From sequence record PP355091.1: a DNA stretch of 64,000 bases; one strand, 5' to 3'. A program made the translations under genes and the position numbers. The stretch is from Escherichia phage 235Ecol030PP. How positions within the stretch are numbered: the first letter of the stretch is position 1; each line of letters starts with the position of its first letter. The notes below the pieces were generated by a model. That model searched no databases and was not told where the DNA came from. It saw nothing but the letters and a program-made list of their open reading frames with translations. Of the stretch, positions 1 to 64,000 are shown piece by piece.

Positions 1-1650
1 CATTTGAAGATGCTGACCATATTCTTGCGGGTCATGGTCTTTATGCGAAATTATAAAGACATTAGTGTTTTTCATTGAATTTATAATATTAGCTACACCT
101 TTAATACCTTCGGCATCAAATGACCCATCAAACACTTCATCGAGTATTAATGTACTAATACTAACACCAGATACGATAGAAGCAATATCACGCCAAGTAA
201 ATAAAAGAGCAATATCGATTCGTGCCTTTTCACCTTCACTAAATGAAGCATAACTAAAATCTTCACGACCACGGGATTTAATTGTCTCATTAAATTCTTC
301 ATCTAATGTAAACACATAATCCGCTTCCATTATTTTAAGATAATGGTTAATCTGCTTATTAAATAATGGAATGTACTTTTTAATAATAGCACCTTTAATA
401 CCAGAATCTTTGAGCATATCAGTCAAAATTCCTCGGTGGTATTTTTCCATTACTAAATTAGTTTTTGTCTTAACAATTTTATCAAGTTCTTCTTGAAGCA
501 GTGCTATTTCATCAGCATGGTCAATAAACTCAGAAGATGCTTTTTCTATAGCCGCTTTAACCTTTTTGGCTTTATCTACCGTCGTGATTAGAGATTGCTT
601 TTTATTGCGAATATCATTTGCCAACGACTGCTGGGTTTTAATATTATCTCGGTATTCATCAACAAGAACTTTTAAATTATCACGATGTGTTGAAAGCTGT
701 TCAAACGAATGCGTGCATTCAGAAACTTTATCTTTAATTTTAGAAACAACTTTATCACCGGAACTTAATTGTGACAAACAGGTTGGACATAATCCACCTT
801 CGTGATACATATTAATGACTTTATTATACGAGTCAATTTTTGATTTAATTAAAACTGCTTCTTGACCGATTTTATTAAATGCATCAGTCGGGTCTTCATC
901 TAAAACAATATTAACTAATCTTTCATTAGCTTCTTCTATTTCCGATTTTAGCGTTCTAGCTTCTTTTGCCAAATCATCATACATATTTTGAAGACGAGTA
1001 AGGTTGTCACCCGTTAATTTTTTCTGGCGTTCAACGTTATCATTATATATTTTAATTTGTTGGATAATACTATCTTTTTTAACATCAAGCACTTGGTTTT
1101 GTGAATTTAATTCACGTATTAGTGCTTTATTAAGCTTATCCATTTCAGCTAATGTTCCTACCTCAAGCAGGTCTTCCACAAGCTTTCTTCGCGCAGGGGT
1201 CGACAACCCCATGAAAGGGGTATACCCTGCTGTACCAAGGACAACAATCTGCTTGAAACTGGCATATGACATTCCGATAAGCTGTTCAAATTCTGCTTGG
1301 AAATCTTTACTGCTGGCAGATTCATTAAGACGTGTACCGTTAACGGTGATTTCAAAAACGTTCGGTTTTTGTCCTCTTTTGATATAGTACTTTTTCTCAT
1401 CATATTCCATCCACAGTTCAACTAAAAGTTCTTTCTTATTTGTGCTGTTTATTAATTGACCTTTCTTTACATCACGAAATGGCTTGCCAAAAAGCCCAAA
1501 TGTGATGGCTTCTAGCATAGTAGACTTACCACCGCCATTTCGTCCAGTAATAAGAGTTTTTTGAACCTTATCTAATTGAATGTCAACCCCATTTTGACCA
1601 ACTGACATTATATTTTTATATTTTACTCTATTAAGTTTAAAATTCTTCAC
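1..1650 (-). CDS. 46: Recombination endonuclease subunit gp46 (Rad50/SbcC-like ATPase); 3' end lies beyond window start
   Basis: Minus-strand translation from 1650 gives VKNFKLNRVKYKNIMSVGQNG...LITGRNGGGKST (Walker A), matching recalled T4 gp46 N-terminus; GTG start preceded by AAGGAA and an in-frame TAA; open to window edge. Confidence 0.85.
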   Translation of the reverse strand, partial: MKNFKLNRVKYKNIMSVGQNGVDIQLDKVQKTLITGRNGGGKSTMLEAITFGLFGKPFRDVKKGQLINSTNKKELLVELWMEYDEKKYYIKRGQKPNVFEITVNGTRLNESASSKDFQAEFEQLIGMSYASFKQIVVLGTAGYTPFMGLSTPARRKLVEDLLEVGTLAEMDKLNKALIRELNSQNQVLDVKKDSIIQQIKIYNDNVERQKKLTGDNLTRLQNMYDDLAKEARTLKSEIEEANERLVNIVLDEDPTDAFNKIGQEAVLIKSKIDSYNKVINMYHEGGLCPTCLSQLSSGDKVVSKIKDKVSECTHSFEQLSTHRDNLKVLVDEYRDNIKTQQSLANDIRNKKQSLITTVDKAKKVKAAIEKASSEFIDHADEIALLQEELDKIVKTKTNLVMEKYHRGILTDMLKDSGIKGAIIKKYIPLFNKQINHYLKIMEADYVFTLDEEFNETIKSRGREDFSYASFSEGEKARIDIALLFTWRDIASIVSGVSISTLILDEVFDGSFDAEGIKGVANIINSMKNTNVFIISHKDHDPQEYGQHLQM

Positions 1651-1910
1651 AAAAGATTCCTTTTAATGTATCTTTTAGACCATTCTATCATATCATCATA
1701 ATCTAAAAAGTATTCATCAAATTCAGCCATGCAAACAACACCTTGTGCTGCTTTTGATGTGATATAAATTATTCCAACATATCTAGAATCTTCTTCGGTG
1801 TAATCAATATTTGCTATGAATTCATCGTTAATGTCAAATGTCGAAAACTTCACAGTATGCATCCTTAATACAAGATACAGCCATATCTTGTAATGATTTA
1901 GGTGTGTCAT
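1647..1910 (-). CDS. Hypothetical small protein (46.1-like position); start uncertain, possibly internal Met near 1862
   Basis: 87-aa ORF in track, co-directional between genes 46 and 47; no motif recognised. Confidence 0.4.
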   Translation of the reverse strand: MTHLNHYKIWLYLVLRMHTVKFSTFDINDEFIANIDYTEEDSRYVGIIYITSKAAQGVVCMAEFDEYFLDYDDMIEWSKRYIKRNLL

Positions 1911-2097
1911 TATCTAAAATGTTGAAGTTAAAAGATACGGCCCAATCAGTGCAGACAGTAACCTTTTTAATACAATTATCTTCAACCTCTAGTGGTTCAA
2001 ACCAATATTCAATAATTTCTTTATGCCCAATATCATCTTTTACTTCGCATTCAAAATGCTGACTCATCATAACATTTTTAAATTCATCAAAAGTCAT
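1834..2097 (-). CDS. Hypothetical small protein (46.2-like position)
   Basis: 87-aa ORF, 4-nt overlap with gene 47 stop; no motif recognised. Confidence 0.45.
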   Translation of the reverse strand: MTFDEFKNVMMSQHFECEVKDDIGHKEIIEYWFEPLEVEDNCIKKVTVCTDWAVSFNFNILDNDTPKSLQDMAVSCIKDAYCEVFDI

Positions 2098-3113
2098 TGT
2101 GTTGCCTCTACATATAACTGATTTGCATATTGAATAAGTGCTTCACGGTCAGAATCAGTGATGTCTGGAATTGCATTAATGTATTCTTCCATCAATGTCT
2201 GAAGCGATTGAACTTCAACTTCTTCACTGTCATCTGACTCAACAGAGTTATCAATCTTTGACACAACTCGTAATGAATGCACAACTTTCTCTAGTTCAGA
2301 TTCGAACTTCGTTAGATTTTTGTCTACTTCAGTTACTATAACACGTACTGATAGATTTGTAAAATCTTTATAGTCAATTTTTCCTTTAAATGGATAATGA
2401 ATTCTACGATGCCAGGTAGTGTTGTTTGGAATAAATTCCATTCGTTCTGTTTCTGTATCAAACATCCAGAACCCACGAGGGTCATTCTCGTCACCTGCAG
2501 TTAGTGTCCATGGTGTCCCAATATATCTGACGTTAGCAGCCTCAGAGATAGTATGGAAGTGACCAGACCACACTTCTTTATAAGTCTTAAGGAAATCAGG
2601 TTCAAGACCGTGAGATTTCATTCCTTTATAAAAATAAAATCCATTCAGCTCCCAGTGACCAACACAAAAAGAAGCAGATGAAGTTTTGATGTGCTCAAGA
2701 ATTTCACCAGTATTTTCTTCGCACATCCAAGGAATCAAATCAATCAAACATCCGTCAAAATCTACTGTAGTAGGCTTATCATATACTTTAACATTAGGAT
2801 ATTTAGCCAAAAGCTCAGTAGAAGCATTTGGATGCATTACATTTTTGTAGTGGAGATCGTGATTTCCTACAATAGTATGTAATGTGATTCCAGCACCATC
2901 AAGCATTTGAACTATTTCACGGGCAAACTCCATAGTTTTATGTGTGATTGCTTTTCGCACATCAAAAATATCACCATATTGAATCCATACAGTAATTCCA
3001 TTTTTCTTAGAATATTCTATCGCTTGCTTAATTCCATCAATTTGAATACCGCGAATCCACTCATCATCAGCTTTAACGCCTAAATGCCAATCACCTAAAT
3101 TTAAAATTTTCAT
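2094..3113 (-). CDS. 47: Recombination endonuclease subunit gp47 (Mre11/SbcD-like phosphoesterase)
   Basis: 339 aa; phosphoesterase motifs LGDWHLG, GDIFD, GNHD; position next to gene 46 as in T4. Confidence 0.9.
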   Translation of the reverse strand: MKILNLGDWHLGVKADDEWIRGIQIDGIKQAIEYSKKNGITVWIQYGDIFDVRKAITHKTMEFAREIVQMLDGAGITLHTIVGNHDLHYKNVMHPNASTELLAKYPNVKVYDKPTTVDFDGCLIDLIPWMCEENTGEILEHIKTSSASFCVGHWELNGFYFYKGMKSHGLEPDFLKTYKEVWSGHFHTISEAANVRYIGTPWTLTAGDENDPRGFWMFDTETERMEFIPNNTTWHRRIHYPFKGKIDYKDFTNLSVRVIVTEVDKNLTKFESELEKVVHSLRVVSKIDNSVESDDSEEVEVQSLQTLMEEYINAIPDITDSDREALIQYANQLYVEATQ

Positions 3114-3250
3114 ATATCAAGAACCGTCATTGAAATGCAAAATAAAATTATTGAAATAAATCCATCTGGAGTGCTAAAGAACCCAATCCAACATGCTCTA
3201 GCAAATAGATAGAATGCAAGAAAAAGTATCACATATCCAAGAAATATCAT
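3110..3250 (-). CDS. Small hydrophobic peptide (46 aa), translationally coupled to gene 47
   Basis: ATG at 3250; MIFLGYVILFLAFYLFARACWIGFF...; stop TGA overlaps gene 47 ATG (ATGA); below 60-aa cutoff of ORF track. Confidence 0.35.
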   Translation of the reverse strand: MIFLGYVILFLAFYLFARACWIGFFSTPDGFISIILFCISMTVLDI

Positions 3251-3265
3251 TATATCAAACTCCAT

Positions 3266-3290
3266 ATAAAGCTAAAGGGCCGAAGCCCTT
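3266..3290 (-). terminator. GC stem-loop (GGGC-UUCG-GCCC) directly after a-gt stop; putative intrinsic terminator or RNA-stabilising hairpin
   Basis: aagggccgaagccctt at 3275-3290 followed by U-rich tract on minus-strand RNA. Confidence 0.5.
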
Positions 3291-4492
3291 TATTTTGTAA
3301 TAATGTCAAACTGTTCTTTAAAGCAGAAGCTTGAATCTTGATGCTGATACAAAAATTCATATGCTTTTTCTCGCTCACGGTCATAAAGAGCTCGGTCAGA
3401 TGACAGTTCTTTAATACGCTCGAATGTTGATTCCATATCATTTTCATCAAACCAAATGATACCGCTATCATGTGAGGTCAAAGGAGTATTATCAACACGG
3501 AATTTTAAATTTTCGCCAGTAGATTTCCAAAATACCGGAATTGTTCCACATGCACCAAGCTCGAGATGAGTATATTCTAAAGAACGTTGTAAGTATTTCT
3601 GGTTAAGTTTACTCAACTGATATCCAAAGCCAGATTTACTCATTCGTTCAAGCATTTCACTATTAATATAACAATCTAGGATTTGTGCCGGTTGATTCGG
3701 CGTGAGATTCATTTTATCAATCTCACGATTACCATAATATTCATACGGAATACCTTTTTCCTTAATTGCAATAAAAGCAGGGGAACGTTCAAGACCTTCC
3801 ATTACAGTGGATTTACCAGCAGGTTTTAAGAATTTTTCGTGAAAATCAAACATCTGATAAAAACCTTTCCATGTAGTCGTACGACCAATCCAACGGTTGA
3901 TGTTCATGTTAATTTCAGAAACATCTTTCCAGTAGGTTGATCGAACCTTCGCAATATCCATAGGAGGCTGAAAGTTATATACTGCCGGCGCTTCTTCAAT
4001 ATCATCAAACAAAGAAACTGTTTCAGGATACCATTCTTTCATCAGAACTTTATTAAAATCGCCATTATCAGAATGACTAAAAATAACATCAGCTCGACGA
4101 ACAGTTTCTTCTAATCCCAAATTTCGACGCAAAGAAAGAACAGAATGATCATGCTGATAAACTACAACACGAATAGAAGGTTTAATATTATCTAAAAGTT
4201 TTTTATAGTTATTAATCGTGGCTTCTTGAACGGAAGTAGCAGGAACAGAATTAATAATTAGAATATCACAATCATTTACCAGCTTAAGTGCTTTATCGTA
4301 TTCTTTAGCTAAAATAACTGGAATTGAAAATGATTTGTGGTCATGAGAACTTGTACGAGTAAATGATTTATCTTTAGCATAAACCAAAGTTACTTCATGA
4401 CCATTTTTAATAAACCAATCACGTTGCTCAAGAGAAAATTTAGTTACACCGCAACCTTCAAGACCTCGAGCCAGAAAAATGCATACTTTCAT
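3290..4492 (-). CDS. a-gt: DNA alpha-glucosyltransferase (hydroxymethylcytosine glucosylation)
   Basis: 400 aa, same length and position (between 47 and 55) as T4 a-gt; assignment by recalled similarity and synteny. Confidence 0.85.
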   Translation of the reverse strand: MKVCIFLARGLEGCGVTKFSLEQRDWFIKNGHEVTLVYAKDKSFTRTSSHDHKSFSIPVILAKEYDKALKLVNDCDILIINSVPATSVQEATINNYKKLLDNIKPSIRVVVYQHDHSVLSLRRNLGLEETVRRADVIFSHSDNGDFNKVLMKEWYPETVSLFDDIEEAPAVYNFQPPMDIAKVRSTYWKDVSEINMNINRWIGRTTTWKGFYQMFDFHEKFLKPAGKSTVMEGLERSPAFIAIKEKGIPYEYYGNREIDKMNLTPNQPAQILDCYINSEMLERMSKSGFGYQLSKLNQKYLQRSLEYTHLELGACGTIPVFWKSTGENLKFRVDNTPLTSHDSGIIWFDENDMESTFERIKELSSDRALYDREREKAYEFLYQHQDSSFCFKEQFDIITK

Positions 4493-4520
4493 TTAATATC
4501 CTCATTGTTTTGGTTTATTT

Positions 4521-4564
4521 TACCAAAAAAATTTATAAAGCAATATAGGAGCCGAAGCTCCTAT
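4521..4564 (-). terminator. Stem-loop (AUAGGAGC-UUCG-GCUCCUAU) plus U-tract; putative terminator
   Basis: ataggagccgaagctcctat at 4545-4564 with T-rich run downstream on minus strand. Confidence 0.45.
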
Positions 4565-4734
4565 CCACATAATACGTCATACAGAGGCTCGTTAGAACTT
4601 TTAAATTTTATGCGCTTATATGTTATAGTTCCTTCTGCTTTAGCTTTATCGTGAGCCTCTTTAAAGCGTCTCATCATTTCCTCTTTAGAGGAACGAATTT
4701 TATTATAATCTATTTCAGAAGTCTGGGTGTTCAT
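4561..4734 (-). CDS. Small basic protein (57 aa), hypothetical
   Basis: ATG at 4734, MNTQTSEIDYNKIRSSKEEMMRRFKEAHDKAKAEG...; fills gap between flanking genes; not in ORF track (<60 aa). Confidence 0.35.
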   Translation of the reverse strand: MNTQTSEIDYNKIRSSKEEMMRRFKEAHDKAKAEGTITYKRIKFKSSNEPLYDVLCG

Positions 4735-4737
4735 CTT

Positions 4738-4944
4738 TCATAACTGCCACCATTTTTTGACTTGATAAGAATCAACCCACACTTTCATATTAGGGTCTGC
4801 TCTTACAATAGGAGGATTAACTTCTTTAATTGAACTATCATGGTATTCTTTTTCAGAAATTTTCACACAAAGATGACCATTCAAAGATTCAGTAAATCCT
4901 GCATTAATTTTAAGACGCTTGAATTTTACGTGTGTAAGCATCAA
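4738..4944 (-). CDS. Hypothetical protein
   Basis: 68-aa ORF, co-directional. Confidence 0.4.
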   Translation of the reverse strand: MMLTHVKFKRLKINAGFTESLNGHLCVKISEKEYHDSSIKEVNPPIVRADPNMKVWVDSYQVKKWWQL

Positions 4945-5227
4945 TCATATCCTCAATCTGCGATCTAGTAGTCTTCCAAAGAATACTGATGAGTTCATCG
5001 TTATATGGCTGTTTTAGAATATCCCGACTTTTCTTGATAGCATATTCGTATTGAGCAAAATTATTATTTTCAGCTGCAATCTGAGCGTGCTTATAAAGAC
5101 GATTCAGTTCACGTTTGTTTTTAGACAATAACTTATTTGCTTTTCTTTCTGCTTCAAGACGGTTCTTTTCTTCAATAGAAGAAATAAGCTTTTCCACTTC
5201 ATCATTGATTTCGGGTTTATCAGTCAT
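4910..5227 (-). CDS. Hypothetical protein, predicted coiled-coil
   Basis: 105-aa ORF; charged heptad-rich sequence. Confidence 0.45.
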   Translation of the reverse strand: MTDKPEINDEVEKLISSIEEKNRLEAERKANKLLSKNKRELNRLYKHAQIAAENNNFAQYEYAIKKSRDILKQPYNDELISILWKTTRSQIEDMIDAYTRKIQAS

Positions 5228-5228
5228 A

Positions 5229-5447
5229 TTATTTCTCTAATATAAAATAAAAATCATCATCTGTTAAATGATACCGATAGTTTAATTCTACACCATTAGA
5301 TTTAAAAGCGGTATCATACGGATTTTCTGGATCAATATCAATGTCAAGAGCTAAAACTTCCCTGAGATACATTTTAAGTAAATAGGGAATAGCTTCAACT
5401 TCAGGTATTTCTTCCAAGAATCCGGAGAGGTTAATCGTTAGCCTCAT
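5229..5447 (-). CDS. Hypothetical protein
   Basis: 72-aa ORF immediately downstream of gene 55. Confidence 0.45.
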
Positions 5448-5988
5448 ATAAAAAATCCAAACTAGGAGAATCGTCTACAACACTTTTCTTTTCAGCCCCC
5501 GGTGTTCTATAGGTTGATTCTTCGTAATGCGTCATTTTATCGTAGATGTCTTGAATAAAAGTTTCATCTACTAACGCAACCATATCGTCGTCACGGCTGT
5601 CATAGACATTGTGAACGAAGTAACTATATTTCTTTGCAACTTCCTTACGTTCTTTTTTAATACGTTGGACGAATGCATTAAAACAAGCTTGAGTTATATA
5701 CGCATGTGGGTTTTTATATTTCGTTTCATCAAAATTATGAAGCCCCTTAATAGAAGCTTCTATACCATCTGCAATCATTTCTTGTTTCCAAGACTGGGTG
5801 TATCCTGAAAAGTTGAAACGTTTAGATAAGCCTTCTGCAATAAGCATAATGGCTAATCCGATAGTATCATTCTGACGAACTACTTTATTTGGGTCTTTAT
5901 TATTTGCTAATTCTGTTTTCCAATCAATAATAGCTTGTAAAAGCTCTTTATTGTTTACGTAATTATATTTAGGCTTAGTTTCTGACAT
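5431..5988 (-). CDS. 55: Late-transcription sigma factor gp55
   Basis: [33 protein letters not shown]... matches recalled T4 gp55; start taken at second ATG (5988). Confidence 0.9.
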
Positions 5989-6066
5989 TTTCACCTCTTA
6001 GCTCAATTCATAGATCTATTATATCATAACATTTGAAGATCTATCTTAAAGCATAGAGGATATCAG

Positions 6067-6336
6067 TTATCTAAGTAAGCAGTATGCTTGGAATACTTTC
6101 TCCATCATCTTTTTAAATTCATGAATATCTATATAATGACTAGTTAGATCAGCATGATATAAAAAGTCTAAAAACTTTTCATGTGTGCTAACATATTCGC
6201 TTTCATTTAATTCAGAAACATGGCTTTCCCAATATCCAACACCAGTCTTATTTGGGAAAAATGAAATTTTCATATATTGGTCAACATAGAAAATACCAAA
6301 ATTTTCAATAGCAATAGAAATATTAATAAATTTCAT
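6067..6336 (-). CDS. Hypothetical protein (55.x region)
   Basis: 89-aa ORF. Confidence 0.45.
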   Translation of the reverse strand: MKFINISIAIENFGIFYVDQYMKISFFPNKTGVGYWESHVSELNESEYVSTHEKFLDFLYHADLTSHYIDIHEFKKMMEKVFQAYCLLR

Positions 6337-6548
6337 ACATTCATCAACTTAGCCGCTTCAAGAGCTGCATCTAGTGAATCAAATTGGTCAACGTATTCAA
6401 TCAATTCGCCATAATTAGCGTATAACCACCATTGGCTAAATTCATACTCAAGGATGAATCCATTTCCTTCAATTTGAGTTAAACCAATGCCATTTGTATT
6501 TACTTCGTATCCGGCAAGACGCAAATCATTGATAAGAGATTCATTCAT
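6333..6548 (-). CDS. Hypothetical protein (55.x region)
   Basis: 71-aa ORF, 4-nt overlap with neighbour. Confidence 0.45.
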   Translation of the reverse strand: MNESLINDLRLAGYEVNTNGIGLTQIEGNGFILEYEFSQWWLYANYGELIEYVDQFDSLDAALEAAKLMNV

Positions 6549-6550
6549 AA

Positions 6551-6877
6551 TTATGCCTTAGTAATTTTCAGATCAGCAAATTTTTTCTTGCGTTGATTTT
6601 TCATACGACGAATAGTTTTATCGGAAATTTCATGTTTTTGATAAGCTTTAGATTCTACACCAAAAGCTTTAACATCAAATTCTGACAAGATATATTGAAC
6701 CAACAATTCACGGACAGTATTGCGTCCAATCTTCTGATCATTCTGTTTCATCATCTGATGAAGCTCTTTTTCCCATTTATCCAAAATTTGAGGAGTTACA
6801 ATATCGTCTTTTTCTAGCAAAGAAACTACTTTATCATATGCGTAAGAATTAATGACGTTTTTAATTTGAATAGTCAT
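6551..6877 (-). CDS. Hypothetical protein (55.x region)
   Basis: 108-aa ORF. Confidence 0.45.
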   Translation of the reverse strand: MTIQIKNVINSYAYDKVVSLLEKDDIVTPQILDKWEKELHQMMKQNDQKIGRNTVRELLVQYILSEFDVKAFGVESKAYQKHEISDKTIRRMKNQRKKKFADLKITKA

Positions 6878-6910
6878 ATATTATCCTCAATTACGTTAAA
6901 ATTTTATTAT

Positions 6911-6930
6911 CCAAAAAGGGCCGAAGCCCT
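6911..6930 (-). terminator. Stem-loop AGGGC-UUCG-GCCCU plus U-tract; putative terminator
   Basis: aaaaagggccgaagccct at 6913-6930 immediately after stop of ORF 6930-7130. Confidence 0.5.
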
Positions 6931-7130
6931 TAGCTAAACTTTTTGGCACCCTTCCAGCCTTCATACATCATTGCGGCTGATATTAATATTGCTCCTGAGC
7001 AACTTGAATATTTGTGATTCCAAAACCAGTTCAGAAAAACTTCGTCATCAATACCTTGGGCTATCATATTTTCAAAGAACTGACGACGAGCTTCAGCAAT
7101 TCGCTGCGATAATTTAGATTCAGGATTCAT
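6930..7130 (-). CDS. Hypothetical protein
   Basis: 66-aa ORF. Confidence 0.4.
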   Translation of the reverse strand: MNPESKLSQRIAEARRQFFENMIAQGIDDEVFLNWFWNHKYSSCSGAILISAAMMYEGWKGAKKFS

Positions 7131-7349
7131 TTAAATTTCCCACCAATTGCCATTTTCATCAATAAATTCAATCCAGTCATTTACTGACCACTTAGTTGTA
7201 TCGCCTTTTGGAGTAACATTTAAAGTGTATAATCCTTGTTTAAAAAGCATTCGTTTGATATTCATATTTTCCTCAGCTATAACGATAGCACTCGTTTGAT
7301 TTACGCTTAGCAACTCGTTGAGAAGTATTGTAATCAAAATCATCGTCAA
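7131..7349 (-). CDS. Hypothetical protein
   Basis: 72-aa ORF. Confidence 0.4.
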   Translation of the reverse strand: MTMILITILLNELLSVNQTSAIVIAEENMNIKRMLFKQGLYTLNVTPKGDTTKWSVNDWIEFIDENGNWWEI

Positions 7350-7611
7350 TGTAAACTGATTTTTTCAACTTTCTTACTTCACCGCGTAATTGACGATTTA
7401 GCTCATCTTTAACTTCTGAATCAATGCCTTTCATTCTACGCCATTTATCTGAGCGAAAAATGTTTTCAACCATATCTTTATGACTTACCCCATCAGGAGC
7501 TTTACGCTTTCCGAAATAGTCATAATCACGCACTTTTAAGTCTTTACGACGATACGTTTTACCCATGGAGTTTAATTTCCTTAGCAACTGAACTAAATAC
7601 AGCACGGTCAC
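7273..7611 (-). CDS. Hypothetical basic protein; start probably internal (near 7566)
   Basis: 112-aa ORF, Lys/Arg-rich; overlaps upstream ORF so true start uncertain. Confidence 0.4.
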   Translation of the reverse strand: MTVLYLVQLLRKLNSMGKTYRRKDLKVRDYDYFGKRKAPDGVSHKDMVENIFRSDKWRRMKGIDSEVKDELNRQLRGEVRKLKKSVYIDDDFDYNTSQRVAKRKSNECYRYS

Positions 7612-7741
7612 AAATCATGTGTTTATGTAACTTAAGTATAAGATAATAAACATCATAACCATTTACGTAAGTAACGCGAACAGCATTACCATTAATAAGA
7701 TAATACTGTCCCTTTTTAATTTCTTTATCAACCACAACCAT
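7559..7741 (-). CDS. Hypothetical protein
   Basis: 60-aa ORF directly downstream of an early promoter. Confidence 0.4.
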   Translation of the reverse strand: MVVVDKEIKKGQYYLINGNAVRVTYVNGYDVYYLILKLHKHMICDRAVFSSVAKEIKLHG

Positions 7742-7771
7742 ATCAAATCCTCAAAGGCAATTCATATGTTA

Positions 7772-7801
7772 ATAATACCACGGTTTGAACTTGTTGTAAA
7801 C
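7772..7801 (-). promoter_or_regulatory. T4-type early promoter (-35 GTTTACA, 17-nt spacer, -10 TATTAT)
   Basis: Minus strand: ...CACAAAGTTGTTTACA-17nt-TATTAT; -35 at 7795-7801, -10 at 7772-7777. Confidence 0.6.
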
Positions 7802-7871
7802 AACTTTGTGAAAATTATTTTAGGGAATGATAAGAAGGGAACGATAGCTTAGAATGGTAATATACAGAATG

Positions 7872-7896
7872 TAAGAAAGAAAGGCCCAGAGGGCCC
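7872..7896 (-). terminator. GC stem-loop plus U-tract after nrdH stop; putative terminator
   Basis: ggcccagagggcc at 7883-7895, U-rich downstream on minus-strand RNA. Confidence 0.45.
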
Positions 7897-7899
7897 ATC

Positions 7900-8223
7900 T
7901 TAGTCTTCTATGATATCTCTATCATATCCAAGTGAAATGAGAGTTTCTTTGAAGTGTTTAATGTTCTTTTGTCTAGAACCATTGATGAAAATGACTGGAT
8001 AACGAATGTTAAGAGATGTGAATCCAGCACGTTTAGCAAGAGATACAATCAGTGGACGATCATACTCAATCTTACCGTTATTTGTAAGAACTTTATAGAA
8101 AGTAAAAGGAGCATTGAGCTCCTTTAGAAGTTTTGTAACTGATTGACATCCAGGACAACGACCTACTTCTTCGGGGATGCCATAGATTTCAATCTTATTC
8201 TTTAAGTTCGAGTTTTGTTCCAC
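7900..8223 (-). CDS. nrdH: Glutaredoxin-like redoxin NrdH (CPGC active site); start uncertain (GTG at 8223 assumed)
   Basis: KIEIYGIPEEVGRCPGCQSVTKLL... thioredoxin-fold signature; located beside nrdG; no in-frame ATG before the CPGC motif. Confidence 0.65.
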   Translation of the reverse strand: MEQNSNLKNKIEIYGIPEEVGRCPGCQSVTKLLKELNAPFTFYKVLTNNGKIEYDRPLIVSLAKRAGFTSLNIRYPVIFINGSRQKNIKHFKETLISLGYDRDIIED

Positions 8224-8506
8224 GAGAAATAATTCCTTGATAAGCCCAGTATGGCGGGTTAACAGAATCCTCACCAGAGTTTTCTTCAGGAAAATAAACC
8301 TGGATAACAAATCCAGATGCATCAAAGGTAAAATAAACCGTAGGCAGTTCACCTAACAATTCGGCACGAGCATTAATTTCTTCGAGATCTCGTTCACGTC
8401 CAGCCCAAAAACTAGGATTTAGACTACATTCGTAAAAATAATAGTCATTACCGAACATATCAAAACCATTCCAACTCTCTACTACATACCGCTCAAAACT
8501 AATCAT
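8195..8506 (-). CDS. Hypothetical protein
   Basis: 103-aa ORF. Confidence 0.45.
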   Translation of the reverse strand: MISFERYVVESWNGFDMFGNDYYFYECSLNPSFWAGRERDLEEINARAELLGELPTVYFTFDASGFVIQVYFPEENSGEDSVNPPYWAYQGIISRGTKLELKE

Positions 8507-8508
8507 AA

Positions 8509-8724
8509 TTAAGCCTTTTTATCAAGAACAGCATTCAGCTTGTTAGTAATTTTATCCAGACGCTCATTAAACTCACTAGAAGATAAACCCTTTTCTGGAG
8601 AAATCAAACTAATCACGAAAAATATAGCAATAAAAGGAATAAGGAAAATAGCTCCAACTGCCATAAACAGAAAGAATGTTACAGTTGTAAGAAAATCAGC
8701 TAAACCTTTACGAAATTTATACAT
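8509..8724 (-). CDS. Small membrane protein, hypothetical
   Basis: 71 aa with hydrophobic core FFLFMAVGAIFLIPFIAIFFVISLI. Confidence 0.45.
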   Translation of the reverse strand: MYKFRKGLADFLTTVTFFLFMAVGAIFLIPFIAIFFVISLISPEKGLSSSEFNERLDKITNKLNAVLDKKA

Positions 8725-8839
8725 ATTTTACCCTTAATTAATTAACCAAGCATTGATAAGCACTAAACTATACTGCGAATAAAATTCTGGACCAAAATGA
8801 AAAATCATATCATTTATAGTATCCATAATATAATTCAAT

Positions 8840-9310
8840 TTAATCATGTTTCCACACCCCATCGGTATTTGACCAAAGTCGCTGATTATCTGATCCTCGC
8901 CACAGCTTTTTAGTCGGAAGATTTTTCTCATACTTCCCATCAATAATAACATCAACATATTTAAGCATTTCTAGTTGTTTAATATCTTCAAACTTATATC
9001 CTGTCCACAACCAAATGCTTTTATTTGGATAAAGATTTTTTACTGTTTGAACAATGCAATGAATAACATCTCGATTATCAGGATAGAGAGGGTCACCTCC
9101 GGTTATAGTCAATCCTTCTATATAATCATTATTCAAACATTCAATTAATTGTTCTAGTGTTTCACCAGTGAATGGAATACCATTTCTAGCATTCCATGTT
9201 GATTTATTATAACACCCTTCGCATTTATGCAAACAACCTGTAACGAAAAGAACTGTCCTGCATCCAGGGCCATTCACAAAGCAGCACGGGTATATTCTGT
9301 CATAATTCAT
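8840..9310 (-). CDS. nrdG: Anaerobic ribonucleotide reductase activating protein NrdG (radical SAM)
   Basis: 156 aa; MNYDRIYPCCFVNGPGCRTVLFVTGCLHKCEGC (Cys cluster) and GGDPLY motif; adjacent to nrdD. Confidence 0.9.
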   Translation of the reverse strand: MNYDRIYPCCFVNGPGCRTVLFVTGCLHKCEGCYNKSTWNARNGIPFTGETLEQLIECLNNDYIEGLTITGGDPLYPDNRDVIHCIVQTVKNLYPNKSIWLWTGYKFEDIKQLEMLKYVDVIIDGKYEKNLPTKKLWRGSDNQRLWSNTDGVWKHD

Positions 9311-10139
9311 TTATATATTTCCAATTATAGCCTTCAACACTTTTACGTTCGCCATTTAAACATTTTAAAATATTTCCTTTGCTAGAAATATTAAAATATT
9401 TTGCTGCGTCTGGTATATAATTAAATGTTTTTAAAAGAACACCATCTTTATATGCGCCAAATAAATTAAGAGTATATTTTTCTCGAAGACGTTGATGTTT
9501 CCTTTTCATAACCTCAGGATTTGCATACGCCAACCTCAATGAATTTCTATGTTTTTCTTTTACTTCAGGTTTTTGCATTGCTAACTTAGTTAGCCTGGAA
9601 ATTTTATTTCTAACTTCGTCAGTTTTCATTGCATTTGACAAATTTAATAAAGTTTTATTTCTAACTTCAGGTTTTTGCATTGCTAACTTAGTTAGTTCTC
9701 TATGTCTTTTTCTAAAATCGTCATCCTTCCATATATTTTTCGATAATTTTGACATAGAGCGGTGAAATAATTCCTTTTCACCGGAATACAATTTAAGAAT
9801 TTCATCCAATTCATCTGTATTAAATCTATCGGTATTCGAGTTTATCATTCTATGAAAGGCATAACACATTTTACTATTACTTGTTTTAGCTAAATAGTAA
9901 TGAGCTAACGCGTGGTCATAATATGACAAATTAACAATATTCCATTTATCTGTTTTATATTCAGGAAATATAGATTTGGGAAGCACGTGATGTGCTTCCG
10001 TTTTTCCTTTTATTTTAGGATTATTATAATTTTTTGTTATCAAATCAACATATGACAATAGTAAATCATTATTTTCTTCAAATATTAAAGATAATTTATC
10101 ATTCACAAAATCGCAAGGATAAAATCTATCATAATTCAT
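9300..10139 (-). CDS. mobD: Free-standing HNH-family homing endonuclease (mobD-like) between nrdD and nrdG
   Basis: 279 aa; HNH core EAHHVLPKSIFPEYKTDKWNIVNLSYYDHALAHY; repeated KLAMQKPEV modules; start overlaps nrdD stop (ATGA), stop overlaps nrdG start; gene symbol by position only. Confidence 0.7.
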   Translation of the reverse strand: MNYDRFYPCDFVNDKLSLIFEENNDLLLSYVDLITKNYNNPKIKGKTEAHHVLPKSIFPEYKTDKWNIVNLSYYDHALAHYYLAKTSNSKMCYAFHRMINSNTDRFNTDELDEILKLYSGEKELFHRSMSKLSKNIWKDDDFRKRHRELTKLAMQKPEVRNKTLLNLSNAMKTDEVRNKISRLTKLAMQKPEVKEKHRNSLRLAYANPEVMKRKHQRLREKYTLNLFGAYKDGVLLKTFNYIPDAAKYFNISSKGNILKCLNGERKSVEGYNWKYINEL

Positions 10140-11415
10140 TGGTGTTTAACCCTATGCATGATTTCTTTATTTTTACCGAGATTAAATCCGCGTTCGTTCG
10201 GGTTTCCAAGATATCCGCATGTTCTTCTTATGGTGTTCATCTTTTTAGGATCAGTTTCTCCACAAATAGAACAAACAAATCCGTTTTCAGTAGGAGTCAT
10301 TTCATGGGTACTTCCACATGTAAAACATTTATCTACTGGCATATTAACACCAAAATAATCTAAATGCTGTGCAGCATAATCCCATACGGCCTCAAGACCT
10401 TTTAGGTTATTTTTCATATCAGGAAGTTCAACATAAGAAATGTGACCACCTGTCGCAATGAAATGATATGGGGCTTCGCGAGAAATCTTTTCAAACGGAG
10501 TAATATTTTCTTCTACTGAAACATGGAAACTGTTAGTGTACCAGCCTTTATCAGTAACATCTTTTACACTTCCATATTTTTCTGTATCAAGTTTACAGAA
10601 GCGATAACAAAGGTTTTCAGCAGGAGTCGAATACAAACTAAAAGCAAACCCAGTTCTTTCAGTCCACTGTTTAAGACGAGCATTCATTTTAGTTAAAATT
10701 TCTTGTCCAATATCACGACCGACAAGAATATTCAATTCATGAATACCAATGTATCCTAAAGACACTGAACTTCTGCCATTTTTAAATAACTCAATTATAT
10801 CGTCATCAGGTTTAAGACGAACCCCGAATGCACCTTCTTGGTAAAGAATAGGAGCAACAGTCGCTTTAACTCCTTTTAAGGAACTAATTCTACACATCAA
10901 TGCTTCAAAACATAAATCCATTCGTTCATTGAACAATTCAACAAATTTCTGTTCATTGAACTGTGTTCCAATATAAGAATCTAACGCAATACGAGGAAGA
11001 TTCAATGTTACAACGCCAAGATTATTACGTCCATCAAGAATTTCATTACCAGTCGAATCTTTCCATACGCTCAAGAAACTACGGCAACCCATTGGAGAAA
11101 CAGGAATAGATGAACCGGTGATAGCTTTATTGTTCTTAGCTGAAATAATATCAGGATACATTCTTTTGCTTGCACACTTTAGAGCAAGCTGCTTAATATC
11201 ATAGTTCGGATCGTCTTTGTAAAGATTAACGCCTTCTTCGACGAACATAACAAGCTTAGGGAAAATAGGAGTTATCCCATCACGACCAAGACCTTTAATA
11301 CGATTTTTCAGAATTGCTTTCTGAATCATTCGTTCAGTCCAGTCAGTTCCCGTACCAAATGTAATTGTTACAAAAGGAGTCTGTCCGTTTGAACTGAAAA
11401 GTGTATTTACTTCAT
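10136..11415 (-). CDS. nrdD: Anaerobic ribonucleotide reductase NrdD, exon 2 (3' splice site position approximate)
   Basis: Large ORF with class III RNR C-terminal region including glycyl-radical region; exon boundary inferred from expected ~605-aa length and a G at 11416; not experimentally defined. Confidence 0.75.
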
Positions 11416-12460
11416 CATTATATTCAGCATGAGTCGCAAATTCATGCTCGTTTATATGAAACAACAAAATTTGGATAGTCCATAGATATGCAACGTTCTT
11501 TTATAGTGCTAGGATGAAAATTTAGCGCTTTAGCTGCTTCTATATAAGACGTATACTTAATACCGTCAACAACCACATATTCAGGAACTTTATGAATAGT
11601 AGTCTTAATACTCAAAACAAGAGGATGAGTTTCGACTTCACTTTCAGTGCAATTTAAATATTCCGCTGCTTTTTTAAAACTTCTAAAAGTTTTATTTTTA
11701 AGCTTTATCGATACTTGTTTTTTACTTTTTCGACTATTGATATTATTTTGCACATGTTCCTTAGATCTTCCGTTTTTAGCATAATATTCAGCTACAGAAG
11801 ATTTTATATTGTTTTTATGAGATTCGGATAACACTTTACCCTTATGAGCATCTCTTAATTTTTGAATATGTTCTTCAGTATCCGGATGCTTATAAAACTT
11901 TTTACCGCCTATGGATTTATTTAAACATTTTTTGCTATAAAAATATTTACGTATGACCTCTTCTTCATGTTTTAATGCATCTTTATAACTATCAAATGTT
12001 TTTAAAATTATCCATTTAGTAGGTGTATCAGTTTTTAAGCGTTCATTTATATACTTAGATGACGTTGTGTAAGTTTTCCAGTTTGTGGGCTTGTTTTTAA
12101 TTGTTCTAAATTTTTTATAACCGATATAAATGTCGCCATTAGAAAACTTAACTAAGTATGTAAATGCGTCTTTATCTTTTATTTTAGTACAACGTCTTTT
12201 TATCCATTTCATTGTTTCACCTCGTATTCATAAGATAATCTTATTTATACAAGATGACTGCTGCATGTCGCCATGCAGATTAGACTATATCTTCATCTTT
12301 CGATGCCGGCCGTTTCGAATAGCATTAGCTTCTATTCTACACCGCTACATTCATCACGGTTAGTCGTTAGGCATTTAGTTCAAAAGAACATTTAGCACGG
12401 GATTGTCTACTAGAGAGGTTCCCCGTTTAGACCGGTTTTACATGAGCCTGAATTAAATTA
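11416..12460 (-). mobile_element. Group I self-splicing intron in nrdD (sunY-type) carrying I-TevII ORF; boundaries approximate (about +/-10 nt)
   Basis: nrdD reading frame interrupted by about 1 kb; contains GIY-YIG endonuclease ORF; putative P1 pairing (exon ...AUGAGU with intron GCUCAU) near 12461. Confidence 0.7.
11442..12212 (-). CDS. I-TevII: Intron-encoded homing endonuclease I-TevII
   Basis: 256 aa; MKWIKRRCTKIKDKDAFTYLVKFSNGDIYIGYKK... (GIY-YIG-type N-terminus); lies inside nrdD intron as in T4. Confidence 0.85.
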   Translation of the reverse strand: MKWIKRRCTKIKDKDAFTYLVKFSNGDIYIGYKKFRTIKNKPTNWKTYTTSSKYINERLKTDTPTKWIILKTFDSYKDALKHEEEVIRKYFYSKKCLNKSIGGKKFYKHPDTEEHIQKLRDAHKGKVLSESHKNNIKSSVAEYYAKNGRSKEHVQNNINSRKSKKQVSIKLKNKTFRSFKKAAEYLNCTESEVETHPLVLSIKTTIHKVPEYVVVDGIKYTSYIEAAKALNFHPSTIKERCISMDYPNFVVSYKRA

Positions 12461-12998
12461 ACTCATACGCCTGAAACGCGTCATAGACATCTTTTTCTGT
12501 TTTAGATTGAGCATAATTCAACGCATCAGCGATTTGCCATTTTTCTGCATCCTCAATATGTTTTGCATAGGTGCGTTTAACATAAGGAGAAAGTACTTTA
12601 TCTACATTCGCAAAAGTCGTTCCGCCATATTGATGGGAAGCAACCTGTGCAGTAATTTGTGCCATAATTGCAGTAGCAACGCCAATTGATTTAGGAGTTT
12701 CAATCTGTGCATTACCGAGCTTAAATCCGTTCTCAAGCATTCCTTTTAAATCTACTAAACAGCAATTAGTAAATGGAAGAGCAGGGGAATAATCAATATC
12801 GTGCACGTGAATAATTCCGCTTTCATGCGCTTTCATAATAAAAGACGGGACCATATTTTTGGCAATGTGTTTAGACACAATACCAGCCATAAGGTCCCGT
12901 TGAGTTGGAAAAACACGAGAATCTTTATTAGCATTCTCGTTTAAAAGGTCTTTATTAGTTTTATGAATCAATCCTTCAATTTCTTTTTCAATTGTCAT
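12461..12998 (-). CDS. nrdD: Anaerobic ribonucleotide reductase NrdD, exon 1 (5' splice site approximate)
   Basis: MTIEKEIEGLIHKTNKDLLNENANKDSRVFPTQRDLMAGIVSKH...; 4-nt overlap with gene 49 stop. Confidence 0.8.
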
Positions 12999-13468
12999 TT
13001 TAAACTCTTTCTAAGCTGCTTCTTAAATGAAGCTATTAACTGTGTTTTGGTGTCAGATTCATTATATTCAAATCCTCTTTGAAGCATCTCGGCCATCATT
13101 TCCTCTTTTCCTAAACGAGAAAATTCCTTTGATTTATCTCCAACAAAGTTAGGGTGAATATTATTTTGGGTGTAATCGGATTTTAAATAAGTAAGTAAAT
13201 TTTCTAACCATTCAAGATAATCAACACCTTGTCCCTTTAAGCCAGAACGATTAAATTTATGCTTCATTTGACCTTCTGCGGCATTGCAGAGATTACAAAG
13301 CAATCCACGCACCTTTCCTGCTTTTGGTCCATTTAATTCATGGTCATGGTCGAGGTGATTAGCTTGAACATCAGGATTTAGTTCTCGTTGGCAAATTAAG
13401 CATTTACCGTTTTGTGCATTATAAAATTTCTGTTTTTCTTCTTTATATAATTTGCCAGTCAATAACAT
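12995..13468 (-). CDS. 49: Endonuclease VII (Holliday junction resolvase) gp49
   Basis: 157 aa; MLLTGKLYKEEKQKFYNAQNGKCLICQRELNPDVQANHLDHDHELNGPKAGKVRGLLCNLCN matches recalled T4 endo VII. Confidence 0.9.
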   Translation of the reverse strand: MLLTGKLYKEEKQKFYNAQNGKCLICQRELNPDVQANHLDHDHELNGPKAGKVRGLLCNLCNAAEGQMKHKFNRSGLKGQGVDYLEWLENLLTYLKSDYTQNNIHPNFVGDKSKEFSRLGKEEMMAEMLQRGFEYNESDTKTQLIASFKKQLRKSLK

Positions 13469-13507
13469 AATAAAACCCTTACCTTAAATAGATAAGGGTA
13501 TTTATTA

Positions 13508-13556
13508 TTTTCAAGTATTGTAAAACATTCGATGCAATCGTTTATACTGTCGAATC
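13508..13556. repeat. Direct repeat copy 1 (49 bp; partner at 13721-13769)
   Basis: ttttcaagtattgtaaaacattcgatgcaatcgtttatactgtcgaatc versus copy 2 with about 4 mismatches; covers the last 14 codons and stop of two different ORFs. Confidence 0.8.
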
Positions 13557-13687
13557 ATCTTTTTAGTAGGACGAGAATAGGTTCCTACGCAAGTGGTCAT
13601 ATGAGGGTCCGTAGAATGTCCTTTAATAAAAAGTTTCCAAACCTTACCGCCATTTAACTTTTCAGTATAAACCAATTCGGTTTTCAT
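13511..13687 (-). CDS. Small ORF (58 aa) sharing its C-terminal 14 residues with the next gene via a direct repeat
   Basis: MKTELVYTEKLNGGKVWKLFIKGHSTDPHMTTCVGTYSRPTKKMIRQYKRLHRMFYNT; AAGG 8 nt upstream of ATG; not in ORF track. Confidence 0.35.
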   Translation of the reverse strand: MKTELVYTEKLNGGKVWKLFIKGHSTDPHMTTCVGTYSRPTKKMIRQYKRLHRMFYNT

Positions 13688-13720
13688 TAAAATGCCTTGT
13701 CAGAAAAAGAATTTTGAGTT

Positions 13721-13769
13721 TTTTCAAGTATTGTAAAACATTTGATGCAATCGCTTATATTGCCGAATC
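13721..13769. repeat. Direct repeat copy 2 (49 bp; partner at 13508-13556)
   Basis: ttttcaagtattgtaaaacatttgatgcaatcgcttatattgccgaatc. Confidence 0.8.
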
Positions 13770-14227
13770 TTTTGGTCAGAAAAAGAAATTTGATTTTCAA
13801 GCCATTCAATGTATTCTGCGGCAGCTTGCATCAGGTTACCTTCATAGCCATCGTTATTTTCTTGTGCAGCTAATTTAGCTAATGCGTATGAAATACGTTC
13901 ACCTTGAAAATCGGCTTTAGGCTTCTGAACAACTTGATTAGTTTGCTCTACAACTTCTTCAATTTCGCCATTTTCTACTGATTCAGTATTCCACAAACAC
14001 CAATACGTAATTGGCTTATCGTAGATGTTAATAATCTTTCCATCAGAAAGTTCAATTTCAATAATTCCAGTATCAGGTTCTATATCATCTTCACATTCTT
14101 TTGCAAGTTCACGAACTTTAAAGACAGTACCTGCACTAAGTTCCGGCCAGTAATTACATAGCCCTGTATCAGCACGATTAATTCTAAACCACTTATCTAC
14201 TGTAATCATGTCCCATCTCCATATCAA
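13724..14227 (-). CDS. Hypothetical protein (occupies the T4 pin position; identity not established)
   Basis: 167-aa ORF; C-terminus IRQYKRLHQMFYNT duplicated in the small ORF downstream. Confidence 0.5.
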   Translation of the reverse strand: MIWRWDMITVDKWFRINRADTGLCNYWPELSAGTVFKVRELAKECEDDIEPDTGIIEIELSDGKIINIYDKPITYWCLWNTESVENGEIEEVVEQTNQVVQKPKADFQGERISYALAKLAAQENNDGYEGNLMQAAAEYIEWLENQISFSDQKIRQYKRLHQMFYNT

Positions 14228-14331
14228 TTAAGTCATTTATCATTGGTTCATTATACACCGTTTCTTCATCAGTGTAAACCGGTTCTTCCGGCTCTGGCTC
14301 TACAGTTTCCCATCTAGCCGCCCACCAAGGT

Positions 14332-14541
14332 TTAACCCCGAAGCTTATTAAGTTCTTCATAATCAATCCAGGATTCTAATCCTGATGGCAAATCAGATTC
14401 AATTTCCCAAAGAAGCTCTTCAATTTTCTGAAGACGATCTAGTTCTTCGGCTGGAATAGTAACCATTGATGGAGTTCTTGATACACTAATATCGTAAATC
14501 ATATTTACCCCAGTTTGACCATACAATCGCCGTATTTCCAC
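14332..14541 (-). CDS. Hypothetical protein
   Basis: 69-aa ORF. Confidence 0.4.
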   Translation of the reverse strand: MEIRRLYGQTGVNMIYDISVSRTPSMVTIPAEELDRLQKIEELLWEIESDLPSGLESWIDYEELNKLRG

Positions 14542-14720
14542 TTAGAAATAGACTTTTCACCGTTAGAATAATAAACTTCGAGTTTAGCACGATTATTTTT
14601 AATTTGAATAACCTTGGCTGTCATCAAAGTTCCATACCCGTAATAAACTGCAACTTCATCACCTACATATACCGCGCTTCCGCGGTAATCATGGATATAA
14701 TCAGTTCCTTCGAGAATCAT
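14505..14720 (-). CDS. Hypothetical protein
   Basis: 71-aa ORF, 4-nt overlap with nrdC stop. Confidence 0.45.
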   Translation of the reverse strand: MILEGTDYIHDYRGSAVYVGDEVAVYYGYGTLMTAKVIQIKNNRAKLEVYYSNGEKSISKWKYGDCMVKLG

Positions 14721-14980
14721 TTAAAGTATTCCCGCAATTGGTCAAATCCACCAATATGACTTCCATCAGGAGCAAATACCTGAGGCATCGTCAATCCGAT
14801 TTGAGTATCACGACCTAGTTTAGTCAGAAGCTCAGCAATTTTCTCATCATCAAAAACACCTTTTTCCGGCATAATGTTGATAAATTCAAACGGCTGTTTC
14901 TTCACAGTCAAAAGACGTTTTGCATTATCACAATACACACATTTATGAATGTTGCTATCATAACCATATACTTTAAACAT
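14717..14980 (-). CDS. nrdC: Thioredoxin/glutaredoxin NrdC
   Basis: 87 aa; MFKVYGYDSNIHKCVYCDNAKRLL (CVYC active site); matches recalled T4 NrdC. Confidence 0.9.
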   Translation of the reverse strand: MFKVYGYDSNIHKCVYCDNAKRLLTVKKQPFEFINIMPEKGVFDDEKIAELLTKLGRDTQIGLTMPQVFAPDGSHIGGFDQLREYFK

Positions 14981-14981
14981 A

Positions 14982-15365
14982 TTATTCCTTAATTCCTAGT
15001 ACTTGTTTAAAAGTCTCGTCGTAATCAAGACTTTGGCCCGTTTGTTCTTTATGTTTGTATATAATATCACTTACTTCTGATAGCATATTTTTATATGAAC
15101 GAGTTAAAGCAGATTTAAGCACGCTGTATCTATCAGGAAATTTACCATGTTCATTATAATAAGCTATTGCTAATTCACGGACTGCCTTTTCAGCAGTCTC
15201 CATATATTCTTTACGCTTGGTCATTTTCTTCTCGGTCAAATCGGTGTTTACAATGGCGACATTTATAACGAAGATTACTAGTCTGCCAATGGACCAATTG
15301 CACCTGTTCAGTTCCACATTCAGGGCAATTAGGAACGTTTTTAGAAGCACGTTCGCGACGTTCAA
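14982..15365 (-). CDS. Hypothetical protein; start probably internal (MTKRKEY near 15224)
   Basis: ORF overlaps upstream zinc-ribbon ORF by about 150 nt in its 5' part. Confidence 0.4.
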
Positions 15366-15525
15366 CCATGACCATTACAGAATCCCAATTAACAGGAGGG
15401 CTATAATCATCACAACCATGAATCTTTCCACGCATTTCCAGATCGTCTTCTTCACCAGCCATAATAATTTTAATTAGACTGGAATTACTAGAAGCTGCAA
15501 TATCTTCTAATAGACGCTTTTTCAT
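15211..15525 (-). CDS. Zinc-ribbon protein, hypothetical
   Basis: 104 aa; CPECGTEQ...CRHCKH two CxxC pairs. Confidence 0.5.
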
Positions 15526-16449
15526 TTCAATACCTCAATAGCATTACGTAAACCATTTGCTTTGGCGGTTAAAGCCTTAAGAACTTTAGTATGCTCTTCA
15601 ATTTGTTTTTCAACTTCAATCAAACGGGCACTGAGATATTCACGTTCTTCGCTCAAGTTATCAACCTTTTCTACTTTAGGTTCTTTTACAACTGGCTTAT
15701 ACGTATTAGGGTTCTTCAGTTTAATTAGAATGCGTGAACTGTATAACATTGAACCATTATCTTCGGTTTCATCATACATTTCCACTACGTCCATGATTTT
15801 TAACATCATGCGGAGTTTATAAGACAACGAACGAATAGTTTTGTTGTGCTTATTAATTTCTTTAGCTGTCATGGTGCCGAGATTACGTGAGTAATAATAA
15901 GGAACCTGGATATTAATTAATACTGATGAACCACCTGGCTTGTGTGTTACTTCATCAGCAATAACCCAGTCCTTAACATGAACTGTATTTGTACGGTCAT
16001 CGCCTGCGGTAAATAGTTTACGAGCATGCTTAAAAAGCATATTCACTTGGTCATTGAATTGACAAGCAAATTTATCAGCAAATTTAGTTTCAGGAATGGT
16101 AGATAACCAATCAGCCAAATGGGTCTTTTTAACATCGTTAACAATAGTAAATTCAACCAAATCGGTTATAGATGTCTCAGATTTAATGAAGCTCGGCTTC
16201 ATAAAATTTTTAATGTTATCGCGAGCTACAGTAGAAGATAACATACGAGAACGTTTAAACCATTCAAGCAAATTGCCCAACGAATGAGAATAAGCGTTTT
16301 GAGTATCTTTACAGATATGATTTTCCTGGCCAACATATTGAAGGAAATCACGAAGAATATTATTAATTACTGCTCTGTGTCCGATCTGATAATTGCGGTG
16401 TTTAGTAATAAGACTGTCAAAATAATCAATATAATGTTTACGAGTCATA
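15522..16449 (-). CDS. Hypothetical protein with C-terminal coiled coil (start taken at MTRKHYIDYF)
   Basis: ORF 15522-16499; C-terminal about 45 aa heptad-like ([42 protein letters not shown]). Confidence 0.5.
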
Positions 16450-16505
16450 TTAATCTCCTCAGTAGAAAGTAAGAACATTATACCACATCCTTGTGGCAAA
16501 GTAAA

Positions 16506-17525
16506 CTAGTTCAGTGCATTTAGTGCATTGTTCAGTTTAGAACGTTGCTTTGTCAGATTTTGAACCCTTGACTGAGCTTGTTCTAACGCCTTTTCAGCTT
16601 CTAACACTTCATTGGTCGCTTTAACGAGTTCATCATCTACTGCCTTAAGAGACTTCTCAATCGCATCCGCGTGCCATTTTTCAACAGGTTTAAGACTCGG
16701 ATTTTCAATAGGAAGAAAATTCACTTTATTGAATTTCCATGCATCTTTATTACTTGAACTATACATCCAAAATTTAGGATCGTTTGATGAGTAATTAGAT
16801 AAATTTAAGTTATCTTGCACTTCTTGCTTTTTCTCTTGCGGGACTTCGTCCTTTCTCAAAAAATCGTATTTAAATGAAACGATCATATCAAGTTCATATG
16901 TTGTTGTATGTTCCCAATTTCGTTCAAAACGAGGTAAAATCTTAGATTGAACAGCAGCAACAACATCCATATACTTAAATGCTTCTGTCAACTGTGATTT
17001 AAGGCATTCACAAATTGAAAGAGAATTTTTAGTATTAGGCTTAAAGCTAATTCGTGCAGTTCTATTATTTTCTTTTAACGGTCTTACTTCCATCCGAAGA
17101 GTATAACCATCAAATTTCAGATTCTTTAAGTTAATATCAGAACCTTTTAATCGACTAGCCGTCGACAAAATTTGCTTTAATTGTTTACGGAACAGAGCAA
17201 TAAATCTCCATTCAAGACGATAATGATTTGGATTAAAAAATCCTGTTGATAAATCGACCTTACTTTGACCAACGCCTTGAACAAATAGAGGATTTTTATA
17301 ATCAATAGTTTTACAGAAATCGGTGAGCTGCTCACGAGCAGTCATTTGAGTAATATACCCTGCTTTACTAAAATTACGCACCCATTCACTGCTATTCATA
17401 TACTTAAAGTGAATGGAACTATTAACTCTATCAGGGTCTAAATTATTTTGGCACAAAAATGTCATAACATTACGAGTATAGCTGGCATTACGAACCATAT
17501 CTTCAATTTGAGAACGAGTTTTCAT
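16506..17525 (-). CDS. Hypothetical protein with C-terminal coiled coil
   Basis: 339 aa; C-terminus VDDELVKATNEVLEAEKALEQAQSRVQNLTKQRSKLNNALNALN. Confidence 0.5.
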   Translation of the reverse strand: MKTRSQIEDMVRNASYTRNVMTFLCQNNLDPDRVNSSIHFKYMNSSEWVRNFSKAGYITQMTAREQLTDFCKTIDYKNPLFVQGVGQSKVDLSTGFFNPNHYRLEWRFIALFRKQLKQILSTASRLKGSDINLKNLKFDGYTLRMEVRPLKENNRTARISFKPNTKNSLSICECLKSQLTEAFKYMDVVAAVQSKILPRFERNWEHTTTYELDMIVSFKYDFLRKDEVPQEKKQEVQDNLNLSNYSSNDPKFWMYSSSNKDAWKFNKVNFLPIENPSLKPVEKWHADAIEKSLKAVDDELVKATNEVLEAEKALEQAQSRVQNLTKQRSKLNNALNALN

Positions 17526-17533
17526 GGTGTTCC

Positions 17534-18442
17534 TTAAGATTTAAGTAAATCAACAATTTTAATTAATTTTTCACGTTCAGATTTAGCTTTACTACTCAAT
17601 CCAGATAGTCTGAAAATTTCATCATCATATTGCTGAATAGAAATATTTAGCTCTTCAATCTGCTTATTAAAATAAGCAATTTGTTCAGAATGTTTTTCAT
17701 TACTGCGAACTGGTACAGGTTTTGTAGGTAATTTAGATGAACTGGATTCATCCGGGCGATAAATTAAAATACAATTTGAACCAATCGGACATTTAGCACC
17801 AGACACATATTCTAATGTTCCGGCTTCTTTTAAAACTTCAAAAGCTAAACAGAGATGATGCCCCATATTAACATAATCTGTAGAGCGAGCTCTGATGTAA
17901 TAATCATCTCCACGAGTACTAAATTTAAAGCATTTAAGGTCTTCTGTATTATTAGTTTTAAAAATCATTTGTTTATCTAGACCTTTAGCTAATCGAGCGC
18001 CTAATGCTAATAATCGTCGTTGATTTTCCCACAAATCCGCAATCATTTGGTCAAATGATAATTTCGGCATTAGTCGACCATAAAGGTCGTATCCTTTATT
18101 ATAATTGCGAAGGATTTCACTCGCGTTAATGCGAGACAACGCTCCAATTTTATTAAGGGCTTTCATGATGCGATTAGATAAACCCATTCCAGACCCGTTT
18201 GTTCGTTGTAAATGTTTATCTAATCCAAACCCAATATCAACTTTAAATTTATCTAAAATTTCAGCATGAACATCTCTGTCAATAACATTCAAATCCAAAG
18301 TTGGGTTAAATCTATGAAAAAATTTATCTGGCTCTCCACGACGAAGTACAGTCCATTCATTCAATTTTTTATTAACTAAAGATTTAATTACTGCATTGAC
18401 ATTATTAATTACTACTGACATATTTTCCTCACTCAATTTCAA
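17534..18442 (-). CDS. Hypothetical protein with C-terminal coiled coil
   Basis: 302 aa; C-terminus IAYFNKQIEELNISIQQYDDEIFRLSGLSSKAKSEREKLIKIVDLLKS. Confidence 0.5.
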   Translation of the reverse strand: MKLSEENMSVVINNVNAVIKSLVNKKLNEWTVLRRGEPDKFFHRFNPTLDLNVIDRDVHAEILDKFKVDIGFGLDKHLQRTNGSGMGLSNRIMKALNKIGALSRINASEILRNYNKGYDLYGRLMPKLSFDQMIADLWENQRRLLALGARLAKGLDKQMIFKTNNTEDLKCFKFSTRGDDYYIRARSTDYVNMGHHLCLAFEVLKEAGTLEYVSGAKCPIGSNCILIYRPDESSSSKLPTKPVPVRSNEKHSEQIAYFNKQIEELNISIQQYDDEIFRLSGLSSKAKSEREKLIKIVDLLKS

Positions 18443-18836
18443 TTTTACTAAATATACAGAATAAGATGGAACAGACTATATAAGCACCACACACAGATTG
18501 AACTAATACCATTCCAAAGAACCAAACAATATTATCAAACAATGTCTGTTTTACGTCGAAAGGACGTAAACTTACAGTAATATTATCGTCTTTTTCTATT
18601 GAAGAATACATCTCTGGGGAAATATATTCACTAAATCTATAACCGTCTTTGAGTTCATATACGGCAATAAACGATAAACTAGACCCCTTTCCTTGAGTTC
18701 CTGTAAGGGTATTAACTACAGTAACATCATAATCTTTATAATGCATATAATCATTAATTGCGTAATAACCATATGCAACTACTACACATAAACAACATAT
18801 CAATAAATTCAATCTTTTAATTATCAACTGTTTCAT
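18429..18836 (-). CDS. Membrane protein, hypothetical
   Basis: 135 aa; N-terminal and C-terminal hydrophobic segments. Confidence 0.45.
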   Translation of the reverse strand: MKQLIIKRLNLLICCLCVVVAYGYYAINDYMHYKDYDVTVVNTLTGTQGKGSSLSFIAVYELKDGYRFSEYISPEMYSSIEKDDNITVSLRPFDVKQTLFDNIVWFFGMVLVQSVCGAYIVCSILFCIFSKIEIE

Positions 18837-18891
18837 AATAATCTCAATTAAAAGGGCTTAGAACCATTATACCATCCTTGGTATAAAGCGG

Positions 18892-19419
18892 TTATGCGAG
18901 TACCGTCTTTAACCGTTCTTCAAACTTCCGAAGAGTATTTTGGCGTTCAGCTCTTTGCTTTTTGTAAGTTTCAATACGCTCTGAAATGAGAGTGTATCGT
19001 TCATTTACTGATTCTTTCATAAAATCAGGAATTTCACGAGAAGCTTTAATCTCGTCAAATTTATCAATAACAGCTTGCTCTTCAGCAATTAAGTTATCAT
19101 ACATCAAAATATCTTTCTTGATGAACTCAATATCTTCTTGAGTTACACGAGATAATTTAGATGCTTTATCCTTTTTGTACTGTTCGTTAGTATCACGAGA
19201 CCAGTGTAATGTACGATTTTTATTCGTATTCTTGTAAATTTCTACAATACCAATCTCATCAATAATAACGATCCAATTCCAACGGGATTTGTAAATTTGT
19301 CCTCCATCAACCGTGATTTCACCTCCGATTGAGATGTCATTAAAGAACTTGCTTTGTGCTTCAGATTTAAATTTACCATCGTTGTAATTTACCAGGTTGA
19401 AAATATCTTTAGCGTTCAT
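18892..19419 (-). CDS. Hypothetical protein with C-terminal coiled coil (start at MNAKDIF)
   Basis: Track ORF 18892-19479 includes promoter; GGAGGAACACAAA precedes ATG at 19419. Confidence 0.5.
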   Translation of the reverse strand: MNAKDIFNLVNYNDGKFKSEAQSKFFNDISIGGEITVDGGQIYKSRWNWIVIIDEIGIVEIYKNTNKNRTLHWSRDTNEQYKKDKASKLSRVTQEDIEFIKKDILMYDNLIAEEQAVIDKFDEIKASREIPDFMKESVNERYTLISERIETYKKQRAERQNTLRKFEERLKTVLA

Positions 19420-19447
19420 TTTGTGTTCCTCCGTAGTTGATAGTTGT

Positions 19448-19477
19448 ATAGTACCACAGAGGAACGGTCTTGTAAAC
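19448..19477 (-). promoter_or_regulatory. T4-type early promoter
   Basis: -35 GTTTACA (19471-19477), 17-nt spacer, -10 TACTAT (19448-19453), followed by conserved ACAACTATCAACTA. Confidence 0.6.
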
Positions 19478-19479
19478 AA

Positions 19480-19794
19480 CTAAAAGAAACTTCTTTCACA
19501 ATTTTTTCCACTGAACCACGCACTCACTGCTTTCTTAGTCTCAGGAGCAGTGTTATCCATAAACCATTCAAAGGCAGCCTTTTTATGATTCTGGAGGGCT
19601 TCTCGGGCTTTAATCTGCTCACGGTCTATTAACACTAACATATGAGCCTTTCTTGTCACCAGGGGCTTCTTATGATTTTTTGAATACTCCCAATCATTTG
19701 TCCATCGCATCGTTGTTGCGAACTGAAATACTGCTTCTTTAATTTTAGTTTCGTAAATTTCACGAGCCTTTGAGTATAACATCATTACCTCCAT
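19480..19794 (-). CDS. Hypothetical protein
   Basis: 104-aa ORF. Confidence 0.45.
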   Translation of the reverse strand: MEVMMLYSKAREIYETKIKEAVFQFATTMRWTNDWEYSKNHKKPLVTRKAHMLVLIDREQIKAREALQNHKKAAFEWFMDNTAPETKKAVSAWFSGKNCERSFF

Positions 19795-19884
19795 TTACCA
19801 GTTTAATTCTAGTCATCTTTTTGATGGCAGTCCATATAATCTATTTCTGAACTGCCTTTTTGTCTTAGAAGGCCTCTTATGAAT

Positions 19885-20871
19885 TTATTTCAGAAGAGTA
19901 ACCTCAGCGATTTCTTGCCAACCGTTTTTGTCGGTCATAATAAAGTCAGCAAGATAAAGAGCAGTACGCAGTGAAACATTGCGTAAACGATTAACATTAA
20001 CTTTCATCCATGATAATGCTTTATAAGTTTCTTCATCAGAAAGACCGCGCTTTTGCATCATGTCGGTTGAAAGAATAACATCTTCAACCCTGACCATAAT
20101 TTCTTCATTAGTGTGAACACCCAAATCTAAATAAACTGAGCGGGACACTAATGCTTGTAAATGTGGAGCAAGTTTAGTACCACGGTCTAATTCGCGGTCA
20201 ATGTCAACGTTTGTGATAAAAACAATCGTTCCTTTAAATTCAAACTCACGCTCAATGCCTTTTTCTTCTAAGTAAGAAGATGCAGTGCTCCAGCAGACTT
20301 TACGGGTCTCTCCAGTGTCCAGAGCAGCTTTCAGAAGATTAAGAATGTCCATATCAGAGAAAACATCCACATCATCAATCAAAAGGACAGAATTCTCTTC
20401 ACGATTATTCCAAAGCTGTTCATAAAGACCGATACCAGAGATTTTACCATTAATGCTTTTATACTCAATGTATCCAATATCATTTGCTTTATTTAAAGCT
20501 TTATCTAAAGAATACGTTTTACCAATACCTGCTGCTCCCGAGATAATTAATGAACGAATGTTTCCGTTAATAATACCATTCGTCATCATTCCCATAACAT
20601 TAAATCTTTTATTAATGCGGGTTTTCATATCTTCATATGATTCTTTAACTTCTTCAACTTTTACACCATCATATGAAATGTCTGATTTGTAAACCCAAAC
20701 ACCGCGACGTTTACCGTCAATTTCAACAAAAACTTTACCATCTCCTTGTGCATCTACCGGAGCATTATCTGGGAACCATTCGCCTAAGAGCTCAAAAGTT
20801 CCAGAGATTTCTTTACCGAAGTAGATACCCTTATTGATAGTTACAGTTTTCATTTTATTCTCCAATTTCAC
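19885..20871 (-). CDS. P-loop ATPase (AAA-like), function unknown
   Basis: 328 aa; Walker A GAAGIGKT, Walker B LLIDDVD. Confidence 0.6.
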   Translation of the reverse strand: MKLENKMKTVTINKGIYFGKEISGTFELLGEWFPDNAPVDAQGDGKVFVEIDGKRRGVWVYKSDISYDGVKVEEVKESYEDMKTRINKRFNVMGMMTNGIINGNIRSLIISGAAGIGKTYSLDKALNKANDIGYIEYKSINGKISGIGLYEQLWNNREENSVLLIDDVDVFSDMDILNLLKAALDTGETRKVCWSTASSYLEEKGIEREFEFKGTIVFITNVDIDRELDRGTKLAPHLQALVSRSVYLDLGVHTNEEIMVRVEDVILSTDMMQKRGLSDEETYKALSWMKVNVNRLRNVSLRTALYLADFIMTDKNGWQEIAEVTLLK

Positions 20872-20889
20872 ATTTGTTTTGATAGGGTA

Positions 20890-20919
20890 ATAGTATCACA
20901 CTACTACCCTTCTGTAAAC
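20890..20919 (-). promoter_or_regulatory. T4-type early promoter
   Basis: -35 GTTTACA (20913-20919), 17-nt spacer, -10 TACTAT (20890-20895). Confidence 0.6.
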
Positions 20920-20922
20920 AAT

Positions 20923-21186
20923 TTATTTTAACATTCGCCAAATTTTTACTGCTTCGCGACGAGATACTTCTACAGCTCCAAGTTCTACAGCTTTTTGGCG
21001 TCGCCGAGCGTGTAAGTCATAATGTTTAATGCGTTTATCTTGAAACCAAGAACGTTTCATTCCTATTGCTTCTGCCATTTCATGAAGCTCTTCAATATCT
21101 CCATCAGTGAACATATGACAATTTTTAGTTGGATGACCGCGAAGTTTCCATCCATGATTCATTAAAACATCTACGTAAACTGTCAT
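20923..21186 (-). CDS. Hypothetical protein
   Basis: 87-aa ORF. Confidence 0.45.
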   Translation of the reverse strand: MTVYVDVLMNHGWKLRGHPTKNCHMFTDGDIEELHEMAEAIGMKRSWFQDKRIKHYDLHARRRQKAVELGAVEVSRREAVKIWRMLK

Positions 21187-21332
21187 TGATTCTTCTCCAA
21201 ATAAGTTTCGATAATTTTCTGGGCGAGATAAACCGCGTTATCTTCAGTTGCGTCTTCTAAGAAACTTTCAAAACACTCTGAAATTTCTTCTGTGTCAATC
21301 AATTTTTTTACTTCAATTGGTGTAATTTTCAT
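21183..21332 (-). CDS. Small acidic protein (49 aa; start at MKITPIEV)
   Basis: Track ORF 21183-21503 runs through promoter and terminator; first ATG downstream of promoter taken. Confidence 0.4.
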   Translation of the reverse strand: MKITPIEVKKLIDTEEISECFESFLEDATEDNAVYLAQKIIETYLEKNQ

Positions 21333-21369
21333 TTTGTTTTTCCGTTTAAGTGTTTGTTTTGATAGTTGT

Positions 21370-21399
21370 ATAGTACCATAAAGCTTTATGCTTGTAAAC
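21370..21399 (-). promoter_or_regulatory. T4-type early promoter
   Basis: -35 GTTTACA (21393-21399), 17-nt spacer, -10 TACTAT (21370-21375). Confidence 0.6.
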
Positions 21400-21423
21400 C
21401 ACTTTGTGAAAAAATTTTTGAAA

Positions 21424-21448
21424 TAAAAAAGGGAGCCCGAAGGCTCCC
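21424..21448 (-). terminator. Intrinsic terminator (GGGAGCC-UUCG-GGCUCCC plus U6)
   Basis: gggagcccgaaggctccc at 21431-21448 with plus-strand A-run 21425-21430 (U-run on minus RNA), directly after stop of ORF 21451-22464. Confidence 0.7.
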
Positions 21449-21450
21449 TA

Positions 21451-22464
21451 TCATTTATAATAACTTCGGTGGTTTTCAAGATAGACCTTCTCAAGGAAGT
21501 CATCCCAAAAACTCATGTCTACTGTTTTAGGCATACCGTTCTTAGAAGCTTCAGTAGATGCTGCTTCTACTTGATCGACCACATCTTCCAAAAACTCTTG
21601 AACTGTTTTAAATGGATGTTTACCCAACTTCACGTCGAGAATAAATGGAGCATCTTGAAGTGGATAGACTAAGTCACCAGTTTTGTAAATTTCCAATAGT
21701 TGGAGTCCACCACGGCAAGCATGACTCAGAGCTTTCCAGTCAATGCCTTCATTGGCTTCGGCCTTACGAGCACGTTCACCGTATTCAGCATCTAATTTGT
21801 TCAGTGACTGCTTAAGCTCAATAAGAGAAAGCGTTGTCTGATATTTACGACCCAACACAGTGTAGAACATTTGTGGGCCTGTTTTCTCATGATTATGGAA
21901 CACCCATTCACAGAACTCGTTTTCAGGGAGTCTGTGTTTGATATCTTCTACCTTAGTACGACGAAGTCTATCAGGGATTCCTTCTTGATAATCAACCCAC
22001 TGATCGGGGATTTGATTAACTACTTTCAATACATCACGCAATGCGGCCAAACGAGAGCCCTTAACACCATATTTAGAAGCTTGCTTGCGAACATATCCTA
22101 AATAGGATTTCATGTTAGTTGTATAAAACCGTGAACGATTGTCTTGAATAAACTTCCATACATCAGGCAAATCAGATTTAACTACCAGTTCAGGTGGAGT
22201 ATGGAGCATATCCAATGCCACAGTTTCACCATCTGCTGCTAATTTAAAGAAATATTTAAGACTGTATAGTTCATGGTCAATATCATCTTTAGTGTTTTTA
22301 GATGATGTGTTGTTAGTGTTTTTACTCATATGCTCTTTAACATTTCCGATAAGAATATCGCGAGCAGGAGGAACAAAGATTTCTTTAAAATCTACATCAG
22401 ATTCTGGAGTAGAAGTTCCATAAAGATGACTACCAAAATAACTTTTCATTACTGTTTTCATCAT
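21451..22464 (-). CDS. Putative nucleotidyltransferase-fold protein (Pol-beta superfamily-like), function unknown
   Basis: 337 aa; N-terminal GSHLYGTSTPESDVDF resembles minimal NTase G[SG]...D.D motif; assignment tentative. Confidence 0.45.
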   Translation of the reverse strand: MMKTVMKSYFGSHLYGTSTPESDVDFKEIFVPPARDILIGNVKEHMSKNTNNTSSKNTKDDIDHELYSLKYFFKLAADGETVALDMLHTPPELVVKSDLPDVWKFIQDNRSRFYTTNMKSYLGYVRKQASKYGVKGSRLAALRDVLKVVNQIPDQWVDYQEGIPDRLRRTKVEDIKHRLPENEFCEWVFHNHEKTGPQMFYTVLGRKYQTTLSLIELKQSLNKLDAEYGERARKAEANEGIDWKALSHACRGGLQLLEIYKTGDLVYPLQDAPFILDVKLGKHPFKTVQEFLEDVVDQVEAASTEASKNGMPKTVDMSFWDDFLEKVYLENHRSYYK

Positions 22465-22946
22465 TCAGCCTTATATTCAATAACAGGACATACTTTAGCT
22501 TTACGAGCTTTTAAAAATTCAACGATAATCGATTTCTTGGGTTGAATAGGCTCAAGTCCATTTTTGATTCGTTCTTCGTTTTGTACAATGAGCTCAATTT
22601 CTTTATTGAGCTTTCGGTCGTTATATTTGTCTAACAACCAGGAAGGACCAATTACCGCCCCAACAGCAATAAGAACCATAACCGATAATGCTAAAATGCC
22701 TATACCAATTGAAGCCGGAACTAATGTCCATAGACTACTAAAGACAAAGAATTTAATTAAAATTTCTTGGCCAATTATTGCGGCACCTGCTAAAGTTGCA
22801 AATCCAACAATTGAAACAGCTAATACCGGGAGAAACGTTTTCCAAAAATAAGCACATAACGTTTTTGGACGATTCCATGTGCTATTAAATGCCGAGTAAA
22901 TTTTATAGTGCCAAGAGTTTTCATTAATAATCATAATTATAATCAT
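22461..22946 (-). CDS. Membrane protein, hypothetical
   Basis: 161 aa; multiple hydrophobic segments. Confidence 0.5.
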   Translation of the reverse strand: MIIIMIINENSWHYKIYSAFNSTWNRPKTLCAYFWKTFLPVLAVSIVGFATLAGAAIIGQEILIKFFVFSSLWTLVPASIGIGILALSVMVLIAVGAVIGPSWLLDKYNDRKLNKEIELIVQNEERIKNGLEPIQPKKSIIVEFLKARKAKVCPVIEYKAE

Positions 22947-23464
22947 CCTTTCATTGAAGGTGTAACAGTTGTTAAATACTTAATCATAGCTTCAGCTTCT
23001 GATTTTGATAATGAAATTTCTCCATTGTTTTGACGAATAGAAATAAAATCCGGATGACGGTCACCACCAGCTTTTAAAACACACATATAAGTATCAGTTT
23101 CGCCTTCAATATTTGAAATGATTGAAGCAGTTCCACATGAATGCGGTTTTTGATAAATCAATACAGCTTTTCTTCCACCGTTTGACTGTTCATAGGCTTT
23201 TAATACATCAAGCAAATCAGTTCTTTTATCAATAGCTAAGATGTTATTTTCATCTTCAATATTAAATCCTTCGGATACTTCATAAAGAGTTACCCATAAA
23301 TCACCGATGTCAATAACAGCATTTACTTTTCCACGGCTTTCAAGAGTATGACAAATTTTCTTGATTTCATCATAACTCATTTTAATAATATCATCTCCTT
23401 GAATAAGGAAGATGTCATTTTTAAATTCAACGCGAATTAAACCACTTCCACTTGAAATAAACAT
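22943..23464 (-). CDS. Hypothetical protein, paralog of adjacent gene
   Basis: 173 aa; shares GFNIE...IRQ...A.A.K.YL..V.P.M with ORF 23471-24034. Confidence 0.5.
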   Translation of the reverse strand: MFISSGSGLIRVEFKNDIFLIQGDDIIKMSYDEIKKICHTLESRGKVNAVIDIGDLWVTLYEVSEGFNIEDENNILAIDKRTDLLDVLKAYEQSNGGRKAVLIYQKPHSCGTASIISNIEGETDTYMCVLKAGGDRHPDFISIRQNNGEISLSKSEAEAMIKYLTTVTPSMKG

Positions 23465-23470
23465 ATTTCC

Positions 23471-24034
23471 TCACTTTGAAATCATAGTTGGAATGACAGA
23501 ATCAAGATAAGTCTTTAGTGCAATAGCTTCGTCTTTGGTAAATGTGACAATATGTGCTCGAGAATCATCAATTTGACGAATAGTTAAGACATCTCCTTCT
23601 TCATAGCATTTTGATACATTTAAAACAGTTTCATCATTCTGATCGCACTGATCGCAAGCGTTAGTAATAATAGCATTGCAATTTTTAAGCCATTTTAAAC
23701 TGTGTTTTCTTTCATTAGAATAATAAAAATATTTAATGTAAGTTATAAAATTATCCCAATTATTAATTGATAAGCATATTGACTCGCTTTCAATGTTAAA
23801 TCCTGGGCATAAAGAATAGAAATGAATTTTATGCTCATCATTAATGCTTACAATTTTATCAGTGTAAGGTTTTTCAATTTGGGTTAAATGAATAATTTCG
23901 CTAGGCGTAAAATATAGCATATCGTCTTCTTGCGTCAAACGATACATATTATTTACTTTTTCTATAGCCAATTCACCAAAAAGTGAACTAACTTCTAATA
24001 CTAATCGTTTCATATTAATCCTTTTTATTGGCAC
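23471..24034 (-). CDS. Hypothetical protein, paralog of adjacent gene
   Basis: 187 aa; see paralog 22943-23464. Confidence 0.5.
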   Translation of the reverse strand: MPIKRINMKRLVLEVSSLFGELAIEKVNNMYRLTQEDDMLYFTPSEIIHLTQIEKPYTDKIVSINDEHKIHFYSLCPGFNIESESICLSINNWDNFITYIKYFYYSNERKHSLKWLKNCNAIITNACDQCDQNDETVLNVSKCYEEGDVLTIRQIDDSRAHIVTFTKDEAIALKTYLDSVIPTMISK

Positions 24035-24293
24035 GAATTTGTTCTAAAATTTTAGAATATTCCTTTGTATCAGATTTACGTACAATTGATACACTATAAG
24101 GCATACTATCGGTGTCTTTTATAAAGCGTTCCAAATGACACTCTAACAAAATTTCTGGATTATAAATCGTGTACATCAAATTACCTGTTGCTCCACGATA
24201 TTGGCAGATTTCTACTGATTGAACACCATTCCATAATTTTGTTAAAACTAAATCACCTACTTCTAATTTAGGAAAGCCCATGTTATTCACCAA
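24015..24293 (-). CDS. Hypothetical protein
   Basis: 92-aa ORF. Confidence 0.45.
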   Translation of the reverse strand: MVNNMGFPKLEVGDLVLTKLWNGVQSVEICQYRGATGNLMYTIYNPEILLECHLERFIKDTDSMPYSVSIVRKSDTKEYSKILEQIRANKKD

Positions 24294-24468
24294 TTAAAGT
24301 TTCAATATAAGAATCAAGATTTACTTTAGCTTCTTCCATAAGAGTTTTGTATTTAATCTTGTTAGCATGTCCGGAGAAAGCTGATTCATCAATAATTGTT
24401 GATGTATGAACAGCTTTACTATACGTCTCAATTAATTCTCTTAATTTAAAAGCCTGCTCACTTGTCAT
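24283..24468 (-). CDS. Small helical protein, hypothetical
   Basis: 61-aa ORF. Confidence 0.4.
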   Translation of the reverse strand: MTSEQAFKLRELIETYSKAVHTSTIIDESAFSGHANKIKYKTLMEEAKVNLDSYIETLIGE

Positions 24469-24600
24469 TACATACTCCTTTGAATAATATCAATAATGTT
24501 GTTCACCAGATTATAAGTAAACATTGGGTAATTATATTGAATCATCACATACACAACAAACAAAACTTTCATTCTCTTCTCCTTGGCAGTTGACAAGATT

Positions 24601-24630
24601 ACTATACCATAACCTTGCCAACTTGTAAAC
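24601..24630 (-). promoter_or_regulatory. T4-type early promoter
   Basis: -35 GTTTACA (24624-24630), 17-nt spacer, -10 TATAGT (24601-24606). Confidence 0.55.
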
Positions 24631-24795
24631 CGTTAAATGTTGTTTTCAATAAAATTTTGAAGCTTTGTGTGAGCATCAACCATGATTTTCATTTCTTCTT
24701 TTGCGAAAGCTGTACCTCTTTCCCGAGCAGAATACTCATAGTCAGAAACTGCATTAGCATATTCTTCAATTAGCTTCATTAAAAACATCTGCTTT

Positions 24796-24990
24796 TCAGT
24801 TTTCATTATTCCACCTAATCATTTCAAGATATTGAACTAACTTAGCTTTAGATTTATCCAAATCCTTTTTAGCTGCTTCTATACCGTCGTATGAATATCC
24901 TTCACAATGCTCAACTGCTAATTGATATGAATCTATTTCAATATCACGTGCTAATTTAATGATTTTTTCAAACTGTTCGCGTGTTAGCAT
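24796..24990 (-). CDS. Small helical protein, hypothetical
   Basis: 64-aa ORF. Confidence 0.4.
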   Translation of the reverse strand: MLTREQFEKIIKLARDIEIDSYQLAVEHCEGYSYDGIEAAKKDLDKSKAKLVQYLEMIRWNNEN

Positions 24991-24992
24991 AC

Positions 24993-25175
24993 TTAAACTC
25001 TCGTATTATGATCGATAATTTCATCAAGAAACATATCTAACGCTTCTACAGCATTATCAACTTTAGCTTCAAGTTCTTCAATACCTGATAAGGCAAAGTT
25101 AATGCGTTCCTCATCTGCTTTACGAATTAAAGATACCAATTCCTTAATTTTATCCGCTTGTTCGATACTAATCAT
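24993..25175 (-). CDS. Small helical protein, hypothetical (start at internal Met)
   Basis: Track ORF 24993-25211; start trimmed to avoid overlap. Confidence 0.4.
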   Translation of the reverse strand: MISIEQADKIKELVSLIRKADEERINFALSGIEELEAKVDNAVEALDMFLDEIIDHNTRV

Positions 25176-25360
25176 TATTCCACCACATATGAAAGAGAGA
25201 ATATTGCACACGCCATGTGAGTTGCAACTTCATCACACATATTATAACGTTTCTTAAGAAGTTCTACAAGTTCTTCACTAGTAACTTCATCCATGTCGAC
25301 GAAAAAATCACCATTAATGATGACGTAGATATTTCCTTCTTGATTGAGTGCTTCAATTTT
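25175..25360 (-). CDS. Small protein, hypothetical (start at [10 protein letters not shown])
   Basis: Track ORF 25175-25408 includes promoter; GAGGAGAACATC precedes ATG. Confidence 0.4.
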
Positions 25361-25391
25361 CATGATGTTCTCCTCTTTATCCGATAGTTGT

Positions 25392-25421
25392 ATAGTACCA
25401 CAGCTCAAACGGAAAGTAAAC
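25392..25421 (-). promoter_or_regulatory. T4-type early promoter
   Basis: -35 GTTTACT (25415-25421), 17-nt spacer, -10 TACTAT (25392-25397). Confidence 0.55.
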
Positions 25422-25430
25422 CGGTAAAAT

Positions 25431-25453
25431 GAAAAAAGTCTCCCGAAGGAGAC
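25431..25453 (-). terminator. Intrinsic terminator (GUCUCC-UUCG-GGAGAC plus U6)
   Basis: gtctcccgaaggagac at 25438-25453 with A-run 25432-25437 on plus strand. Confidence 0.65.
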
Positions 25454-25458
25454 TAATG

Positions 25459-25845
25459 TTATTCGAGGGAAAGAAGATACTTACTCTGGTAAAACATTCC
25501 AGTAATATCATCTATCGTGCTTTGGATGGCTGGAGGCATTTCTTTATAAATGCTGTTAGATTGGTCTAGTATGCGATCAATCATTTTAATTGTGTCGGTA
25601 GGAAGTTTACTGGCATCTGGAATTGAAGGTGTGTATTTTCTACCAGAATACCCCAAATATTGCTCACCAAATTTATCAATCAAATCTGGCAACTCGGAGA
25701 AAATAAAATCGTATGCTTTGTGTCTAGCATAACTTTTAGTTTCAAAATGTGCAGAATGAAAATAAGCTTGTGCAGCCATTAATAAACCTAAGTATTCATC
25801 TGCCTTTGAAGGTTTTCCACTTTGTGAAAAGTCACTGAATTTCAT
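25459..25845 (-). CDS. Hypothetical protein
   Basis: 128-aa ORF, 4-nt overlap with rI stop. Confidence 0.5.
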
Positions 25846-26135
25846 TCAGTCTCCAATTTAATGTTCATAATTCTAGCGTATGATTGTGCCATCTCCGCGC
25901 CTCGCTCTATACATTCAAAATCAGAAGAGCACGGGTCATTTTTATAGGTCGTTCTCATAAAACTATAGAATTGTTCAGACGATTCTACGCTTTTATTTTC
26001 AAAAAGCATATAAACATGCCTAATACCAGATTCCATAAATTTATCAAAATGAGGATCAACATTCGCTTCAATCGATGGAGATAAAACAAATGACAATCCT
26101 AGCATGGCAAATAGTGCCGTTGCTTTTAAGGCCAT
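25842..26135 (-). CDS. rI: Lysis inhibition regulator RI (periplasmic, signal-anchor)
   Basis: 97 aa; MALKATALFAMLGLSFVLSPSIEANVDPHF... matches recalled T4 RI; adjacent to tk. Confidence 0.85.
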   Translation of the reverse strand: MALKATALFAMLGLSFVLSPSIEANVDPHFDKFMESGIRHVYMLFENKSVESSEQFYSFMRTTYKNDPCSSDFECIERGAEMAQSYARIMNIKLETE

Positions 26136-26147
26136 AAAGGCCTCCTA

Positions 26148-26360
26148 TCATTTTTGTCCTGTATTTACTTTATGCCGATGCACGGCCTTAACTTTATCAA
26201 GGTATTTTTCAAAATTTCGCAATCTAGTATAGTCTGCCGGAGATTGGTTGAGTGATACTTCTCGACGCAAAGCTGAAATGATATTTCCAACTTCCCTACG
26301 AATTTCATCTAATTGAAGCACAGTAAGATTGCGAAGTTGCTTTTCAGTTAATTGTAGCAT
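26148..26360 (-). CDS. Hypothetical protein
   Basis: 70-aa ORF between rI and tk. Confidence 0.45.
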
Positions 26361-26402
26361 ATATACCCCTTTAGTTAGATAAACCTATTTATAACTTTTG
26401 CA

Positions 26403-26984
26403 CTAACCGAGCTTTTTAGTTAATTCATTCCAATGTTTTCTACACAAAGAAACATAAATTTCATCACCAATACAGATTTGATTACCTTCTTTAACTGGTG
26501 TTCCATCTTCCATTAATCGAGCTGTCATAATCGCTTTTTTACCGCAATGACAAACTGCCTTTAGTTCAATAAGTTTATCTGCAATCGCTAAAAGTTCTTT
26601 AGAACCTTCAAATAATTTTCCAGCGAAATCAGTCCTTAATCCATAAGCCATAACAGGAACATTATATGTATCAACAATTCGACTTAATTGATGCACTTGT
26701 TCAGTTTTTAAAAATTGGGCTTCATCTACAAATACACAATGAATATCTTTTTGTGCTTCAGCCCATTTATAGAACTCGAAAATATCCATATCATCTGTAA
26801 TAATATTCGCTTCCTGCTTAATTCCAATGCGAGAAACGACTTCACAGACAGAATCGCGAGTATCAATAGCAGGCTTAAGAACTAATACACTCATTCCACG
26901 TTCTTTATAATTATGTGCAGCAGTCAAAAGAGAAGCAGATTTTCCAGCATTCATTGCTGCATAAGTAAAAATTAAACTCGCCAT
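26403..26984 (-). CDS. tk: Thymidine kinase
   Basis: 193 aa; P-loop NAGKSASLL and C-terminal zinc motif CHCGKKA...CRKH typical of TK. Confidence 0.9.
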   Translation of the reverse strand: MASLIFTYAAMNAGKSASLLTAAHNYKERGMSVLVLKPAIDTRDSVCEVVSRIGIKQEANIITDDMDIFEFYKWAEAQKDIHCVFVDEAQFLKTEQVHQLSRIVDTYNVPVMAYGLRTDFAGKLFEGSKELLAIADKLIELKAVCHCGKKAIMTARLMEDGTPVKEGNQICIGDEIYVSLCRKHWNELTKKLG

Positions 26985-26985
26985 T

Positions 26986-27174
26986 TTAGTCCTTAGTTAA
27001 ATTTTCTAAATATGTTTCTAAATCATTTTCAGCTTTATCGATAGATTTTACTAATTCGTAATATGTTTCGGCATCTCCATATTCAGAAGATATTTCAAAA
27101 GACAAATCCTTTTCTAAACTAATAATTTCACCAACTAAAAATAATATTTCGTTCTTTTGTTCGCGAGTAATCAT
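26986..27174 (-). CDS. Small acidic helical protein, hypothetical
   Basis: 62 aa; similar to neighbour 27171-27356. Confidence 0.4.
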   Translation of the reverse strand: MITREQKNEILFLVGEIISLEKDLSFEISSEYGDAETYYELVKSIDKAENDLETYLENLTKD

Positions 27175-27356
27175 AAGGAATTTATATAATCAATGAGTTC
27201 TTGTTCTTTATTATCAAATTCTTTGGAAAGTTCTTCATATTCATTTGCGCTAAAAGGACCGCATTCATTACAAACTTTTTCCAATTCACTATTTTTATCC
27301 ATAATTTCGTGGATAAGAGAAAAGAGTTTGTCTTTTTGTTCTTTGCTTAGGCTCAT
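27171..27356 (-). CDS. Small acidic helical protein, hypothetical
   Basis: 61 aa; shares EQK..L..L..EI pattern with neighbour. Confidence 0.4.
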   Translation of the reverse strand: MSLSKEQKDKLFSLIHEIMDKNSELEKVCNECGPFSANEYEELSKEFDNKEQELIDYINSL

Positions 27357-27361
27357 ATATT

Positions 27362-27526
27362 AATTTCCAGAAGTTTTAAAATAATTCGCTTTTGCTTAAA
27401 TATTTCCACAGTTAAATGATCAGTATCTTTTTGACCAATTCCAATGGCAAAACCTTTATTAACAGCGAGTTCAATTAAATTATCAAGTTCACGTAACACT
27501 TCATATTGTAACTCAGAACTATTCAT
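27362..27526 (-). CDS. Small ORF (54 aa), hypothetical
   Basis: MNSSELQYEVLRELDNLIELAVNKGFAIGIGQ...; ATG overlaps stop of upstream gene (ATGA); not in track. Confidence 0.3.
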
Positions 27527-27735
27527 TTTGGTTTACCTTCTTTAACGAAATCAGGATAAGGATAAAATCCTGAATAAAATCCTTCACCTTTATGATTGAT
27601 GCATCCTTTATTAGAACAATAGCACCAATAATCGAAATCACAAGCCATTTCATCGTTGCATAAAGCAAAAACAACCGGCCACTTACACTTTTCACAGTGG
27701 GCATTTTTAAGAATACTAGTTTGGCTCATAACCAT
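27523..27735 (-). CDS. Cys-rich small protein (possible metal-binding), hypothetical
   Basis: 70 aa with 9 Cys (CEKCKW...CDFDYWCYCSNKGC). Confidence 0.45.
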   Translation of the reverse strand: MVMSQTSILKNAHCEKCKWPVVFALCNDEMACDFDYWCYCSNKGCINHKGEGFYSGFYPYPDFVKEGKPK

Positions 27736-27953
27736 GTCACCTTTAAGCAGTATTCTTCTACATGTTGTTTACGACCTTTCTTATCAATAAAGGTATATTC
27801 AACGAATGTTCCAATGTAGTCTTTATCTACATCATGTGGACTATTAATTGGACATTTAGTACGGCAAATGCGTTCCCATTGACGAATAATTACTGCTTTG
27901 TTTTTAGGATCAAACGGATGTGGATAATGTATATTCATAATAATGGTTCCCAA
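27726..27953 (-). CDS. Hypothetical protein
   Basis: 75-aa ORF. Confidence 0.45.
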   Translation of the reverse strand: MGTIIMNIHYPHPFDPKNKAVIIRQWERICRTKCPINSPHDVDKDYIGTFVEYTFIDKKGRKQHVEEYCLKVTWL

Positions 27954-28402
27954 TCAACAATCACAATTTCTAATTTAGAGGAATATGCATCTAAAATCCC
28001 CTCAATAATATCCCAGTTCCCTTTACCTATGCCTGCACCAATCCTAGGCATATAGATTGTAGGTTTAATTAGTTTATTTTCACCAAACTCATTTAATTCT
28101 AACATACAATTCATTAAAGCGGAATACTCAAAATTTGGCCCTGGCTGAAATTGAGTATAAAGGTTGAAGCAATACGCTTTATGAGTCCTAAAGTATTTTT
28201 CATAAACTGAGTAAGAACCGAGTTTAGTTACATCACCCCATTCAGTCTGTAATTTATCAGCTTCCAAAATTTTAGGGAAAGCTTTGGTTAATTGACCCGC
28301 TACGCCTGAACCCATAGTATGAAAACAATTGCATCCATGCGCAATATTTTTACCTTCAGCGAAAAGGGCGACAATATCGCCCTTGATATATTTTACAATC
28401 AT
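27935..28402 (-). CDS. Macrodomain protein, TARG1/DarG-like (putative ADP-ribosyl hydrolase)
   Basis: 155 aa; GDIVALFAEGKNIAHGCNCFHTMGSGVAGQL and YMPRIGAGIGKGNW resemble TARG1-type macrodomain motifs; from recalled motifs, not a search. Confidence 0.5.
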   Translation of the reverse strand: MIVKYIKGDIVALFAEGKNIAHGCNCFHTMGSGVAGQLTKAFPKILEADKLQTEWGDVTKLGSYSVYEKYFRTHKAYCFNLYTQFQPGPNFEYSALMNCMLELNEFGENKLIKPTIYMPRIGAGIGKGNWDIIEGILDAYSSKLEIVIVDWEPLL

Positions 28403-28746
28403 CTAGTACTCAATCCTCGATTATAAGAATCTACCAAACGGTCAACCATTGAATGACAAGCGGCTTTATCTTTCTCCTCCGCAACTGAACATTCTAAAGT
28501 ATTCCACTTTTTAGCATATCGTTTTAACAATGTATAGTTTTTGTATCTGCTTGATTTATCCCTTTCTCCGTCTTTATATGCATATATTAATTTCTGTGCA
28601 AATTCAGCTTGGCATGCTTTATTTTTCCCACAATAATCTGCCGCAGTGCGGTTTACATATTCTCTAATTTCAGTATATGATGTATCTGCTGACGCAGAAG
28701 CAGAAAATGAAATTAATCCTATACATAAAACTAAAATTTTAGTCAT
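28399..28746 (-). CDS. Secreted or lipoprotein-like protein, hypothetical
   Basis: 115 aa; N-terminal signal peptide MTKILVLCIGLISFSASASA. Confidence 0.5.
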   Translation of the reverse strand: MTKILVLCIGLISFSASASADTSYTEIREYVNRTAADYCGKNKACQAEFAQKLIYAYKDGERDKSSRYKNYTLLKRYAKKWNTLECSVAEEKDKAACHSMVDRLVDSYNRGLSTR

Positions 28747-29284
28747 TTACTATTTCCAAAAGTTTATTATTTTTAAGGTAATTAGCCTTTTCTAGGACTT
28801 CAGAAGCATATTTAGAACCAGCTTTAACATTCCATCCCGAATTATAAGAGGATATTGCTTTTCTTATATCGCCCTTATGTATATTTAACCAATAAGAAAG
28901 TTCAATGTACGCCCAGGAAGCTGAATTGGATCGTTTATTCAACATTCTTTTTATTTCAGCATCGGTCATATTATAACCAAGTTCCTTAACTCTTGCTCGC
29001 ATAGTAGGCAAATAATTTTGGAACATTCCGTAGGCGTGATGCTTTGGTTTAGATTTTAAATTAACTCCGCCAGAGCTTTCTTGCCATAAAATGGCTGCCA
29101 TTATATGACCTAATCCGCTCTTGTGGATATTTTTGTGTGTTTTATATTTTCCATCCTTAGAAAATTGTTCCCCGAATTGATACGCGTAACGCATGTTATC
29201 GAGTTGGACATTACTGAAAGTATGCTCGGAGCTATGTGCCATCATTGAAATGGCCAATAGACCAGCGAGTAGTGCTTTTCTCAT
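28739..29284 (-). CDS. Periplasmic lytic transglycosylase-like protein (SLT domain)
   Basis: 181 aa; signal peptide MRKALLAGLLAISMMAHS; SLT motifs WQESSGG, AYGMFQ, YNSGWN. Confidence 0.55.
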   Translation of the reverse strand: MRKALLAGLLAISMMAHSSEHTFSNVQLDNMRYAYQFGEQFSKDGKYKTHKNIHKSGLGHIMAAILWQESSGGVNLKSKPKHHAYGMFQNYLPTMRARVKELGYNMTDAEIKRMLNKRSNSASWAYIELSYWLNIHKGDIRKAISSYNSGWNVKAGSKYASEVLEKANYLKNNKLLEIVND

Positions 29285-29291
29285 GCTTACC

Positions 29292-29753
29292 TCATTGAGT
29301 TTTAATTACTGCTTTAGAAGCCTTTCCTGGTAAACGACGACTGTTGATAATTGCCATCCTACATTGAAGTGACGGGTCTTTGAATTTCGCATTAGGTTTA
29401 CAAACTGTAAATCCAAGCCAAAGATTTCCATCTGTGATTTCTAAACGTCCAGGACGATATTCAACCCCATCAATAAAATCCTCGTCAATGTCAGGACGCG
29501 GAGGCATACTCAGGAATTCATTAACTTCTAAAACATGGTCTTTTATTTTATGGAATAATTCAAAAACATATGTCTCATCAATCTCCCGTTGAATTGCGCG
29601 ATCAAGAAGATGCTGAGAATATTTTAGATGAAACGATGAGACCCCTGCTGCTTTTGATGCCTCACGAATCTCATTGTTAATTTGACGAAACTCCGACTCA
29701 AAGTGACGACGAAGCTTATTTCGACGGATAAAAACTTCTGTATTGATAGTCAT
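29292..29753 (-). CDS. regB: Sequence-specific endoribonuclease RegB
   Basis: 153 aa, same length as T4 RegB; preceded by early promoter; assignment by recalled similarity and synteny. Confidence 0.8.
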   Translation of the reverse strand: MTINTEVFIRRNKLRRHFESEFRQINNEIREASKAAGVSSFHLKYSQHLLDRAIQREIDETYVFELFHKIKDHVLEVNEFLSMPPRPDIDEDFIDGVEYRPGRLEITDGNLWLGFTVCKPNAKFKDPSLQCRMAIINSRRLPGKASKAVIKTQ

Positions 29754-29781
29754 GTTATTCTCCTCTTAACTGATAGAAAAA

Positions 29782-29811
29782 TTATACCACAGTCAAGAGG
29801 AAAAGTAAACA
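29782..29811 (-). promoter_or_regulatory. T4-type early promoter upstream of regB
   Basis: -35 GTTTACT (29805-29811), 17-nt spacer, -10 TATAAT (29782-29787). Confidence 0.6.
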
Positions 29812-29812
29812 G

Positions 29813-30091
29813 TTATTCTTTAAATCTAATCAATTTATTCATAGACTTTGAAACTTCGGCACGAACCTCATGTAGATTTTTGAGCTGTTCAAGACGCTGC
29901 GTATAGTAAGCAATTTCATCTTCTTCGAGACAGTCCTGCGAATCTTCTTTAAGATAACGTGCATAGTCCTGGAAAGCGTTACGGACTACTTCCTGGAAGT
30001 CATCAAGACTTTGAATTTTCTTAGGAGCAACAGATACACGACGAGGGGCAGTATAATACTCATAACCAAACCCTGCGCTTAATTGAGCCAT
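29813..30091 (-). CDS. Hypothetical protein (vs.x region)
   Basis: Track ORF 29813-30133; start set at [13 protein letters not shown] (ATGA overlap with upstream stop). Confidence 0.45.
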
Positions 30092-30357
30092 TAGTATTTT
30101 TCCTCTGGTTGGAACACTGCACGACAAGCCCACATACTGGCTTCTTTGAGTTTCGTTTTAGCAATAGTTAACTGATCGAGGCTTTCAGCATAATTCTTCG
30201 CGAATTCACAGTCTTCACAATTATCTAGTGCTTCCCAGAATTCATCGTATAAAGCGTCAAAGATAAGTCCTAAACGAACTTCAGCGTCTTTGATAGCATT
30301 CACTTTACCGATTTTCTCTTCAGTATGTGGCTTATAACCCTTAATATCTTCAATCAT
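30091..30357 (-). CDS. Hypothetical protein (vs.x region; candidate for the Acb2/Vs.4 position)
   Basis: Track ORF 30091-30393; start trimmed; no motif recognised. Confidence 0.4.
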
Positions 30358-30571
30358 ATTTGACTTCCTCACCAGTACATAAATCATATTCAACTAAACG
30401 AATGGGTTCATGAATGCCATATCCCTGAACAGAAATTTCTGTCGTAGGATAAATTCCATCAATATCACCCATATTCCACGCTTCATTAAATTGCTGTTCG
30501 CCTGAATTACTAAACCACTCGGCGAAAGCATTTAGCACATCTTCAGAACCTTCAATAATTATCTTTGCCAT
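30350..30571 (-). CDS. Hypothetical protein (vs.x region)
   Basis: 73-aa ORF. Confidence 0.45.
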   Translation of the reverse strand: MAKIIIEGSEDVLNAFAEWFSNSGEQQFNEAWNMGDIDGIYPTTEISVQGYGIHEPIRLVEYDLCTGEEVKYD

Positions 30572-30933
30572 TACAAACTTTCGGTGAAGGTACGAGCGAT
30601 AACGTCGCGCTGCTGTTCCGGAGTCAGAGAGTTAAAGCGAACTGCATAACCGGATACACGGATGGTCAGCTGCGGATATTTTTCCGGATGCTTAACTGCA
30701 TCTTCCAGAGTTTCACGACGCAGAACGTTAACGTTCAGGTGTTGACCACCTTCAATTTTAACTGTAGGCTGTTGCTCAATTTCAATTTCACGGGCATGCA
30801 AACCATAGAAAATTTCTGGGTCTACAAAAGAGTCCTCTTTAAAGGTTTTAGAAACGATAATTCGTGCTTGAATACCATCTTCAAAATAAATAGTACCTTT
30901 GTGTGTGCCTTCAAGAATTTGATATGCTTTCAT
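30571..30933 (-). CDS. Autonomous glycyl-radical cofactor (GrcA/YfiD-like)
   Basis: 120 aa; C-terminal [25 protein letters not shown] contains the glycyl-radical signature RVSGY. Confidence 0.8.
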
Positions 30934-30940
30934 ATAAACC

Positions 30941-31270
30941 TCAATTAGAAAATAAATTTATCCAAGATTGTTCTTTAATTAAAAATGGCTCAGAATCATA
31001 TGCCATTAAACTCTGTGTGATTAGTCCTTTAAAAGGCCCATCAATAAATTCCATGGTAAAATATGGAATTTTATTCATTAGCCGTGCATTAGGAGCCGTG
31101 CACAAAACTCTGCATCCTTTGAATACGCCTTTTTGTAATTTGTATTGCTTAGGATAAAATTCGCTCAAAATGTTATTTTTTGCCAAAATTTCAAAATGAT
31201 TCACCAATTTATTTTTAATAGTTTTTGGTGAAAAATAAAGATATTCGAAAAGCTGAGTGTCTGTCATCAT
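30941..31270 (-). CDS. Hypothetical protein (start at MMTDTQ, overlapping upstream stop)
   Basis: Track ORF 30941-31321; ATGA overlap with stop of 31267-31806. Confidence 0.4.
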
Positions 31271-31806
31271 TGCATTCCGATTACGAAAAACTGTGGACGA
31301 GTAATACCACCAATGCAACATTTAATATTACAGCAGCAGTGTACAGTGTCAATATGGACACTATAAATCTTATCCATATCAGGAGATTTGACAGGCTCAT
31401 CAATTATATATAAAATTCGCGAAAGCTTTAAACCTCTGAACTTGCTTCCTTTATTACCGATAAAACTGCGCACAGAATCAGTAAATAAACGAAAACGTAT
31501 ATCATCATTAGAATAACGCGAAAATTCCTTTTTAATGTTATTTGCAGAAATTTTAGCGTAAGCTGAAGTATTAGAAAGAACAATAACTGTTCCGCCATCA
31601 TACAACCAATTAGCAGCAAAGTTAGTCACAGCAATTGATTTACCGGATTGACGCCCACCATCTAGTCGAAGTGTGCAATACTGTTTAAGTAAGTCTTCAA
31701 ATGGCGGGATATATTCGTTTTTACAAATTTCTTCTACTCTAGCATCAGAATGGTGTGTAAAAGCATTCATCAGGGATAGATAAGGACCAGTTAAAAATGT
31801 TCTCAT
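31267..31806 (-). CDS. P-loop NTPase with Cys-rich C-terminal tail, hypothetical
   Basis: 179 aa; Walker A GGRQSGKS, Walker B ILYIIDEP; C-terminus HCCCNIKCCIGG. Confidence 0.45.
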   Translation of the reverse strand: MRTFLTGPYLSLMNAFTHHSDARVEEICKNEYIPPFEDLLKQYCTLRLDGGRQSGKSIAVTNFAANWLYDGGTVIVLSNTSAYAKISANNIKKEFSRYSNDDIRFRLFTDSVRSFIGNKGSKFRGLKLSRILYIIDEPVKSPDMDKIYSVHIDTVHCCCNIKCCIGGITRPQFFVIGMQ

Positions 31807-31971
31807 TTCTTCTCTCTAAATTTGGGCCATTCCGTGGCGCATGAATTGTCCATTTCTGTATTTACCCATTACCGCACTTGGGCTCGACCTTATTACAGGT
31901 TGGCGGGAATCCCTCACAGAATCATGAGGTCCAGCTTGTTCCCATTTTATTTGAATGTAAATAGATCTGAG

Positions 31972-32550
31972 TTAGGAATTACGGGCTGCATTAGCAACGG
32001 CGTAAGCGTACTGGACATTAGCGTCTTTAAACGTACCTTTAGAGGTATCTATTTCTGCCTTAAAGCCGCCTTTAGCCATAGCATCGGCAAATTCTTTACG
32101 GAAAGCCATTGCATCAAGACCTTTCCATGATGATTTATGCTTGGCAAATTCAAGACCAGCGTAGTTGACAGCCTTAGCTAATTTATTATCAATAACCCAT
32201 TTACCGGCTTTAGGCACAAACTTCGGGCCTTTTTGTTTAGAGAACAGTTTTAAATTCCAGCGACGAAGGTCACTGTCGGCTTTAACAAAAGCTGCGTCTA
32301 AGTTACTAGCAACAACATCTTCAATATGAGCAAATTTAAGTCCGTCAACTTCAATATTTAGATCGTTACGCCAGCGAAGTCCTTCCCAAGCGAAGGCTTT
32401 AAAGTCGGAAGCCTTTGTAGCTAAGTACCGTTCAATAGGAGCTGTTTTAGGGTCAAAGCCGTTTCCCGATCGGTAGGTCCACTCATCTTTATTAATGCCT
32501 TTGGCCTTTACTATAGAAGCTTCGGCAATAAATTCTTGATAGGTTTTCAT
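31972..32550 (-). CDS. ipIII: Internal protein III-like head protein (capsid targeting sequence MKTYQEFIAEA)
   Basis: 192 aa; N-terminal MKTYQEFIAEA is the classic T4 internal-protein targeting/cleavage leader; early promoter upstream. Confidence 0.75.
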   Translation of the reverse strand: MKTYQEFIAEASIVKAKGINKDEWTYRSGNGFDPKTAPIERYLATKASDFKAFAWEGLRWRNDLNIEVDGLKFAHIEDVVASNLDAAFVKADSDLRRWNLKLFSKQKGPKFVPKAGKWVIDNKLAKAVNYAGLEFAKHKSSWKGLDAMAFRKEFADAMAKGGFKAEIDTSKGTFKDANVQYAYAVANAARNS

Positions 32551-32578
32551 GTGTTTCCTTGTTTGTTTTGATAGAGTA

Positions 32579-32608
32579 ATTATACCATATTAATACTTAA
32601 GCGTAAAC
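32579..32608 (-). promoter_or_regulatory. T4-type early promoter upstream of ipIII
   Basis: -35 GTTTACG (32602-32608), 17-nt spacer, -10 TATAAT (32579-32584). Confidence 0.55.
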
Positions 32609-32611
32609 CGT

Positions 32612-32872
32612 TTAAGCTTTACCGCCAGAAATAATTCCGAAGTTGTTAAAATCATATCCAATATCGTCAACATCTACTTTAGGACTTGCTACAACATAAG
32701 CAATTTCACTACATTTTGCACAGGTGTTGATTTCTTTACCATCGCCACCTAAGAAAGAATACCCATTACGTTTTAATGAGCCAAAGTCTTCCGCATCATC
32801 AATGAAAGCTTTAACTTTAAATTTAGAACCTTTGGCATCTGCTTCAACGATAAATTCTTGATACATTTTCAT
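32612..32872 (-). CDS. Internal-protein-like gene (IPII position), CTS leader MKMYQEFIVEA
   Basis: 86 aa; leader matches IP consensus; rest unrelated to ipIII. Confidence 0.6.
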   Translation of the reverse strand: MKMYQEFIVEADAKGSKFKVKAFIDDAEDFGSLKRNGYSFLGGDGKEINTCAKCSEIAYVVASPKVDVDDIGYDFNNFGIISGGKA

Positions 32873-32878
32873 TTTTCC

Positions 32879-32982
32879 TTAGTAAATTGATTTACCAAAG
32901 TATTTGTACCAAGTCGGACGTTGATCAATTTTTTCATCTAAGCGTGCTTGATTTATCGCAATGGACGCTTCGGACGGGTCAT
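32879..32982 (-). pseudogene. denV: denV (endonuclease V, pyrimidine-dimer glycosylase) remnant: start codon plus C-terminal about 34 codons, out of frame
   Basis: Promoter, GGAGGAAATT and ATG ACC CGT (MTR) intact, stop after 9 codons; shifted frame encodes [32 protein letters not shown] matching recalled T4 DenV C-terminus. Confidence 0.7.
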
Positions 32983-33009
32983 AATTTCCTCCAAGTAGTT
33001 GATGAATGT

Positions 33010-33039
33010 ATAGTATCAAAACCCTTGGAGGAAGTAAAC
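33010..33039 (-). promoter_or_regulatory. T4-type early promoter (denV promoter)
   Basis: -35 GTTTACT (33033-33039), 17-nt spacer, -10 TACTAT (33010-33015). Confidence 0.55.
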
Positions 33040-33041
33040 AA

Positions 33042-34282
<1,241 letters not shown>

Positions 34283-34301
<19 letters not shown>

Positions 34302-34786
34302 TCAGTGATAAAGTTATTTAAATTTTGAGTATATTTCTTTTCATCAAAAATCTTTTGTTGTCTGCGTAAACGCCATGGCATTTCAATGAACACACACCAT
34401 ATTCCTGATAATATTGCTGTTGTCAAAATATTAACAAGTATGATTAAAAGAATCCAATCTCCCGTTCTGCCTACTGGACTTTCTCCAAAGAAGCAAAATA
34501 CAAATGATGTCACAGGAAGACTAATAATATACCACAGAATCATAATCTTATCTGTGAACCAATCAGCGTTCGTTAACTTAGCACGACCGTTTTGAATACA
34601 TACGAACTTATCATCTGTTATAATAGATGGCTTAGCTGCTTGATATCCCATTCTAAACTCCCTAATCAACAAATTTTTCATATCTTCGGAACAACCATTC
34701 CAGTCAACTCTATCAACTGGAATGCCATCATCCCCATCATCTAAATCATACCAGCGAGTTTTTAAAATCATCTGATTTTCCTGCAA
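34283..34786 (-). CDS. Membrane protein, member of a tandem paralog family
   Basis: 167 aa; TM segments; C-terminus NFITECRKLK. Confidence 0.5.
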
Positions 34787-35130
34787 TCACTCACAAACTC
34801 TTTCATTGCTTCATTTTCAATATAAGAAATGTAGCTATTATATTCCTTTAATTGTATTTTGTAATCTTTTTTTCTTTGCCAATTTATTTTAAAATTATCA
34901 TAATGAAAATATAACATGGTACCAAAGAATGAAAATAATGAAATAATTTTAGTATAGTGAAGTTCACTCCAAACTTCTATTATATTTACTGTGCCGTCAA
35001 TGTTTAAAATAAGACAGTCAATTAACAATCCAAAAAGACTACCCGCAAGAGCTGCAGCCAACGCCACAGCAAAAATTAAAAATGACTCAGGAAGCGAATA
35101 TTTGGCTTTATTTAGTTTTGGCTTTTGCAT
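34768..35130 (-). CDS. Membrane protein, member of a tandem paralog family
   Basis: 120 aa; C-terminus KEFVSDCRKIR. Confidence 0.5.
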   Translation of the reverse strand: MQKPKLNKAKYSLPESFLIFAVALAAALAGSLFGLLIDCLILNIDGTVNIIEVWSELHYTKIISLFSFFGTMLYFHYDNFKINWQRKKDYKIQLKEYNSYISYIENEAMKEFVSDCRKIR

Positions 35131-35525
35131 CGTGATTCCTTAACAAATTTCATAATTTCATTAAATTCATACTCAGCAAGTTTAAGCTGGTGTTCCTTTT
35201 TAATCTTTTTACACTGAGCTTTCCAATCGTGTACACGTTTACGATAATGTCTTCCTTGATACCAGTATCCTACCCAATTTACGGGTACTAATAAAAGTGG
35301 AACTACCAATGGAAGAATTAGCATTAACACAAGTATTTCGCCAGAATCAATATCAGTCATAACATCTAAAACACCTCCAATAATCAATAGAATTACAAAT
35401 GATATAAGTATAACAGGACCTATTAATACATCAGTAGAAATTATCTGGTGCTTTGATTCATACTTCAAAGGTTTACTTGGAAGGTATAGTGATGGTTTTG
35501 ACATATTCTCTACATTCCTTAACAA
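35112..35525 (-). CDS. Membrane protein, member of a tandem paralog family (TTG start in track; ATG at codon 8 more likely)
   Basis: 137 aa; C-terminus IMKFVKESRCKSQN. Confidence 0.5.
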   Translation of the reverse strand: MLRNVENMSKPSLYLPSKPLKYESKHQIISTDVLIGPVILISFVILLIIGGVLDVMTDIDSGEILVLMLILPLVVPLLLVPVNWVGYWYQGRHYRKRVHDWKAQCKKIKKEHQLKLAEYEFNEIMKFVKESRCKSQN

Positions 35526-36083
35526 ATTTTTCTAATAATAAATCGCTTTCAAAATTGGGATTTTCCACGAATTTATCAAAAAGATCATCAACAATAGTTA
35601 AGATATTCTTTTTACTAAGAATACGCTTATTTTCATGCTTCGTTTCAGAATCAACTATAAGAGTAAAGAAATATTTCTTGCCCTGAAATTTTACAGTAGT
35701 ATCAATATAGAATAAATTTGACTTTTGTAAATTACGTTTAAACCATGCGTCGCTTAAACTATAAACGCCAAGATAATCATAATCGTCGTTTAAATAACAG
35801 ACCGTCCATTCAGGAGAAACAAAATCAGTAAATTCAACGTCAAAATCGCATATGTTAATAAATGAATTGATTCAATACTGTTAATAAGTATTCCAGGACG
35901 TATTAAAGACTTTTTACCTCTAGAAAATCTTCCAGAAAGACTTTCATCAGTTTCATATGAAGAACCCCAATAATAATTACGTCCTTCTGCCATACGTTTA
36001 AGAGCATTTAATAATTGGTCTGGAACATCAACCTGTCTTTGAAACTCTTCAAACATTGAATTGAAATCACTTTGCATTTTCAT
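35473..36083 (-). pseudogene. Frameshifted gene: 5' ORF (35790-36083) continues in the +1 frame to 35473; C-terminus KFVKECREYVK resembles the downstream paralog family
   Basis: 97-aa track ORF ends in implausible tail; adjacent frame open for about 118 codons without any ATG/GTG/TTG start; frame change lies between 35790 and 35878. Confidence 0.45.
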
Positions 36084-36124
36084 TCCTATTTACTCCAAGT
36101 AATAGGGGCCGAAGCCCCTTATCA

Positions 36125-36718
36125 TTATTTCAGAGAATTAATGTATTCCTGAACATCGGCAGAGGTAGTTTCAACCCCAGAAATATTACCGTTAAAGGTT
36201 TCAACTCGAGCAAGAGTATCTTCAATATCAACCTTAGTCAGTGCTGCAATTTCAACTACATCATCAGCAGTACTAATTCCAAGGGCATTCGCGGCGCGAG
36301 TTTCACGGATATATTCCAATTTAACTGCAAGTTCTTGGCGAGCATCATCCAATTCAACTACTTTCTTAGCGATTTCAATTCGCATTTCAGCATAACCATC
36401 AGCTTTAGTAGTCAACTGCTCAGCTGTTCGACGATATAGTAAACCGAGTTTAGCATGCATTGTTACATCTTGACCTTCGGAAAGAAGCTTGCGAATTTCA
36501 CGCTCTTTTGATTCGGCTTGCTTATTCTTTTCGACAATAAGTTCACGAATACGCTTTTCTTCATTAATAGATTTAACGGAAGCAGTTTTTAGATCTTTAA
36601 TCTTATCAAGTAGTTTTGCTGCCGCAGCAGTATACTGTTCTTCAACAGATAGATTTTTAGCCATAGCAGAACCAAGTTTAGTGCGAATAAACTCAACAAT
36701 TTTCTTCAGTGTGTTCAT
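36125..36718 (-). CDS. Coiled-coil protein, hypothetical (PspA-like architecture, unverified)
   Basis: 197 aa; long charged heptad regions. Confidence 0.5.
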
Positions 36719-36774
36719 AGTATTTCCTTAGGTTGGTATAATTAGATAATATCACGTTTTAATAGATTGTAAAC

Positions 36775-37110
36775 TTATTCTTCGTCTAGCTCGTCGATAA
36801 AGACGTTGATGGCCTCGATAACGGCATCATTGATAGCCAATAAAATAAAATCATCGTCAGTACCTTTAGAAGATTCTAAAGCATTGATATATGCTTGGTT
36901 GGCGAGTTCCCAAGCCTTTTTAAAATAAGGAGCTTCATCATCAGGACAAATATCCCGCACGCCTTCAAAGATACGTTTGGCATAATCTAACACCCATTGT
37001 ACAGGCATGTTTTGAGAACGTTCGTTAAACTCTTTAAAGTCCTTAGATTCAAAAAGCTCTTCAGGATAATTATTTCTATTACAAAAAGCTTTACTAAAGT
37101 TACGTTTCAT
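36775..37110 (-). CDS. Hypothetical protein
   Basis: 111-aa ORF. Confidence 0.5.
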   Translation of the reverse strand: MKRNFSKAFCNRNNYPEELFESKDFKEFNERSQNMPVQWVLDYAKRIFEGVRDICPDDEAPYFKKAWELANQAYINALESSKGTDDDFILLAINDAVIEAINVFIDELDEE

Positions 37111-37166
37111 AATGTTTTCCTCATTTGTATAGGCTCATAATATCTCAATCATGAGCCTATGTAAAC

Positions 37167-37442
37167 TTATTTCATATTATTGAAATATTCTTCTGCGATT
37201 TCGTCGTTATCATGGTAAACTTTAGAAGACAGTTTAACATAACTTTCAGCAGTGAACATGTTAATCACAACCTTTACAGTATACCACTGACCATCTTCAT
37301 TACCCATTACTGCGTAAGTTTCAAACATCGGATGATCAGGACCGATAACTTTAATATCATTCACTGTACGACCAAAATCTTCTGAAACACATTTCATAAA
37401 GAAGTTGAACAGTTCGCCGTAATTATCCATTTCATTCTCCAA
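37167..37442 (-). CDS. Hypothetical protein
   Basis: 91-aa ORF downstream of early promoter. Confidence 0.5.
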   Translation of the reverse strand: MENEMDNYGELFNFFMKCVSEDFGRTVNDIKVIGPDHPMFETYAVMGNEDGQWYTVKVVINMFTAESYVKLSSKVYHDNDEIAEEYFNNMK

Positions 37443-37473
37443 GTTGTTTTCTGTATCAGTAGTTGATAGTTGT

Positions 37474-37503
37474 ATAGTACCATAGAAGAACAGGGATGTA
37501 AAC
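37474..37503 (-). promoter_or_regulatory. T4-type early promoter
   Basis: -35 GTTTACA (37497-37503), 17-nt spacer, -10 TACTAT (37474-37479). Confidence 0.6.
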
Positions 37504-37633
37504 AGTTTTGTGAAAAATTTTTTAAAAAGTTTTGGGGAATTCTAGGGCAAGGAGGGGAAATTAAAGGATAGGATAATATATTATAAAGGGTAGAAACTAA
37601 ATGATGCCTAGAGAGGCCTGGAAAGGCCTAGAT

Positions 37634-37663
37634 ACCAAAAAGCCCCAACCTTTTGGTCGGGAC
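37634..37663 (-). terminator. Intrinsic terminator (GUCCCGACC-AAAA-GGUUGGGGC plus U5)
   Basis: Hairpin from plus 37642-37663 with U-run from 37634-37641; 9 nt after stop at 37672. Confidence 0.65.
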
Positions 37664-37671
37664 TAAGAATA

Positions 37672-38144
37672 TTATTTGATTTGTTTAGCAGACCAAATGC
37701 GGTCTTTAATAATTTTTTGGATGTCTTCAACATACTCAAGAGAATGAGCATGTGGGTTATCTTTAAAGCTATGAGCACGAGCTAGCTTTTGGCCTTCAGT
37801 TTTGATTACTAAAAGCTCTTTAAGGATAGCTTCATATTTGGAGATAATTCCTTTAACGATATTTTTTCTTGTGCGACTTTAGGATCTGCTTTAGGAGCAG
37901 GTTTACCCGAAGCCTTTGCAAAAGCAGCGCCAGTAGCAACTAAACTTTTCCAGGCCATACTAACTGCATTTCCCGTAAATCCTTCCGCTTTCATGTCGCG
38001 TGCGAACTGGAATCGTGATTCATCAGAAGCATCTTTGTAAGAATATTTACCCGCTGCAATGGCTGCTTTTGCGACAGCTTGAATTTCGGTGCTAGATGCT
38101 TCATTTAACACCGCTTCATTTAAAAATTGAGTATATGATTTCAT
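37672..38144 (-). CDS. Internal-protein-like gene (CTS leader MKSYTQFLNEA), interrupted by a frameshift at an A6 run (37862-37867)
   Basis: Track ORF 37809-38144 (111 aa); one extra A in the A6 run joins it to a 65-codon ORF ending at 37672; late promoter immediately upstream. Confidence 0.5.
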
Positions 38145-38184
38145 CTTATTTCCTGTTTTAATTCGTGGTTTTAATATACTACTA

Positions 38185-38192
38185 TATTTATA
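38185..38192 (-). promoter_or_regulatory. T4 late promoter (TATAAATA) upstream of IP-like gene
   Basis: Minus-strand TATAAATA at 38185-38192, about 40 nt upstream of ATG at 38144. Confidence 0.5.
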
Positions 38193-38221
38193 CCAAAAAG
38201 CCCCAACCTTTCGGTCGGGGC
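38193..38221 (-). terminator. Intrinsic terminator (GCCCCGACC-GAAA-GGUUGGGGC plus U5)
   Basis: Near-identical to hairpin at 37634-37663; closes the stable-RNA region. Confidence 0.65.
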
Positions 38222-38529
38222 TAAGCCTTGCGGCAACCTTGTCGGGGTTCCACCTGCTAAGGCAAGTGTTTGTACGAAACGCCGGGATTCGAACCCGGTT
38301 ATTAAGCAGTTGACGCTACTCAATATTTTTAAAAGGCCATATCTCGACCATATCCGAACGTTCCGTCAAAAACGCTACTCGGTTTACGGCAAAGATATTT
38401 CCTCGAATCGATAATTCGGTGCGCCGTTTCTGCTGTGATAGTAAAGAGCCAGAACACAGTAAAACTGTGGGAGGAAACTATACTCCAGGGAACATCAGTC
38501 CGACGACTTACCGGTAGCGACCCGGTTTC
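38222..38529 (-). ncRNA. Putative phage stable RNA region (T4 RNA C / RNA D-like, tRNA-like elements); boundaries approximate
   Basis: No ORF; contains tRNA-like T-arm CCGGG-UUCGAAU-CCCGG at 38281-38298; follows tRNA-Arg locus and ends at terminator, as for T4 species 1/2 RNAs. Confidence 0.4.
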
Positions 38530-38880
38530 TTAGTATTCTTTTAAAGCATCAACCTGTTCACGACGTTTACGCCATAAATCAATTACTTCATACGCAGATT
38601 CAGCATTTCGAATTGGACGGCATTTATATAAAGACTTGTGATTTTGATATTGTGTAGATAACGGAATTTTATCTAAAAGGTCTTTACGTTCAAAATATTC
38701 GTAACCATCTAAACCAAATGAACGATTTTTGAGAAATTGCCAATGACCATATTCGTTTTCGACATAAACATAATCTGCATGCTGATAAAGCAAATTAATT
38801 ACACGTTCAGAAATAACAGTATCATTATGATTAAAATAGAATGTTAAATCATGAACTACTAAATAAACATTACCTTTCAT
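38530..38880 (-). CDS. Hypothetical protein
   Basis: 116-aa ORF directly downstream of tRNA-Arg. Confidence 0.45.
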   Translation of the reverse strand: MKGNVYLVVHDLTFYFNHNDTVISERVINLLYQHADYVYVENEYGHWQFLKNRSFGLDGYEYFERKDLLDKIPLSTQYQNHKSLYKCRPIRNAESAYEVIDLWRKRREQVDALKEY

Positions 38881-38898
38881 ATTTTCCTCACTTATAAT

Positions 38899-38974
38899 TG
38901 GTCGAGGCAGTAGGGATCGAACCTACGACCCAGGACTTAGAAGGTCCTTGCTCTTCCTTCTGAGCTATGCCCCG
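38899..38974 (-). tRNA. tRNA-Arg (anticodon TCT), CCA encoded
   Basis: Manual fold: acceptor CGGGGCA/TGCCTCG, anticodon stem AGGAC/GTCCT, loop CUUCUAA, T-arm GTAGG-TTCGATC-CCTAC; 76 nt. Confidence 0.85.
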
Positions 38975-38977
38975 TAA

Positions 38978-39643
38978 TTAAAATTTCATTTTTCGACCTT
39001 TAAACCATCCTTCTGGAATTGGGTCAGTTTTCTTAATACGTTTAGAAACTTTTTCATCTAATGAATGAATCCACATCATACCAAATTGGGAATTCTTTTC
39101 GCCCTGTTGATGTTTATTTCTGGCGTGAGATTCTTTCATTTTATTAATAGTTTCAGGAGTATGATGCTTATTTAAAAATCTGCTATTATTTAAAAATTTT
39201 TCCCTGTATTCAGGAGTTGACCACAAGCGTTTAAATACATTTGAACCATGTTTACGATATTTTTCTTGAAGTAAAATATCATTTTTAAAACGTGACTTAA
39301 ACGATTTAGCTCCTTTTAAGCTAGCATCTTTCTTCTGGTTTAGCATCCCAGGAATATTTACATGATCCCATCCACCTTCACCACCAAGTTTTAAATTATA
39401 CACATCTGGTCTATTTAAAAACTCTTCTGTGACAATATTTTTCTCGGCTTCAAGCATAGATTCTTTATCGTCAAAGAACTCTAATATTTCTTTAGAAAAA
39501 TTTTCTATACCATACTTATCTTGGGCTCTTTTTAATAATTTACCAGAACCCATATATCCATCATCTAAATTTTCGGTAGAATGAGCGCCTATATAGATTT
39601 TATTATTAATTTTATTTGTTATTTTATAAATGTAATGGAACAT
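38978..39643 (-). CDS. segB: GIY-YIG homing endonuclease SegB within tRNA cluster
   Basis: 221 aa; MFHYIYKITNKINNKIYIGAHS (GIY-YIG) N-terminus; located between tRNA-Arg and main tRNA cluster as in T4. Confidence 0.85.
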   Translation of the reverse strand: MFHYIYKITNKINNKIYIGAHSTENLDDGYMGSGKLLKRAQDKYGIENFSKEILEFFDDKESMLEAEKNIVTEEFLNRPDVYNLKLGGEGGWDHVNIPGMLNQKKDASLKGAKSFKSRFKNDILLQEKYRKHGSNVFKRLWSTPEYREKFLNNSRFLNKHHTPETINKMKESHARNKHQQGEKNSQFGMMWIHSLDEKVSKRIKKTDPIPEGWFKGRKMKF

Positions 39644-39684
39644 AAATATCTCCTATTTCTAAGAGTATTTATGTTCTCAAAATA

Positions 39685-39756
39685 TGGCCCTGGGTGGAAT
39701 TGAACCACCATCTGGCGATTATGAGTCGCTTGCTTGAACCTTCCAGCTACAGGGCC
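39685..39756 (-). tRNA. tRNA-Ile (anticodon CAT; Met-type anticodon, assigned Ile by T4 precedent), CCA not encoded
   Basis: Acceptor GGCCCTG/CAGGGCC, anticodon loop CUCAUAA, T-arm GGTGG-TTCAATT-CCACC; 72 nt. Confidence 0.8.
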
Positions 39757-39762
39757 TTGATA

Positions 39763-39835
39763 TGCTGATTGACGGAATCGAACCGCCGACGTCCTCATTA
39801 CAAGTGAGGTGCTCTACCTACTGAGCTAAATCAGC
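39763..39835 (-). tRNA. tRNA-Thr (anticodon TGT), CCA not encoded
   Basis: Acceptor GCTGATT/AATCAGC, anticodon stem CCTCA/TGAGG loop CUUGUAA; 73 nt. Confidence 0.85.
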
Positions 39836-39842
39836 GAAATTA

Positions 39843-39929
39843 CGGAGGCGATAGGATTTGAACCTATGAGTCGCCGGAGCGACTGCCGGTTTTCAAGACC
39901 GGTGCATTAAACCACTCTGCCACGCCTCC
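39843..39929 (-). tRNA. tRNA-Ser (anticodon TGA), long variable arm, CCA not encoded
   Basis: Acceptor GGAGGCG/CGCCTCC, anticodon stem CCGGT/ACCGG loop CUUGAAA; 87 nt. Confidence 0.85.
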
Positions 39930-39931
39930 AG

Positions 39932-40005
39932 TCTCCGTGGCAGGATTTGAACCTACGACATTCTGCTCCCAAAGCAGACGCTCTACCAAACTGAGCTACA
40001 CGGAG
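39932..40005 (-). tRNA. tRNA-Pro (anticodon TGG), CCA not encoded; separated from tRNA-Ser by 2 nt
   Basis: Acceptor CTCCGTG/CACGGAG, anticodon stem TCTGC/GCAGA loop UUUGGGA; 74 nt. Confidence 0.85.
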
Positions 40006-40017
40006 TAAATTAAATTT

Positions 40018-40089
<72 letters not shown>

Positions 40090-40095
40090 AAACTT

Positions 40096-40182
40096 TGGTA
40101 CGAGAAGTGGGACTCGAACCCACAAGGAAATCATTCCGCAGCATTTTAAGTGCTGTGTCTTTACCAATTTGACCATTCTCGC
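40096..40182 (-). tRNA. tRNA-Leu (anticodon TAA), long variable arm, CCA encoded
   Basis: Acceptor GCGAGAA/TTCTCGT, anticodon stem CAGCA/TGCTG loop CUUAAAA; 87 nt. Confidence 0.85.
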
Positions 40183-40183
40183 G

Positions 40184-40256
40184 CTGGGAATAAAGGACTC
40201 GAACCTTTGCATCCTGGAATCAAAATCCAGTGCCTTACCAACTTGGCTAATTCCCA
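40184..40256 (-). tRNA. tRNA-Gln (anticodon TTG), CCA not encoded; 1 nt from tRNA-Leu
   Basis: Acceptor TGGGAAT/ATTCCCA, anticodon stem CTGGA/TCCAG loop UUUUGAU; 73 nt. Confidence 0.85.
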
Positions 40257-40342
40257 ATTATTAACAAAGGCTCTTTAGCAAGAACCCTTGATGATAGAGG
40301 GTATTAATCAGTGCGGTATGAGTTAATAATAACAAATAATTC

Positions 40343-40858
40343 TTAAAGCAAATTAATCATTTTAACGGTCGGCAAAACAATTTCTTCTTCAATATAAGCG
40401 AATTCGACGCTTTCAACTACACGTAGGAAATCATAGTCATAGTATTCAGAAGCATGGCCAAGAATATCAATGAGTCCTTGGGATACCTCGTCACCACTAA
40501 TAAAGAACAAGTCGAATACACGCTCTTCATCTTCTTCAGATTTATTACCAAGGTCAACTTCAATATCAAAGACCTTTTTAATAAATTCCGGGGTGAGCTG
40601 ATCAGAGAACAGTCCTTCAACCAAGTATTCATAGATAATAGATGAGCAATCACTGAATGGTGTATTACCACAATAATGTTTAGCTTTGGTACTAGAATGA
40701 CGATTCTTAAATTTCTTCAAGAGATATTTAAACTGTTGAAGCTCATGCTCTTCTACGCCAAACAATGTTTTGGTTTTATAGTTGTCACCGTCATTTTCCC
40801 AAGTAGTGACATCAATTACATAGCCCTTAGGAATTGTACTGCCTAAACGAATATTCAT
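40343..40858 (-). CDS. Hypothetical acidic protein (start at internal Met assumed)
   Basis: Track ORF 40343-40894. Confidence 0.45.
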   Translation of the reverse strand: MNIRLGSTIPKGYVIDVTTWENDGDNYKTKTLFGVEEHELQQFKYLLKKFKNRHSSTKAKHYCGNTPFSDCSSIIYEYLVEGLFSDQLTPEFIKKVFDIEVDLGNKSEEDEERVFDLFFISGDEVSQGLIDILGHASEYYDYDFLRVVESVEFAYIEEEIVLPTVKMINLL

Positions 40859-40862
40859 TTGC

Positions 40863-41159
40863 TCACCGTACCATATTAATGTAAGTATATTCAATACAAC
40901 GTAATTTCAAATGATTCTTGAAAATATCATATTCAAGAGGACCTTTTTCTGTTTCAATAAAGAAATCAAAATTTACTGTATTAAATTTACGGTCTTCCTT
41001 CACTAATTTAACTTGAGAAGATGAACGGTCAACATAAACCTTTTCAACTTCAAAACATGTTAAAACGCCATAATCATCAATCAAGGCTTTAGCCGCGTCT
41101 TGATCATATTTATATCCATTTTCAACGGACGATACTTTAGCATAAAGAATCATTATCAA
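40863..41159 (-). CDS. Hypothetical protein
   Basis: 98-aa ORF. Confidence 0.45.
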   Translation of the reverse strand: MIMILYAKVSSVENGYKYDQDAAKALIDDYGVLTCFEVEKVYVDRSSSQVKLVKEDRKFNTVNFDFFIETEKGPLEYDIFKNHLKLRCIEYTYINMVR

Positions 41160-41575
41160 CCTTCATCAACAATAGTATGAGTGTGGGCATTTACAATTTG
41201 CCACCAATCAAAGCGATTAGAACCATACATTGGTTTGTTCTCATTTTCTTTAATGATATCACGGAGTTCATCTTCAGTAGCGGCTTTCGCGATTAAATCA
41301 GCATACCCACCGCGAGGATAATAATTATCACCCGCAAAAAGTAAAAAGTTCGGTTTAATATTATTGAACTCTTCAAGAGTAATAACTTTTCCTGTCGGTT
41401 GAACAATCTCTACATATTTATATCCTAATTTTTGAGCAGCATCTACTGCTTCAAGCAGGGTATCATGAGCCCATCCAATTTGGCAATCTGGCTTTTCAGA
41501 TGGATTAGCCTGATAATCCGCGTACACTTTATACATTCTATTCACCTTTAGAAATTTTATCCATAACGATAGCAA
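41156..41575 (-). CDS. Hypothetical protein
   Basis: 139-aa ORF; start may be internal (MYKVYADYQ). Confidence 0.45.
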   Translation of the reverse strand: MLSLWIKFLKVNRMYKVYADYQANPSEKPDCQIGWAHDTLLEAVDAAQKLGYKYVEIVQPTGKVITLEEFNNIKPNFLLFAGDNYYPRGGYADLIAKAATEDELRDIIKENENKPMYGSNRFDWWQIVNAHTHTIVDEG

Positions 41576-41723
41576 TTAAACCAATTAAAAATGCTACTAC
41601 AAGTGAAAATACATTTTCTGCTGTAGTTAATAATCCGCATATAAATCCAACAAACATTGAAAAACTAAATGCAGAAGCAGAAATTGCAATAGCAACATTT
41701 CGAATTAATTCACAACGTTTCAT
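41538..41723 (-). CDS. Small membrane protein, hypothetical
   Basis: 61 aa; two hydrophobic segments. Confidence 0.4.
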   Translation of the reverse strand: MKRCELIRNVAIAISASAFSFSMFVGFICGLLTTAENVFSLVVAFLIGLIAIVMDKISKGE

Positions 41724-41751
41724 TTTATTCTCCTCAGTAGTTGATAGGGTA

Positions 41752-41781
41752 ATAGTATCACAACTAAAACCCTATGTAAAC
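41752..41781 (-). promoter_or_regulatory. T4-type early promoter
   Basis: -35 GTTTACA (41775-41781), 17-nt spacer, -10 TACTAT (41752-41757). Confidence 0.6.
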
Positions 41782-41799
41782 AACTTTGTGAAAAATTTA

Positions 41800-42084
41800 T
41801 TACAAAAGATTTTTAGCAATAATTTTAAGCTGAGCTACTGAAATATGCTTGGCTTTAAACAAAGCAGTTTCTTCAGCAGGGGAGATAATGATTGTAGCAC
41901 CATCTTTCTTAGCGGACCATCCATCACCCAGGTAAACAGTACCTTTAACTTCTTCGCCATCAACCAGGCTAATCATCGGTTTACCTTCACGTCCTTTGTT
42001 TGCTTTAATAACTTCAGAAGTAAGGGTCGCTTCAGTCAAAGTAGAAGCGTTAGTGGTTGAAGTGAATTCTTGATAAGTTTTCAT
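41800..42084 (-). CDS. ipI: Internal protein I (packaged head protein; anti-restriction in T4)
   Basis: 94 aa; CTS leader MKTYQEF; position upstream of 57B as in T4. Confidence 0.8.
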   Translation of the reverse strand: MKTYQEFTSTTNASTLTEATLTSEVIKANKGREGKPMISLVDGEEVKGTVYLGDGWSAKKDGATIIISPAEETALFKAKHISVAQLKIIAKNLL

Positions 42085-42104
42085 TTTATTTTCCTAATTA
42101 ATTT

Positions 42105-42134
42105 TGATGAGGTAATAGTATCACTACCTCATCA
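42105..42134 (-). promoter_or_regulatory. T4-type early promoter upstream of ipI
   Basis: -35 GTTTACA (42128-42134), 17-nt spacer, -10 TACTAT (42105-42110). Confidence 0.6.
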
Positions 42135-42156
42135 GCATGTAAACAACTTTGTGAAA

Positions 42157-42841
<685 letters not shown>

Positions 42842-42842
<1 letters not shown>

Positions 42843-43567
42843 TATAGTACCTTTAGTGTATTTTTAATTTTAGAAAAAAGTTCTTCAAGAGAACCATCGT
42901 TTGTAATTACTAAATCGCCATCACGAATTGGCAATCCAGCTTCTGTAATATGTGTATCATTGGATTTTTGACCAGGACGAACTACATGAATTACTGTAGC
43001 ACCCATCGCCCTAGCCGCATCCATTTCATGATCTTGACGGGTATCAGGAACGATATAATAATCATAACCTGAGTTAAATTTATCAAGATAATCTAAAGCA
43101 AATAATTTTACCCAGTACATGCGGTCGAAGTTATTAACAATCAAATCCGTACCTAGGGCTTGCATCAGACGACGGACTGACCATTGATCTTCAATATTAT
43201 TTATAACGTCAATAATCTTGTTAAATGCTACGGAATTAACTGATTCTTGTCCTTCGTCATCAAAAACAAACACACCTTTAATTGGGCTTTTACCATTAAG
43301 ATAGCAAAATGCTTGTTCCATAATCGTGATTACTTCTAATTTAGTTAGATTTAAATTAGTCTCACGATCATAGTCAATTCCTTCAAACTCTTTACGAGTT
43401 AAGCAAGGATAGTCGGTATTTGCTGCAAATACTCCCCATGCATAAGCCAATGCATCCTTAATAGGACCAGCAAGTTGGTATTTAACTGCAGAATAATTGC
43501 TCATGATAAAATCAGCAGTAGTATCTTTTCCACTACGCTTTACACCGCTTAAAAAGATTAGTTTCAT
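42842..43567 (-). CDS. 1: Deoxynucleoside monophosphate kinase gp1
   Basis: 241 aa; P-loop GVKRSGKDT; T4 gp1 length and position. Confidence 0.9.
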
Positions 43568-43616
43568 ATGTTTCTCCTCAAATTTAGTTAAGATTATAAC
43601 ACATGAAACTGAAGCA

Positions 43617-44147
43617 TTAAACTTCCGCTATAATTTTTCCATCTTTTTCTACTTGAAAATACGTATAAGGAATCGTTGCTGTACATACTAAAGCCGGGTC
43701 TGAATCTTCTGTGTAGCTAAATTCTACTTCAGATAGGTCAGAAACCCAAGGCTTATAAAAATTTATTGACATCACGATTTCAGTTTTGCTATTATCTAAA
43801 ATGTAAAGCGTAATGTATTCAGGACCTGTTTTTTGGGCAGTATTTTCACCTGTAAGATAGTTGCTAGTTCCTAGCATCCATTCATACATTCCTATCCATG
43901 ACTTAAGTTCTTCATCAACTATAAATCTCACGATGAGTGGATCGTACTCAAATGTAGCACCTGGACGTTGTGCTCGGCCCAGTCCAAACGGCCCAGTCAC
44001 GGTATCAGTAACAGGTATTCTAATTCCTGGAATAGGAACTGACTGAGCATTTAAAGTAAAAGCAGATGTAGTATTACTATGTGGTATTGATACTACAAAG
44101 TTAGTTGTATTTGCTTGGTTAAAAATTTGTTGCAGTGCTTGCGACAT
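43617..44147 (-). CDS. 3: Tail completion / sheath stabiliser gp3
   Basis: Track ORF starts at TTG (44228); ATG at 44147 with GAGGAA 5 nt upstream gives 176 aa as in T4. Confidence 0.85.
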   Translation of the reverse strand: MSQALQQIFNQANTTNFVVSIPHSNTTSAFTLNAQSVPIPGIRIPVTDTVTGPFGLGRAQRPGATFEYDPLIVRFIVDEELKSWIGMYEWMLGTSNYLTGENTAQKTGPEYITLYILDNSKTEIVMSINFYKPWVSDLSEVEFSYTEDSDPALVCTATIPYTYFQVEKDGKIIAEV

Positions 44148-44253
44148 ATATTCCTCATAATGCTTTATAACTGTTGGTGGTATAATGGGTCTAAGTCCCT
44201 TCCATTCAATTCCATTTAGAACAAACAACAGAAAAGAATGGAAGATAATAGAA

Positions 44254-45078
44254 TTAGATATTTGACCAGACTTTGTTTGCAGAGAAACGTTTTCCTTTTG
44301 AAACGAACTGCTGAAGTGGCATTAACACAACGTTCGCCCAGTCTTTCGGGGCGATTTCAACAAGGCTACCCATAATATTACCAGGTATATATGCCTTAAT
44401 CATTTGATCTGCACCCCTAAATCCTTTCACTTGACTCCAATCAATTTTTAATTTCGTTTTATTAGTAATAGTAGGTGTATTTGCATATTGCTTTAAAAGC
44501 TCTTCTAGGAATTGCTGACGAGCTTTAGGTGGAATATAGTGCAAGTTTAATCCGTACATTAAATTATGCTTACCTAAACCGAGGTAAATTATCAAAGGAA
44601 ATTTATCCCAGTAAGGAAGAGTTTCCTTGTGTTTAGCGTCATAAGCAAAAGCATATATTCGTCCCGGCTGCGGGCGAACAACTTTATGTCCTTTTACTTG
44701 CTTAATAGTTTCAGCAAACCACTTTCTGGTTTTATTATTAATTGCTGCGCCTTCATTACGAATTTTATCACGCAATGTTTGCCTGAATGAATTTATCATA
44801 AGCAGTTGTCTTTCTTGCTTATTGAGTTTATTCATTGGTTTTGATTCAAGCTTTTGAATCTTTTCAGCCGTTTTAATTCCTGAAGCATATTTTGACATTG
44901 CCGAAGTAAACGTGGAGTATTTAATTCCTCTTTCTTCAGCAAATTGCTTTCCTGTCATTCCTTTTGCTTTGGCCTTTTTATATTCAAGACCTATCTGAAT
45001 CCATTTCTTTTCGTTTAATGATTGCTTAACCTTTGGAACTTGGGGAGTGCTTTCATTAATTATTTGAAAAATAGCCAT
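44254..45078 (-). CDS. 2: DNA end protector protein gp2
   Basis: 274 aa; synteny 4-2-3-1. Confidence 0.85.
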
Positions 45079-45530
45079 TATGCCCCCTTAAAGCCAAGAG
45101 CTCGTAATCCATCTTCTGTTAGAATTCTAAATTTTATTCCACGCTTTTCAGCTAAAGCTTGCGCTGCTTTCCATTTGTCGGTATTAACAGAATATGTATA
45201 AATTTCATTCATAAATCTTTTCTTCGCTGCGGTTGTTAGATGTGCTGGTTTAACCGGTGGTTGTGTTTCTTTTTTAGGTTTTATTTCAATAAAAAATTCT
45301 TGTCCAGAAGAATCTTTCATCCAAATATCCATGAAGTATCTACGTTTTTTCCCTTCTGCATTACAAAAATAAGGAATTACTGCTGTTTCACTACCCCATG
45401 CAATAATTTCTGGATTTTTATCTAACCATTCAAAAAAGAATTTTTCCCAATTTGATCTATACGTAATTTTTTTAGGGTCACCTCTATACTTTGATATATT
45501 TTTAGGAACCCATTTTCCAGAATATGCCAT
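45078..45530 (-). CDS. 4: Head completion protein gp4
   Basis: 150 aa; late promoter upstream on minus strand. Confidence 0.85.
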
Positions 45531-45541
45531 TGGATTCTCCT

Positions 45542-45549
45542 TATAAATA
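45542..45549 (+). promoter_or_regulatory. T4 late promoter TATAAATA for gene 53
   Basis: Exact TATAAATA about 29 nt upstream of gene 53 ATG. Confidence 0.65.
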
Positions 45550-45556
45550 GATAATA

Positions 45557-45564
45557 TATTTATA
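45557..45564 (-). promoter_or_regulatory. T4 late promoter TATAAATA (minus strand) for gene 4
   Basis: Exact TATAAATA on minus strand about 27 nt upstream of gene 4 ATG; divergent with 45542-45549. Confidence 0.65.
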
Positions 45565-45577
45565 AACAGGAGGGCCC

Positions 45578-46168
45578 ATGCTCTTTACATTTTTTGATCC
45601 GATTGAATATGCGGCCAAAACGGTGAATAAAAACGCGCCGACTATTCCTATGACAGATATTTTTAGAAACTATAAAGACTATTTTAAACGCGCTCTTGCG
45701 GGATACCGCTTACGTACTTATTATATCAAAGGTTCACCACGCCCGGAAGAATTAGCAAATACTATATATGGAAATCCACAGTTGTATTGGGTTTTATTGA
45801 TGTGTAATGATAATTATGACCCGTATTATGGATGGATTACTTCACAAGAAGCAGCTTATCAAGCATCTATACAAAAATACAAAAATGTAGGTGGAGACCA
45901 AATAGTATATCATGTGAATGAGAACGGTGAAAAATTTTATAATTTAATATCATACGATGATAATCCATATGTTTGGTATGATAAAGGTGATAAAGCTAGA
46001 AAATATCCTCAATATGAAGGAGCACTTGCTGCTGTTAATACGTATGAAGATGCTGTTCTTGAAAATGAAAAACTTCGTCAAATAAAAATAATAGCAAAAT
46101 CAGACATTAATTCATTTATGAACGACCTTATACGTATAATGGAGAAATCTTATGGAAATGATAAGTAA
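45578..46168 (+). CDS. 53: Baseplate wedge protein gp53
   Basis: 196 aa; synteny before gene 5. Confidence 0.9.
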   Translation: MLFTFFDPIEYAAKTVNKNAPTIPMTDIFRNYKDYFKRALAGYRLRTYYIKGSPRPEELANTIYGNPQLYWVLLMCNDNYDPYYGWITSQEAAYQASIQKYKNVGGDQIVYHVNENGEKFYNLISYDDNPYVWYDKGDKARKYPQYEGALAAVNTYEDAVLENEKLRQIKIIAKSDINSFMNDLIRIMEKSYGNDK

Positions 46169-47879
46169 TAACCTTAATTGGTTTGTTGGTGTTGTTGAAG
46201 ATAGAATGGACCCATTAAAATTAGGTCGTGTTCGTGTTCGTGTGGTTGGTCTGCATCCACCTCAAAGAGCACAAGGCGATGTAATGGGTATTCCAACTGA
46301 AAAATTACCATGGATGTCAGTTATTCAACCTATAACTTCTGCAGCAATGTCTGGAATTGGAGGTTCTGTTACTGGACCGGTAGAAGGAACTAGAGTTTAT
46401 GGTCATTTTTTAGACAAATGGAAAACTAACGGAATTGTCCTTGGCACGTATGGTGGAATAGTTCGCGAAAAACCGAATAGACTTGAAGGATTTTCTGACC
46501 CAACTGGGCAATATCCTAGACGTTTAGGAAATGATACTAATGTATTAAACCAAGGCGGAGAAGTAGGATATGATTCGTCTTCTAACATTATCCAAGATAG
46601 TAACTTAGACACTGCAATAAATCCCGATGATAGACCACTATCAGAGATTCCAACCGATGATAATCCAAATATGTCAATGGCTGACATGCTTCGCCGTGAT
46701 GAAGGATTAAGACTAAAAGTTTATTGGGATACTGAAGGATATCCGACAATTGGTATTGGTCATCTTATCATGAAGCAGCCAGTTCGTGATATGGCTCAAA
46801 TTAATAAAGTTTTATCAAAACAAGTTGGTCGTGAAATTACTGGAAACCCAGGTTCTATTACGATGGAAGAGGCGACGACTTTATTTGAACGTGATTTGGC
46901 TGATATGCAACGGGACATTAAATCACATTCTAAAGTAGGACCAGTCTGGCAAGCTGTCAACCGTTCTCGTCAAATGGCGTTAGAAAATATGGCATTTCAA
47001 ATGGGTGTTGGCGGTGTAGCTAAATTTAACACAATGTTAACTGCTATGTTAGCCGGAGATTGGGAAAAAGCATATAAAGCCGGTCGTGATTCATTGTGGT
47101 ATCAACAAACAAAAGGCCGTGCATCCCGTGTTACCATGATTATTCTTACGGGGAATTTGGAATCATATGGTGTTGAAGTGAAAACCCCAGCTAGGTCTCT
47201 ATCAGCAATGGCTGCTACTGTAGCTAAATCTTCTGACCCGGCTGACCCTCCTATTCCAAATGACTCGAGAATTTTATTCAAAGAACCAGTTTCTTCATAT
47301 AAAGGTGAATATCCTTATGTGCATACAATGGAAACTGAAAGCGGACATATTCAGGAATTTGATGATACTCCTGGGCAAGAACGATACAGATTAGTTCATC
47401 CGACTGGAACTTATGAAGAAGTATCACCGTCAGGAAGAAGAACAAGAAAAACTGTCGATAATTTGTATGATATAACCAACGCTGATGGTAATTTTTTGGT
47501 AGCCGGTGATAAAAAGACTAACGTCGGTGGATCAGAAATTTATTACAACATGGATAATCGTCTTCACCAAATAGATGGAAGCAATACAATATTTGTACGT
47601 GGCGATGAAACTAAGACAGTTGAAGGCAATGGAACTATCCTAGTTAAAGGTAATGTTACTATTGTAGTTGAAGGTAATGCTGACATTACAGTTAAAGGAG
47701 ATGCTACCACTTTAGTTGAAGGAAATCAAACTAACACAGTAAATGGAAATCTTTCTTGGAAAGTTGCTGGGACAGTTGATTGGGACGTTGGTGGTGATTG
47801 GACAGAAAAAATGGCATCTATGAGTTCTATTTCATCTGGTCAATACACAATTGATGGATCGAGGATTGACATTGGCTAA
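46152..47879 (+). CDS. 5: Baseplate hub / tail lysozyme gp5 (cell-puncturing device)
   Basis: 575 aa; lysozyme domain motif DEGLRLKVYWDTEGYPTIGIGHL; C-terminal VxGxxxxx beta-helix repeats. Confidence 0.95.
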   Translation: MEMISNNLNWFVGVVEDRMDPLKLGRVRVRVVGLHPPQRAQGDVMGIPTEKLPWMSVIQPITSAAMSGIGGSVTGPVEGTRVYGHFLDKWKTNGIVLGTYGGIVREKPNRLEGFSDPTGQYPRRLGNDTNVLNQGGEVGYDSSSNIIQDSNLDTAINPDDRPLSEIPTDDNPNMSMADMLRRDEGLRLKVYWDTEGYPTIGIGHLIMKQPVRDMAQINKVLSKQVGREITGNPGSITMEEATTLFERDLADMQRDIKSHSKVGPVWQAVNRSRQMALENMAFQMGVGGVAKFNTMLTAMLAGDWEKAYKAGRDSLWYQQTKGRASRVTMIILTGNLESYGVEVKTPARSLSAMAATVAKSSDPADPPIPNDSRILFKEPVSSYKGEYPYVHTMETESGHIQEFDDTPGQERYRLVHPTGTYEEVSPSGRRTRKTVDNLYDITNADGNFLVAGDKKTNVGGSEIYYNMDNRLHQIDGSNTIFVRGDETKTVEGNGTILVKGNVTIVVEGNADITVKGDATTLVEGNQTNTVNGNLSWKVAGTVDWDVGGDWTEKMASMSSISSGQYTIDGSRIDIG

Positions 47880-48408
47880 TATACTTCCAATGAGCGCTGA
47901 TTTAGGAGAATCCATGGAAGGTTCTTCTATCGACGTCACCTTTACCGCTCAATTAGAAACAGGTGAAACGTTAGTATCTATAAATATAACTAGTTACGAA
48001 GAAACTCCTGGGGTTTTAGTAGAAGAAAATCGCTTATACGGAACATATGAATCTGTGTTTGGATTTGGAAATGACGCGTTGAAATATCGTTTAGGCGATG
48101 AATTTAAAACTGCTGCTTCATGGGAAGAACTTCCTACTGATTCTGATACTCAGTTGTATTTATGGAAAGCTCCTCAAAACCTCCAGAAGACATTCACTTA
48201 CGAAGTAACATTAATATATGACTACCAAGAACAAAGTGAATCTGGAGGTTCTGGCAGTAATTCTAGGTCATCTTCTGATACTACTGAACCGACAGATCCT
48301 CCTGCTCCAGTAAGAAAAACTCTCGTTAAAAATTATACTAAAACTATAGTTGGAAATTGGAGTCGTTGGGCTAATAAATTAAGAAGCTATGTGTATGAGA
48401 GGTCATAG
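47851..48408 (+). CDS. 5.1: gp5.1-like protein
   Basis: 185 aa ORF immediately after gene 5. Confidence 0.7.
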
Positions 48409-48702
48409 ATGTCAGGATTAAGTTATGATAAATGTGTTACTGCTGGTCATGAAGCATGGCCTCCAACAGTTGTGAATGCTACACAAAGTAAAGTATTCAC
48501 TGGAGGAATTGCTGTTCTCGTAGCAGGTGATCCAATTACAGAACATACAGAAATTAAAAAGCCATATGAAACACATGGCGGAGTGACACAACCCAGAACT
48601 TCTAAGGTATATGTCACTGGAAAGAAAGCTGTTCAAATGGCTGATCCAATATCATGCGGTGATACTGTGGCTCAGGCATCATCTAAAGTATTCATTAAAT
48701 AG
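48409..48702 (+). CDS. 5.4: PAAR-repeat spike tip protein gp5.4
   Basis: 97 aa; position before gene 6. Confidence 0.85.
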
Positions 48703-48710
48703 GATTTAAA

Positions 48711-50693
48711 ATGGCAAATACCCCTGTAAATTATCAATTAACAAGAACAGCAAATGCTATTCCCGAGATATTCGTCGGGGGTACGTTTGCTGAAATAAAA
48801 CAAAACCTCATTGAATGGCTTAATGGCCAAAATGAATTTTTGGATTATGATTTTGAAGGCTCAAGATTAAACGTTCTGTGTGACCTTTTAGCTTATAATA
48901 CATTGTACATTCAACAGTTTGGTAATGCTGCTGTGTATGAAAGCTTTATGCGTACTGCTAACTTACGAAGTTCAGTTGTTCAAGCTGCACAAGATAACGG
49001 ATATTTACCTACTTCAAAATCCGCTGCGCAGACCGAAATTATGTTAACATGCACCGACGCATTGAATAGGAATTACATTACTATTCCTCGCGGAACTCGC
49101 TTTTTAGCATATGCAAAAGATACTTCTGTTAATCCATATAACTTCGTTTCTACCGAAGACGTTATTGCTATTCGTGATAAAAATAACCAATATTTTCCGC
49201 GTTTAAAATTGGCCCAGGGACGTATAGTAAGAACTGAAATCATTTATGATAAATTAACACCTATTATCATTTATGATAAAAATATTGATAGAAACCAGGT
49301 TAAATTATACGTTGATGGAGCAGAATGGATTAACTGGACAAGAAAGTCAATGGTTCATGCTGGTTCTACATCGACAATTTACTACATGCGTGAAACTATT
49401 GATGGAAATACTGAATTCTATTTTGGTGAAGGTGAAATTTCTGTTAATGCTTCTGAAGGAGCTTTGACCGCTAATTATATCGGAGGTCTTAAACCTACTC
49501 AGAACTCTACGATTGTTATTGAGTACATCAGTACTAATGGTGCTGACGCGAACGGAGCAGTCGGATTTTCATACGCAGATACATTAACAAATATAACTGT
49601 CATCAATATTAATGAAAATCCAAACGATGACCCAGATTTTGTTGGGGCAGATGGCGGCGGTGATCCAGAAGATATTGAGCGTATCCGCGAATTGGGTACT
49701 ATTAAACGCGAAACCCAGCAACGCTGCGTAACTGCGACTGACTATGATACATTCGTTTCAGAGAGATTTGGTTCTATTATTCAGGCAGTTCAGACTTTCA
49801 CTGATTCTACTAAACCTGGGTATGCATTTATTGCTGCTAAACCTAAATCAGGTCTGTATTTAACTACTGTACAGCGTGAAGATATTAAAAATTATCTCAA
49901 AGACTATAATTTAGCTCCTATTACGCCATCAATTATTTCTCCTAATTATCTTTTTATTAAGACTAATTTAAAAGTCACATATGCTTTAAATAAACTACAA
50001 GAATCCGAGCAGTGGCTTGAAGGTCAAATAATTGATAAAATTGATCGCTATTATACCGAAGATGTAGAAATTTTTAACTCGTCTTTCGCTAAATCTAAGA
50101 TGTTAACTTATGTAGATGATGCAGATCATTCTGTCATTGGTTCATCAGCGACTATTCAAATGGTTCGTGAAGTACAAAACTTCTATAAAACACCTGAAGC
50201 AGGTATTAAATACAATAATCAAATAAAAGATCGTTCTATGGAATCTAATACGTTTTCATTTAATTCTGGACGAAAGGTTGTAAATCCTGATACTGGTTTA
50301 GAAGAAGATGTATTATATGATGTTCGTATAGTATCAACAGACCGAGATTCTAAAGGAATTGGTAAAGTTATTATTGGTCCATTTGCTTCTGGCGATGTTA
50401 CAGAAAATGAAAACATTCAGCCATATACAGGCAATGATTTTAATAAATTAGCAAATTCTGATGGACGCGACAAATACTATGTTATCGGTGAAATAAATTA
50501 TCCGGCTGACATGATTTATTGGAATATCGCTAAAATTAATTTAACATCTGAAAAATTTGAGGTTCAGACTATTGAATTATATTCTGACCCAACCGATGAT
50601 GTTATCTTTACCCGTGATGGTTCACTGATTGTATTTGAAAATGATTTACGTCCGCAATACTTAACTATCGATTTGGAGCCTATATCACAATGA
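48711..50693 (+). CDS. 6: Baseplate wedge protein gp6
   Basis: 660 aa; synteny. Confidence 0.9.
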   Translation: MANTPVNYQLTRTANAIPEIFVGGTFAEIKQNLIEWLNGQNEFLDYDFEGSRLNVLCDLLAYNTLYIQQFGNAAVYESFMRTANLRSSVVQAAQDNGYLPTSKSAAQTEIMLTCTDALNRNYITIPRGTRFLAYAKDTSVNPYNFVSTEDVIAIRDKNNQYFPRLKLAQGRIVRTEIIYDKLTPIIIYDKNIDRNQVKLYVDGAEWINWTRKSMVHAGSTSTIYYMRETIDGNTEFYFGEGEISVNASEGALTANYIGGLKPTQNSTIVIEYISTNGADANGAVGFSYADTLTNITVININENPNDDPDFVGADGGGDPEDIERIRELGTIKRETQQRCVTATDYDTFVSERFGSIIQAVQTFTDSTKPGYAFIAAKPKSGLYLTTVQREDIKNYLKDYNLAPITPSIISPNYLFIKTNLKVTYALNKLQESEQWLEGQIIDKIDRYYTEDVEIFNSSFAKSKMLTYVDDADHSVIGSSATIQMVREVQNFYKTPEAGIKYNNQIKDRSMESNTFSFNSGRKVVNPDTGLEEDVLYDVRIVSTDRDSKGIGKVIIGPFASGDVTENENIQPYTGNDFNKLANSDGRDKYYVIGEINYPADMIYWNIAKINLTSEKFEVQTIELYSDPTDDVIFTRDGSLIVFENDLRPQYLTIDLEPISQ

Positions 50694-53600
50694 CAGTAAA
50701 AGCACCTTCAGTCACTAGTCTCAGAATTTCCAAGTTATCCGCAAATCAGGTGCAAGTACGCTGGGATGACGTTGGTGCTAATTTCTACTATTTTGTAGAA
50801 ATCGCTGAGACAAAAACGAACTCGGGGGAAAATCTCCCGAGTAATCAATACAGATGGATTAACTTAGGATATACTGCAAATAACAGCTTCTTTTTTGATG
50901 ATGCTGACCCATTGACATCATACATTATCAGAGTAGCTACAGCTGCGCAAGATTTTGAGCAGTCTGATTGGATTTATACCGAAGAGTTTGAAACTTTTGC
51001 TACAAATGCTTATACATTTCAAAACATGATTGAAATGCAATTAGCCAATAAATTCATTCAGGAAAAATTTACTCTTAATAATTCTGATTATGTTAATTTT
51101 AACAATGACACTATAATGGCTGCATTGATGAATGAATCATTTCAATTCAGCCCATCGTATGTTGATGTTTCATCAATAAGTAATTTTATTATTGGTGAAA
51201 ATGAGTATCATGAAATACAAGGTTCCATTCAGCAAGTATGTAAGGATATTAACCGAGTTTATTTGATGGAATCAGAAGGGATTCTATATCTTTTTGAGCG
51301 CTATCAACCCGTAGTTAAAGTATCTAATGATAAAGGACAAACCTGGAAAGCTGTGAAGCTCTTCAATGACCGTGTAGGATATCCTTTATCTAAGACAGTA
51401 TATTACCAATCTGCGAACACAACATACGTTCTAGGATACGACAAGATCTTCTATGGCCGTAAATCAACTGATGTTAGATGGTCAGCTGATGATGTCAGAT
51501 TTAGTTCACAGGATATAACATTTGCTAAACTTGGCGACCAATTACATCTAGGATTTGATGTAGAAATTTTTGCCACTTACGCGACTTTGCCAGCGAATGT
51601 ATACCGCATTGCAGAAGCTATTACTTGCACCGATGATTACATTTACGTTGTCGCCAGAGACAAAGTTAGATACATAAAAACGAGTAATGCACCTATAGAT
51701 TCTGATCCATTATCTCCAACATATTCGGAAAGACTTTTTGAACCTGATACCATGACTATAACCGGAAATCCTAAAGCAGTATGCTATAAAATGGATTCTA
51801 TCGGTGATAAAGTTTTTGCTCTTATTATCGGTGAAGTTGAAACATTAAATGCTAATCCTAGAACATCAAAAATAATTGATTCTGCTGATAAAGGAATATA
51901 TGTTTTAAATCACGACACAAAAACATGGAAAAGAGTTTTTGGCAACACTGAAGAAGAAAGAAGACGTATTCAACCGGGGTATGCGAATATGTCAACTGAT
52001 GGTAAATTAGTTTCTCTATCATCGAGTAATTTTAAATTTTTAAGTGATAATGTTGTTAATGACCCTGAAACTGCAGCAAAATATCAGTTAATCGGTGCTG
52101 TTAAATACGAATTTCCTCGTGAATGGTTAGCTGATAAGCATTATCATATGATGGCATTTATAGCAGATGAAAAGTCTGATTGGGAAACTTTTACTCCTCA
52201 GCCGATGAAATACTACGCAGAACCGTTCTTTAACTGGTCTAAAAAATCTAACACACGTTGTTGGATAAACAACTCCGATAGGGTTGTAGTAGTTTATGCT
52301 GATTTAAAATACACCAAAGTTATAGAAAATATTCCGGAAACATCACCAGATAGATTAGTTCATGAATATTGGGATGATGGTGATTGTACTATAGTAATGC
52401 CAAATGTTAAATTCACGGGATTTAAAAAATATGCGTCTGGGATGCTTTTTTATAAATCTTCTGGTGAAATAATTTCTTACTATGATTTTAACTATCGTGT
52501 GAGAGATACAGTAGAAATTATTTGGAAGCCGACTGGAGTATTTTTAAAAGCATTTTTACAAAACCAAGAGCATGAGACTCCTTGGTCACCAGAAGAAGAG
52601 CATGGATTAGCTGATCCTGATTTAAGACCATTAATTGGCACAATGATGCCTGATTCTTATTTGTTGCAGGATTCGAATTTTGAGGCATTTTGCGAAGCAT
52701 ATATTCAGTATCTTTCTGATGGATATGGAACTCAGTATAACAATTTACGAAATTTAATTCGTAACCAATATCCACGAGAAGAGCATGCGTGGGAATATTT
52801 GTGGTCAGAGATATATAAAAGAAACATTTATTTAAATGCTGATAAACGTGATGCTGTTGCGAGATTCTTTGAATCACGTAGCTATGATTTTTATTCTACT
52901 AAAGGAATTGAAGCATCATACAAGTTTCTTTTTAAAGTTCTTTATAATGAAGAAGTTGAAATTGAAATTGAATCTGGGGCCGGTACTGAATATGACATAA
53001 TCGTTCAATCTGATTCTTTGACTGAAGATTTAGTAGGACAAACGATTTATACGGCAACAGGAAGATGTAATGTTACTTATATAGAAAGAAGTTATTCTAA
53101 TGGTAAATTGCAATGGACCGTAACTATTCATAATCTTTTGGGAAGATTAATTGCTGGTCAAGAAGTTAAAGCAGAAAGACTCCCTAGTTTTGAAGGCGAA
53201 ATTATTCGTGGAGTTAAAGGAAAGGATTTGCTTCAAAACAATATAGACTATATTAATAGAAGTAGATCATACTATGTAATGAAAATTAAATCCAATTTAC
53301 CTTCTTCTCGTTGGAAATCTGACGTTATTCGTTTTGTTCATCCAGTAGGATTTGGATTTATAGCAATCACGCTTTTAACTATGTTTATTAATGTCGGTTT
53401 AACTCTTAAACACACAGAGACAATAATTAATAAATATAAAAACTACAAATGGGATTCTGGATTGCCTACTGAATATGCTGATAGAGTAGCTAAATTAACT
53501 CCAACCGGTGAAATTGAGCATGATTCAGTAACAGGCGAAGCAATTTATGAGCCTGGCCCAATGGCTGGTGTAGAATATCCTCTTCCTGATGACTATAATG

Positions 53601-53788
53601 CTGAAAATAATAATTCAATATTTCAAGGTCAATTGCCGTCTGAACGACGTAAATTAATGAGTCCTTTATTTGATGCATCTGGAACAACATTTGCGCAATT
53701 TAGAGATTTAGTTAATAAACGTCTAAAAGATAATATAGGAAATCCAAGAGACCCTGAAAATCCAACACAGGTTAAAATAGATGAATGA
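50690..53788 (+). CDS. 7: Baseplate wedge protein gp7
   Basis: 1032 aa; synteny. Confidence 0.9.
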   Translation: MTVKAPSVTSLRISKLSANQVQVRWDDVGANFYYFVEIAETKTNSGENLPSNQYRWINLGYTANNSFFFDDADPLTSYIIRVATAAQDFEQSDWIYTEEFETFATNAYTFQNMIEMQLANKFIQEKFTLNNSDYVNFNNDTIMAALMNESFQFSPSYVDVSSISNFIIGENEYHEIQGSIQQVCKDINRVYLMESEGILYLFERYQPVVKVSNDKGQTWKAVKLFNDRVGYPLSKTVYYQSANTTYVLGYDKIFYGRKSTDVRWSADDVRFSSQDITFAKLGDQLHLGFDVEIFATYATLPANVYRIAEAITCTDDYIYVVARDKVRYIKTSNAPIDSDPLSPTYSERLFEPDTMTITGNPKAVCYKMDSIGDKVFALIIGEVETLNANPRTSKIIDSADKGIYVLNHDTKTWKRVFGNTEEERRRIQPGYANMSTDGKLVSLSSSNFKFLSDNVVNDPETAAKYQLIGAVKYEFPREWLADKHYHMMAFIADEKSDWETFTPQPMKYYAEPFFNWSKKSNTRCWINNSDRVVVVYADLKYTKVIENIPETSPDRLVHEYWDDGDCTIVMPNVKFTGFKKYASGMLFYKSSGEIISYYDFNYRVRDTVEIIWKPTGVFLKAFLQNQEHETPWSPEEEHGLADPDLRPLIGTMMPDSYLLQDSNFEAFCEAYIQYLSDGYGTQYNNLRNLIRNQYPREEHAWEYLWSEIYKRNIYLNADKRDAVARFFESRSYDFYSTKGIEASYKFLFKVLYNEEVEIEIESGAGTEYDIIVQSDSLTEDLVGQTIYTATGRCNVTYIERSYSNGKLQWTVTIHNLLGRLIAGQEVKAERLPSFEGEIIRGVKGKDLLQNNIDYINRSRSYYVMKIKSNLPSSRWKSDVIRFVHPVGFGFIAITLLTMFINVGLTLKHTETIINKYKNYKWDSGLPTEYADRVAKLTPTGEIEHDSVTGEAIYEPGPMAGVEYPLPDDYNAENNNSIFQGQLPSERRKLMSPLFDASGTTFAQFRDLVNKRLKDNIGNPRDPENPTQVKIDE

Positions 53789-54785
53789 TTCAAGTGTTAT
53801 CTATCGTGCGATAGTTACTTCAAAATTTAGAACAGAAAAAATGTTGAATTTTTATAATTCAATTGGAAGTGGTCCGGATAAAAACACTATCTTTATCACA
53901 TTTGGAAGATCAGAACCGTGGTCATCAAATGAAAATGAGGTGGGCTTTGCCCCACCTTATCCAACCGATTCTGTATTAGGCGTAACTGACATGTGGACGC
54001 ATATGATGGGAACAGTAAAGGTTCTTCCATCAATGCTTGACGCAGTTATTCCTCGTCGAGATTGGGGAGATACTAGATATCCGGATCCATACACATTTAG
54101 AATTAACGATATTGTAGTGTGTAACTCAGCTCCTTACAACGCTACTGAATCAGGCGCAGGCTGGTTAGTATATCGTTGTTTAGATGTTCCTGATACTGGA
54201 ATGTGTTCAATTGCATCTTTAACTGATAAGGATGAATGCCTTAAATTAGGCGGAAAATGGACACCTTCTGTTAGGTCAATGACTCCTCCTGAAGGTCGAG
54301 GAGATGCTGAAGGAACAATTGAACCTGGGGACGGGTATGTATGGGAATATCTTTTTGAGATTCCACCCGATGTATCTATAAATAGATGCACGAATGAATA
54401 TATTGTGGTTCCTTGGCCTGAGGAATTAAAAGAAGACCCGACTAGATGGGGATATGAAGATAATCTCACTTGGCAACAAGATGATTTTGGATTAATTTAC
54501 CGGGTTAAGGCAAATACTATCCGTTTTAAAGCATATTTAGATTCAGTTTATTTTCCTGATGCTGCATTGCCAGGAAATAAAGGATTTAGACAAATATCAA
54601 TAATCACGAATCCTCTTGAAGCTAAAGCTCATCCAAATGACCCAAACGTTAAAGCTGAAAAGGATTATTATGATCCAGAAGATTTAATGAGGCATTCGGG
54701 CGAAATGATTTATATGGAAAATAGGCCACCTATTATCATGGCAATGGATCAGACAGAAGAAATCAATATTCTGTTTACATTTTAA
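53781..54785 (+). CDS. 8: Baseplate wedge protein gp8
   Basis: 334 aa; synteny. Confidence 0.9.
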   Translation: MNDSSVIYRAIVTSKFRTEKMLNFYNSIGSGPDKNTIFITFGRSEPWSSNENEVGFAPPYPTDSVLGVTDMWTHMMGTVKVLPSMLDAVIPRRDWGDTRYPDPYTFRINDIVVCNSAPYNATESGAGWLVYRCLDVPDTGMCSIASLTDKDECLKLGGKWTPSVRSMTPPEGRGDAEGTIEPGDGYVWEYLFEIPPDVSINRCTNEYIVVPWPEELKEDPTRWGYEDNLTWQQDDFGLIYRVKANTIRFKAYLDSVYFPDAALPGNKGFRQISIITNPLEAKAHPNDPNVKAEKDYYDPEDLMRHSGEMIYMENRPPIIMAMDQTEEINILFTF

Positions 54786-54790
54786 ATTAA

Positions 54791-54813
54791 GGGAGCCCAT
54801 GGGCTCCCTTTTT
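54791..54813 (+). terminator. Intrinsic terminator (GGGAGCC-CAUG-GGCUCCC plus U5) after gene 8
   Basis: gggagcccatgggctccc followed by tttttcttt. Confidence 0.7.
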
Positions 54814-54816
54814 CTT

Positions 54817-54824
54817 TATAAATA
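54817..54824 (+). promoter_or_regulatory. T4 late promoter TATAAATA for gene 9
   Basis: Exact TATAAATA 25 nt upstream of gene 9 ATG. Confidence 0.65.
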
Positions 54825-54848
54825 CTATAAACTCATAAGGAAACCGCT

Positions 54849-55715
54849 ATGTTCATTCAAGAACCAAAGAAATTGATTGATACCGGCGAAATTGGTAACG
54901 CTTCTACTGGTGATATCTTATTCGACGGTGGTAATAAAATTAATAGTGATTTTAACGCAATTTATAATGCGTTTGGCGATCAGCGTAAAATGGCAGTAGC
55001 AAATGGCACTGGAGCAGATGGTCAAATTATCCATGCTACTGGATATTATCAAAAGCACTCTATCGCGGAGTACGCAACTCCAGTGAAAGTTGGCACTAGA
55101 CATGATATTGATACCTCTACTGTAGGTGTTAAAGTTATTATTGAAAGAGGAGAACTTGGCGATTGTGTTGAATTCATTAACTCTAATGGATCAATATCAG
55201 TTACTAATCCTTTAACGATTCAGGCTATTGATTCAATTAAAGGCGTTTCAGGTAATTTAGTAGTAACTAGCCCATATAGTAAAGTAACTTTACGCTGTAT
55301 TTCATCTGATAATTCTACATCGGTTTGGAATTATTCTATTGAAAGTATGTTTGGACAAAAGGAATCACCAGCTGAAGGTACATGGAATATTTCTACATCC
55401 GGATCAGTTGATATTCCACTATTTCATCGCACTGAATACAATATGGCTAAATTGCTAGTTACGTGCCAATCAGTAGATGGAAGAAAAATTAAAACAGCAG
55501 AAATAAATATTCTTGTGGATACTGTTAATTCAGAAGTTATTTCTTCTGAGTATGCTGTCATGAGAGTTGGAAATGAAACAGAAGAAGACGAGATTGCTAA
55601 TATTGCATTTAGTATTAAAACCAACTATGTAACGGCGACTATAAGTTCTTCTACCGTTGGCATGAGAGCAGCAGTTAAAGTTATCGCTACGCAGAAAATC
55701 GGGGTGGCTCAATAA
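54849..55715 (+). CDS. 9: Baseplate wedge protein gp9 (long tail fiber socket)
   Basis: 288 aa; synteny. Confidence 0.9.
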   Translation: MFIQEPKKLIDTGEIGNASTGDILFDGGNKINSDFNAIYNAFGDQRKMAVANGTGADGQIIHATGYYQKHSIAEYATPVKVGTRHDIDTSTVGVKVIIERGELGDCVEFINSNGSISVTNPLTIQAIDSIKGVSGNLVVTSPYSKVTLRCISSDNSTSVWNYSIESMFGQKESPAEGTWNISTSGSVDIPLFHRTEYNMAKLLVTCQSVDGRKIKTAEINILVDTVNSEVISSEYAVMRVGNETEEDEIANIAFSIKTNYVTATISSSTVGMRAAVKVIATQKIGVAQ

Positions 55716-57520
55716 TGAAACAAAATATTAATATCGGTAATGTTGTTGATGATGGTACCGGTGACTACCTGCGTAAAGGTGGTATAAAAATAAATGAAAA
55801 CTTTGATGAACTTTATTATGAACTTGGCGATGGAGATGTTCCATATTCAGCCGGTGCCTGGAAAACTTATAATGCTTCATCTGGTCAAACATTAAAAGCT
55901 AAGTGGGGAAAATCATACGCTATTAATACCTCTTCTGGAAGAGTAACTTTACAACTTCCTAAAGGAACTGTTAATGATTATAATAAAGTAATTAGAGCTA
56001 GGGATGTATTTGCAACATGGAACATTAATCCAGTTACTTTAGTAGCTGCTTCTGGAGATACAATTAAAGGGTCGTCATCATCGGTTGAAATTAATACTCA
56101 ATTTAGTGATTTAGAGCTCGTTTATTGCGCTCCAGGACGTTGGGAGTATGTCAAAAACAAACAAATTGACAAAATTATTAGTTCAGATATTAGTAATGTA
56201 GCACGTAAAGAATTTTTAGTCGAAGTTCAAGGACAAACGGACTTTTTAGATGTTTTCCGCGGAACTAGCTATAATGTTAATAACATCCGAGTAAAACACC
56301 GTGGTAATGAATTATATTACGGCGATGTATTTAGTGAAAACAGTGACTTTGGCTCTCCTGGGGAAAATGAAGGAGAATTGATTCCTCTTGATGGATTTAA
56401 TATTAGGTTAAGACAGCCTTGTAATATTGGTGACACTGTTCAAATTGAAACATTTATGGATGGTATATCACAATGGAGAAGTTCATATACAAGACGCCAA
56501 ATAAAAGTATTAGATTCAAAATTAACGTCAAAAACTTCTTTAGAAGGAAGTATTTACGTTACTGATTTATCAACAATGAAATCAATTCCATTCTCTGCAT
56601 TTGGATTAATTCCTGGAGAACCTATTAATCCTAATTCTCTTGAAGTTCGTTTTAATGGAATTTTACAACAACAAGCTGGAACAGCAGGATATCCTCTGTT
56701 TTTGTGTGAAGGTGCTAACTCAGATACGCAAGCAGGATGTATATCTCTTGGTGGTGAATGGAAAGAATCGAACACAGATTATTCTATAGAATATGAAGAT
56801 GGAAAACCTGTCAGTCTTTTATTTGATAGAAAATTTGAATCAGGTGATATAATCGTTATAACATGGTTTAATAATGATTTAGGAACTCTTTTAGAAAAAG
56901 ATGACATTATTGAATTAACTGATGACCGTTATGTTAGTAAAGGATCATCTACCGAAGTTACTGGTGATGTAGCCTTAACAGATTTTGATAAAATCGGTTG
57001 GCCAAATGTTGAAAAAGTTGATTCTTATACTAGAACGTATAATTCAATATCATCTATTTTCGATAGCATTTATCCTGTAGGTTCAATTTATGAAAATGCT
57101 ATAAATCCAAATAATCCGGTGACTTATATGGGATTTGGTTCATGGAAATTATTTGGTAAAGGACAAGTTTTAGTAGGATGGAATGATGATGTTACGGATC
57201 CAAACTTTGCTTTAAACAATAATGATTTAGATTCTAGCGGAAATCCTTCACATACTGCCGGTGGAACAGTTGGAACAACATCGGTGACACTTGAGAACGC
57301 AAATCTTCCTGCGACTAAAACTGATGAAAAAGTTTTAATTGAAGATGAAAACGGATCAGTTATTATTGGAGGTTGTCAATATGACCCAGACGAAACTGGT
57401 CCTATATATACAAAATATCGTGAAGACTACGCAACAACAAACTCTTCACATACTCCTCCTACTAATATTAGTAATATTCAACCGTCTATTACTGTATACC
57501 GTTGGATAAGGATTGCATAA
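55715..57520 (+). CDS. 10: Baseplate wedge protein gp10
   Basis: 601 aa; synteny. Confidence 0.9.
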
Positions 57521-58179
57521 TGAGTTTACTTAATAATAAAGCGGGAGTTATTTCCCGCTTAGCAGATTTTCTTGGTTTTAGAACTAAGAAAAATGATATT
57601 TCGGTTATGAATAATCAGCCAGTAGGCGCTGTAACAATTTCACAAATAGCAAAAGGTTTTTATGACCCGAATGTAGAATCTGCTATCAATGATGTTAGAA
57701 ATATGGCAGAGCAACCGGTTGGAGCTGTATTAGTTAATATAAGCGGCGTATCTCCTACTGGCGTGCAACAAACCGACTATTGGTCATTTGAAGGAACTGT
57801 TACTGATACTTCAGTCAAATCAGGTGACCCAGTTATTGTTAACATGTTTGGTATTCCAGTTAAAGCTACTAATGGAATGACTTCAATTGAATTTACTAGT
57901 GCCGTTAGAATAGCTCTACAGGAAATGGTTGTAAAATTTATTGCAATTGATTCATTTGAAGACCATCCTACCATAGGAAATAAAATACAAGTTAAGTATT
58001 TAGATAACCAAGAACATATCTTAGAACAATACTCTGATAAAGGAATTACTTTCAAACAGGAAATAATTTCTCCTTCTAAACCTGGGTATGGAACTTGGCA
58101 ATTATTAGGTGCGCAAACTGTTACGCTAGATAGTCACACACAACCTACAGTATTTTATTATTTTGAGAGAGTAGCATGA
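57502..58179 (+). CDS. 11: Baseplate wedge protein gp11
   Basis: 225 aa; synteny. Confidence 0.9.
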
Positions 58180-59726
58180 GTAACAATACATATCAGCACG
58201 TATCAAATGAATCAAAATATGTTAAATTCGATCCTACTGGATCGAATTTTCCTGGCACTGTTACGACAGTACAGTCTGCATTATCAAAAATAAGTAATAT
58301 CGGCGTAAATGGTATTCCTGATGCAACTATGGAAGTTAAAGGAATAGCAATGATTGCGTCAGAGCAAGAGGTTTTAGATGGAACTAATAATTCTAAAATC
58401 GTTACACCAGCTACATTAGCAACAAGATTATTGTATCCAAATGCTACTGAAACTAAATATGGTTTAACGCGTTATTCAACAAATGAAGAAACATTAAAAG
58501 GCTCAGATAATAATTCATCAATAACACCACAAAAACTGAAATACCACACTGACGATGTGTTCAAAAATAGATATTCGTCTGAGTCATCAAACGGGGTTAT
58601 TAAAATATCATCTACACCTGCAGCTTTGGCTGGAGTTGATGATACTACTGCGATGACTCCGCTAAAAACCCAAAAACTTGCAATAAAATTAATTTCGCAA
58701 ATAGCTCCTTCAGAAGACACTGCAACAGAATCGGTGAGAGGAGTAGTTCAATTATCTACTGTTGCACAAATTCGTCAAGGAACTCTCCGCGAAGGATATG
58801 CAATTTCCCCGTATACCTTTATGAATTCTGTTGCAACACATGAATATAAGGGTGTTATACGCCTAGGAACGCAGACTGAAATTAATAATAATTTGGGTGG
58901 TGTTGCAGTAACAGGTGAAACACTAAATGGTCGAGGAGCTACCGGTTCTATGCGTGGAGTAGTTAAATTAACGACGCAAGCCGGTATTGCCCCTGAAGGT
59001 GATAGCTCTGGAGCATTAGCATGGAACGCAGATGTAATTAATACTCGTGGTGGACAAACTATTAATGGTTCTTTAAATTTAGACCATCTTACAGCAAATG
59101 GAATTTGGTCACGCGGTGGAATGTGGAAAAATGGCGATCAACCTGTTGCCACTGAAAGATATGCGTCCGAACGAGTTCCGGTTGGAACTATTATGATGTT
59201 TGCGGGTGATTCAGCACCTCCAGGTTGGATTATGTGTCATGGTGGAACCGTGTCAGGTGACCAATTTCCTGATTATAGAAACGTAGTTGGAACAAGATTT
59301 GGTGGCGATTGGAATAATCCTGGCGTTCCTGATATGCGGGGTCTTTTCGTCAGAGGAGCCGGCACAGGCGGTCATATTTTAAATCAACGTGGACAAGATG
59401 GCTATGGAAAGGATAGACTGGGCGTAGGATGTGACGGAATGCATGTTGGTGGTGTTCAGGCACAACAAATGTCATACCATAAACATGCTGGTGGTTGGGG
59501 TGAATATAACAGAAGTGAAGGCCCATTTGGCGCGTCAGTTTATCAAGGATATCTTGGAACTAGAAAATATTCCGACTGGGATAATGCTTCATACTTCACT
59601 AATGATGGATTTGAATTAGGTGGACCGAGAGATGCTCATGGTACACTTAATCGTGAAGGATTAATTGGTTATGAAACTAGACCATGGAATATATCATTAA
59701 ACTATATTATTAAAGTTCATTACTAA
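58176..59726 (+). CDS. 12: Short tail fiber gp12
   Basis: 516 aa; synteny. Confidence 0.9.
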
Positions 59727-59735
59727 GGATTACAA

Positions 59736-61193
59736 ATGATTGAATTAAAAGAGTTACCTTTTGTTGATAGCGTTCCTGACGAAGGTCAGGAACGTATTTC
59801 ATGGATTAAAAATGGTGAAGAAATATTAGGAGCTAGTACTAAGTATGGAAATGATGGATCAATGAATAGACCAATTGTTTCCGTGTTTAAAAACGTCGAA
59901 GTTCTTGATGAAAATGTGGGAATTCTTAAAACTGCCATTGAAACATCACAGAAAGATATTAAAACAATTCAAGGAGTTTTAGATGTATCAGGAGATATAG
60001 AAGCACTATCGCAGATCAGTGTTAATAAAAATGACATATCGAATTTAAAGACACTTACCAGTGAACACACTGATATATTAACTGGAACTAATAATACAGT
60101 TGACAAAATTATTGCTGATATAGGTCCATTTAATGATGAAGAAAACTCTGTTTATAGAACAATTAGAAATGATTTATTGTGGATTAAACAGGAATTAGGA
60201 CAATATTCTGGCCAAGACATTAACGGTCTTCCTGTTGTTGGTAATGCTAGCACAGGAATGAAACACAGAATAATAACAAATAGTACATTATTATCTTCAC
60301 AGGGCATTCGTTTAAGCGAATTAGAAAATAAATTTACTGAATCTGACGTAGGATCATTAACTGTTGAAGTTGGTAAATTACGTGATGAACTTGGTAATAA
60401 ACCAGTAGATTTTGGGCCAAATATTTATAATAGATTAAACACCATAGATGATAAACAAACTTTAATAATTTCTGATATAGCAGAAATTAAATCTTCTATT
60501 GGATACCCAGAAAATGTTTCTATAATAACAGAAATTAATAATAACAAAAGTAGCATTGAAGCTATTAATAATGAATTAAATCAGAGTGAAGGTGTTAAAC
60601 AGCGCTTAACGGCTATTGAAACTTCTATAGGTTCAGATGATATTCCTTCTAGTATTAAAGGAAAAATTAAAAATCACACAACTTCTATTGAGTCTTTAAA
60701 CGGAATTGTTGGTGAAAACACTTCGTCTGGTTTAAGAGCGAATGTTTCGTGGTTAAATCAAATTGTTGGAACTGACTCCAGCGGAGGACAACCGTCTCCT
60801 TCTGGATCTCTATTAAATAAAGTTTCAGTGCTTGAAGGAGAAGTTTCAGTTTTAAACAATAATGTTCAAAATATACAAGTTGAAATAGGAAATAATAGAA
60901 CAGGAATTAAAGGTCAAGTTATTGAACTTACTTCACTTATAAATGGAAATAATCCTGACGGATCAACTGTTGAAGAACGAGGATTAACTAATTCTATAAA
61001 AACGAATGAAACCAACATTGCGGCAGTCACACATGAAGTAAATACAGCTAAAGACAATATATCCTCTTTACAGAGCAGCGTTCAAGCTCTACAAGAAGCA
61101 GGTTATATTCCTGAAGCTCCAAAAGATGGCCAAGCTTACGTTCGTAAAGACGGCGAATGGGTACTACTTTCTACCTTTTTATCACCAGCATAA
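59736..61193 (+). CDS. wac: Fibritin (whisker) with C-terminal foldon
   Basis: 485 aa; C-terminal [27 protein letters not shown] is the foldon trimerisation motif. Confidence 0.95.
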
Positions 61194-61196
61194 CAT

Positions 61197-61212
61197 GGGG
61201 CCGCAAGGCCCC
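61197..61212 (+). other. Stable GNRA-tetraloop hairpin (GGGGCC-GCAA-GGCCCC) after wac; RNA-stabilising element or weak terminator
   Basis: Perfect 6-bp GC stem; no U-tract directly following. Confidence 0.5.
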
Positions 61213-61224
61213 AAAGGATTTTAA

Positions 61225-62926
<1,702 letters not shown>

Positions 62927-62967
62927 TAAATATTATAAACTAATTAAAGCCCAGATTAGGAGAAATC

Positions 62968-64000
<1,033 letters not shown>

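What the first reader, a model, noticed from the sequence alone, without database searches (positions are those of the whole stretch)
15522..19419. Run of four proteins with unrelated N-terminal domains but similar C-terminal coiled-coil tails
ORFs 15522-16449, 16506-17525, 17534-18442 and 18892-19419 each end in a 40-50 residue heptad-like segment with different upstream domains and no recognisable motifs. This shared architecture suggests a family using a common coiled-coil for oligomerisation or docking.
Basis: seen in the sequence. Interest (0 to 1): 0.4.

Follow-up and report, generated by a model that had tools for sequence, protein, structure and literature searches.

The report
T4 NrdC paralogs share coiled-coil tail
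Three of the four genes (nrdC.3, nrdC.5, nrdC.6 of a T4-like phage) are diverged tandem copies of one phage-only family in which a fast-changing head sits on a more conserved C-terminal coiled coil; one copy is known to disarm a bacterial immune system, so the others are candidates for similar jobs, and the fourth gene (nrdC.8) is unrelated.

Summary
The window is a Tequatrovirus (T4-like) genome. The four ORFs are nrdC.3, nrdC.5, nrdC.6 and nrdC.8, all early genes on the minus strand.

The tails are real for three of them. NrdC.3, NrdC.5 and NrdC.6 each end in 46-59 residues in one unbroken heptad register (3.5-residue periodicity p=0.004, 0.0008, 0.008). All three finish with the same motif, L-x-x-[AVI]-[ILV]-x-x-[LIV]-[KN]. 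NrdC.8 scores as helical and heptad-like, but its periodicity is not significant (p=0.14).

The heads are not unrelated. Profile comparisons show NrdC.3, NrdC.5, NrdC.6, and NrdC.4 (deleted in this phage), share collinear head motifs, a KPV linker and the tail. They are tandem paralogs of one family confined to T4-like phages. NrdC.8 is not a member.

Within each paralog family the tail is more conserved than the head (dN/dS 0.10-0.19 against 0.27-0.36).

Published work shows T4 NrdC.5 overcomes the Dsr1 defence. A 2025 preprint shows the NrdC.8 ortholog inhibits Druantia III.

Best reading: an array of counter-defence proteins with diversifying heads on an inherited coiled-coil module, probably for oligomerisation. 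That role for the tail is untested. Interest is moderate.

The parts
15522..16448 (-). nrdC.3 (308 aa), a paralog of the NrdC.3/4/5/6 family. Close relatives carry Pfam PF26897.
   Evidence: ORF. Matches PHROG 1435. Homologs carry PF26897. hhalign against NrdC.4 gives P=2.8e-14 and against NrdC.5 P=6e-5.
15525..15662 (-). NrdC.3 coiled-coil tail, residues 263-308, ending [10 protein letters not shown].
   Evidence: Unbroken heptad register. Periodicity p=0.004. Tail dN/dS 0.13 against 0.27 for the head.
16438..16445 (-). ACTCGTAA microhomology at the junction of the nrdC.4 deletion. Upstream of it the sequence is nrdC.4's promoter, ribosome-binding site and start codon. Downstream it is the nrdC.3 body.
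   Evidence: DNA alignment with MZ726795, which has nrdC.4, and with LYE-01, which lacks it. Sequence read.
16477..16505 (-). T4 early-promoter-like site (GTTTAC-N-TGgTATAAT), now driving nrdC.3.
   Evidence: Consensus scan. The same site is annotated as an early promoter in MZ726795. This is a consensus match only.
16506..17525 (-). nrdC.5 (339 aa), Pfam DUF7235. About 92-94% identical to T4 NrdC.5, the published anti-Dsr1 factor.
   Evidence: Pfam match at 416 bits. Identity to a T4 record. Function from Srikant et al. 2022, PMC9391042.
16509..16685 (-). NrdC.5 coiled-coil tail, residues 281-339, ending KLNNALNALN.
   Evidence: Heptad register. Periodicity p=0.0008. AF2 helix 283-338. The invariant columns of the family at 25% identity lie largely in this tail.
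17534..18421 (-). nrdC.6 (295 aa from the ATG), the most distant paralog in the window. Close relatives carry Pfam PF26899.
   Evidence: Homologs. AF2 model with pLDDT 78.9. hhalign against the NrdC.3+4+5 profile gives P=1.4e-5, probability 80%, with a reversed-profile control of 0.39.
17537..17704 (-). NrdC.6 coiled-coil tail, residues 240-295, ending KLIKIVDLLKS. It may kink at residues 272-276.
   Evidence: Heptad register. Periodicity p=0.008. AF2 helices 242-271 and 277-294. Tail dN/dS 0.10 against 0.36 for the head.
18429..18836 (-). nrdC.7 (135 aa), a hydrophobic protein lying between nrdC.6 and nrdC.8. It has no tail and is not part of the family.
   Evidence: ORF. Matches PHROG 2547. 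Low heptad score.
18892..19419 (-). nrdC.8 (175 aa), unrelated to the paralog family. It is the ortholog of bas37_0203, reported as an inhibitor of Druantia type III.
   Evidence: Matches PHROG 2274. hhalign against every other family gives P>=0.08. The deletion primers for bas37_0203 map to 18907-18929 and 19293-19314. Gene order comes from the preprint's tables.
18895..19026 (-). NrdC.8 C-terminal helical segment, residues 132-175. Another helical stretch precedes it, separated by Pro131.
   Evidence: Third-highest C-terminal heptad score in the window, but 3.5-residue periodicity is not significant, p=0.14. Tail dN/dS 0.22 exceeds the head's 0.14.
19448..19476 (-). Early-promoter-like site upstream of nrdC.8.
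   Evidence: Consensus scan. The equivalent site is annotated as an early promoter in MZ726795.

Best explanation
nrdC.3, nrdC.5 and nrdC.6 are diverged tandem duplicates of one ancestral gene. So is nrdC.4, which this phage has lost by an 8-bp microhomology deletion. The family is confined to T4-like (Straboviridae) phages. Every member keeps the same build: a head of about 230-280 residues with collinear motifs, a Pro-containing linker beginning [KE]PV, and a 46-59-residue C-terminal coiled coil. The head motifs are F+RSRxLSxxxAxxxLxxF, FxxxhxxhLxxAxRLxxGDD and LxxxLxxMDVVE. The coiled coil runs to the last residue and ends L-x-x-[AVI]-[ILV]-x-x-[LIV]-[KN]. These points are shown here.

The genes are early, non-essential accessory genes lying in a counter-defence island. 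T4 NrdC.5 overcomes the Dsr1 sirtuin defence. Neighbouring genes counter OLD, Septu and Druantia III. These points come from the literature.

Inferred: the heads are the specificity-determining parts. Each binds or neutralises a different host immunity protein and diverges quickly. The tail is the conserved part and most likely drives homo-oligomerisation into a parallel coiled-coil stalk. That stalk would present two or more heads to oligomeric defence complexes.

NrdC.8 is a separate, unrelated small anti-defence protein. Its C-terminal helices resemble the tails only superficially.
For: Identity of the locus: 96-97% DNA identity to Tequatrovirus genomes, with synteny nrdC through nrdC.11.

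Homology of the heads:
- NrdC.3-NrdC.4 heads, P=6e-14.
- NrdC.4-NrdC.5 heads, P=1.3e-4 over 171 columns.
- NrdC.3-NrdC.5 full length, P=6e-5.
- Combined NrdC.3+4+5 profile against NrdC.6, P=1.4e-5, probability 80%.
- Reversed-profile controls, P>=0.16.
- Collinear motif blocks in alignments.
- Three NrdC.3-family members hit Pfam DUF7235 directly.
- The AF2 models of NrdC.6 and NrdC.5 have the same order of elements: beta-hairpin, helix, beta-hairpin, disordered linker, tail.

Tail: heptad register and periodicity. C-terminal motif in register. At high divergence the tail is always more conserved than the head, for example NrdC.6 head 26% against tail 56% identity. dN/dS for the tail is 0.10-0.19 against 0.27-0.36 for the head, at equal or higher dS.

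Distribution: only 15 hits among 1.84 billion representative proteins. Members with tails also occur in Mosigvirus and Dhakavirus. They occur in a Klebsiella phage (P=2.2e-8) and an Acinetobacter phage (P=1.9e-5) too. BFVD structural neighbours of NrdC.6 are 300-335-aa proteins of other T4-like phages.

Function: NrdC.5 against Dsr1, PMC9391042. NrdC.8 ortholog against Druantia III and NrdC.1 against Septu, preprint 10.1101/2025.11.20.689424. gp49.2 against OLD, PMC13096335. The same preprint's tables list nrdC.3 to nrdC.8 as non-essential.
Against: - No oligomer prediction or experiment was possible, so the role of the tail is inference.
- The middle of the NrdC.5 tail has Ala at three successive d positions and Arg at one a position, which is not a canonical leucine zipper.
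- The NrdC.6 link rests on one 86-column profile alignment plus architecture. The NrdC.5 model is poor (pLDDT 51.5), so its fold search was uninformative.
- Only NrdC.5 has a demonstrated counter-defence role. Nothing is known for NrdC.3, NrdC.4 or NrdC.6.
- Whether NrdC.5 binds Dsr1 directly is unknown.
Confidence: 0.6

Rival explanations
1. One reading: unrelated N-terminal domains have each acquired the same coiled-coil module by domain shuffling, as a common oligomerisation or docking device.
For: The tails share a C-terminal motif in register. Within each family the tail is the most conserved part. One metagenomic protein, P0203, joins a foreign head to an exact NrdC.5 tail.
Against: The heads are homologous and collinear, so the tail was inherited with them. 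There is no DNA-level similarity between the tails that would indicate recent transfer or gene conversion. P0203 sits on an 803-bp contig and its head is a fragment of a bacterial type IIG restriction enzyme (PADLOC E=3e-25), so it is most likely an assembly chimera.
Confidence: 0.07
2. Hetero-oligomer or common-partner model: the shared C-terminal motif lets the co-expressed paralogs assemble with one another into mixed, multi-headed complexes. Alternatively it docks all of them on one common phage or host partner.
For: The last 11 residues are similar across all four paralog families, more so than any heptad-shifted alignment. The genes are adjacent and lie behind early-type promoter sites. 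Conserved residues at c and g positions of the NrdC.5 tail (N323, Q327, K330, A334, A337) lie outside the a/d core.
Against: Paralog content varies freely between phages. NrdC.4 is absent here and in LYE-01. One Mosigvirus, AV109, has only two copies. The Klebsiella phage region examined has one. Upstream of the last 11 residues each family has its own strongly conserved tail sequence. NrdC.5 expressed alone from a plasmid rescued infection on a Dsr1 host, although other paralogs may still have been present in that phage.
Confidence: 0.13
3. The tail does not oligomerise. It packs back onto its own head or forms an intramolecular hairpin, acting as a structural brace or as part of the target-binding surface.
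For: AF2 predicts a helix-turn-helix for the NrdC.6 tail with pLDDT 72-93. The Ala-rich d positions in NrdC.5 suit close antiparallel packing.
Against: A disordered linker of 15-60 residues, variable in length, separates head and tail. The NrdC.5 tail is predicted as a single 56-residue helix. Monomer predictions often fold long coiled-coil helices back on themselves (general knowledge).
Confidence: 0.15
4. The resemblance is trivial: these are ordinary helical C-termini with coiled-coil-like composition and no shared function.
For: NrdC.8 fails the periodicity test. Tail-only profile scores for NrdC.6 and NrdC.8 against the others are weak or out of register.
Against: The four ORFs rank 1, 2, 3 and 6 of 173 for C-terminal heptad score. 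Periodicity is significant against shuffles for three of them. The strict terminal motif occurs at the C-terminus of only these three ORFs in the window. Tail dN/dS is two- to three-fold lower than head dN/dS, while dS is not lower.
Confidence: 0.05

Closest known systems
T4 NrdC.5, the counter-defence factor against Dsr1 (Srikant, Guegler and Laub 2022, eLife, PMC9391042)
   Same: The window ORF 16506-17525 is its ortholog. It is about 92-94% identical to a T4 record, sits at the same position and belongs to Pfam DUF7235.
   Different: The paper gives no mechanism, domain analysis or paralog relationship. The link to NrdC.3, NrdC.4 and NrdC.6 and the conserved coiled-coil tail are not mentioned in any paper found.
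bas37_0203, the NrdC.8 ortholog, reported as an inhibitor of Druantia type III (HIDEN-SEQ preprint, 10.1101/2025.11.20.689424)
   Same: The gene position and size match, and the deletion primers map inside window ORF 18892-19419. It is an early accessory gene in the same island.
   Different: It is not a member of the NrdC.3/4/5/6 family. Its head is unrelated, its heptad signal is weak and its constraint pattern is reversed.
T4 internal proteins IPI, IPII and IPIII, and the ipI hypervariable locus
   Same: By analogy of design: a locus of anti-defence proteins that share one short conserved module (there the N-terminal capsid-targeting sequence, from established T4 knowledge) joined to variable bodies. 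The locus is discussed.
   Different: In the internal proteins the shared module is N-terminal, is cleaved, and serves packaging into the head. Here it is a C-terminal coiled coil and the bodies are homologous. No sequence relationship was tested.
Pfam families PF26897, PF23882 (DUF7235) and PF26899
   Same: These are the curated families to which NrdC.3, NrdC.5 and NrdC.6 respectively belong.
   Different: They are filed as three separate families of unknown function. The evidence here says they are one superfamily that also includes NrdC.4 and Klebsiella and Acinetobacter phage proteins.
Thioredoxin or glutaredoxin, the label many GenBank records give these genes
   Same: Nothing beyond the gene-name prefix 'nrdC.' and proximity to the real glutaredoxin gene nrdC (14717-14980).
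   Different: There is no thioredoxin-family hit in Pfam or NCBIfam and no CxxC motif in any of the four proteins. The label is an annotation-propagation error.

Membership tests
NrdC.3/4/5/6 superfamily (Pfam PF26897 + PF23882/DUF7235 + PF26899) | A significant match to one of the three family models. | tested here: met
   NrdC.5 matches DUF7235 at 416 bits against a cut-off of 30. NrdC.3 and NrdC.6 are 95-99% identical to cluster representatives that carry PF26897 and PF26899. Those two models are not in the local Pfam copy. NrdC.8 matches none.
NrdC.3/4/5/6 superfamily (Pfam PF26897 + PF23882/DUF7235 + PF26899) | Collinear head motifs: SRxLS..A...L..F, F...h..hL..A.RL..GDD and L...L..MDVVE. 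| tested here: met
   Met for NrdC.3 and NrdC.5. For NrdC.6 the first two blocks align at P=1.4e-5 and the third at P=0.0014. Not met for NrdC.8 (P>=0.25).
NrdC.3/4/5/6 superfamily (Pfam PF26897 + PF23882/DUF7235 + PF26899) | A Pro linker followed by a heptad tail that runs to the C-terminus and ends L-x-x-[AVI]-[ILV]-x-x-[LIV]-[KN]. | tested here: met
   NrdC.3, NrdC.5 and NrdC.6 are the only 3 of 173 window ORFs with the strict terminal motif. NrdC.8 meets only a loosened form.
Coiled coil | Hydrophobic periodicity of 3.5 residues over at least 4 heptads without a helix breaker. | tested here: met
   p=0.004, 0.0008 and 0.008 for NrdC.3, NrdC.5 and NrdC.6, with best period 3.45-3.50. For NrdC.8 the result is inconclusive to negative (p=0.14). 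No standard predictor (COILS, Marcoil) was available.
Coiled coil | A long continuous alpha-helix in structure prediction. | tested here: met
   NrdC.5 helix 283-338. NrdC.6 helices 242-271 and 277-294.
Coiled coil | Two or more helices actually associate, as homo- or hetero-oligomers. | not testable with these tools
   Only monomer AlphaFold2 was available, with 2 jobs. No multimer prediction or experiment was possible.
Phage counter-defence (anti-defence) proteins | Loss of the gene sensitises the phage to a defined defence system, and expressing the gene restores infection. | not tested
   From the literature only: T4 NrdC.5 against Dsr1 and bas37_0203, the NrdC.8 ortholog, against Druantia III. 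There are no data for NrdC.3 or NrdC.6.
Phage counter-defence (anti-defence) proteins | An early, non-essential accessory gene in a variable island. | tested here: met
   Early-promoter-like sites (consensus matches only). nrdC.3 to nrdC.8 are listed as non-essential in the HIDEN-SEQ tables. Gene content varies between phages.
Thioredoxin/glutaredoxin (the label in public records) | A thioredoxin-fold family match and a CxxC active site. | tested here: not met
   No such hit in Pfam or NCBIfam. No CxxC motif in the four sequences.

The most novel reading that the evidence does not exclude
The conserved terminal motif is a specific docking code rather than a mere oligomerisation device. Through it the co-expressed paralogs would assemble with one another, or on one common phage or host partner. 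The result would be a mixed, multi-headed counter-defence complex whose head composition can be changed by gaining or losing paralogs.
Probability: 0.12. Interest if true: 0.7.

Novelty: new member of a known kind. Interest (0 to 1): 0.45.

Why it matters
T4 is the best-studied phage, yet the genes from nrdC.3 to nrdC.6 are still labelled 'hypothetical', or wrongly 'thioredoxin'.

Showing that they are paralogs of the one member with a known role (NrdC.5 against Dsr1) turns three or four orphan genes per genome into concrete candidates for counter-defence factors. The same applies to their relatives in Klebsiella and Acinetobacter phages. It also suggests where specificity lies (the head) and where a shared mechanism lies (the tail).

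This makes simple experiments possible: tail deletion, tail swaps, and screening paralog deletions against defence libraries. It also argues for merging three separate Pfam families of unknown function.

Tried and rejected
- **Natural head swap (P0203).** P0203 joins a foreign head to an exact NrdC.5 tail. It lies on an 803-bp metagenome contig. Its head matches a bacterial type IIG restriction-modification enzyme (PADLOC E=3e-25). I treated it as an assembly chimera. The tblastn leads H116 and H117 turned out to be a frameshifted and a normal nrdC.5.
- **P0056.** This NrdC.5/NrdC.3 hybrid is a deletion or assembly fusion and says nothing about modularity.
- **Gene conversion or nucleotide-level constraint on the tails.** There are no meaningful DNA repeats between the tails, and tail dS is not lower than head dS.
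- **NrdC.5 model.** It came out at pLDDT 51.5 and its BFVD search is not interpretable.
- **afdb50 library.** It was not available.
- **Rfam.** No RNA family was found in 10500-20500.

Full report
**What the region is.** The 5-kb stretch is 96-97% identical to hundreds of Tequatrovirus (T4-like) genomes. All genes lie on the minus strand, in the T4 order. That order is gene 49 (endonuclease VII, 12995-13468), nrdC (14717-14980), nrdC.1, nrdC.2 (15211-15525) and nrdC.3 (15522-16448). It continues with nrdC.5 (16506-17525), nrdC.6 (17534-18421), nrdC.7 (18429-18836), nrdC.8 (18892-19419), nrdC.9, nrdC.10 and nrdC.11. The four ORFs of the finding are therefore nrdC.3, nrdC.5, nrdC.6 and nrdC.8. 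Most relatives carry a further 1-kb gene, nrdC.4, between nrdC.5 and nrdC.3. It is missing here.

- A single heptad register can be drawn from a Pro-containing linker to the last residues of all four proteins, and of NrdC.4 from a relative.
- Among 173 ATG-ORFs of at least 50 aa in the 64-kb window, the four rank 1, 2, 3 and 6 for a C-terminal heptad score.
- Against 20,000 shuffles of each tail, the 3.5-residue hydrophobic periodicity gives p=0.004 (NrdC.3), 0.0008 (NrdC.5) and 0.008 (NrdC.6), with best period 3.45-3.50. It is not significant for NrdC.8 (p=0.14).
- AlphaFold2 predicts an uninterrupted helix 283-338 for NrdC.5 and helices 242-271 and 277-294 for NrdC.6. In both, a disordered linker precedes the tail.

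**Are the tails alike beyond composition?** Partly. Tail-only profile comparison gives P=3.8e-4 for NrdC.3 against NrdC.5, aligned in register at the C-terminus. The other pairs are weaker or out of register. I then anchored the family profiles at the last d position. In that alignment the final 11 residues score higher than all 42 shifted alignments, including shifts of 7, 14 and 21. This holds for every pair among NrdC.3, NrdC.4, NrdC.5 and NrdC.6. The shared ending is L-x-x-[AVI]-[ILV]-x-x-[LIV]-[KN]:
- NrdC.3: [10 protein letters not shown]
- NrdC.4: RLEQALQLIK
- NrdC.5: KLNNALNALN
- NrdC.6 of T4 type: KLIKIVDLLKS
- NrdC.6 of Dhakavirus type: KLMNVIELLKD

In the window this strict motif sits at the C-terminus of these three ORFs only. 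The motif was derived from these same sequences. The independent support is its recurrence in the divergent orthologs of other genera. NrdC.8 (KFEERLKTVLA) fits only loosely.

**Are the heads unrelated?** No, and this is the main correction.
- BLASTP already links NrdC.3 and NrdC.4 over their full length.
- With family alignments built from database homologs and 20 related loci, hhalign gives four links. These are NrdC.3-NrdC.4 heads P=6e-14, NrdC.4-NrdC.5 heads P=1.3e-4 over 171 columns, NrdC.3-NrdC.5 full length P=6e-5, and the combined NrdC.3+4+5 profile against NrdC.6 P=1.4e-5 (probability 80%). Reversed-profile controls stay at P>=0.16.
- The alignments are collinear. They show a start M(K)TR in NrdC.3, NrdC.4 and NrdC.5, followed by the blocks F+RSRxLSxxxAxxxLxxF, FxxxhxxhLxxAxRLxxGDD and LxxxLxxMDVVE. 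Then come a linker starting [KE]PV and the tail.
- Three NrdC.3-family proteins hit Pfam DUF7235 (the NrdC.5 model) directly.
- The good NrdC.6 model (pLDDT 78.9) and the better part of the poor NrdC.5 model share one order of elements: beta-hairpin, helix, beta-hairpin, disordered linker, tail.
- NrdC.8 shows no relationship to any of them (P>=0.08 in every comparison).

**Distribution.** A profile of NrdC.3 plus NrdC.5 finds only 15 proteins among 1.84 billion representatives, nearly all of them family members or fragments of them. Each T4-like genus carries its own set of paralogs between nrdC.2 and nrdC.8:
- Tequatrovirus has four.
- Mosigvirus has two or three.
- Dhakavirus and its relatives have three.

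**Constraint.** Within every paralog family the tail is more conserved than the head once sequences diverge. For NrdC.6, heads at 26% identity go with tails at 56%. For NrdC.4 the figures are 45% and 68%, for NrdC.3 58% and 80%, and for NrdC.5 40% and 63%.

| Family | Head dN/dS | Tail dN/dS |
|---|---|---|
| NrdC.3 | 0.27 | 0.13 |
| NrdC.4 | 0.28 | 0.13 |
| NrdC.5 | 0.36 | 0.19 |
| NrdC.6 | 0.36 | 0.10 |
| NrdC.8 | 0.14 | 0.22 |

Tail dS is equal to or higher than head dS, so the constraint acts on the protein and not on the DNA. There are no DNA repeats between the tails, so gene conversion is not the cause. In the NrdC.5 family at about 25% identity, the invariant columns cluster in the linker start (KP.E) and the last 17 residues: N323, Q327, K330, L331, A334, A337 and L338. 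Several of these lie at c and g positions flanking the core. NrdC.8 shows the opposite pattern, with the head more constrained than the tail.

**What is known about function.**
- Srikant et al. (eLife 2022) showed that a T4 clone which had lost nrdC.5 could not infect cells carrying the sirtuin defence Dsr1. Expressing nrdC.5 restored infection. The window protein is about 92-94% identical to T4's.
- The HIDEN-SEQ preprint (2025) reports bas37_0203 as an inhibitor of Druantia type III. Its gene table places that 528-nt gene exactly where nrdC.8 lies. The primers used to delete it match inside the window's nrdC.8, at 18907-18929 with no mismatch and at 19293-19314 with one.
- The same preprint reports nrdC.1 as an inhibitor of Septu and lists nrdC.3 to nrdC.8 as non-essential.
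- A 2026 paper reports gp49.2 as an inhibitor of OLD.

The region is therefore a counter-defence island. No paper that I could search mentions the paralogy or the tail.

**Most likely mechanism.**
- Shown: the genes are tandem paralogs with a common architecture, a relatively fast-evolving head and a more constrained coiled-coil tail.
- From the literature: one paralog neutralises a defence system.
- Inferred: each head targets a different host immunity protein. The tail forms a homo-oligomeric coiled-coil stalk that presents several heads, giving avidity for oligomeric defence complexes.

I put about 0.85 on the paralogy (about 0.8 for including NrdC.6), about 0.45 on tail-driven oligomerisation, and 0.6 on the model overall.

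Three alternatives remain open:
- A hetero-oligomer or common docking partner. The shared terminal motif favours it. The free gain and loss of paralogs, and the family-specific sequence in the rest of each tail, count against it.
- An intramolecular hairpin or brace. The AF2 monomer model folds the NrdC.6 tail back, and the NrdC.5 tail has Ala at three successive d positions.
- Trivial resemblance, which disfavour.

**Verdict.** The genes themselves are known T4 genes. What is new is their union into one family with a conserved tail, and the prediction that NrdC.3, NrdC.4 and NrdC.6 are counter-defence factors related to NrdC.5. Interest is moderate: the prediction is useful and testable, but it does not surprise in kind.

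Noticed in passing
window 16438-16505: nrdC.4 is deleted in this phage. The junction is an 8-bp microhomology (ACTCGTAA) shared by the 5' ends of the paralogs nrdC.4 and nrdC.3, so nrdC.3 now uses nrdC.4's early promoter, ribosome-binding site and start codon. Phage LYE-01 has the same junction, and two other phages (215Ecol030PP, EC121) appear to lack nrdC.4 too, judging from their unbroken match to the window.
   Followed up: yes
window 11442-12998: A 256-aa GIY-YIG/NUMOD1 endonuclease ORF (11442-12212) follows a truncated nrdD ORF (12453-12998, NRDD domain positions 1-141 only). This looks like the nrdD intron with its homing endonuclease (I-TevII in T4, from memory). Rfam gave no group I intron at the gathering threshold in 10500-20500.
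   Followed up: partly
public records matched: Many GenBank and UniRef entries call nrdC.3 through nrdC.10 'thioredoxin'. None of the four proteins has a thioredoxin-family match or a CxxC motif. The label has been propagated from the gene-name prefix.
   Followed up: yes
window 20923-21503: Two small ORFs sit between nrdC.10 and nrdC.11: an 87-aa Pfam DUF4031 protein and a 106-aa ORF. T4 (HIDEN-SEQ gene table) and FelixPlatter annotate nothing between nrdC.10 and nrdC.11, while ASO78A has a 264-nt and a shorter 150-nt ORF there, so this is another variable spot in the island.
   Followed up: no
window 36125-36718 (-): A 197-aa ORF with the fourth-highest C-terminal heptad score in the window (ending ...[12 protein letters not shown]). 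It has no Pfam match and lacks the terminal motif of the NrdC paralogs.
   Followed up: no
window 15211-15525 (-), nrdC.2: This 104-aa protein has a C-terminal four-cysteine zinc-ribbon signature (CPEC...CRHC). It gives several weak zinc-ribbon Pfam hits, all below their cut-offs.
   Followed up: no
P0058 (Shigella phage Sf25) and L023 4438-5279 (phage Ec_YwIITB1): Sf25 NrdC.6 is 378 aa because of an internal tandem duplication of about 83 residues, spanning the end of the head, the linker and the start of the tail. Ec_YwIITB1 has a frameshifted nrdC.5. Both may be real variants or sequencing errors.
   Followed up: partly
window 15522-16448, NrdC.3 residues 29-85: Weak matches to the N-terminal SAM-like domain of tyrosine recombinases in two libraries (NCBIfam E=0.0017, Pfam E=0.08). 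Only 2 of 18 family members reproduce the match, so it is probably chance.
   Followed up: partly
window about 44000-46000: GC skew changes sign from negative to positive near 45 kb. This fits a switch from minus-strand (early) to plus-strand gene orientation.
   Followed up: no

What the first reader, a model, noticed from the sequence alone, without database searches (positions are those of the whole stretch)
19885..22464. AAA-like ATPase and nucleotidyltransferase-fold protein pair, each with its own early promoter, in the nrdC-rI variable block
ORF 19885-20871 has clear Walker A and B motifs (GAAGIGKT, LLIDDVD). ORF 21451-22464 starts with GSHLYGTSTPESDVDF, resembling the minimal nucleotidyltransferase motif. 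Neither function is assignable from sequence alone. NTase plus ATPase combinations occur in nucleotide-signalling and anti-defence contexts, so these are candidates for uncharacterised host-takeover or counter-defence functions.
Basis: inference. Interest (0 to 1): 0.5.

Follow-up and report, generated by a model that had tools for sequence, protein, structure and literature searches.

The report
T4 nrdC.10 and nrdC.11, unlinked
These two genes are the known T4 genes nrdC.10 (an uncharacterised ATP-driven motor protein) and nrdC.11 (an RNA-repair-type nucleotide-adding enzyme); they are neighbours by history, not a working pair, so the finding is mostly ordinary.

Summary
The window comes from a T4-like phage (Tequatrovirus). 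ORF 19885-20871(-) is the orthologue of T4 nrdC.10 (96.6% identity). ORF 21451-22464(-) is the orthologue of T4 nrdC.11 (95.3%). All quoted motifs are present and conserved.

NrdC.11 belongs to the RlaP family (Pfam PF10127). A 2025 preprint showed two bacterial RlaP enzymes add 1-2 nucleotides to RNA 3'-OH ends, and it names T4 NrdC.11 as a member. Here, relatives of the NrdC.11 type sit in RNA-repair gene sets: RtcB/RtcA/Hen1/Ro60/Y-RNA operons in bacteria, and kinase-phosphatase plus Rnl1-type ligase genes in phages.

NrdC.10 has a confident AAA+ fold and a full catalytic motif set. It fits no defined AAA+ clade and has no conserved neighbour.

The "pair" reading fails:
- A terminator separates the two genes.
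- Only nrdC.10 has its own early promoter. The second promoter drives an inserted 49-aa ORF/DUF4031 cassette.
- Adjacency disappears outside close T4 relatives.
- Each gene occurs without the other.
- No CBASS or other defence model matches either protein.

Verdict: known genes. There is a plausible but untested role for NrdC.11 in tRNA repair. NrdC.10's target is unknown.

The parts
19885..20853 (-). nrdC.10 orthologue: 322-aa AAA+ ATPase. It has an N-terminal beta domain (residues 1-62), a variable linker, an AAA+ core (residues 73-245) and a helical lid (residues 249-319). The longest ORF extends to a GTG at 20871.
20890..20919 (-). T4-type early promoter immediately upstream of nrdC.10 (GTTTACAGAAGGGTAGTAGTGTGATACTAT).
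   Evidence: It shares the extended consensus of three other early promoters in the window. The pattern occurs 18 times in the window against about 1 expected by chance.
20923..21186 (-). 87-aa DUF4031 gene. It is part of a cassette inserted between nrdC.11 and nrdC.10 that is absent from T4.
   Evidence: Pfam PF13223, 77.5 bits. T4 has only 114 bp here.
21183..21332 (-). 49-aa ORF, the first gene of the inserted cassette.
   Evidence: phrog_6888 covers this part only. Annotated as a 150-nt CDS in phage DalCa. ATG read from the sequence.
21370..21399 (-). T4-type early promoter that drives the inserted cassette. It matches the promoter that sits directly in front of nrdC.10 in T4.
   Evidence: The T4 intergenic sequence contains GTTTACAAGCATAAAGCTTTATGGTACTAT.
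21430..21449 (-). Intrinsic terminator hairpin (8 bp, 6 G-C pairs, followed by a T run) that ends the nrdC.11 transcription unit.
   Evidence: The same hairpin is present in T4 and is annotated as a terminator in DalCa.
21451..22464 (-). nrdC.11 orthologue: 337-aa RlaP-family Pol-beta nucleotidyltransferase. The NTase core covers residues 7-136. The C-terminal half (about 137-337) is predicted mostly helical and does not align with canonical RlaP.
   Evidence: ORF. 95.3% identical to T4 NrdC.11. Pfam RlaP 43.9 bits against a cut-off of 23. phrog_388. Invariant catalytic residues. hhalign against canonical RlaP.
25392..25421 (-). Nearest upstream early promoter on the minus strand; the likely start of the roughly 4-kb unit whose last gene is nrdC.11.
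   Evidence: No early-type or MotA-type promoter pattern lies on the minus strand between 21400 and 25392.

Best explanation
These are two unrelated accessory genes of a T4-like phage. They sit side by side because of shared ancestry in a gene-shuffling region, not because they work together. (1) NrdC.11 is an RlaP-family nucleotidyltransferase. Shown here: family membership, intact catalytic residues, and placement of its close clade inside RNA-repair gene sets. Inferred: it adds one or two untemplated nucleotides to the 3'-OH of broken RNA. Together with the phage polynucleotide kinase-phosphatase and RNA ligase 1, which are encoded elsewhere in T4-type genomes, it would let tRNAs be resealed after host anticodon nucleases of the RloC type have cut them and removed a nucleotide. 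It is transcribed as the last gene of a longer unit. (2) NrdC.10 is a phage-specific AAA+ ATPase with a complete catalytic motif set, including an arginine-finger candidate. It therefore probably forms an ATP-hydrolysing ring. It is probably made immediately after infection from its own early promoter. Its small N-terminal beta domain is the likely substrate or adaptor-binding part, and distant relatives replace this domain with others. Its target is not known. I infer a remodelling role on a host or phage complex that is independent of NrdC.11.
Against: No enzyme of the NrdC.11 clade has been assayed; the biochemistry comes from a different RlaP cluster. Only the N-terminal half matches the RlaP model (positions 23-143 of 249), and the C-terminal halves do not align, so substrate choice could differ. 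The AF2 model of NrdC.11 was poor (pLDDT 56). In this window and in T4 the gene is not next to any RNA-repair gene. Most relatives (about 80% of the genome-assembly loci) show no RNA-repair neighbour within 7 kb. For NrdC.10 there is no positive evidence about its target. In 25 of 31 close relatives the two genes do stay within about 2.3 kb of each other, so a lineage-specific functional link cannot be formally excluded.
Confidence: 0.6

Rival explanations
1. One reading: the NTase and the ATPase form a two-gene module that makes, senses or destroys a nucleotide signal, or otherwise acts jointly against host defence systems such as CBASS, Thoeris or retrons.
For: The genes are neighbours in 25 of 31 close relatives. 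Both lie in an early-transcribed accessory region.
Against: They are separate transcription units with a terminator between them. An unrelated cassette is inserted between them here, and the spacing varies from 115 to 2290 bp. Adjacency is 0 of 33 at 50% identity or less, and 34 of 43 nrdC.10 loci have no NTase nearby. Neither protein hits any PADLOC model. The NTase is RlaP-type, not a CD-NTase. Its cellular relatives pair with RNA ligases, not with this ATPase.
Confidence: 0.07
2. NrdC.11 acts on RNA 3' ends but not in anticodon-loop repair. Examples would be rebuilding damaged tRNA 3'-CCA ends, or tailing host or phage RNAs to change their stability.
For: The assayed RlaP enzymes take any RNA 3'-OH and any NTP. 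The distinct C-terminal half could give a different RNA preference. Many T4-type genomes do not place it near repair genes.
Against: The recurrent neighbours are end-healing and sealing enzymes (Pnk, Rnl1, RtcB, RtcA, Hen1), which repair internal breaks. From my own recollection of the classical literature, not checked here: maturation of some T4 tRNAs depends on the host CCA-adding enzyme, which argues against a phage-encoded substitute.
Confidence: 0.15
3. NrdC.11 transfers nucleotides to a protein or small molecule, like MntA-type antitoxins or antibiotic nucleotidyltransferases.
For: A weak match of the GS..DxD segment to MntA (13.2 bits) and to NTP_transf_2 (13.6 bits).
Against: Both matches fall far below their cut-offs (60 and 21 bits) and cover only about 18 residues of the shared catalytic motif. 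There is no HEPN partner gene nearby. The assayed RlaP enzymes did not label protein or DNA.
Confidence: 0.05
4. NrdC.10 is an accessory factor of RNA repair, analogous to the MoxR-type AAA+ ATPase found at the end of the Nitrosospira RNA-repair operon.
Confidence: 0.05

Closest known systems
T4 NrdC.11 (NP_049709), an RlaP-family NTase (Pfam PF10127, COG3541)
   Same: 95.3% identical and in the same genomic position. It has the same NTase core with GS, DxD and a third Asp, and the same family as the enzymes shown to add 1-2 NMP to RNA 3'-OH.
   Different: The assayed Pseudomonas RlaP enzymes belong to a different sequence cluster (1a, against cluster 5 for T4). The C-terminal half of the NrdC.11 type (about 200 residues) does not align with canonical RlaP. 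Bacteria often carry both types in tandem, which suggests non-identical roles.
T4 NrdC.10 (NP_049708), phrog_1250, an uncharacterised phage AAA+ ATPase
   Same: 96.6% identical, with the same position, the same early promoter type and the same motifs.
   Different: Nothing of note. In this phage a cassette (49-aa ORF, DUF4031 gene and a second promoter copy) is inserted upstream of the gene.
The T4 tRNA repair pathway (Pnk/PseT plus Rnl1), and bacterial RtcB/RtcA and Pnkp/Hen1 repair systems
   Same: Relatives of NrdC.11 are encoded next to exactly these enzyme types, in the same orientation.
   Different: In T4-type genomes, including this window, nrdC.11 is not next to pseT or rnlA. No genetic link to the pathway has been shown.
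Defined AAA+ clades (MoxR/NorQ/CbbQ, NtrC-type, MCM, clamp loaders, DnaA/ORC initiators)
   Same: The same core fold and lid. NrdC.10 has an SRC-like 'SRS' arginine motif, and an LLKAALD motif followed by an insertion before the sensor-1 strand that resembles a pre-sensor-1 hairpin.
CBASS CD-NTases and their partner ATPases
   Same: Only the general Pol-beta NTase fold and the presence of a P-loop ATPase nearby.
   Different: No PADLOC match for either protein. The NTase family is different, cyclase-type features were not detected, and the two genes are not co-transcribed.

Membership tests
RlaP (PF10127) nucleotidyltransferase | Score above the curated Pfam cut-off | tested here: met
   43.9 bits against a cut-off of 23, covering residues 7-136 and model positions 23-143 of 249. 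40 of 41 diverse homologues also match.
RlaP (PF10127) nucleotidyltransferase | Pol-beta catalytic residues: hG[GS], [DE]x[DE] and a third carboxylate | tested here: met
   G11, S12, D23, D25 and D63 are invariant in 41 sequences. They align with the GS, D37, D39 and D73 of canonical RlaP.
RlaP (PF10127) nucleotidyltransferase | C-terminal helical domain homologous to that of canonical RlaP | tested here: inconclusive
   The profile-profile alignment stops at residue 133. The Pfam match lacks model positions 144-249. The AF2 model predicts helices but has low overall confidence.
RlaP (PF10127) nucleotidyltransferase | Gene neighbourhood with RNA ligases and end-healing enzymes | tested here: met
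   Met for the NrdC.11-type clade: RtcB in 10 of 80 loci; the full L076 operon; Rnl1+PNKP in L050 and L120; Pnkp in L086; HD-kinase+Rnl1 in phage contigs L198, L200, L201 and L204. Not met within this window itself.
RlaP (PF10127) nucleotidyltransferase | Adds 1-2 NMP to RNA 3'-OH | not testable with these tools
   Shown only for two Pseudomonas enzymes (preprint).
AAA+ ATPase superfamily | Walker A, Walker B, sensor 1, arginine finger and sensor 2 conserved | tested here: met
   G106-T113, D160/D161, N215, R238 and R291/R296 are invariant in 33 homologues. Assigning the last three roles to those residues is inference from their position in the model.
AAA+ ATPase superfamily | Alpha-beta-alpha core plus C-terminal helical lid | tested here: met
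AAA+ ATPase superfamily | Score above the cut-off of a curated AAA family model | tested here: not met
   The best hit is AAA_14 at 23.5 bits against 27. AAA (PF00004) scores 16.4 against 21.2. The only NCBIfam hit is Hda at 14.6 against 194.8.
A specific AAA+ clade (MoxR, clamp loader, initiator, and so on) | One clade clearly the best match by structure or sequence | tested here: inconclusive
CBASS or other known anti-phage defence proteins | Match to a PADLOC model | tested here: not met
   No hit for either protein or for the two cassette ORFs at E up to 0.1.
MntA/MNT-HEPN type VII antitoxin NTase | Score above the NCBIfam cut-off, plus a HEPN partner gene | tested here: not met
   13.2 bits against a cut-off of 60, over 18 residues only. 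No partner ORF of that kind lies nearby.
Two-gene operon or functional module (NTase + ATPase) | Co-transcription and conserved co-occurrence | tested here: not met
   A terminator and a separate promoter lie between the genes. Adjacency holds in 27 of 79 and 9 of 43 loci, all among close relatives.

The most novel reading that the evidence does not exclude
NrdC.11 is a third, overlooked component of the T4 tRNA repair pathway. It would put back the nucleotide that RloC-type host nucleases excise specifically to defeat Pnk/Rnl1 repair. The NrdC.11-type enzymes, with their distinct C-terminal half, would be a functionally separate branch of RlaP that bacteria deploy in tandem with the canonical enzyme. 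Separately, NrdC.10 would represent a phage-only AAA+ lineage with a new early-infection target.
Probability: 0.3. Interest if true: 0.6.

Novelty: already known. Interest (0 to 1): 0.3.

Why it matters
If NrdC.11 does restore nucleotides removed by RloC-type nucleases, it would add a further round to the tRNA cleavage and repair contest between T4 and its host. It would also assign a role to a gene found in about 1,500 sequenced phage records. NrdC.10 is found in about 1,300 phage records, is strongly conserved, and has no known role, so it is a reasonable target for experiment. Neither point depends on the two genes being a pair, and the evidence says they are not.

Tried and rejected
- The AlphaFold model of NrdC.11 built from a shallow alignment was poor (pLDDT 56; residues 1-99 below 50), so I did not use it for fold search.
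- Sequence and profile searches of the PDB found nothing for NrdC.11, so the PfRlaP crystal structure is apparently not in the copy searched. NrdC.10 gave only a chance hit.
- The afdb50 fold library was unavailable.
- I looked for a conserved neighbour of nrdC.10 across 43 viral loci and found none.
- I tested whether a MoxR-type AAA+ recurs next to NrdC.11-like genes in bacteria. It occurs only in L076.
- I checked the N-terminal domains of nrdC.10 relatives. There is only a weak, sub-threshold HTH signal in one jumbo-phage homologue.
- I searched for a MotA-type middle promoter for nrdC.11 and found none on that strand.
- An Rfam scan of 18500-26000 gave only a sub-threshold chance hit.
- The supplement of the T4 genome-reduction paper is not held, so per-gene dispensability of nrdC.10 could not be read. 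The main text reports loss of the nrdC.11-mobD.3 fragment in viable mutants.
- A literature search for functional work on nrdC.10 found none.
Full report
**What is there.** The window matches hundreds of Tequatrovirus genomes at 95-97% identity. Comparison with annotated T4 and phage DalCa identifies ORF 19885-20871(-) as the orthologue of T4 nrdC.10. ORF 21451-22464(-) is the orthologue of T4 nrdC.11. Protein identities to T4 are 96.6% and 95.3%. Homologues of nrdC.10 begin at the ATG at 20853, so the protein is probably 322 aa. The AAA-ATPase motif of nrdC.10 and the COG3541 nucleotidyltransferase match of nrdC.11 were published in 2006 (PMC1524935).

**Transcription signals.**
- The T4 early-promoter pattern GTTTAC..TAnnAT occurs 18 times in the window, against about one expected by chance.
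- On the minus strand near the finding it occurs at 20890-20919, 21370-21399 and 25392-25421. These sites share an extended consensus.
- The first site lies just upstream of nrdC.10.
- The second lies downstream of nrdC.11's stop codon (21451) and of a strong terminator hairpin at 21430-21449. It drives a 49-aa ORF (21183-21332) and a DUF4031 gene (20923-21186).
- In T4 the same terminator and the same promoter sit directly in front of nrdC.10, within a 114-bp spacer. This phage therefore carries an inserted cassette with a second promoter copy.
- nrdC.11 has no promoter of its own. Its ATG overlaps the stop codon of the upstream 161-aa ORF. No early-type or MotA-type promoter pattern lies on that strand before 25392.
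- The two genes are thus in different transcription units. The claim "each with its own early promoter" holds only for nrdC.10.

**NrdC.11: family and residues.**
- It scores 43.9 bits against Pfam RlaP (cut-off 23) over residues 7-136, and it matches phrog_388.
- A search of 1.8 billion representative proteins found 3,508 relatives, 830 of them at E of 1e-30 or lower.
- In an alignment of 41 relatives at 33-54% identity, G11, S12, D23, D25 and D63 are invariant and D85 is at least 90% conserved. Forty of the 41 match RlaP.
- A profile-profile comparison with canonical full-length RlaP proteins aligns residues 5-133 at 90.7% probability. It pairs GS with GS, D23/D25 with D37/D39, D63 with D73, and D85 with E95.
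- The C-terminal halves do not align.

**NrdC.11: what the literature shows.** A December 2025 preprint (10.64898/2025.12.29.696909) studied two Pseudomonas RlaP enzymes.
- They add one or two NMPs to RNA 3'-OH ends.
- They prefer Mn2+.
- They do not act on DNA or protein.
- They prefer the 5' half of a cleaved-tRNA mimic.
- They can restore aminoacylation of a tRNA that has lost a nucleotide.
- The preprint places T4 NrdC.11 in the family (cluster 5) but did not assay it.

**NrdC.11: gene context of the clade.** I fetched 80 loci from bacterial and archaeal genome assemblies that encode full-length relatives at 30-54% identity.
- Fifteen have a canonical RlaP of about 265 aa immediately downstream.
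- RtcB lies within 7 kb in 10 loci, and Ro60/TROVE in 4.
- The Nitrosospira locus L076 reads RtcR | Ro60 - YrlA Y RNA - RtcB - RtcA - NrdC.11-like - RlaP - Hen1.
- L120 and L050 place the NTase next to an Rnl1-type ligase and a PNKP with the kinase+HAD architecture that I recall for T4 Pnk. L086 has a 745-aa kinase-phosphatase-ligase Pnkp immediately upstream.
- By my tally, at least 16 of the 80 loci carry an RNA-repair gene within 7 kb.
- Among 79 viral loci, contigs L198, L200, L201 and L204 carry an HD-phosphatase/P-loop kinase, then an Rnl1-type ligase, then the NTase, all on one strand. L198, L200 and L201 are the same phage. L183 and L188 carry the ligase a few kilobases away.
- This links the NrdC.11-type clade itself, not only the assayed cluster, to RNA end-healing and sealing enzymes.
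- The role in T4 remains inference. It would work with Pnk and Rnl1 to repair tRNAs that have lost a nucleotide to RloC-type nucleases. In T4-type genomes the gene is not adjacent to pseT or rnlA.

**NrdC.10.**
- All Pfam P-loop matches fall below their cut-offs (best is AAA_14, 23.5 against 27). phrog_1250 is a family of unknown function.
- About 357 close clusters exist, essentially all from phages.
- Across 33 homologues down to 55% identity, the following are invariant: Walker A, Walker B (DD), FITN (sensor 1), an SRC-like SRS motif with R238, and LRNVSLRT with R291/R296.
- The AlphaFold model is confident (pLDDT 89). It shows a five-strand N-terminal beta domain (1-62), a variable linker, an AAA+ core and a helical lid.
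- Foldseek against the PDB ranks ORC1/Cdc6, ClpA, NSF, RuvB and RFC first, with TM-scores of 0.45 or less. Against viral models it finds family members in other phage groups, then MoxR-, CobS- and RFC-like proteins.
- An insertion between the LLKAALD helix and the sensor-1 strand resembles a pre-sensor-1 hairpin. That reading is mine, from the alignment and the model.
- No clade can be assigned.
- Distant relatives swap the N-terminal domain: one has a weak HTH signal, others have an unrelated domain of about 290 aa, and some have none.
- No neighbour is conserved across 43 loci.

**Are they a pair?**
- From the nrdC.10 side, 9 of 43 viral loci have an NrdC.11 relative within 10 kb, and all 9 are close T4 relatives.
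- From the NrdC.11 side, 27 of 79 loci have nrdC.10 within 10 kb. The split is 25 of 31 at 63% identity or more, 2 of 15 at 51-61%, and 0 of 33 at 50% or less. Spacing ranges from 115 to 2290 bp.
- One contig carries both genes about 40 kb apart.
- Counts in sequenced phages differ by host genus: Klebsiella 149 against 286, and Vibrio 121 against 59, for nrdC.10 against nrdC.11.
- The only nrdC.10 match among the genome-assembly loci is L048, a 167-kb contig that looks like a T4-like phage.
- No PADLOC defence model matches either protein.
- The adjacency is best explained as inherited synteny in a region that shuffles cassettes.

**Verdict.** The genes are catalogued T4 genes with published domain predictions, and the NTase+ATPase module idea is not supported. 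What remains of interest is the testable hypothesis that NrdC.11 belongs to the phage tRNA repair pathway, and the unknown target of a widespread, strongly conserved phage AAA+ ATPase.

Noticed in passing
window 20890-21449 (-): Relative to T4, a cassette is inserted between nrdC.11 and nrdC.10. It consists of a 49-aa ORF, an 87-aa DUF4031 gene and a second early-promoter copy. Both of its ends carry the shared sequence TACTATnnnnCTATCAAAACAAA. The DUF4031 gene sits at other positions in related phages (L005, L008). This looks like promoter-flanked cassette shuffling.
   Followed up: partly
window 22461-23464 (-): The HNH homing endonuclease gene mobD, which follows nrdC.11 in T4, is absent here. 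A 161-aa predicted membrane protein (phrog_944) and a 173-aa ORF (phrog_1502) take its place, as in T6 and DalCa.
   Followed up: no
L051, L053, L062, L065, L068, L076, L089, L092, L097, L101, L112, L113, L115, L119, L123: In 15 loci from bacterial genome assemblies, an NrdC.11-type NTase (about 320 aa) is followed immediately by a canonical full-length RlaP (about 255-280 aa) on the same strand. A two-NTase tandem has not been described in the paper I read and may indicate a division of labour.
   Followed up: partly
L076 810-13060: A very complete RtcR-controlled RNA-repair operon in a Nitrosospira assembly: Ro60, a YrlA Y RNA (Rfam 80.2 bits), RtcB, RtcA, two RlaP-type NTases and Hen1, followed by a MoxR-type AAA+ and a vWA/DUF2201 protein.
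   Followed up: yes
L160-L182 (Aeromonas, Vibrio and Klebsiella T4-like phage contigs): In more distant T4-like phages the NrdC.11 gene lies among NAD-salvage genes (NAMPT, an NMNAT-Nudix fusion, a PRPP-synthetase-like gene) and near an SPFH/Band-7 gene. As I recall, SPFH modules have been proposed as RNA-repair scaffolds; I did not check this.
   Followed up: no
L020 9569-10762: A jumbo-phage relative of NrdC.10 (397 aa) carries a different N-terminal region with a weak, sub-threshold helix-turn-helix signal (LacI, HTH_3; E about 0.004-0.006). This hints that some family members may bind DNA.
   Followed up: partly
public annotations of homologues: Many GenBank and UniRef records label homologues of both nrdC.10 and nrdC.11 as 'thioredoxin', and one as 'HNH homing endonuclease'. 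This is apparently an error propagated from the gene names nrdC.x. Neither protein has a thioredoxin domain.
   Followed up: no
window 21415-21578 (-): A sub-threshold Rfam match to the L20 leader (26.5 bits against a gathering score of 58.7) overlaps the nrdC.11 terminator. I judged it a chance hit caused by the hairpin.
   Followed up: yes

What the first reader, a model, noticed from the sequence alone, without database searches (positions are those of the whole stretch)
22943..24034. Tandem paralogs of unknown function
The 173-aa and 187-aa ORFs share GFNIE(D/S)E...L(A/S)I(D/N) and a C-terminal ...IRQ...(E/D)A.A(M/L)K.YL..V.P.M motif, indicating a tandem duplication followed by divergence.
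Basis: seen in the sequence. Interest (0 to 1): 0.3.

Follow-up and report, generated by a model that had tools for sequence, protein, structure and literature searches.

The report
Diverged MobD.1-family paralog pair
Two neighbouring genes of a T4-like phage really are old, diverged copies of one another, both belonging to the catalogued but unstudied T4 MobD.1 ("y05I") protein family; their function is untested and the finding is fairly ordinary.

Summary
The 173-aa ORF (A, 22943-23464, minus strand) and its neighbour (B, 23471-24013) align over their full length: 28% identity, BLASTP E 3e-11, z=15 against shuffles. B is more likely 180 aa from the ATG than 187 aa from the GTG.

Both clear the curated cut-offs of Pfam T4_y05I_N and T4_y05I_C and match phrog_1502. 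B is the ortholog of T4 MobD.1. A is a conserved second copy, at least 90% identical in about 433 phage records. T4 lacks it and has the homing endonuclease gene mobD there instead. Both copies are under purifying selection (dN/dS 0.07-0.35).

The split is old. A branches outside Tequatrovirus B plus Dhakavirus MobD.1, so a recent in-place duplication is not supported and lateral acquisition cannot be excluded.

Structure prediction gives three beta-sheet-plus-helix units. Unit 1 is homologous to unit 3 (hhalign 89%). The best solved-structure matches of the C-terminal unit are Pur-alpha repeat III, but with weak E-values.

A cassette of tudor gene, y05I_C gene(s) and membrane-protein gene recurs across T4-like genera.

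My inferred reading is early, non-essential, dimeric Pur-alpha/PC4-like-fold proteins acting with the membrane protein. Function is untested, and the proteins are acidic.

The parts
24601..24629 (-). Promoter-like site (TTTACA, 17 nt, TG-TATAGT; 10 of 12 matches); possible start of the transcription unit
   Evidence: Consensus scan. Consensus match only: 26 sites were found against 24 expected in shuffles, so this is not evidence of function.
24468..24572 (-). 34-aa hydrophobic peptide gene, ortholog of T4 mobD.2
   Evidence: Translations are nearly identical to T4 mobD.2. AAGGAG lies upstream.
24283..24468 (-). 61-aa DUF7438 protein, one of four tandem DUF7438 paralogs; absent from T4 at this position
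   Evidence: Pfam PF24219, E 1.4e-15. T4 map.
24015..24281 (-). 88-aa Phage_tudor protein; the conserved upstream partner of y05I_C genes in most other genera examined
   Evidence: Pfam PF24144, E 2.3e-40. The same tudor-then-y05I_C order occurs in EcS1, SEA1 and a metagenomic contig. In JS10 a 65-aa gene occupies that position instead.
23471..24013 (-). Paralog B: MobD.1 ortholog, 180 aa (N-terminal domain about 23705-24013, C-terminal domain 23474-23704). The mechanical ORF extends to the GTG at 24034.
   Evidence: Pfam T4_y05I_N 3.8e-40 and T4_y05I_C 1.5e-23; phrog_1502 3e-80. 84% identical to T4 MobD.1 and 100% to Yersinia phage PST. dN/dS 0.14-0.35.
22943..23464 (-). Paralog A: 173-aa second family member (N-terminal domain residues 1-98, C-terminal domain 99-173)
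   Evidence: Pfam T4_y05I_N 1.8e-33 and T4_y05I_C 2.1e-23; phrog_1502 6e-67. At least 90% identical in about 433 phage records. dN/dS 0.07-0.12. GAGG lies 6 nt before the ATG.
22461..22946 (-). Membrane protein (157-161 aa, 2-3 hydrophobic segments). Its ATG overlaps the stop codon of A (ATGA). It always directly follows the y05I_C gene(s) in related phages.
   Evidence: phrog_944, 7e-52. Homologs sit directly after y05I_C genes in JS10, EcS1, SEA1 (twice) and L009. Conserved cytosolic N- and C-terminal motifs.
21451..22464 (-). nrdC.11 nucleotidyltransferase (RlaP-like), the last gene of the unit
   Evidence: Pfam RlaP 3e-11; phrog_388 2.6e-137.
21430..21449 (-). Terminator-like hairpin (8 bp, 6 GC pairs, then a T run) immediately after nrdC.11
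   Evidence: Terminator-like sites are enriched: 8 found against 2.5 expected.

Best explanation
A and B are two long-diverged members of the MobD.1 / 'y05I' family, which was found here only in T4-like phages (Straboviridae). They are co-expressed from one tightly packed transcription unit: mobD.2, DUF7438, tudor, B, A, membrane protein, nrdC.11.

Shown:
- Both are intact and under purifying selection.
- B is the ortholog of T4 MobD.1.
- A is a second copy carried by most Tequatrovirus genomes. T4 lacks it and has the homing endonuclease gene mobD there instead.
- In T4, the nrdC.11-mobD.3 stretch containing mobD.1 can be deleted.

Shown at moderate confidence: each protein is built from three beta-sheet-plus-helix units. 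Unit 1 and unit 3 are homologous to each other. Unit 3, the y05I_C domain, resembles a PUR repeat of the PC4-like / Whirly-like fold.

Inferred:
- Units 1 and 2 pack within one chain.
- Unit 3 pairs with unit 3 of a second chain, as in Pur-alpha. The proteins would then be dimers, and A and B could form homodimers or an A-B heterodimer.
- The dimer acts together with the translationally coupled membrane protein as an accessory host-interaction module.
- The ligand is either single-stranded nucleic acid, as for other PC4-like folds, or, given the acidic charge, a protein partner.
For: Paralogy.

Family membership.

Narrow distribution: only 28 representatives among 1.84 billion clustered proteins. 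Every hit with a source name is from a T4-like phage.

Both genes functional: dN/dS 0.07-0.35.

Locus variants:
- T4 has mobD in place of A and the membrane gene.
- JS10 has a single copy followed by the membrane gene.
- SP21535 has an in-frame chimera of the N-terminal part of B and the C-terminal part of A. The junction is at a 7-nt microhomology, GAAACTG.
- In T2 both copies are fragmented.

Three-unit architecture: the AlphaFold2 secondary structure is E4-H, E4-H, E5-H, with N-terminal domain pLDDT about 88. hhalign of unit 1 against unit 3 gives probability 88.8%, E 2.5e-6.

PUR-like C-terminal domain: Foldseek top hits are 5fgo and 8chw (Pur-alpha repeat III), 3nm7 and 3k44, with probability 0.94-1.0 and target-normalised TM 0.30-0.74 (0.58-0.74 for repeat III). 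RNA-phage coat proteins also appear. The review PMC7549692 places all of these in one PC4-like fold class and describes Pur-alpha as two repeats pairing within the chain plus a third pairing between chains.

Cassette: stand-alone C-terminal-domain genes are preceded by a tudor gene and directly followed by the membrane gene, with start and stop overlapping or abutting, in EcS1, SEA1 and L009. A second independent tandem pair (78 aa and 76 aa) is present.

Dispensability: the T4 nrdC.11-mobD.3 fragment is deletable (PMC9825161).
Against: - The Foldseek E-values for the PUR hits are only 0.09-0.5, and the C-terminal-domain model has moderate confidence (pLDDT 76, pTM 0.58).
- The full-length model gave no significant PDB match, and no PUR, PC4 or Whirly entry appeared in its top 50.
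- No Pfam PurA, PC4 or Whirly hit appears even at E <= 10.
- hhalign of the C-terminal domain against PUR repeats gives probability 7.7%, P 0.0045. This is above 30 of 30 column shuffles but weak.
- Unit 2 shows no sequence similarity to units 1 or 3.
- All family members are acidic, with pI 4.2-5.8 and net charge -3 to -24. This is unusual for nucleic-acid binders.
- Dimerisation, the A-B heterodimer and any contact with the membrane protein were not tested.
- A stays 97% identical between phages whose membrane-protein alleles differ at 60 of 153 residues. There is therefore no sign of co-variation between A and the membrane protein.
- The promoter is a consensus match only.
Confidence: 0.55

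Rival explanations
1. A was not produced by duplication in place. It was brought in by recombination from another T4-like phage carrying a distant family member, and landed next to the resident mobD.1.
For: - The A clade lies outside Tequatrovirus B plus Dhakavirus MobD.1, both in the full-length tree and in the tree of each domain.
- The region is a mosaic hot spot: B has two alleles only about 48% identical, and the membrane protein has two alleles about 61% identical.
- mobD is inserted here in T4, and the whole cassette is duplicated in SEA1.
Against: - No donor lineage was found with an A-like gene as its only copy. A-type proteins occur only in Tequatrovirus, always next to B, or fused to it as the chimera.
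- Faster evolution of A after an old duplication gives the same tree.
- NJ with midpoint rooting is crude.
Confidence: 0.3
2. The proteins bind no nucleic acid. They are acidic protein-binding host-takeover or counter-defence factors (decoys or inhibitors) that merely use a beta-sheet-plus-helix scaffold.
For: - pI is 4.2-5.8 across the family, with net charge down to -24.
- Consensus promoter match and a cluster of small accessory genes.
- The T4 stretch containing mobD.1 can be deleted.
- The N-terminal domain of B is allelically hypervariable, 38% identity between alleles, as expected for arms-race proteins.
Against: - No match to any PADLOC model, although that library covers defence proteins rather than anti-defence proteins.
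- No known target.
- The closest solved folds are nucleic-acid binders.
- Pfam curators labelled the family a putative transcription factor.
Confidence: 0.35
3. One of the two copies is a decaying, redundant duplicate with no function of its own.
For: - T4 lacks A.
- In T2 both copies are fragmented.
- SP21535 manages with one chimeric gene.
Against: - Both copies are intact in this window.
- dN/dS is 0.07-0.12 for A and 0.14-0.35 for B.
- A is kept at 93-99% identity in about 433 records.
Confidence: 0.05
4. The similarity between the two ORFs comes from chance or from AT-rich composition.
For: Identity is low (28%) and the region is AT-rich, about 30% GC.
Against: - z = 15 against composition-preserving shuffles.
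- Both proteins independently clear the curated cut-offs of two Pfam models.
Confidence: 0.01

Closest known systems
T4 MobD.1 (founder of Pfam PF24449 T4_y05I_N and PF24448 T4_y05I_C; phrog_1502)
   Same: B is its ortholog: 84% identity, same position upstream of nrdC.11, same two Pfam domains. A has the same two-domain architecture.
   Different: A is only 24-33% identical to T4 MobD.1 in each domain, and T4 has no counterpart of it. T4 has the homing endonuclease gene mobD where this phage has A plus a membrane-protein gene. T4 also lacks the tudor gene and one DUF7438 gene upstream.
Pur-alpha (PURA; three PUR repeats; PC4-like fold with both within-chain and between-chain pairing)
   Same: Both have three beta-sheet-plus-helix units in one chain. 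The C-terminal unit superposes best on PUR repeat III, the dimerising repeat: 5fgo and 8chw, target-normalised TM 0.58-0.74, probability 0.99-1.0. The strand-strand-helix pattern is in register (VLTIRQ..IVTFTKDEAIALKTYL against FLRIRQ..TIALPAQGLIEFRDAL).
   Different: - There is no significant sequence relationship: no Pfam PurA hit, and hhalign probability is 7.7%.
- The phage proteins are acidic.
- The C-terminal unit has five strands.
- The N-terminal domain did not retrieve PUR repeats I-II by Foldseek.
- Nucleic-acid binding and dimerisation are untested.
Phage and bacterial PC4-like proteins with a single unit that dimerises (T5 PC4 homolog 4bg7, YdbC, Borrelia Bpur, PP7 and Qbeta coat proteins)
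   Same: The stand-alone y05I_C proteins of 67-87 aa in EcS1, SEA1, Serratia LC53 and Yersinia phages look like single-unit proteins that would need to dimerise. Bpur (3nm7) and the PP7 and Qbeta coat proteins are among the Foldseek hits.
   Different: E-values are weak (0.3-0.5). No functional data exist. T5 PC4-like and YdbC did not appear in the top 50.
DUF7189 (PF23819)
   Same: Unit 1 of 10 full-length family members matches the C-terminal part of this 68-residue model weakly (best E 6.8e-5). In EcS1 a 60-aa gene with a precomputed weak DUF7189 hit sits just upstream of the tudor gene.
   Different: The matches are below the Pfam gathering score. The function of DUF7189 is also unknown.

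Membership tests
Pfam T4_y05I (PF24449 N-terminal domain + PF24448 C-terminal domain) / T4 MobD.1 family | Score above the curated gathering cut-off for both domain models | tested here: met
   A scores 115.6 and 82.9 bits; B scores 137 and 83.4 bits. The cut-offs are 24.9 and 27. T4 MobD.1 itself hits the same two models.
Pfam T4_y05I (PF24449 N-terminal domain + PF24448 C-terminal domain) / T4 MobD.1 family | Position in T4-like genomes between the rI / rI.-1 (mobD) cluster and nrdC.11 | tested here: met
Pfam label 'putative transcription factor' | A recognisable DNA-binding or RNA-polymerase-binding element, or experimental evidence | tested here: not met
   No helix-turn-helix or other DNA-binding Pfam model matches even at E <= 10. 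The proteins are acidic. Literature searches for 'y05I' and 'mobD.1' found no functional study. The label probably reflects the fold only; that is my inference.
PC4-like / PUR (Whirly-like) fold | Repeat topology of four beta strands followed by a helix | tested here: met
   The AlphaFold2 secondary structure has three units: E4-H, E4-H, E5-H. The third unit has five strands, as in PP7-type members (PMC7549692). Model confidence is moderate.
PC4-like / PUR (Whirly-like) fold | Structural superposition on solved members | tested here: inconclusive
   C-terminal domain: PUR repeat III gives target-normalised TM 0.58-0.74 and probability 0.99-1.0, but E 0.09-0.27. The full-length model retrieved no PC4, PUR or Whirly entry in its top 50.
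PC4-like / PUR (Whirly-like) fold | Two units pair, within or between chains, to form the domain | not testable with these tools
   No multimer prediction and no model coordinates were available. Pairing of units 1 and 2, and of two C-terminal units, is inferred by analogy.
PC4-like / PUR (Whirly-like) fold | Binds single-stranded DNA or RNA on the beta-sheet face | not testable with these tools
   Needs biochemistry. The net negative charge is a caution.
Pur-alpha family proper (Pfam PurA, PF04845) | Sequence-profile match | tested here: not met
   No hit at E <= 10 for 22 family members. hhalign against human and fly PUR repeats gives probability 7.7%.
Tandem gene duplication in place | Adjacent, same strand, homologous over the full length | tested here: met
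Tandem gene duplication in place | The two copies are each other's closest relatives in a family tree | tested here: not met
   A branches outside Tequatrovirus B plus Dhakavirus MobD.1. This is an NJ tree with midpoint rooting, so the result is provisional.
Tandem gene duplication in place | Residual DNA-level similarity at the gene period | tested here: inconclusive
   One 23-nt stretch at 83% identity, 534 nt apart, at the GFNIE codons. Codon-aligned nucleotide identity is 45% and dS is 1.5.

The most novel reading that the evidence does not exclude
MobD.1-family proteins would be the first viral counterpart of the Pur-alpha layout, with two beta-sheet-plus-helix units pairing within the chain and a third pairing between chains. 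A 2020 review (PMC7549692) says that layout is so far reported only for Pur-alpha.

On this reading the recurrent tandem pairs encode obligate heterodimers. The pairs are B plus A here and the 78-aa plus 76-aa genes in SEA1-like phages. The heterodimers would work with the translationally coupled membrane protein and the tudor protein as a conserved T4-like accessory module, for example in exclusion, counter-defence or RNA handling. The reference phage T4 has largely lost this module.
Probability: 0.15. Interest if true: 0.5.

Novelty: already known. Interest (0 to 1): 0.22.

Why it matters
As it stands the finding matters little. Both proteins are already in public databases (B is 100% identical to a Yersinia phage PST protein), and both already sit in the same Pfam and PHROG families. 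The paralogy is therefore implicit in existing classifications.

Three points are useful for annotation:
- T4 is a poor reference for this locus. It lacks four genes that this window and the T6-type relatives examined carry here: one DUF7438 gene, the tudor gene, A and the membrane-protein gene.
- Database labels on these genes are spurious transfers. Examples are 'molybdopterin-guanine dinucleotide biosynthesis protein MobD', 'integrase/recombinase', 'helicase loader', 'kilA' and 'putative SSB'.
- The PUR-like three-unit architecture and the conserved tudor / y05I_C / membrane-protein cassette give a concrete, testable starting point for a family with no known function.

Tried and rejected
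- A third paralog in the window. phmmer of A and B against all six-frame ORFs of at least 50 aa found only the pair. T4 nrdC.8 and nrdC.9 are not family members.
- Solved relatives by sequence. A profile of the family against PDB sequences gave only two chance-level hits, E 0.4-0.6.
- Full-length fold search against PDB. Nothing was significant; the hits were polo-box, sliding clamp and LolA at TM below 0.2. Against viral models, only family members and uncharacterised Bacillus phage proteins appeared.
- Defence or anti-defence and NCBI naming models. PADLOC and NCBIfam gave no hits for A, B, the tudor protein or the DUF7438 protein. The membrane protein had only one chance-level NCBIfam hit.
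- Literature. 'y05I' returned only unrelated papers. 'mobD.1' appears in one review, only as a flank of mobD.
- Internal repeat for unit 2. No sequence similarity to units 1 or 3.
- Sequence homology to PUR repeats. It is weak, so I do not file the family under PurA.
- An early idea that T4 mobD.2 is a remnant of the tudor gene. This was rejected: mobD.2 equals the 34-aa ORF at 24468-24572.
- An internal promoter-like site inside B (23938-23911). It is not distinguishable from chance, since the number of sites equals the shuffle expectation.
Full report
**1. The observation**

The window is a Tequatrovirus (T4-like phage). The 2-kb stretch around the finding is 95-98% identical to phages UGKSEcP1, T6 and Yersinia phage PST.

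Two minus-strand ORFs lie at the stated coordinates. A is 22943-23464 (173 aa). B is 23471-24034 (187 aa from a GTG).

The similarity between them is well above chance:
- BLASTP aligns them end to end at 28% identity, E 3e-11.
- The local alignment score is 112, against 31 +/- 5 (maximum 60) for 2000 shuffles, z = 15.
- The N-terminal and C-terminal halves are each significant on their own, z = 11 and z = 6.4.
- Among all six-frame ORFs of the window, each finds only the other.

One correction concerns the start of B, which is probably the ATG at 24013 (180 aa). It lies one base after the upstream stop codon and has an AAGGA ribosome-binding site. It is also the start annotated in relatives.

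**2. What the genes are**

Both proteins clear the curated cut-offs of two Pfam models, T4_y05I_N (PF24449) and T4_y05I_C (PF24448), described as 'y05I-like putative transcription factor'. Both also match phrog_1502 over their full length.

T4 MobD.1 hits the same two models. B is 84% identical to it and lies in the same place, so B is the MobD.1 ortholog.

A is a second family member:
- About 433 phage records carry it at 90% identity or more, all next to a MobD.1-type gene.
- MobD.1-type genes occur in 727 records.
- The T4-type mobD homing endonuclease gene is found at 95% identity or more in only 47 records.

The arrangement B, A, membrane gene, nrdC.11 is therefore common in the genus, and T4 is the exception. 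In T4, mobD sits where A and a membrane-protein gene are here. T4 also lacks the 61-aa DUF7438 gene and the 88-aa tudor gene upstream. T4 mobD.2 corresponds to the 34-aa ORF at 24468-24572.

**3. Are both genes functional, and how old is the split?**

Between this window, UGKSEcP1, T6 and T4, dN/dS is 0.07-0.12 for A and 0.14-0.35 for B. Both copies are maintained by selection.

Between A and B, dS is saturated at 1.5 and codon-level nucleotide identity is 45%. The only DNA trace of common origin is a 23-nt stretch at 83% identity, 534 nt apart, at the GFNIE codons.

In NJ trees of the full length and of each domain, the A clade, including a 57%-identical T2-type variant, falls outside the group formed by all Tequatrovirus B alleles plus Dhakavirus MobD.1. 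Three readings fit this:
- The split predates the genera.
- A evolved faster than B.
- A was acquired laterally.

A recent duplication in place is not supported.

The locus is very plastic:
- B has two alleles only about 48% identical. Some share an identical C-terminal tail, which indicates recombination within the gene.
- The membrane protein has two alleles differing at 60 of 153 residues.
- Shigella phage SP21535 has a single in-frame chimera. Its 5' part is B and its 3' part is 100% A, joined at a 7-nt microhomology, GAAACTG.
- In T2 both copies are fragmented.

**4. Distribution of the family**

A profile search of 1.84 billion cluster representatives found only 28 proteins. Every hit with a source name comes from a T4-like phage with a genome of about 160-175 kb.

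Several lineages have stand-alone C-terminal-domain proteins of 67-87 aa. These include EcS1, SEA1, Serratia LC53 and Yersinia fHe-Yen9-01.

**5. Conserved cassette**

The gene order tudor, y05I_C-containing gene(s), membrane protein (phrog_944) recurs in EcS1, SEA1 and a metagenomic contig, upstream of the RlaP-type nucleotidyltransferase nrdC.11. In those loci the y05I_C and membrane genes overlap or abut. In JS10 MobD.1 is likewise followed directly by the membrane gene, but a 65-aa gene stands where the tudor gene would be.

In SEA1-like phages two diverged stand-alone C-terminal-domain genes (78 aa and 76 aa) sit in tandem before the membrane gene. In SEA1 itself the whole cassette is duplicated. 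Tandem pairs have therefore arisen more than once.

In this window the ATG of the membrane gene overlaps the stop codon of A (ATGA). The membrane protein has conserved cytosolic N-terminal (NSWH.K...RP.SLC.YFWK) and C-terminal (KKSI.VEF.KARK.K.CP) motifs and a variable hydrophobic core.

A promoter-like site at 24629-24601 and a strong terminator-like hairpin at 21449-21430 bracket the unit. The promoter is a consensus match only.

The T4 stretch nrdC.11-mobD.3 is deletable (PMC9825161).

**6. Fold**

AlphaFold2 on A gave pLDDT 74 overall, about 88 for the N-terminal domain and 55-65 for the C-terminal domain. The model has three successive units, each of four or five strands followed by a helix: residues 2-43, 49-95 and 101-167.

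Profile comparison shows that unit 1 and unit 3 are homologous. hhalign probability is 88.8% and E is 2.5e-6, aligning YRLTQEDDMLYFTPSEIIHL with LTIRQIDD..IVTFTKDEAIAL. Unit 2 is not detectably similar.

The full-length model found nothing significant in the PDB. In viral models it found only family members and uncharacterised phage proteins.

The C-terminal domain was modelled alone with a deeper alignment (pLDDT 76). Its best interpretable PDB matches were:
- Pur-alpha repeat III from fly and human (5fgo, 8chw): probability 0.99-1.0, target-normalised TM 0.58-0.74, E 0.09-0.27.
- Borrelia Pur-alpha (3nm7).
- Fly Pur-alpha repeats I-II (3k44).
- The PP7 and Qbeta coat proteins.

A review groups all of these as the PC4-like fold. 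It notes that Pur-alpha, with repeats I and II pairing within the chain and repeat III pairing between chains, is the only protein reported to combine both modes (PMC7549692).

Sequence evidence for a PUR relationship is weak:
- No Pfam PurA, PC4 or Whirly hit appears at E <= 10.
- hhalign against human and fly PUR repeats gives probability 7.7%, P 0.0045. I checked the repeat sequences against the PDB. The alignment is in structural register and scores above 30 of 30 column shuffles.

I therefore treat this as 'works like / looks like', not as membership.

**7. Mechanism: what is shown and what is inferred**

Shown:
- Paralogy and family membership.
- Purifying selection on both copies.
- The internal repeat between unit 1 and unit 3.
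- The conserved cassette.
- Dispensability of the corresponding region in T4.

Moderately supported: a PUR-like fold for the C-terminal unit.

Inferred:
- Units 1 and 2 form a within-chain pair.
- Unit 3 dimerises, giving homodimers or an A-B heterodimer.
- The dimer acts with the coupled membrane protein.
- The ligand is single-stranded nucleic acid or a protein.

The main caution is that every family member is acidic, with pI 4.2-5.8 and net charge down to -24. This fits a protein-binding host-takeover factor at least as well as a nucleic-acid binder. I found no evidence for the Pfam label 'transcription factor' beyond the fold.

**8. Verdict**

It is a pair of old paralogs in a catalogued, functionally uncharacterised family restricted to T4-like phages. 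Both sequences are already in public databases and already share Pfam and PHROG families.

The added value is a corrected gene model for B, the locus history, the three-unit PUR-like architecture and the conserved cassette, which together make the family testable. Interest is low to moderate.

Noticed in passing
window 24283-24468, 24633-24806, 24796-24990, 24993-25196 (minus strand): Four tandem small genes of 57-67 aa (mobD.2a to mobD.5 type), all matching Pfam DUF7438 at E 1e-13 to 1e-17. This is a second and larger tandem paralog array immediately upstream of the finding.
   Followed up: partly
L006 (Shigella phage SP21535) 2480-3019; also P0011: A natural in-frame chimera made of the N-terminal part of B and the C-terminal part of A. 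It was created by a deletion between the two paralogs at a 7-nt microhomology (GAAACTG). It is followed by the membrane gene as usual.
   Followed up: yes
L008 (Salmonella phage SEA1) 2900-7000: The whole cassette is duplicated in tandem: Phage_g100, Y05J, tudor, y05I_C, membrane gene. The membrane gene of the first copy ends with ...FYQLKYLLTLE, the C-terminal tail of the rI.-1/DUF5856 protein. This suggests the duplication junction fused the two genes.
   Followed up: partly
window 22461-22946 compared with L002 (T6) 3062-3523: The membrane protein has two very different alleles within Tequatrovirus: 60 of 153 residues differ and dS is about 1.1. The flanking A gene is 97% identical between the same phages. 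This is why many megablast hits covered only 82% of the 2-kb query.
   Followed up: partly
window 23471-24013 and its orthologs in the phage collection: MobD.1 (B) occurs as two allele classes only 45-50% identical, in otherwise near-identical genomes; for example PhiZZ6 has A at 96.5% but B at 49%. Some class-2 alleles carry a C-terminal tail identical to class 1, which indicates recombination within the gene.
   Followed up: partly
public annotations of the orthologs: Misleading product names have been propagated onto these small genes. Examples are 'molybdopterin-guanine dinucleotide biosynthesis protein MobD', 'integrase/recombinase', 'helicase loader', 'kilA anti-repressor', 'prohead core protein', 'virion structural protein', 'putative SSB protein' and 'DUF3846'. 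None is supported by the family scans run here.
   Followed up: partly
L004 (phage T2, LC348380.1) 2052-3481: In this T2 record mobD.1 is truncated (97 aa), the A-type gene is split into 57-aa and 63-aa pieces, and the membrane gene is shortened. This is either real decay in a laboratory strain or sequencing frameshifts.
   Followed up: no
window 38902-40256 (minus strand): A cluster of eight tRNA genes, as expected for the T4-type tRNA region.
   Followed up: no
window 21430-21449 and 25437-25454: Two strong GC-rich hairpins, each followed by a T run on the minus strand. One follows nrdC.11 and the other follows rI.-1. They probably mark the ends of transcription units.
   Followed up: no

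What the first reader, a model, noticed from the sequence alone, without database searches (positions are those of the whole stretch)
27935..28402. TARG1/DarG-like macrodomain protein in an early-gene block
The 155-aa ORF carries GDIV...HGCNCFHTMGSGVAGQL and YMPRIGAGIGKGNW, which resemble the catalytic motifs of TARG1-type macrodomains (ADP-ribosyl hydrolases), the fold also used by the DarG antitoxin to remove DNA ADP-ribosylation. In a phage early region this is a plausible counter-defence (for example anti-DarT) or regulator of phage Alt/Mod ADP-ribosylation. I do not recall such a function being described for T-even phages, but that is memory, not a search.
Basis: partly seen in the sequence, partly recalled or inferred. 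Interest (0 to 1): 0.6.

Follow-up and report, generated by a model that had tools for sequence, protein, structure and literature searches.

The report
T4 tk.4 (adfM) anti-DarT macrodomain

Summary

T4 annotation has carried an "A1pp phosphatase motif" since the early 2000s. A November 2025 preprint (HIDEN-SEQ) found tk.4 as the only transposon hit on a DarTG2 host. It showed that a clean knockout sensitises T4 to DarTG2, and named the gene adfM. So the anti-DarT guess is supported, and it is not novel.

One refinement comes from this work. The TARG1 and DarG catalytic residues are absent. TARG1 Lys84 / DarG Lys80 aligns with Gln84, which is present in 258 of 258 family members. TARG1 Asp125 aligns with Gly126. 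This matches Streptomyces SCO6735, a lysine-less enzyme that removes ADP-ribose from thymidine in DNA and whose equivalent Gln85 is essential. The other protein named AdfM, PhiKZ gp104, is a lysine-type DarG relative from a different lineage. Enzymatic activity of Tk.4 itself has not been shown.

The parts
27935..28402 (-). tk.4 / adfM coding sequence, 155 aa, a stand-alone macrodomain
28298..28339 (-). Codons for His22-Ala35 (HGCNCFHTMGSGVA): end of strand beta2 plus loop 1. Contains near-invariant His22 and invariant Asn25, Gly33 and Ala35.
   Evidence: Conservation in A1 and in 259 family members. Asn25 aligns with SCO6735 Asn27, DarG Asn22 and PhiKZ AdfM Asn23. His22 aligns with SCO6735 His24 and TARG1 His32, and with Poa1p His23 in the N-terminal alignment. 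Mutations at the equivalent Asn reduce activity in those enzymes.
28151..28153 (-). Codon CAA for Gln84. This family-invariant residue occupies the position of the catalytic Lys84 of TARG1 and Lys80 of DarG, and equals Gln85 of SCO6735.
   Evidence: Profile alignments. Gln in 258 of 258 members. SCO6735 Q85A and Q85E are inactive (PMC9411070). Codon read.
28013..28048 (-). Codons for Pro119-Trp130 (PRIGAGIGKGNW): loop 2, the diphosphate-binding loop. Gly122 and Gly124 are invariant. Gly126 sits at the position of TARG1 Asp125.
   Evidence: Gly124 equals SCO6735 Gly128 and TARG1 Gly123. The SCO6735 G128E mutation lowers activity.
28256..28258 (-). Codon for Asp49, invariant in the Tk.4 family (258/259). 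DarG, SCO6735 and BT1257 have Tyr here; Poa1p has Asp. Role unknown.
28399..28402 (-). ATGA overlap of the vs stop codon with the tk.4 start codon, which suggests co-transcription and translational coupling
   Evidence: Coordinates, sequence.
27935..27938 (-). ATGA overlap of the tk.4 stop codon with the start codon of the next gene, tk.3

Best explanation
The ORF is tk.4 (recently named adfM) of a T4-type phage. It encodes a free-standing macrodomain of the ALC1/TARG1-like class.

Most likely mechanism: when the host DarT2 toxin ADP-ribosylates thymidines in single-stranded phage DNA and blocks replication, Tk.4 binds the ADP-ribose through its two glycine-rich loops and cleaves the ribose-thymine bond. 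The DNA is restored and free ADP-ribose is released.

The active site is the lysine-less 'Gln type' known from Streptomyces SCO6735 (His22, Asn25, Gln84, Gly122/124), not the Lys type of DarG and TARG1. Gln84, held in place by Asn25, would position the distal ribose for water-mediated hydrolysis.

What is shown: gene identity, fold, conserved residues, and (from a preprint on T4) that the gene is needed to resist DarTG2. What is inferred: hydrolysis of thymidine-linked ADP-ribose by Tk.4, and the roles of individual residues.

For: Genetics in T4: tk.4 was the only significant transposon hit on a DarTG2 host, and a clean deletion was sensitised.

Active site: Gln84 aligns with TARG1 Lys84 and DarG Lys80 and is present in 258 of 258 relatives. 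BT1257, the best structural and sequence neighbour, is a close homologue of SCO6735 (E 1e-53). SCO6735 removes thymidine-linked ADP-ribose from DNA, protects against DarT, and loses all activity on Q85A; N27S nearly abolishes activity (PMC9411070). Tk.4 keeps the equivalents of SCO6735 His24, Asn27, Gln85, Gly126 and Gly128.

Consistency check: phage T5, which is DarTG2-sensitive, has no detectable macrodomain in its six-frame translation, while this window has exactly one.
Against: No biochemical assay of Tk.4 exists in the literature I could search; the preprint itself says enzymatic removal 'seems likely'. The genetic evidence is a preprint. The DNA-contacting lysines of SCO6735 (Lys34, Lys89) are not conserved in Tk.4, which has Ser32 and a shorter QPGPN loop. 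Sequence similarity to SCO6735 is weak (24 bits pairwise), so the shared Gln could reflect a different chemistry. The N-terminal half (HxCNC, Asp49) looks more like yeast Poa1p, an ADP-ribose-1''-phosphate phosphatase.
Confidence: 0.72

Rival explanations
1. Tk.4 neutralises DarTG2 without catalysis. It would act as a stoichiometric inhibitor that binds DarT2, or binds and shields ADP-ribosylated DNA; a macrodomain that has lost the catalytic lysine would serve as a binder.
For: The catalytic Lys of DarG and TARG1 is absent. Catalytically dead SCO6735 Q85A, DarG K80A and TARG1 K84A still inhibit DarT in vitro by interaction, with SCO6735 the strongest. The other anti-DarT factors, AdfA and AdfB, are described as appearing to act by binding the toxin.
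Against: His22, Asn25, Gln84 and the glycine loops are strictly conserved across 259 relatives from very different phages and hosts. That fits a catalytic site better than a surface matched to one toxin. Tk.4 lacks the C-terminal DarT-binding domain of DarG: it is 155 aa and the match covers model positions 2-145 of 329. The Gln-type enzyme SCO6735 is fully active.
Confidence: 0.12
2. Tk.4 is chiefly a small-molecule ADP-ribose-derivative enzyme, as the legacy 'phosphatase' annotation implies: a Poa1p-like ADP-ribose-1''-phosphate phosphatase or an O-acetyl-ADP-ribose deacetylase. The DarTG2 phenotype would then be indirect or secondary.
Against: The knockout phenotype is specific to DarTG2, a DNA ADP-ribosylating toxin. 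Poa1p has Ser, not Gln, at the position of Gln84. T4 RNA repair (PNKP plus ligase) is not known to produce ADP-ribose-1''-phosphate (established knowledge of the Tpt1 pathway, not tested here).
Confidence: 0.08
3. Tk.4 reverses or tunes the phage's own ADP-ribosylation of host proteins by Alt, ModA and ModB.
For: T4-type phages encode three ADP-ribosyltransferases, and no eraser for them has been assigned (general knowledge; reviews listed).
Against: Alt and Mod modify arginine. ALC1/TARG1-class macrodomains are characterised on Asp/Glu esters and on thymine or uracil bases, not on arginine (otherwise background knowledge). No phenotype on hosts lacking a defence system was reported: tk.4 was a hit only on the DarTG2 host. 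Homologues occur in thousands of phages from many groups; I did not check whether those phages also carry Alt/Mod.
Confidence: 0.03

Closest known systems
T4 Tk.4 = AdfM (anti-DarT factor Macrodomain), bioRxiv 10.1101/2025.11.20.689424
   Same: 154/155 identical, same length, same position between vs and tk.3. This is the same gene in a sister phage.
   Different: One substitution, Ala139 here against Thr in T4. It lies in the helix spanning residues 130-140, outside the conserved motifs.
Streptomyces coelicolor SCO6735 (PDB 5e3b) and its Bacteroides homologue BT1257 (2afc, 2fg1)
   Different: Only about 21-28% identity. SCO6735 Lys34 and Lys89, and its longer mobile loop, are not conserved. 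Tk.4 has an invariant Asp49 where these proteins have Tyr. SCO6735 is a DNA-damage-inducible bacterial gene, not a phage gene.
DarG antitoxin of DarTG2 (macrodomains 5m31, 5m3e, 5m3i, 7omu)
   Different: DarG uses Lys80, which is Gln in Tk.4. DarG is about 330-350 aa and has a C-terminal DarT-binding domain that Tk.4 lacks. DarG is encoded next to darT. The NCBIfam DarG equivalog model scores 30.4 bits against a cut-off of 250.
PhiKZ gp104, also named AdfM (Cell Rep 2026, PMC13309987)
   Same: A phage stand-alone macrodomain that counters DarTG2. Removal of ADP-ribose from DarT2-modified DNA was shown in vitro.
   Different: A different lineage. gp104 has the DarG-type FPTKDNW motif with Lys. 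It scores 72-90 bits against DarG but only 4.8 bits against Tk.4. It is imported into the phage nucleus.
Human TARG1 / OARD1 (4j5r, 2l8r)
   Same: Same fold class. The loop motifs (GD.., MG.G.A, MPRIG.G..W) are very similar. TARG1 also removes thymine- and uracil-linked ADP-ribose.
   Different: The TARG1 catalytic dyad Lys84/Asp125 is Gln84/Gly126 in Tk.4.
Yeast Poa1p (6lfq), ADP-ribose-1''-phosphate phosphatase
   Different: Ser instead of Gln at position 84. Poa1p is 177 aa with insertions and acts on a small-molecule substrate.
T4 AdfN (gene 30.3), the NADAR-type anti-DarTG1 factor (PMC11825919)
   Same: Same strategy: an orphan eraser enzyme that removes ADP-ribose from phage DNA.
   Different: Unrelated fold (NADAR). 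Acts on guanine-linked ADP-ribose from DarT1. Encoded elsewhere in the genome, outside this window.

Membership tests
Macrodomain superfamily (Pfam PF01661) | Profile match above the curated threshold | tested here: met
   27.7 bits against a gathering score of 22, E 2.8e-6, covering model positions 2-113 of 118.
Macrodomain superfamily (Pfam PF01661) | Three-layer alpha/beta/alpha macro fold | tested here: met
Macrodomain superfamily (Pfam PF01661) | ADP-ribose-binding loops (Gly-rich loop 1 and loop 2) and an N-terminal Asp for adenine | tested here: met
   Asp9; G31-S-G33-V-A35; P119-R-I-G122-A-G124. These align with the same motifs in TARG1, DarG and SCO6735 and are invariant or nearly so. 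Their assignment to ligand contacts comes from the literature on those structures.
ALC1/TARG1-like macrodomain class | Closest relatives by sequence and structure are class members, clearly separated from MacroD, viral and PARG classes | tested here: met
TARG1 (OARD1) catalytic type | Lys84/Asp125 catalytic dyad | tested here: not met
   Lys84 aligns with Gln84 and Asp125 with Gly126. No Lys occurs at this position in 258 relatives.
DarG antitoxin (DarTG2) | Catalytic Lys80 in an FPTK motif | tested here: not met
   LYTQ in Tk.4 against FPTK in Taq and Mtb DarG.
DarG antitoxin (DarTG2) | Two-domain protein with a C-terminal DarT-binding domain; score above the equivalog cut-off | tested here: not met
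   155 aa. The PADLOC DarG match covers model positions 2-145 of 329. NCBIfam antitoxin_DarG scores 30.4 bits against a cut-off of 250.
DarG antitoxin (DarTG2) | Encoded next to a darT toxin gene | tested here: not met
   Flanked by vs and tk.3 in a phage gene block.
DarG antitoxin (DarTG2) | Neutralises DarT2 | not testable with these tools
   Reported genetically for the 99%-identical T4 protein.
SCO6735/BT1257 Gln-type DNA ADP-ribosylhydrolases | Gln at the catalytic position, with the supporting Asn, His and Gly-x-Gly residues | tested here: met
   Tk.4 His22, Asn25, Gln84, Gly122 and Gly124 equal SCO6735 His24, Asn27, Gln85, Gly126 and Gly128. Roles of these residues are from PMC9411070.
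SCO6735/BT1257 Gln-type DNA ADP-ribosylhydrolases | DNA-positioning Lys34 and Lys89, and the extended mobile loop | tested here: not met
   Ser32 at the Lys34 position. The loop after Gln84 is shorter (QPGPN) and has no Lys.
SCO6735/BT1257 Gln-type DNA ADP-ribosylhydrolases | Orthology-level sequence similarity | tested here: inconclusive
   BT1257 is the best PDB match (E 1.3e-9 for the single sequence, 1.6e-18 for the profile). Identity is only about 28%, and SCO6735 scores no better than DarG or TARG1. Tk.4 forms its own clade, found mostly in phages.
SCO6735/BT1257 Gln-type DNA ADP-ribosylhydrolases | Hydrolysis of thymidine-linked ADP-ribose on ssDNA | not testable with these tools
   Needs an enzyme assay.
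Poa1p-type ADP-ribose-1''-phosphate phosphatase | Poa1p active-site residues; PDB mutants exist for His23, Ser30 and Phe152 | tested here: inconclusive
   His22 matches His23, Thr29 sits at the Ser30 position, and Asp49 matches a Poa1p Asp. Poa1p has Ser where Tk.4 has the invariant Gln84. Activity is not testable here.
T4 Tk.4 / AdfM orthologous group | Near-identity and conserved position between vs and tk.3 | tested here: met
   154/155 identical to T4 Tk.4. Same neighbours in T4 and RB14.

The most novel reading that the evidence does not exclude
Tk.4 defines a large clade of lysine-less macrodomains found mostly in phages, with invariant His22, Asn25, Asp49 and Gln84. On this reading, phages recruited it independently of the DarG-derived PhiKZ AdfM. 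It would remove base-linked ADP-ribose by a water-mediated, Gln-dependent mechanism. Like SCO6735 and TARG1, it might also act on uracil-linked ADP-ribose in RNA or on acidic-residue ADP-ribosylation. That would make it a broad eraser against several ADP-ribosyltransferase defences rather than a dedicated DarG mimic. Asp49, which has no counterpart in DarG or SCO6735, would be a clade-specific catalytic or specificity residue.
Probability: 0.4. Interest if true: 0.5.

Novelty: already known. Interest (0 to 1): 0.27.

Why it matters
The gene shows that T-even phages carry a second 'eraser' enzyme, alongside the NADAR protein AdfN, that undoes DNA ADP-ribosylation by bacterial DarT toxins. That role is now in the literature, so the window adds no new biology. 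What remains open and testable is the chemistry: how a macrodomain without the DarG/TARG1 lysine cleaves thymine-linked ADP-ribose, what the invariant Asp49 does, and whether the enzyme also protects against RNA- or protein-directed ADP-ribosyltransferases. Homologues are present in about 5.6% of sequenced phage genomes (2846 of 50,697 records), so the answer would apply widely. It also bears on choosing phages for therapy against DarTG-carrying pathogens.

Tried and rejected
1. TARG1-type catalysis. Rejected: the Lys84/Asp125 dyad is Gln84/Gly126.
2. Filing Tk.4 as a DarG orthologue or co-opted antitoxin. Rejected: no Lys80, no C-terminal domain, far below the NCBIfam cut-off, and no adjacent darT.
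3. Equating T4 AdfM with PhiKZ AdfM. Rejected: 4.8 bits pairwise, while gp104 scores 72-90 bits against DarG.
4. Looking for a bacterial origin or a toxin-antitoxin context. The two members labelled as bacterial MAG proteins (P0073, P0113) both lie on T4-like phage contigs carrying genes such as PNKP, dCMP deaminase, RNA or DNA ligase and a Dda-like helicase, so this said nothing about origin.
5. Domain fusions of longer family members. Nine of ten showed only the Macro domain, or Macro plus a weak sub-threshold match. One is fused to NUDIX.
6. Promoter and terminator scan for expression timing. Counts were not above those in shuffled sequence.
7. Spatial position of Asp49 relative to the active site.
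8. Literature searches for any biochemical work on Tk.4. None was found beyond the HIDEN-SEQ genetics.

Full report
**Observation.** The ORF listing returns an ATG-started ORF at 27935..28402 on the minus strand, 155 aa. The start codon overlaps the stop codon of the upstream gene in an ATGA (28399-28402). The stop codon overlaps the start of the downstream gene in another ATGA (27935-27938). The gene is therefore embedded in a tightly packed minus-strand operon.

**What the window is.** A 2.5-kb stretch around the ORF is 98% identical to Escherichia phages ZCEC14, RB14, RB18 and T2. In the T4 reference record the equivalent gene is tk.4, between tk.3 and vs. It is annotated 'phosphatase; contains A1pp phosphatase motif'. 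The window's protein is 154/155 identical to T4 Tk.4, differing only at A139T. Compared with T4, the window has two extra small ORFs between tk.2 and tk.3, as RB14 does.

**Is it a macrodomain?** Yes.
- Pfam Macro scores 27.7 bits against a gathering score of 22. PHROG 335 scores E 3e-65.
- The single sequence finds BT1257, Poa1p, DarG macrodomains, SCO6735 and TARG1 among solved structures.
- A 62-sequence family profile sharpens this: BT1257 1.6e-18, TARG1 3e-15, SCO6735 1.9e-14, Mtb DarG 8e-14, Poa1p 9e-14.
- The AlphaFold2 model is very confident (pLDDT 95.6, pTM 0.91).

**What is already known.** The A1pp (macro) motif of tk.4 is in the T4 reference annotation and in a 2006 comparative paper (PMC1524935). 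A November 2025 preprint (HIDEN-SEQ, 10.1101/2025.11.20.689424) infected a DarTG2-expressing host with a T4 transposon library. It found tk.4 as the single significant hit. A clean knockout became sensitive to DarTG2, and the authors named the gene adfM, anti-DarT factor Macrodomain. Enzymatic removal of ADP-ribose from DNA was stated only as 'likely'. T4 also carries AdfN (gene 30.3), a NADAR enzyme that counters DarTG1 (PMC11825919). The other idea, control of Alt/Mod ADP-ribosylation, has no support.

**Active-site refinement.** In every profile alignment the stretch NLYTQ of Tk.4 aligns without gaps to YLITK of TARG1 and NFPTK of DarG. Gln84 therefore occupies the position of TARG1 Lys84 and DarG Lys80, and TARG1 Asp125 aligns with Gly126. 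The Mtb DarG macrodomain matched 5m3i exactly over the residues shown. The typed TARG1 gave the same alignment, residue for residue, as the 4j5r chain.

Gln84 is not a peculiarity of this phage. It is invariant in the 62-sequence alignment. It is present in 258 of 258 residue-bearing members when the 139 additional representatives from the exhaustive profile search are added. The same holds for Asn25 (258/259), Asp49 (258/259) and His22 (246/259).

The best structural neighbour, BT1257, is a close homologue of Streptomyces coelicolor SCO6735 (E 1e-53). SCO6735 lacks the TARG1 and DarG catalytic residues, carries Gln85 at that position, cleaves thymidine-linked ADP-ribose from DNA and protects against DarT. 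It is completely inactivated by Q85A or Q85E and nearly so by N27S. A water-mediated mechanism has been proposed for it (PMC9411070). Tk.4 His22, Asn25, Gln84, Gly122 and Gly124 correspond to SCO6735 His24, Asn27, Gln85, Gly126 and Gly128. SCO6735's DNA-positioning Lys34 and Lys89 are not conserved in Tk.4. The N-terminal half of Tk.4 (H-x-C-N-C, Asp49) resembles Poa1p instead.

**Two different proteins called AdfM.** A 2026 Cell Reports paper gives the same name to PhiKZ gp104 and shows in vitro that it removes ADP-ribose from DarT2-modified DNA (PMC13309987). I translated the construct printed in that paper. It has FPTKDNW, the DarG-type motif with Lys. It scores 72-90 bits against DarG macrodomains and only 4.8 bits against Tk.4. 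Phages have therefore used two different branches of the ALC1-like class for the same counter-defence.

**Membership.** Tk.4 is not a DarG orthologue. It has no Lys80 and no C-terminal DarT-binding domain; the PADLOC DarG match covers only model positions 2-145 of 329. NCBIfam antitoxin_DarG scores 30.4 bits against a cut-off of 250, and no darT gene lies next to it. It works like DarG but is not a member of that family. By active-site residues it is nearest to the SCO6735 type, yet by overall sequence it forms its own clade.

**Distribution and consistency.** tblastn finds homologues in 2846 of 50,697 phage records, in phages of Escherichia, Klebsiella, Salmonella, Pseudomonas, Vibrio, Acinetobacter, Aeromonas, Campylobacter and other hosts. 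The exhaustive profile search finds 18,507 clusters at E<=1e-3 and 1236 at E<=1e-30. Two close members labelled as bacterial MAG proteins actually sit on T4-like phage contigs. Phage T5, which the papers use as a DarTG2-sensitive control, has no detectable macrodomain in a six-frame search with the Tk.4 profile or with DarG, TARG1, SCO6735 or PhiKZ sequences (best E 0.022). The window gives exactly one hit, Tk.4.

**Mechanism and confidence.** I consider it about 90% certain that the gene is the anti-DarTG2 factor, on the strength of preprint genetics with a 99%-identical orthologue. I put about 70% on the mechanism being enzymatic removal of thymidine-linked ADP-ribose through a Gln-type active site. 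The main rival is non-catalytic inhibition (about 12%). It is kept alive by the missing lysine and by the observation that dead SCO6735 and DarG mutants still inhibit DarT in vitro. A small-molecule role (Appr1p or OAADPr) is about 8%, and reversal of Alt/Mod modifications about 3%.

**Verdict.** The residual interest lies in the unproven chemistry: lysine-less hydrolysis, the invariant Asp49 and the breadth of substrates.

Noticed in passing
window 27353-27526 and 27523-27735 (minus strand): Two small ORFs (57 and 70 aa) lie between tk.2 and tk.3. T4 lacks them, but RB14 has them (annotated RB32ORF110c and RB32ORF111c). The second has a Cys-rich, zinc-finger-like sequence (CEKC...CNDEMAC...CYCSNKGC). 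Function unknown.
   Followed up: partly
window 28399-28402 and 27935-27938: ATGA stop/start overlaps join vs to tk.4 and tk.4 to tk.3. This suggests translational coupling along the regB-vs-tk.4-tk.3 block.
   Followed up: partly
window 28256-28258 (codon for Asp49 of Tk.4): Asp49 is invariant in the Tk.4 family (258/259). DarG, SCO6735 and BT1257 have Tyr at this position, while Poa1p has Asp. I could not place it relative to the active site. It may be a clade-specific catalytic or specificity residue.
   Followed up: partly
window 33846-34301 (minus strand); protein P0221: A 151-aa ORF next to the lysozyme gene carries a Nudix box and matches the position of T4 nudE (e.1). From memory, T4 NudE hydrolyses ADP-ribose. 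One Tk.4-family member (P0221) is a Macro-NUDIX fusion, which hints that the ADP-ribose released by the macrodomain may be degraded further.
   Followed up: no
literature (PMC13309987 and bioRxiv 10.1101/2025.11.20.689424): The name AdfM is used for two non-orthologous phage macrodomains: PhiKZ gp104 (Lys type, DarG-like) and T4 Tk.4 (Gln type). They share 4.8 bits pairwise. This naming collision could mislead annotation.
   Followed up: yes
window 28399-28746 (vs, upstream neighbour): The same preprint reports that vs, the valyl-tRNA synthetase modifier gene, is the most depleted T4 gene in minimal medium compared with LB. It is translationally coupled to tk.4 here.
   Followed up: no
L006 41-2397; L007 5001-5480: In a distant T4-like phage contig (L006) the Tk.4 homologue lies one gene downstream of an RNA ligase 1 gene (with a DUF4326 gene before that) and directly before a Dda-like helicase gene. 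In both contigs PNKP and dCMP deaminase genes are nearby. The gene's position is therefore not conserved outside the Tequatrovirus group.
   Followed up: partly
L004 6548-8195 (phage T5 genes T5.102 and T5.105): T5, which lacks a detectable macrodomain, is annotated with two Sir2-like (NAD-dependent) genes, so it has a different set of NAD/ADP-ribose genes from T4.
   Followed up: no
bioRxiv 10.64898/2026.06.19.733364: A 2026 preprint on phage T2 reports an Hfq-mediated interaction of the host sRNA ArcZ with the tk.4 mRNA, with no change in Tk.4 protein level in the arcZ mutant. It mislabels tk.4 as a 'putative thymidine kinase'.
   Followed up: no
window 28364-28384 (plus strand): A terminator-like hairpin with 8 pairs followed by a T-rich tail lies antisense within the 5' end of tk.4. 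Hairpin counts in the region are only slightly above those in shuffled sequence (6 against 3.2 +/- 2.0), so it is probably chance.
   Followed up: no
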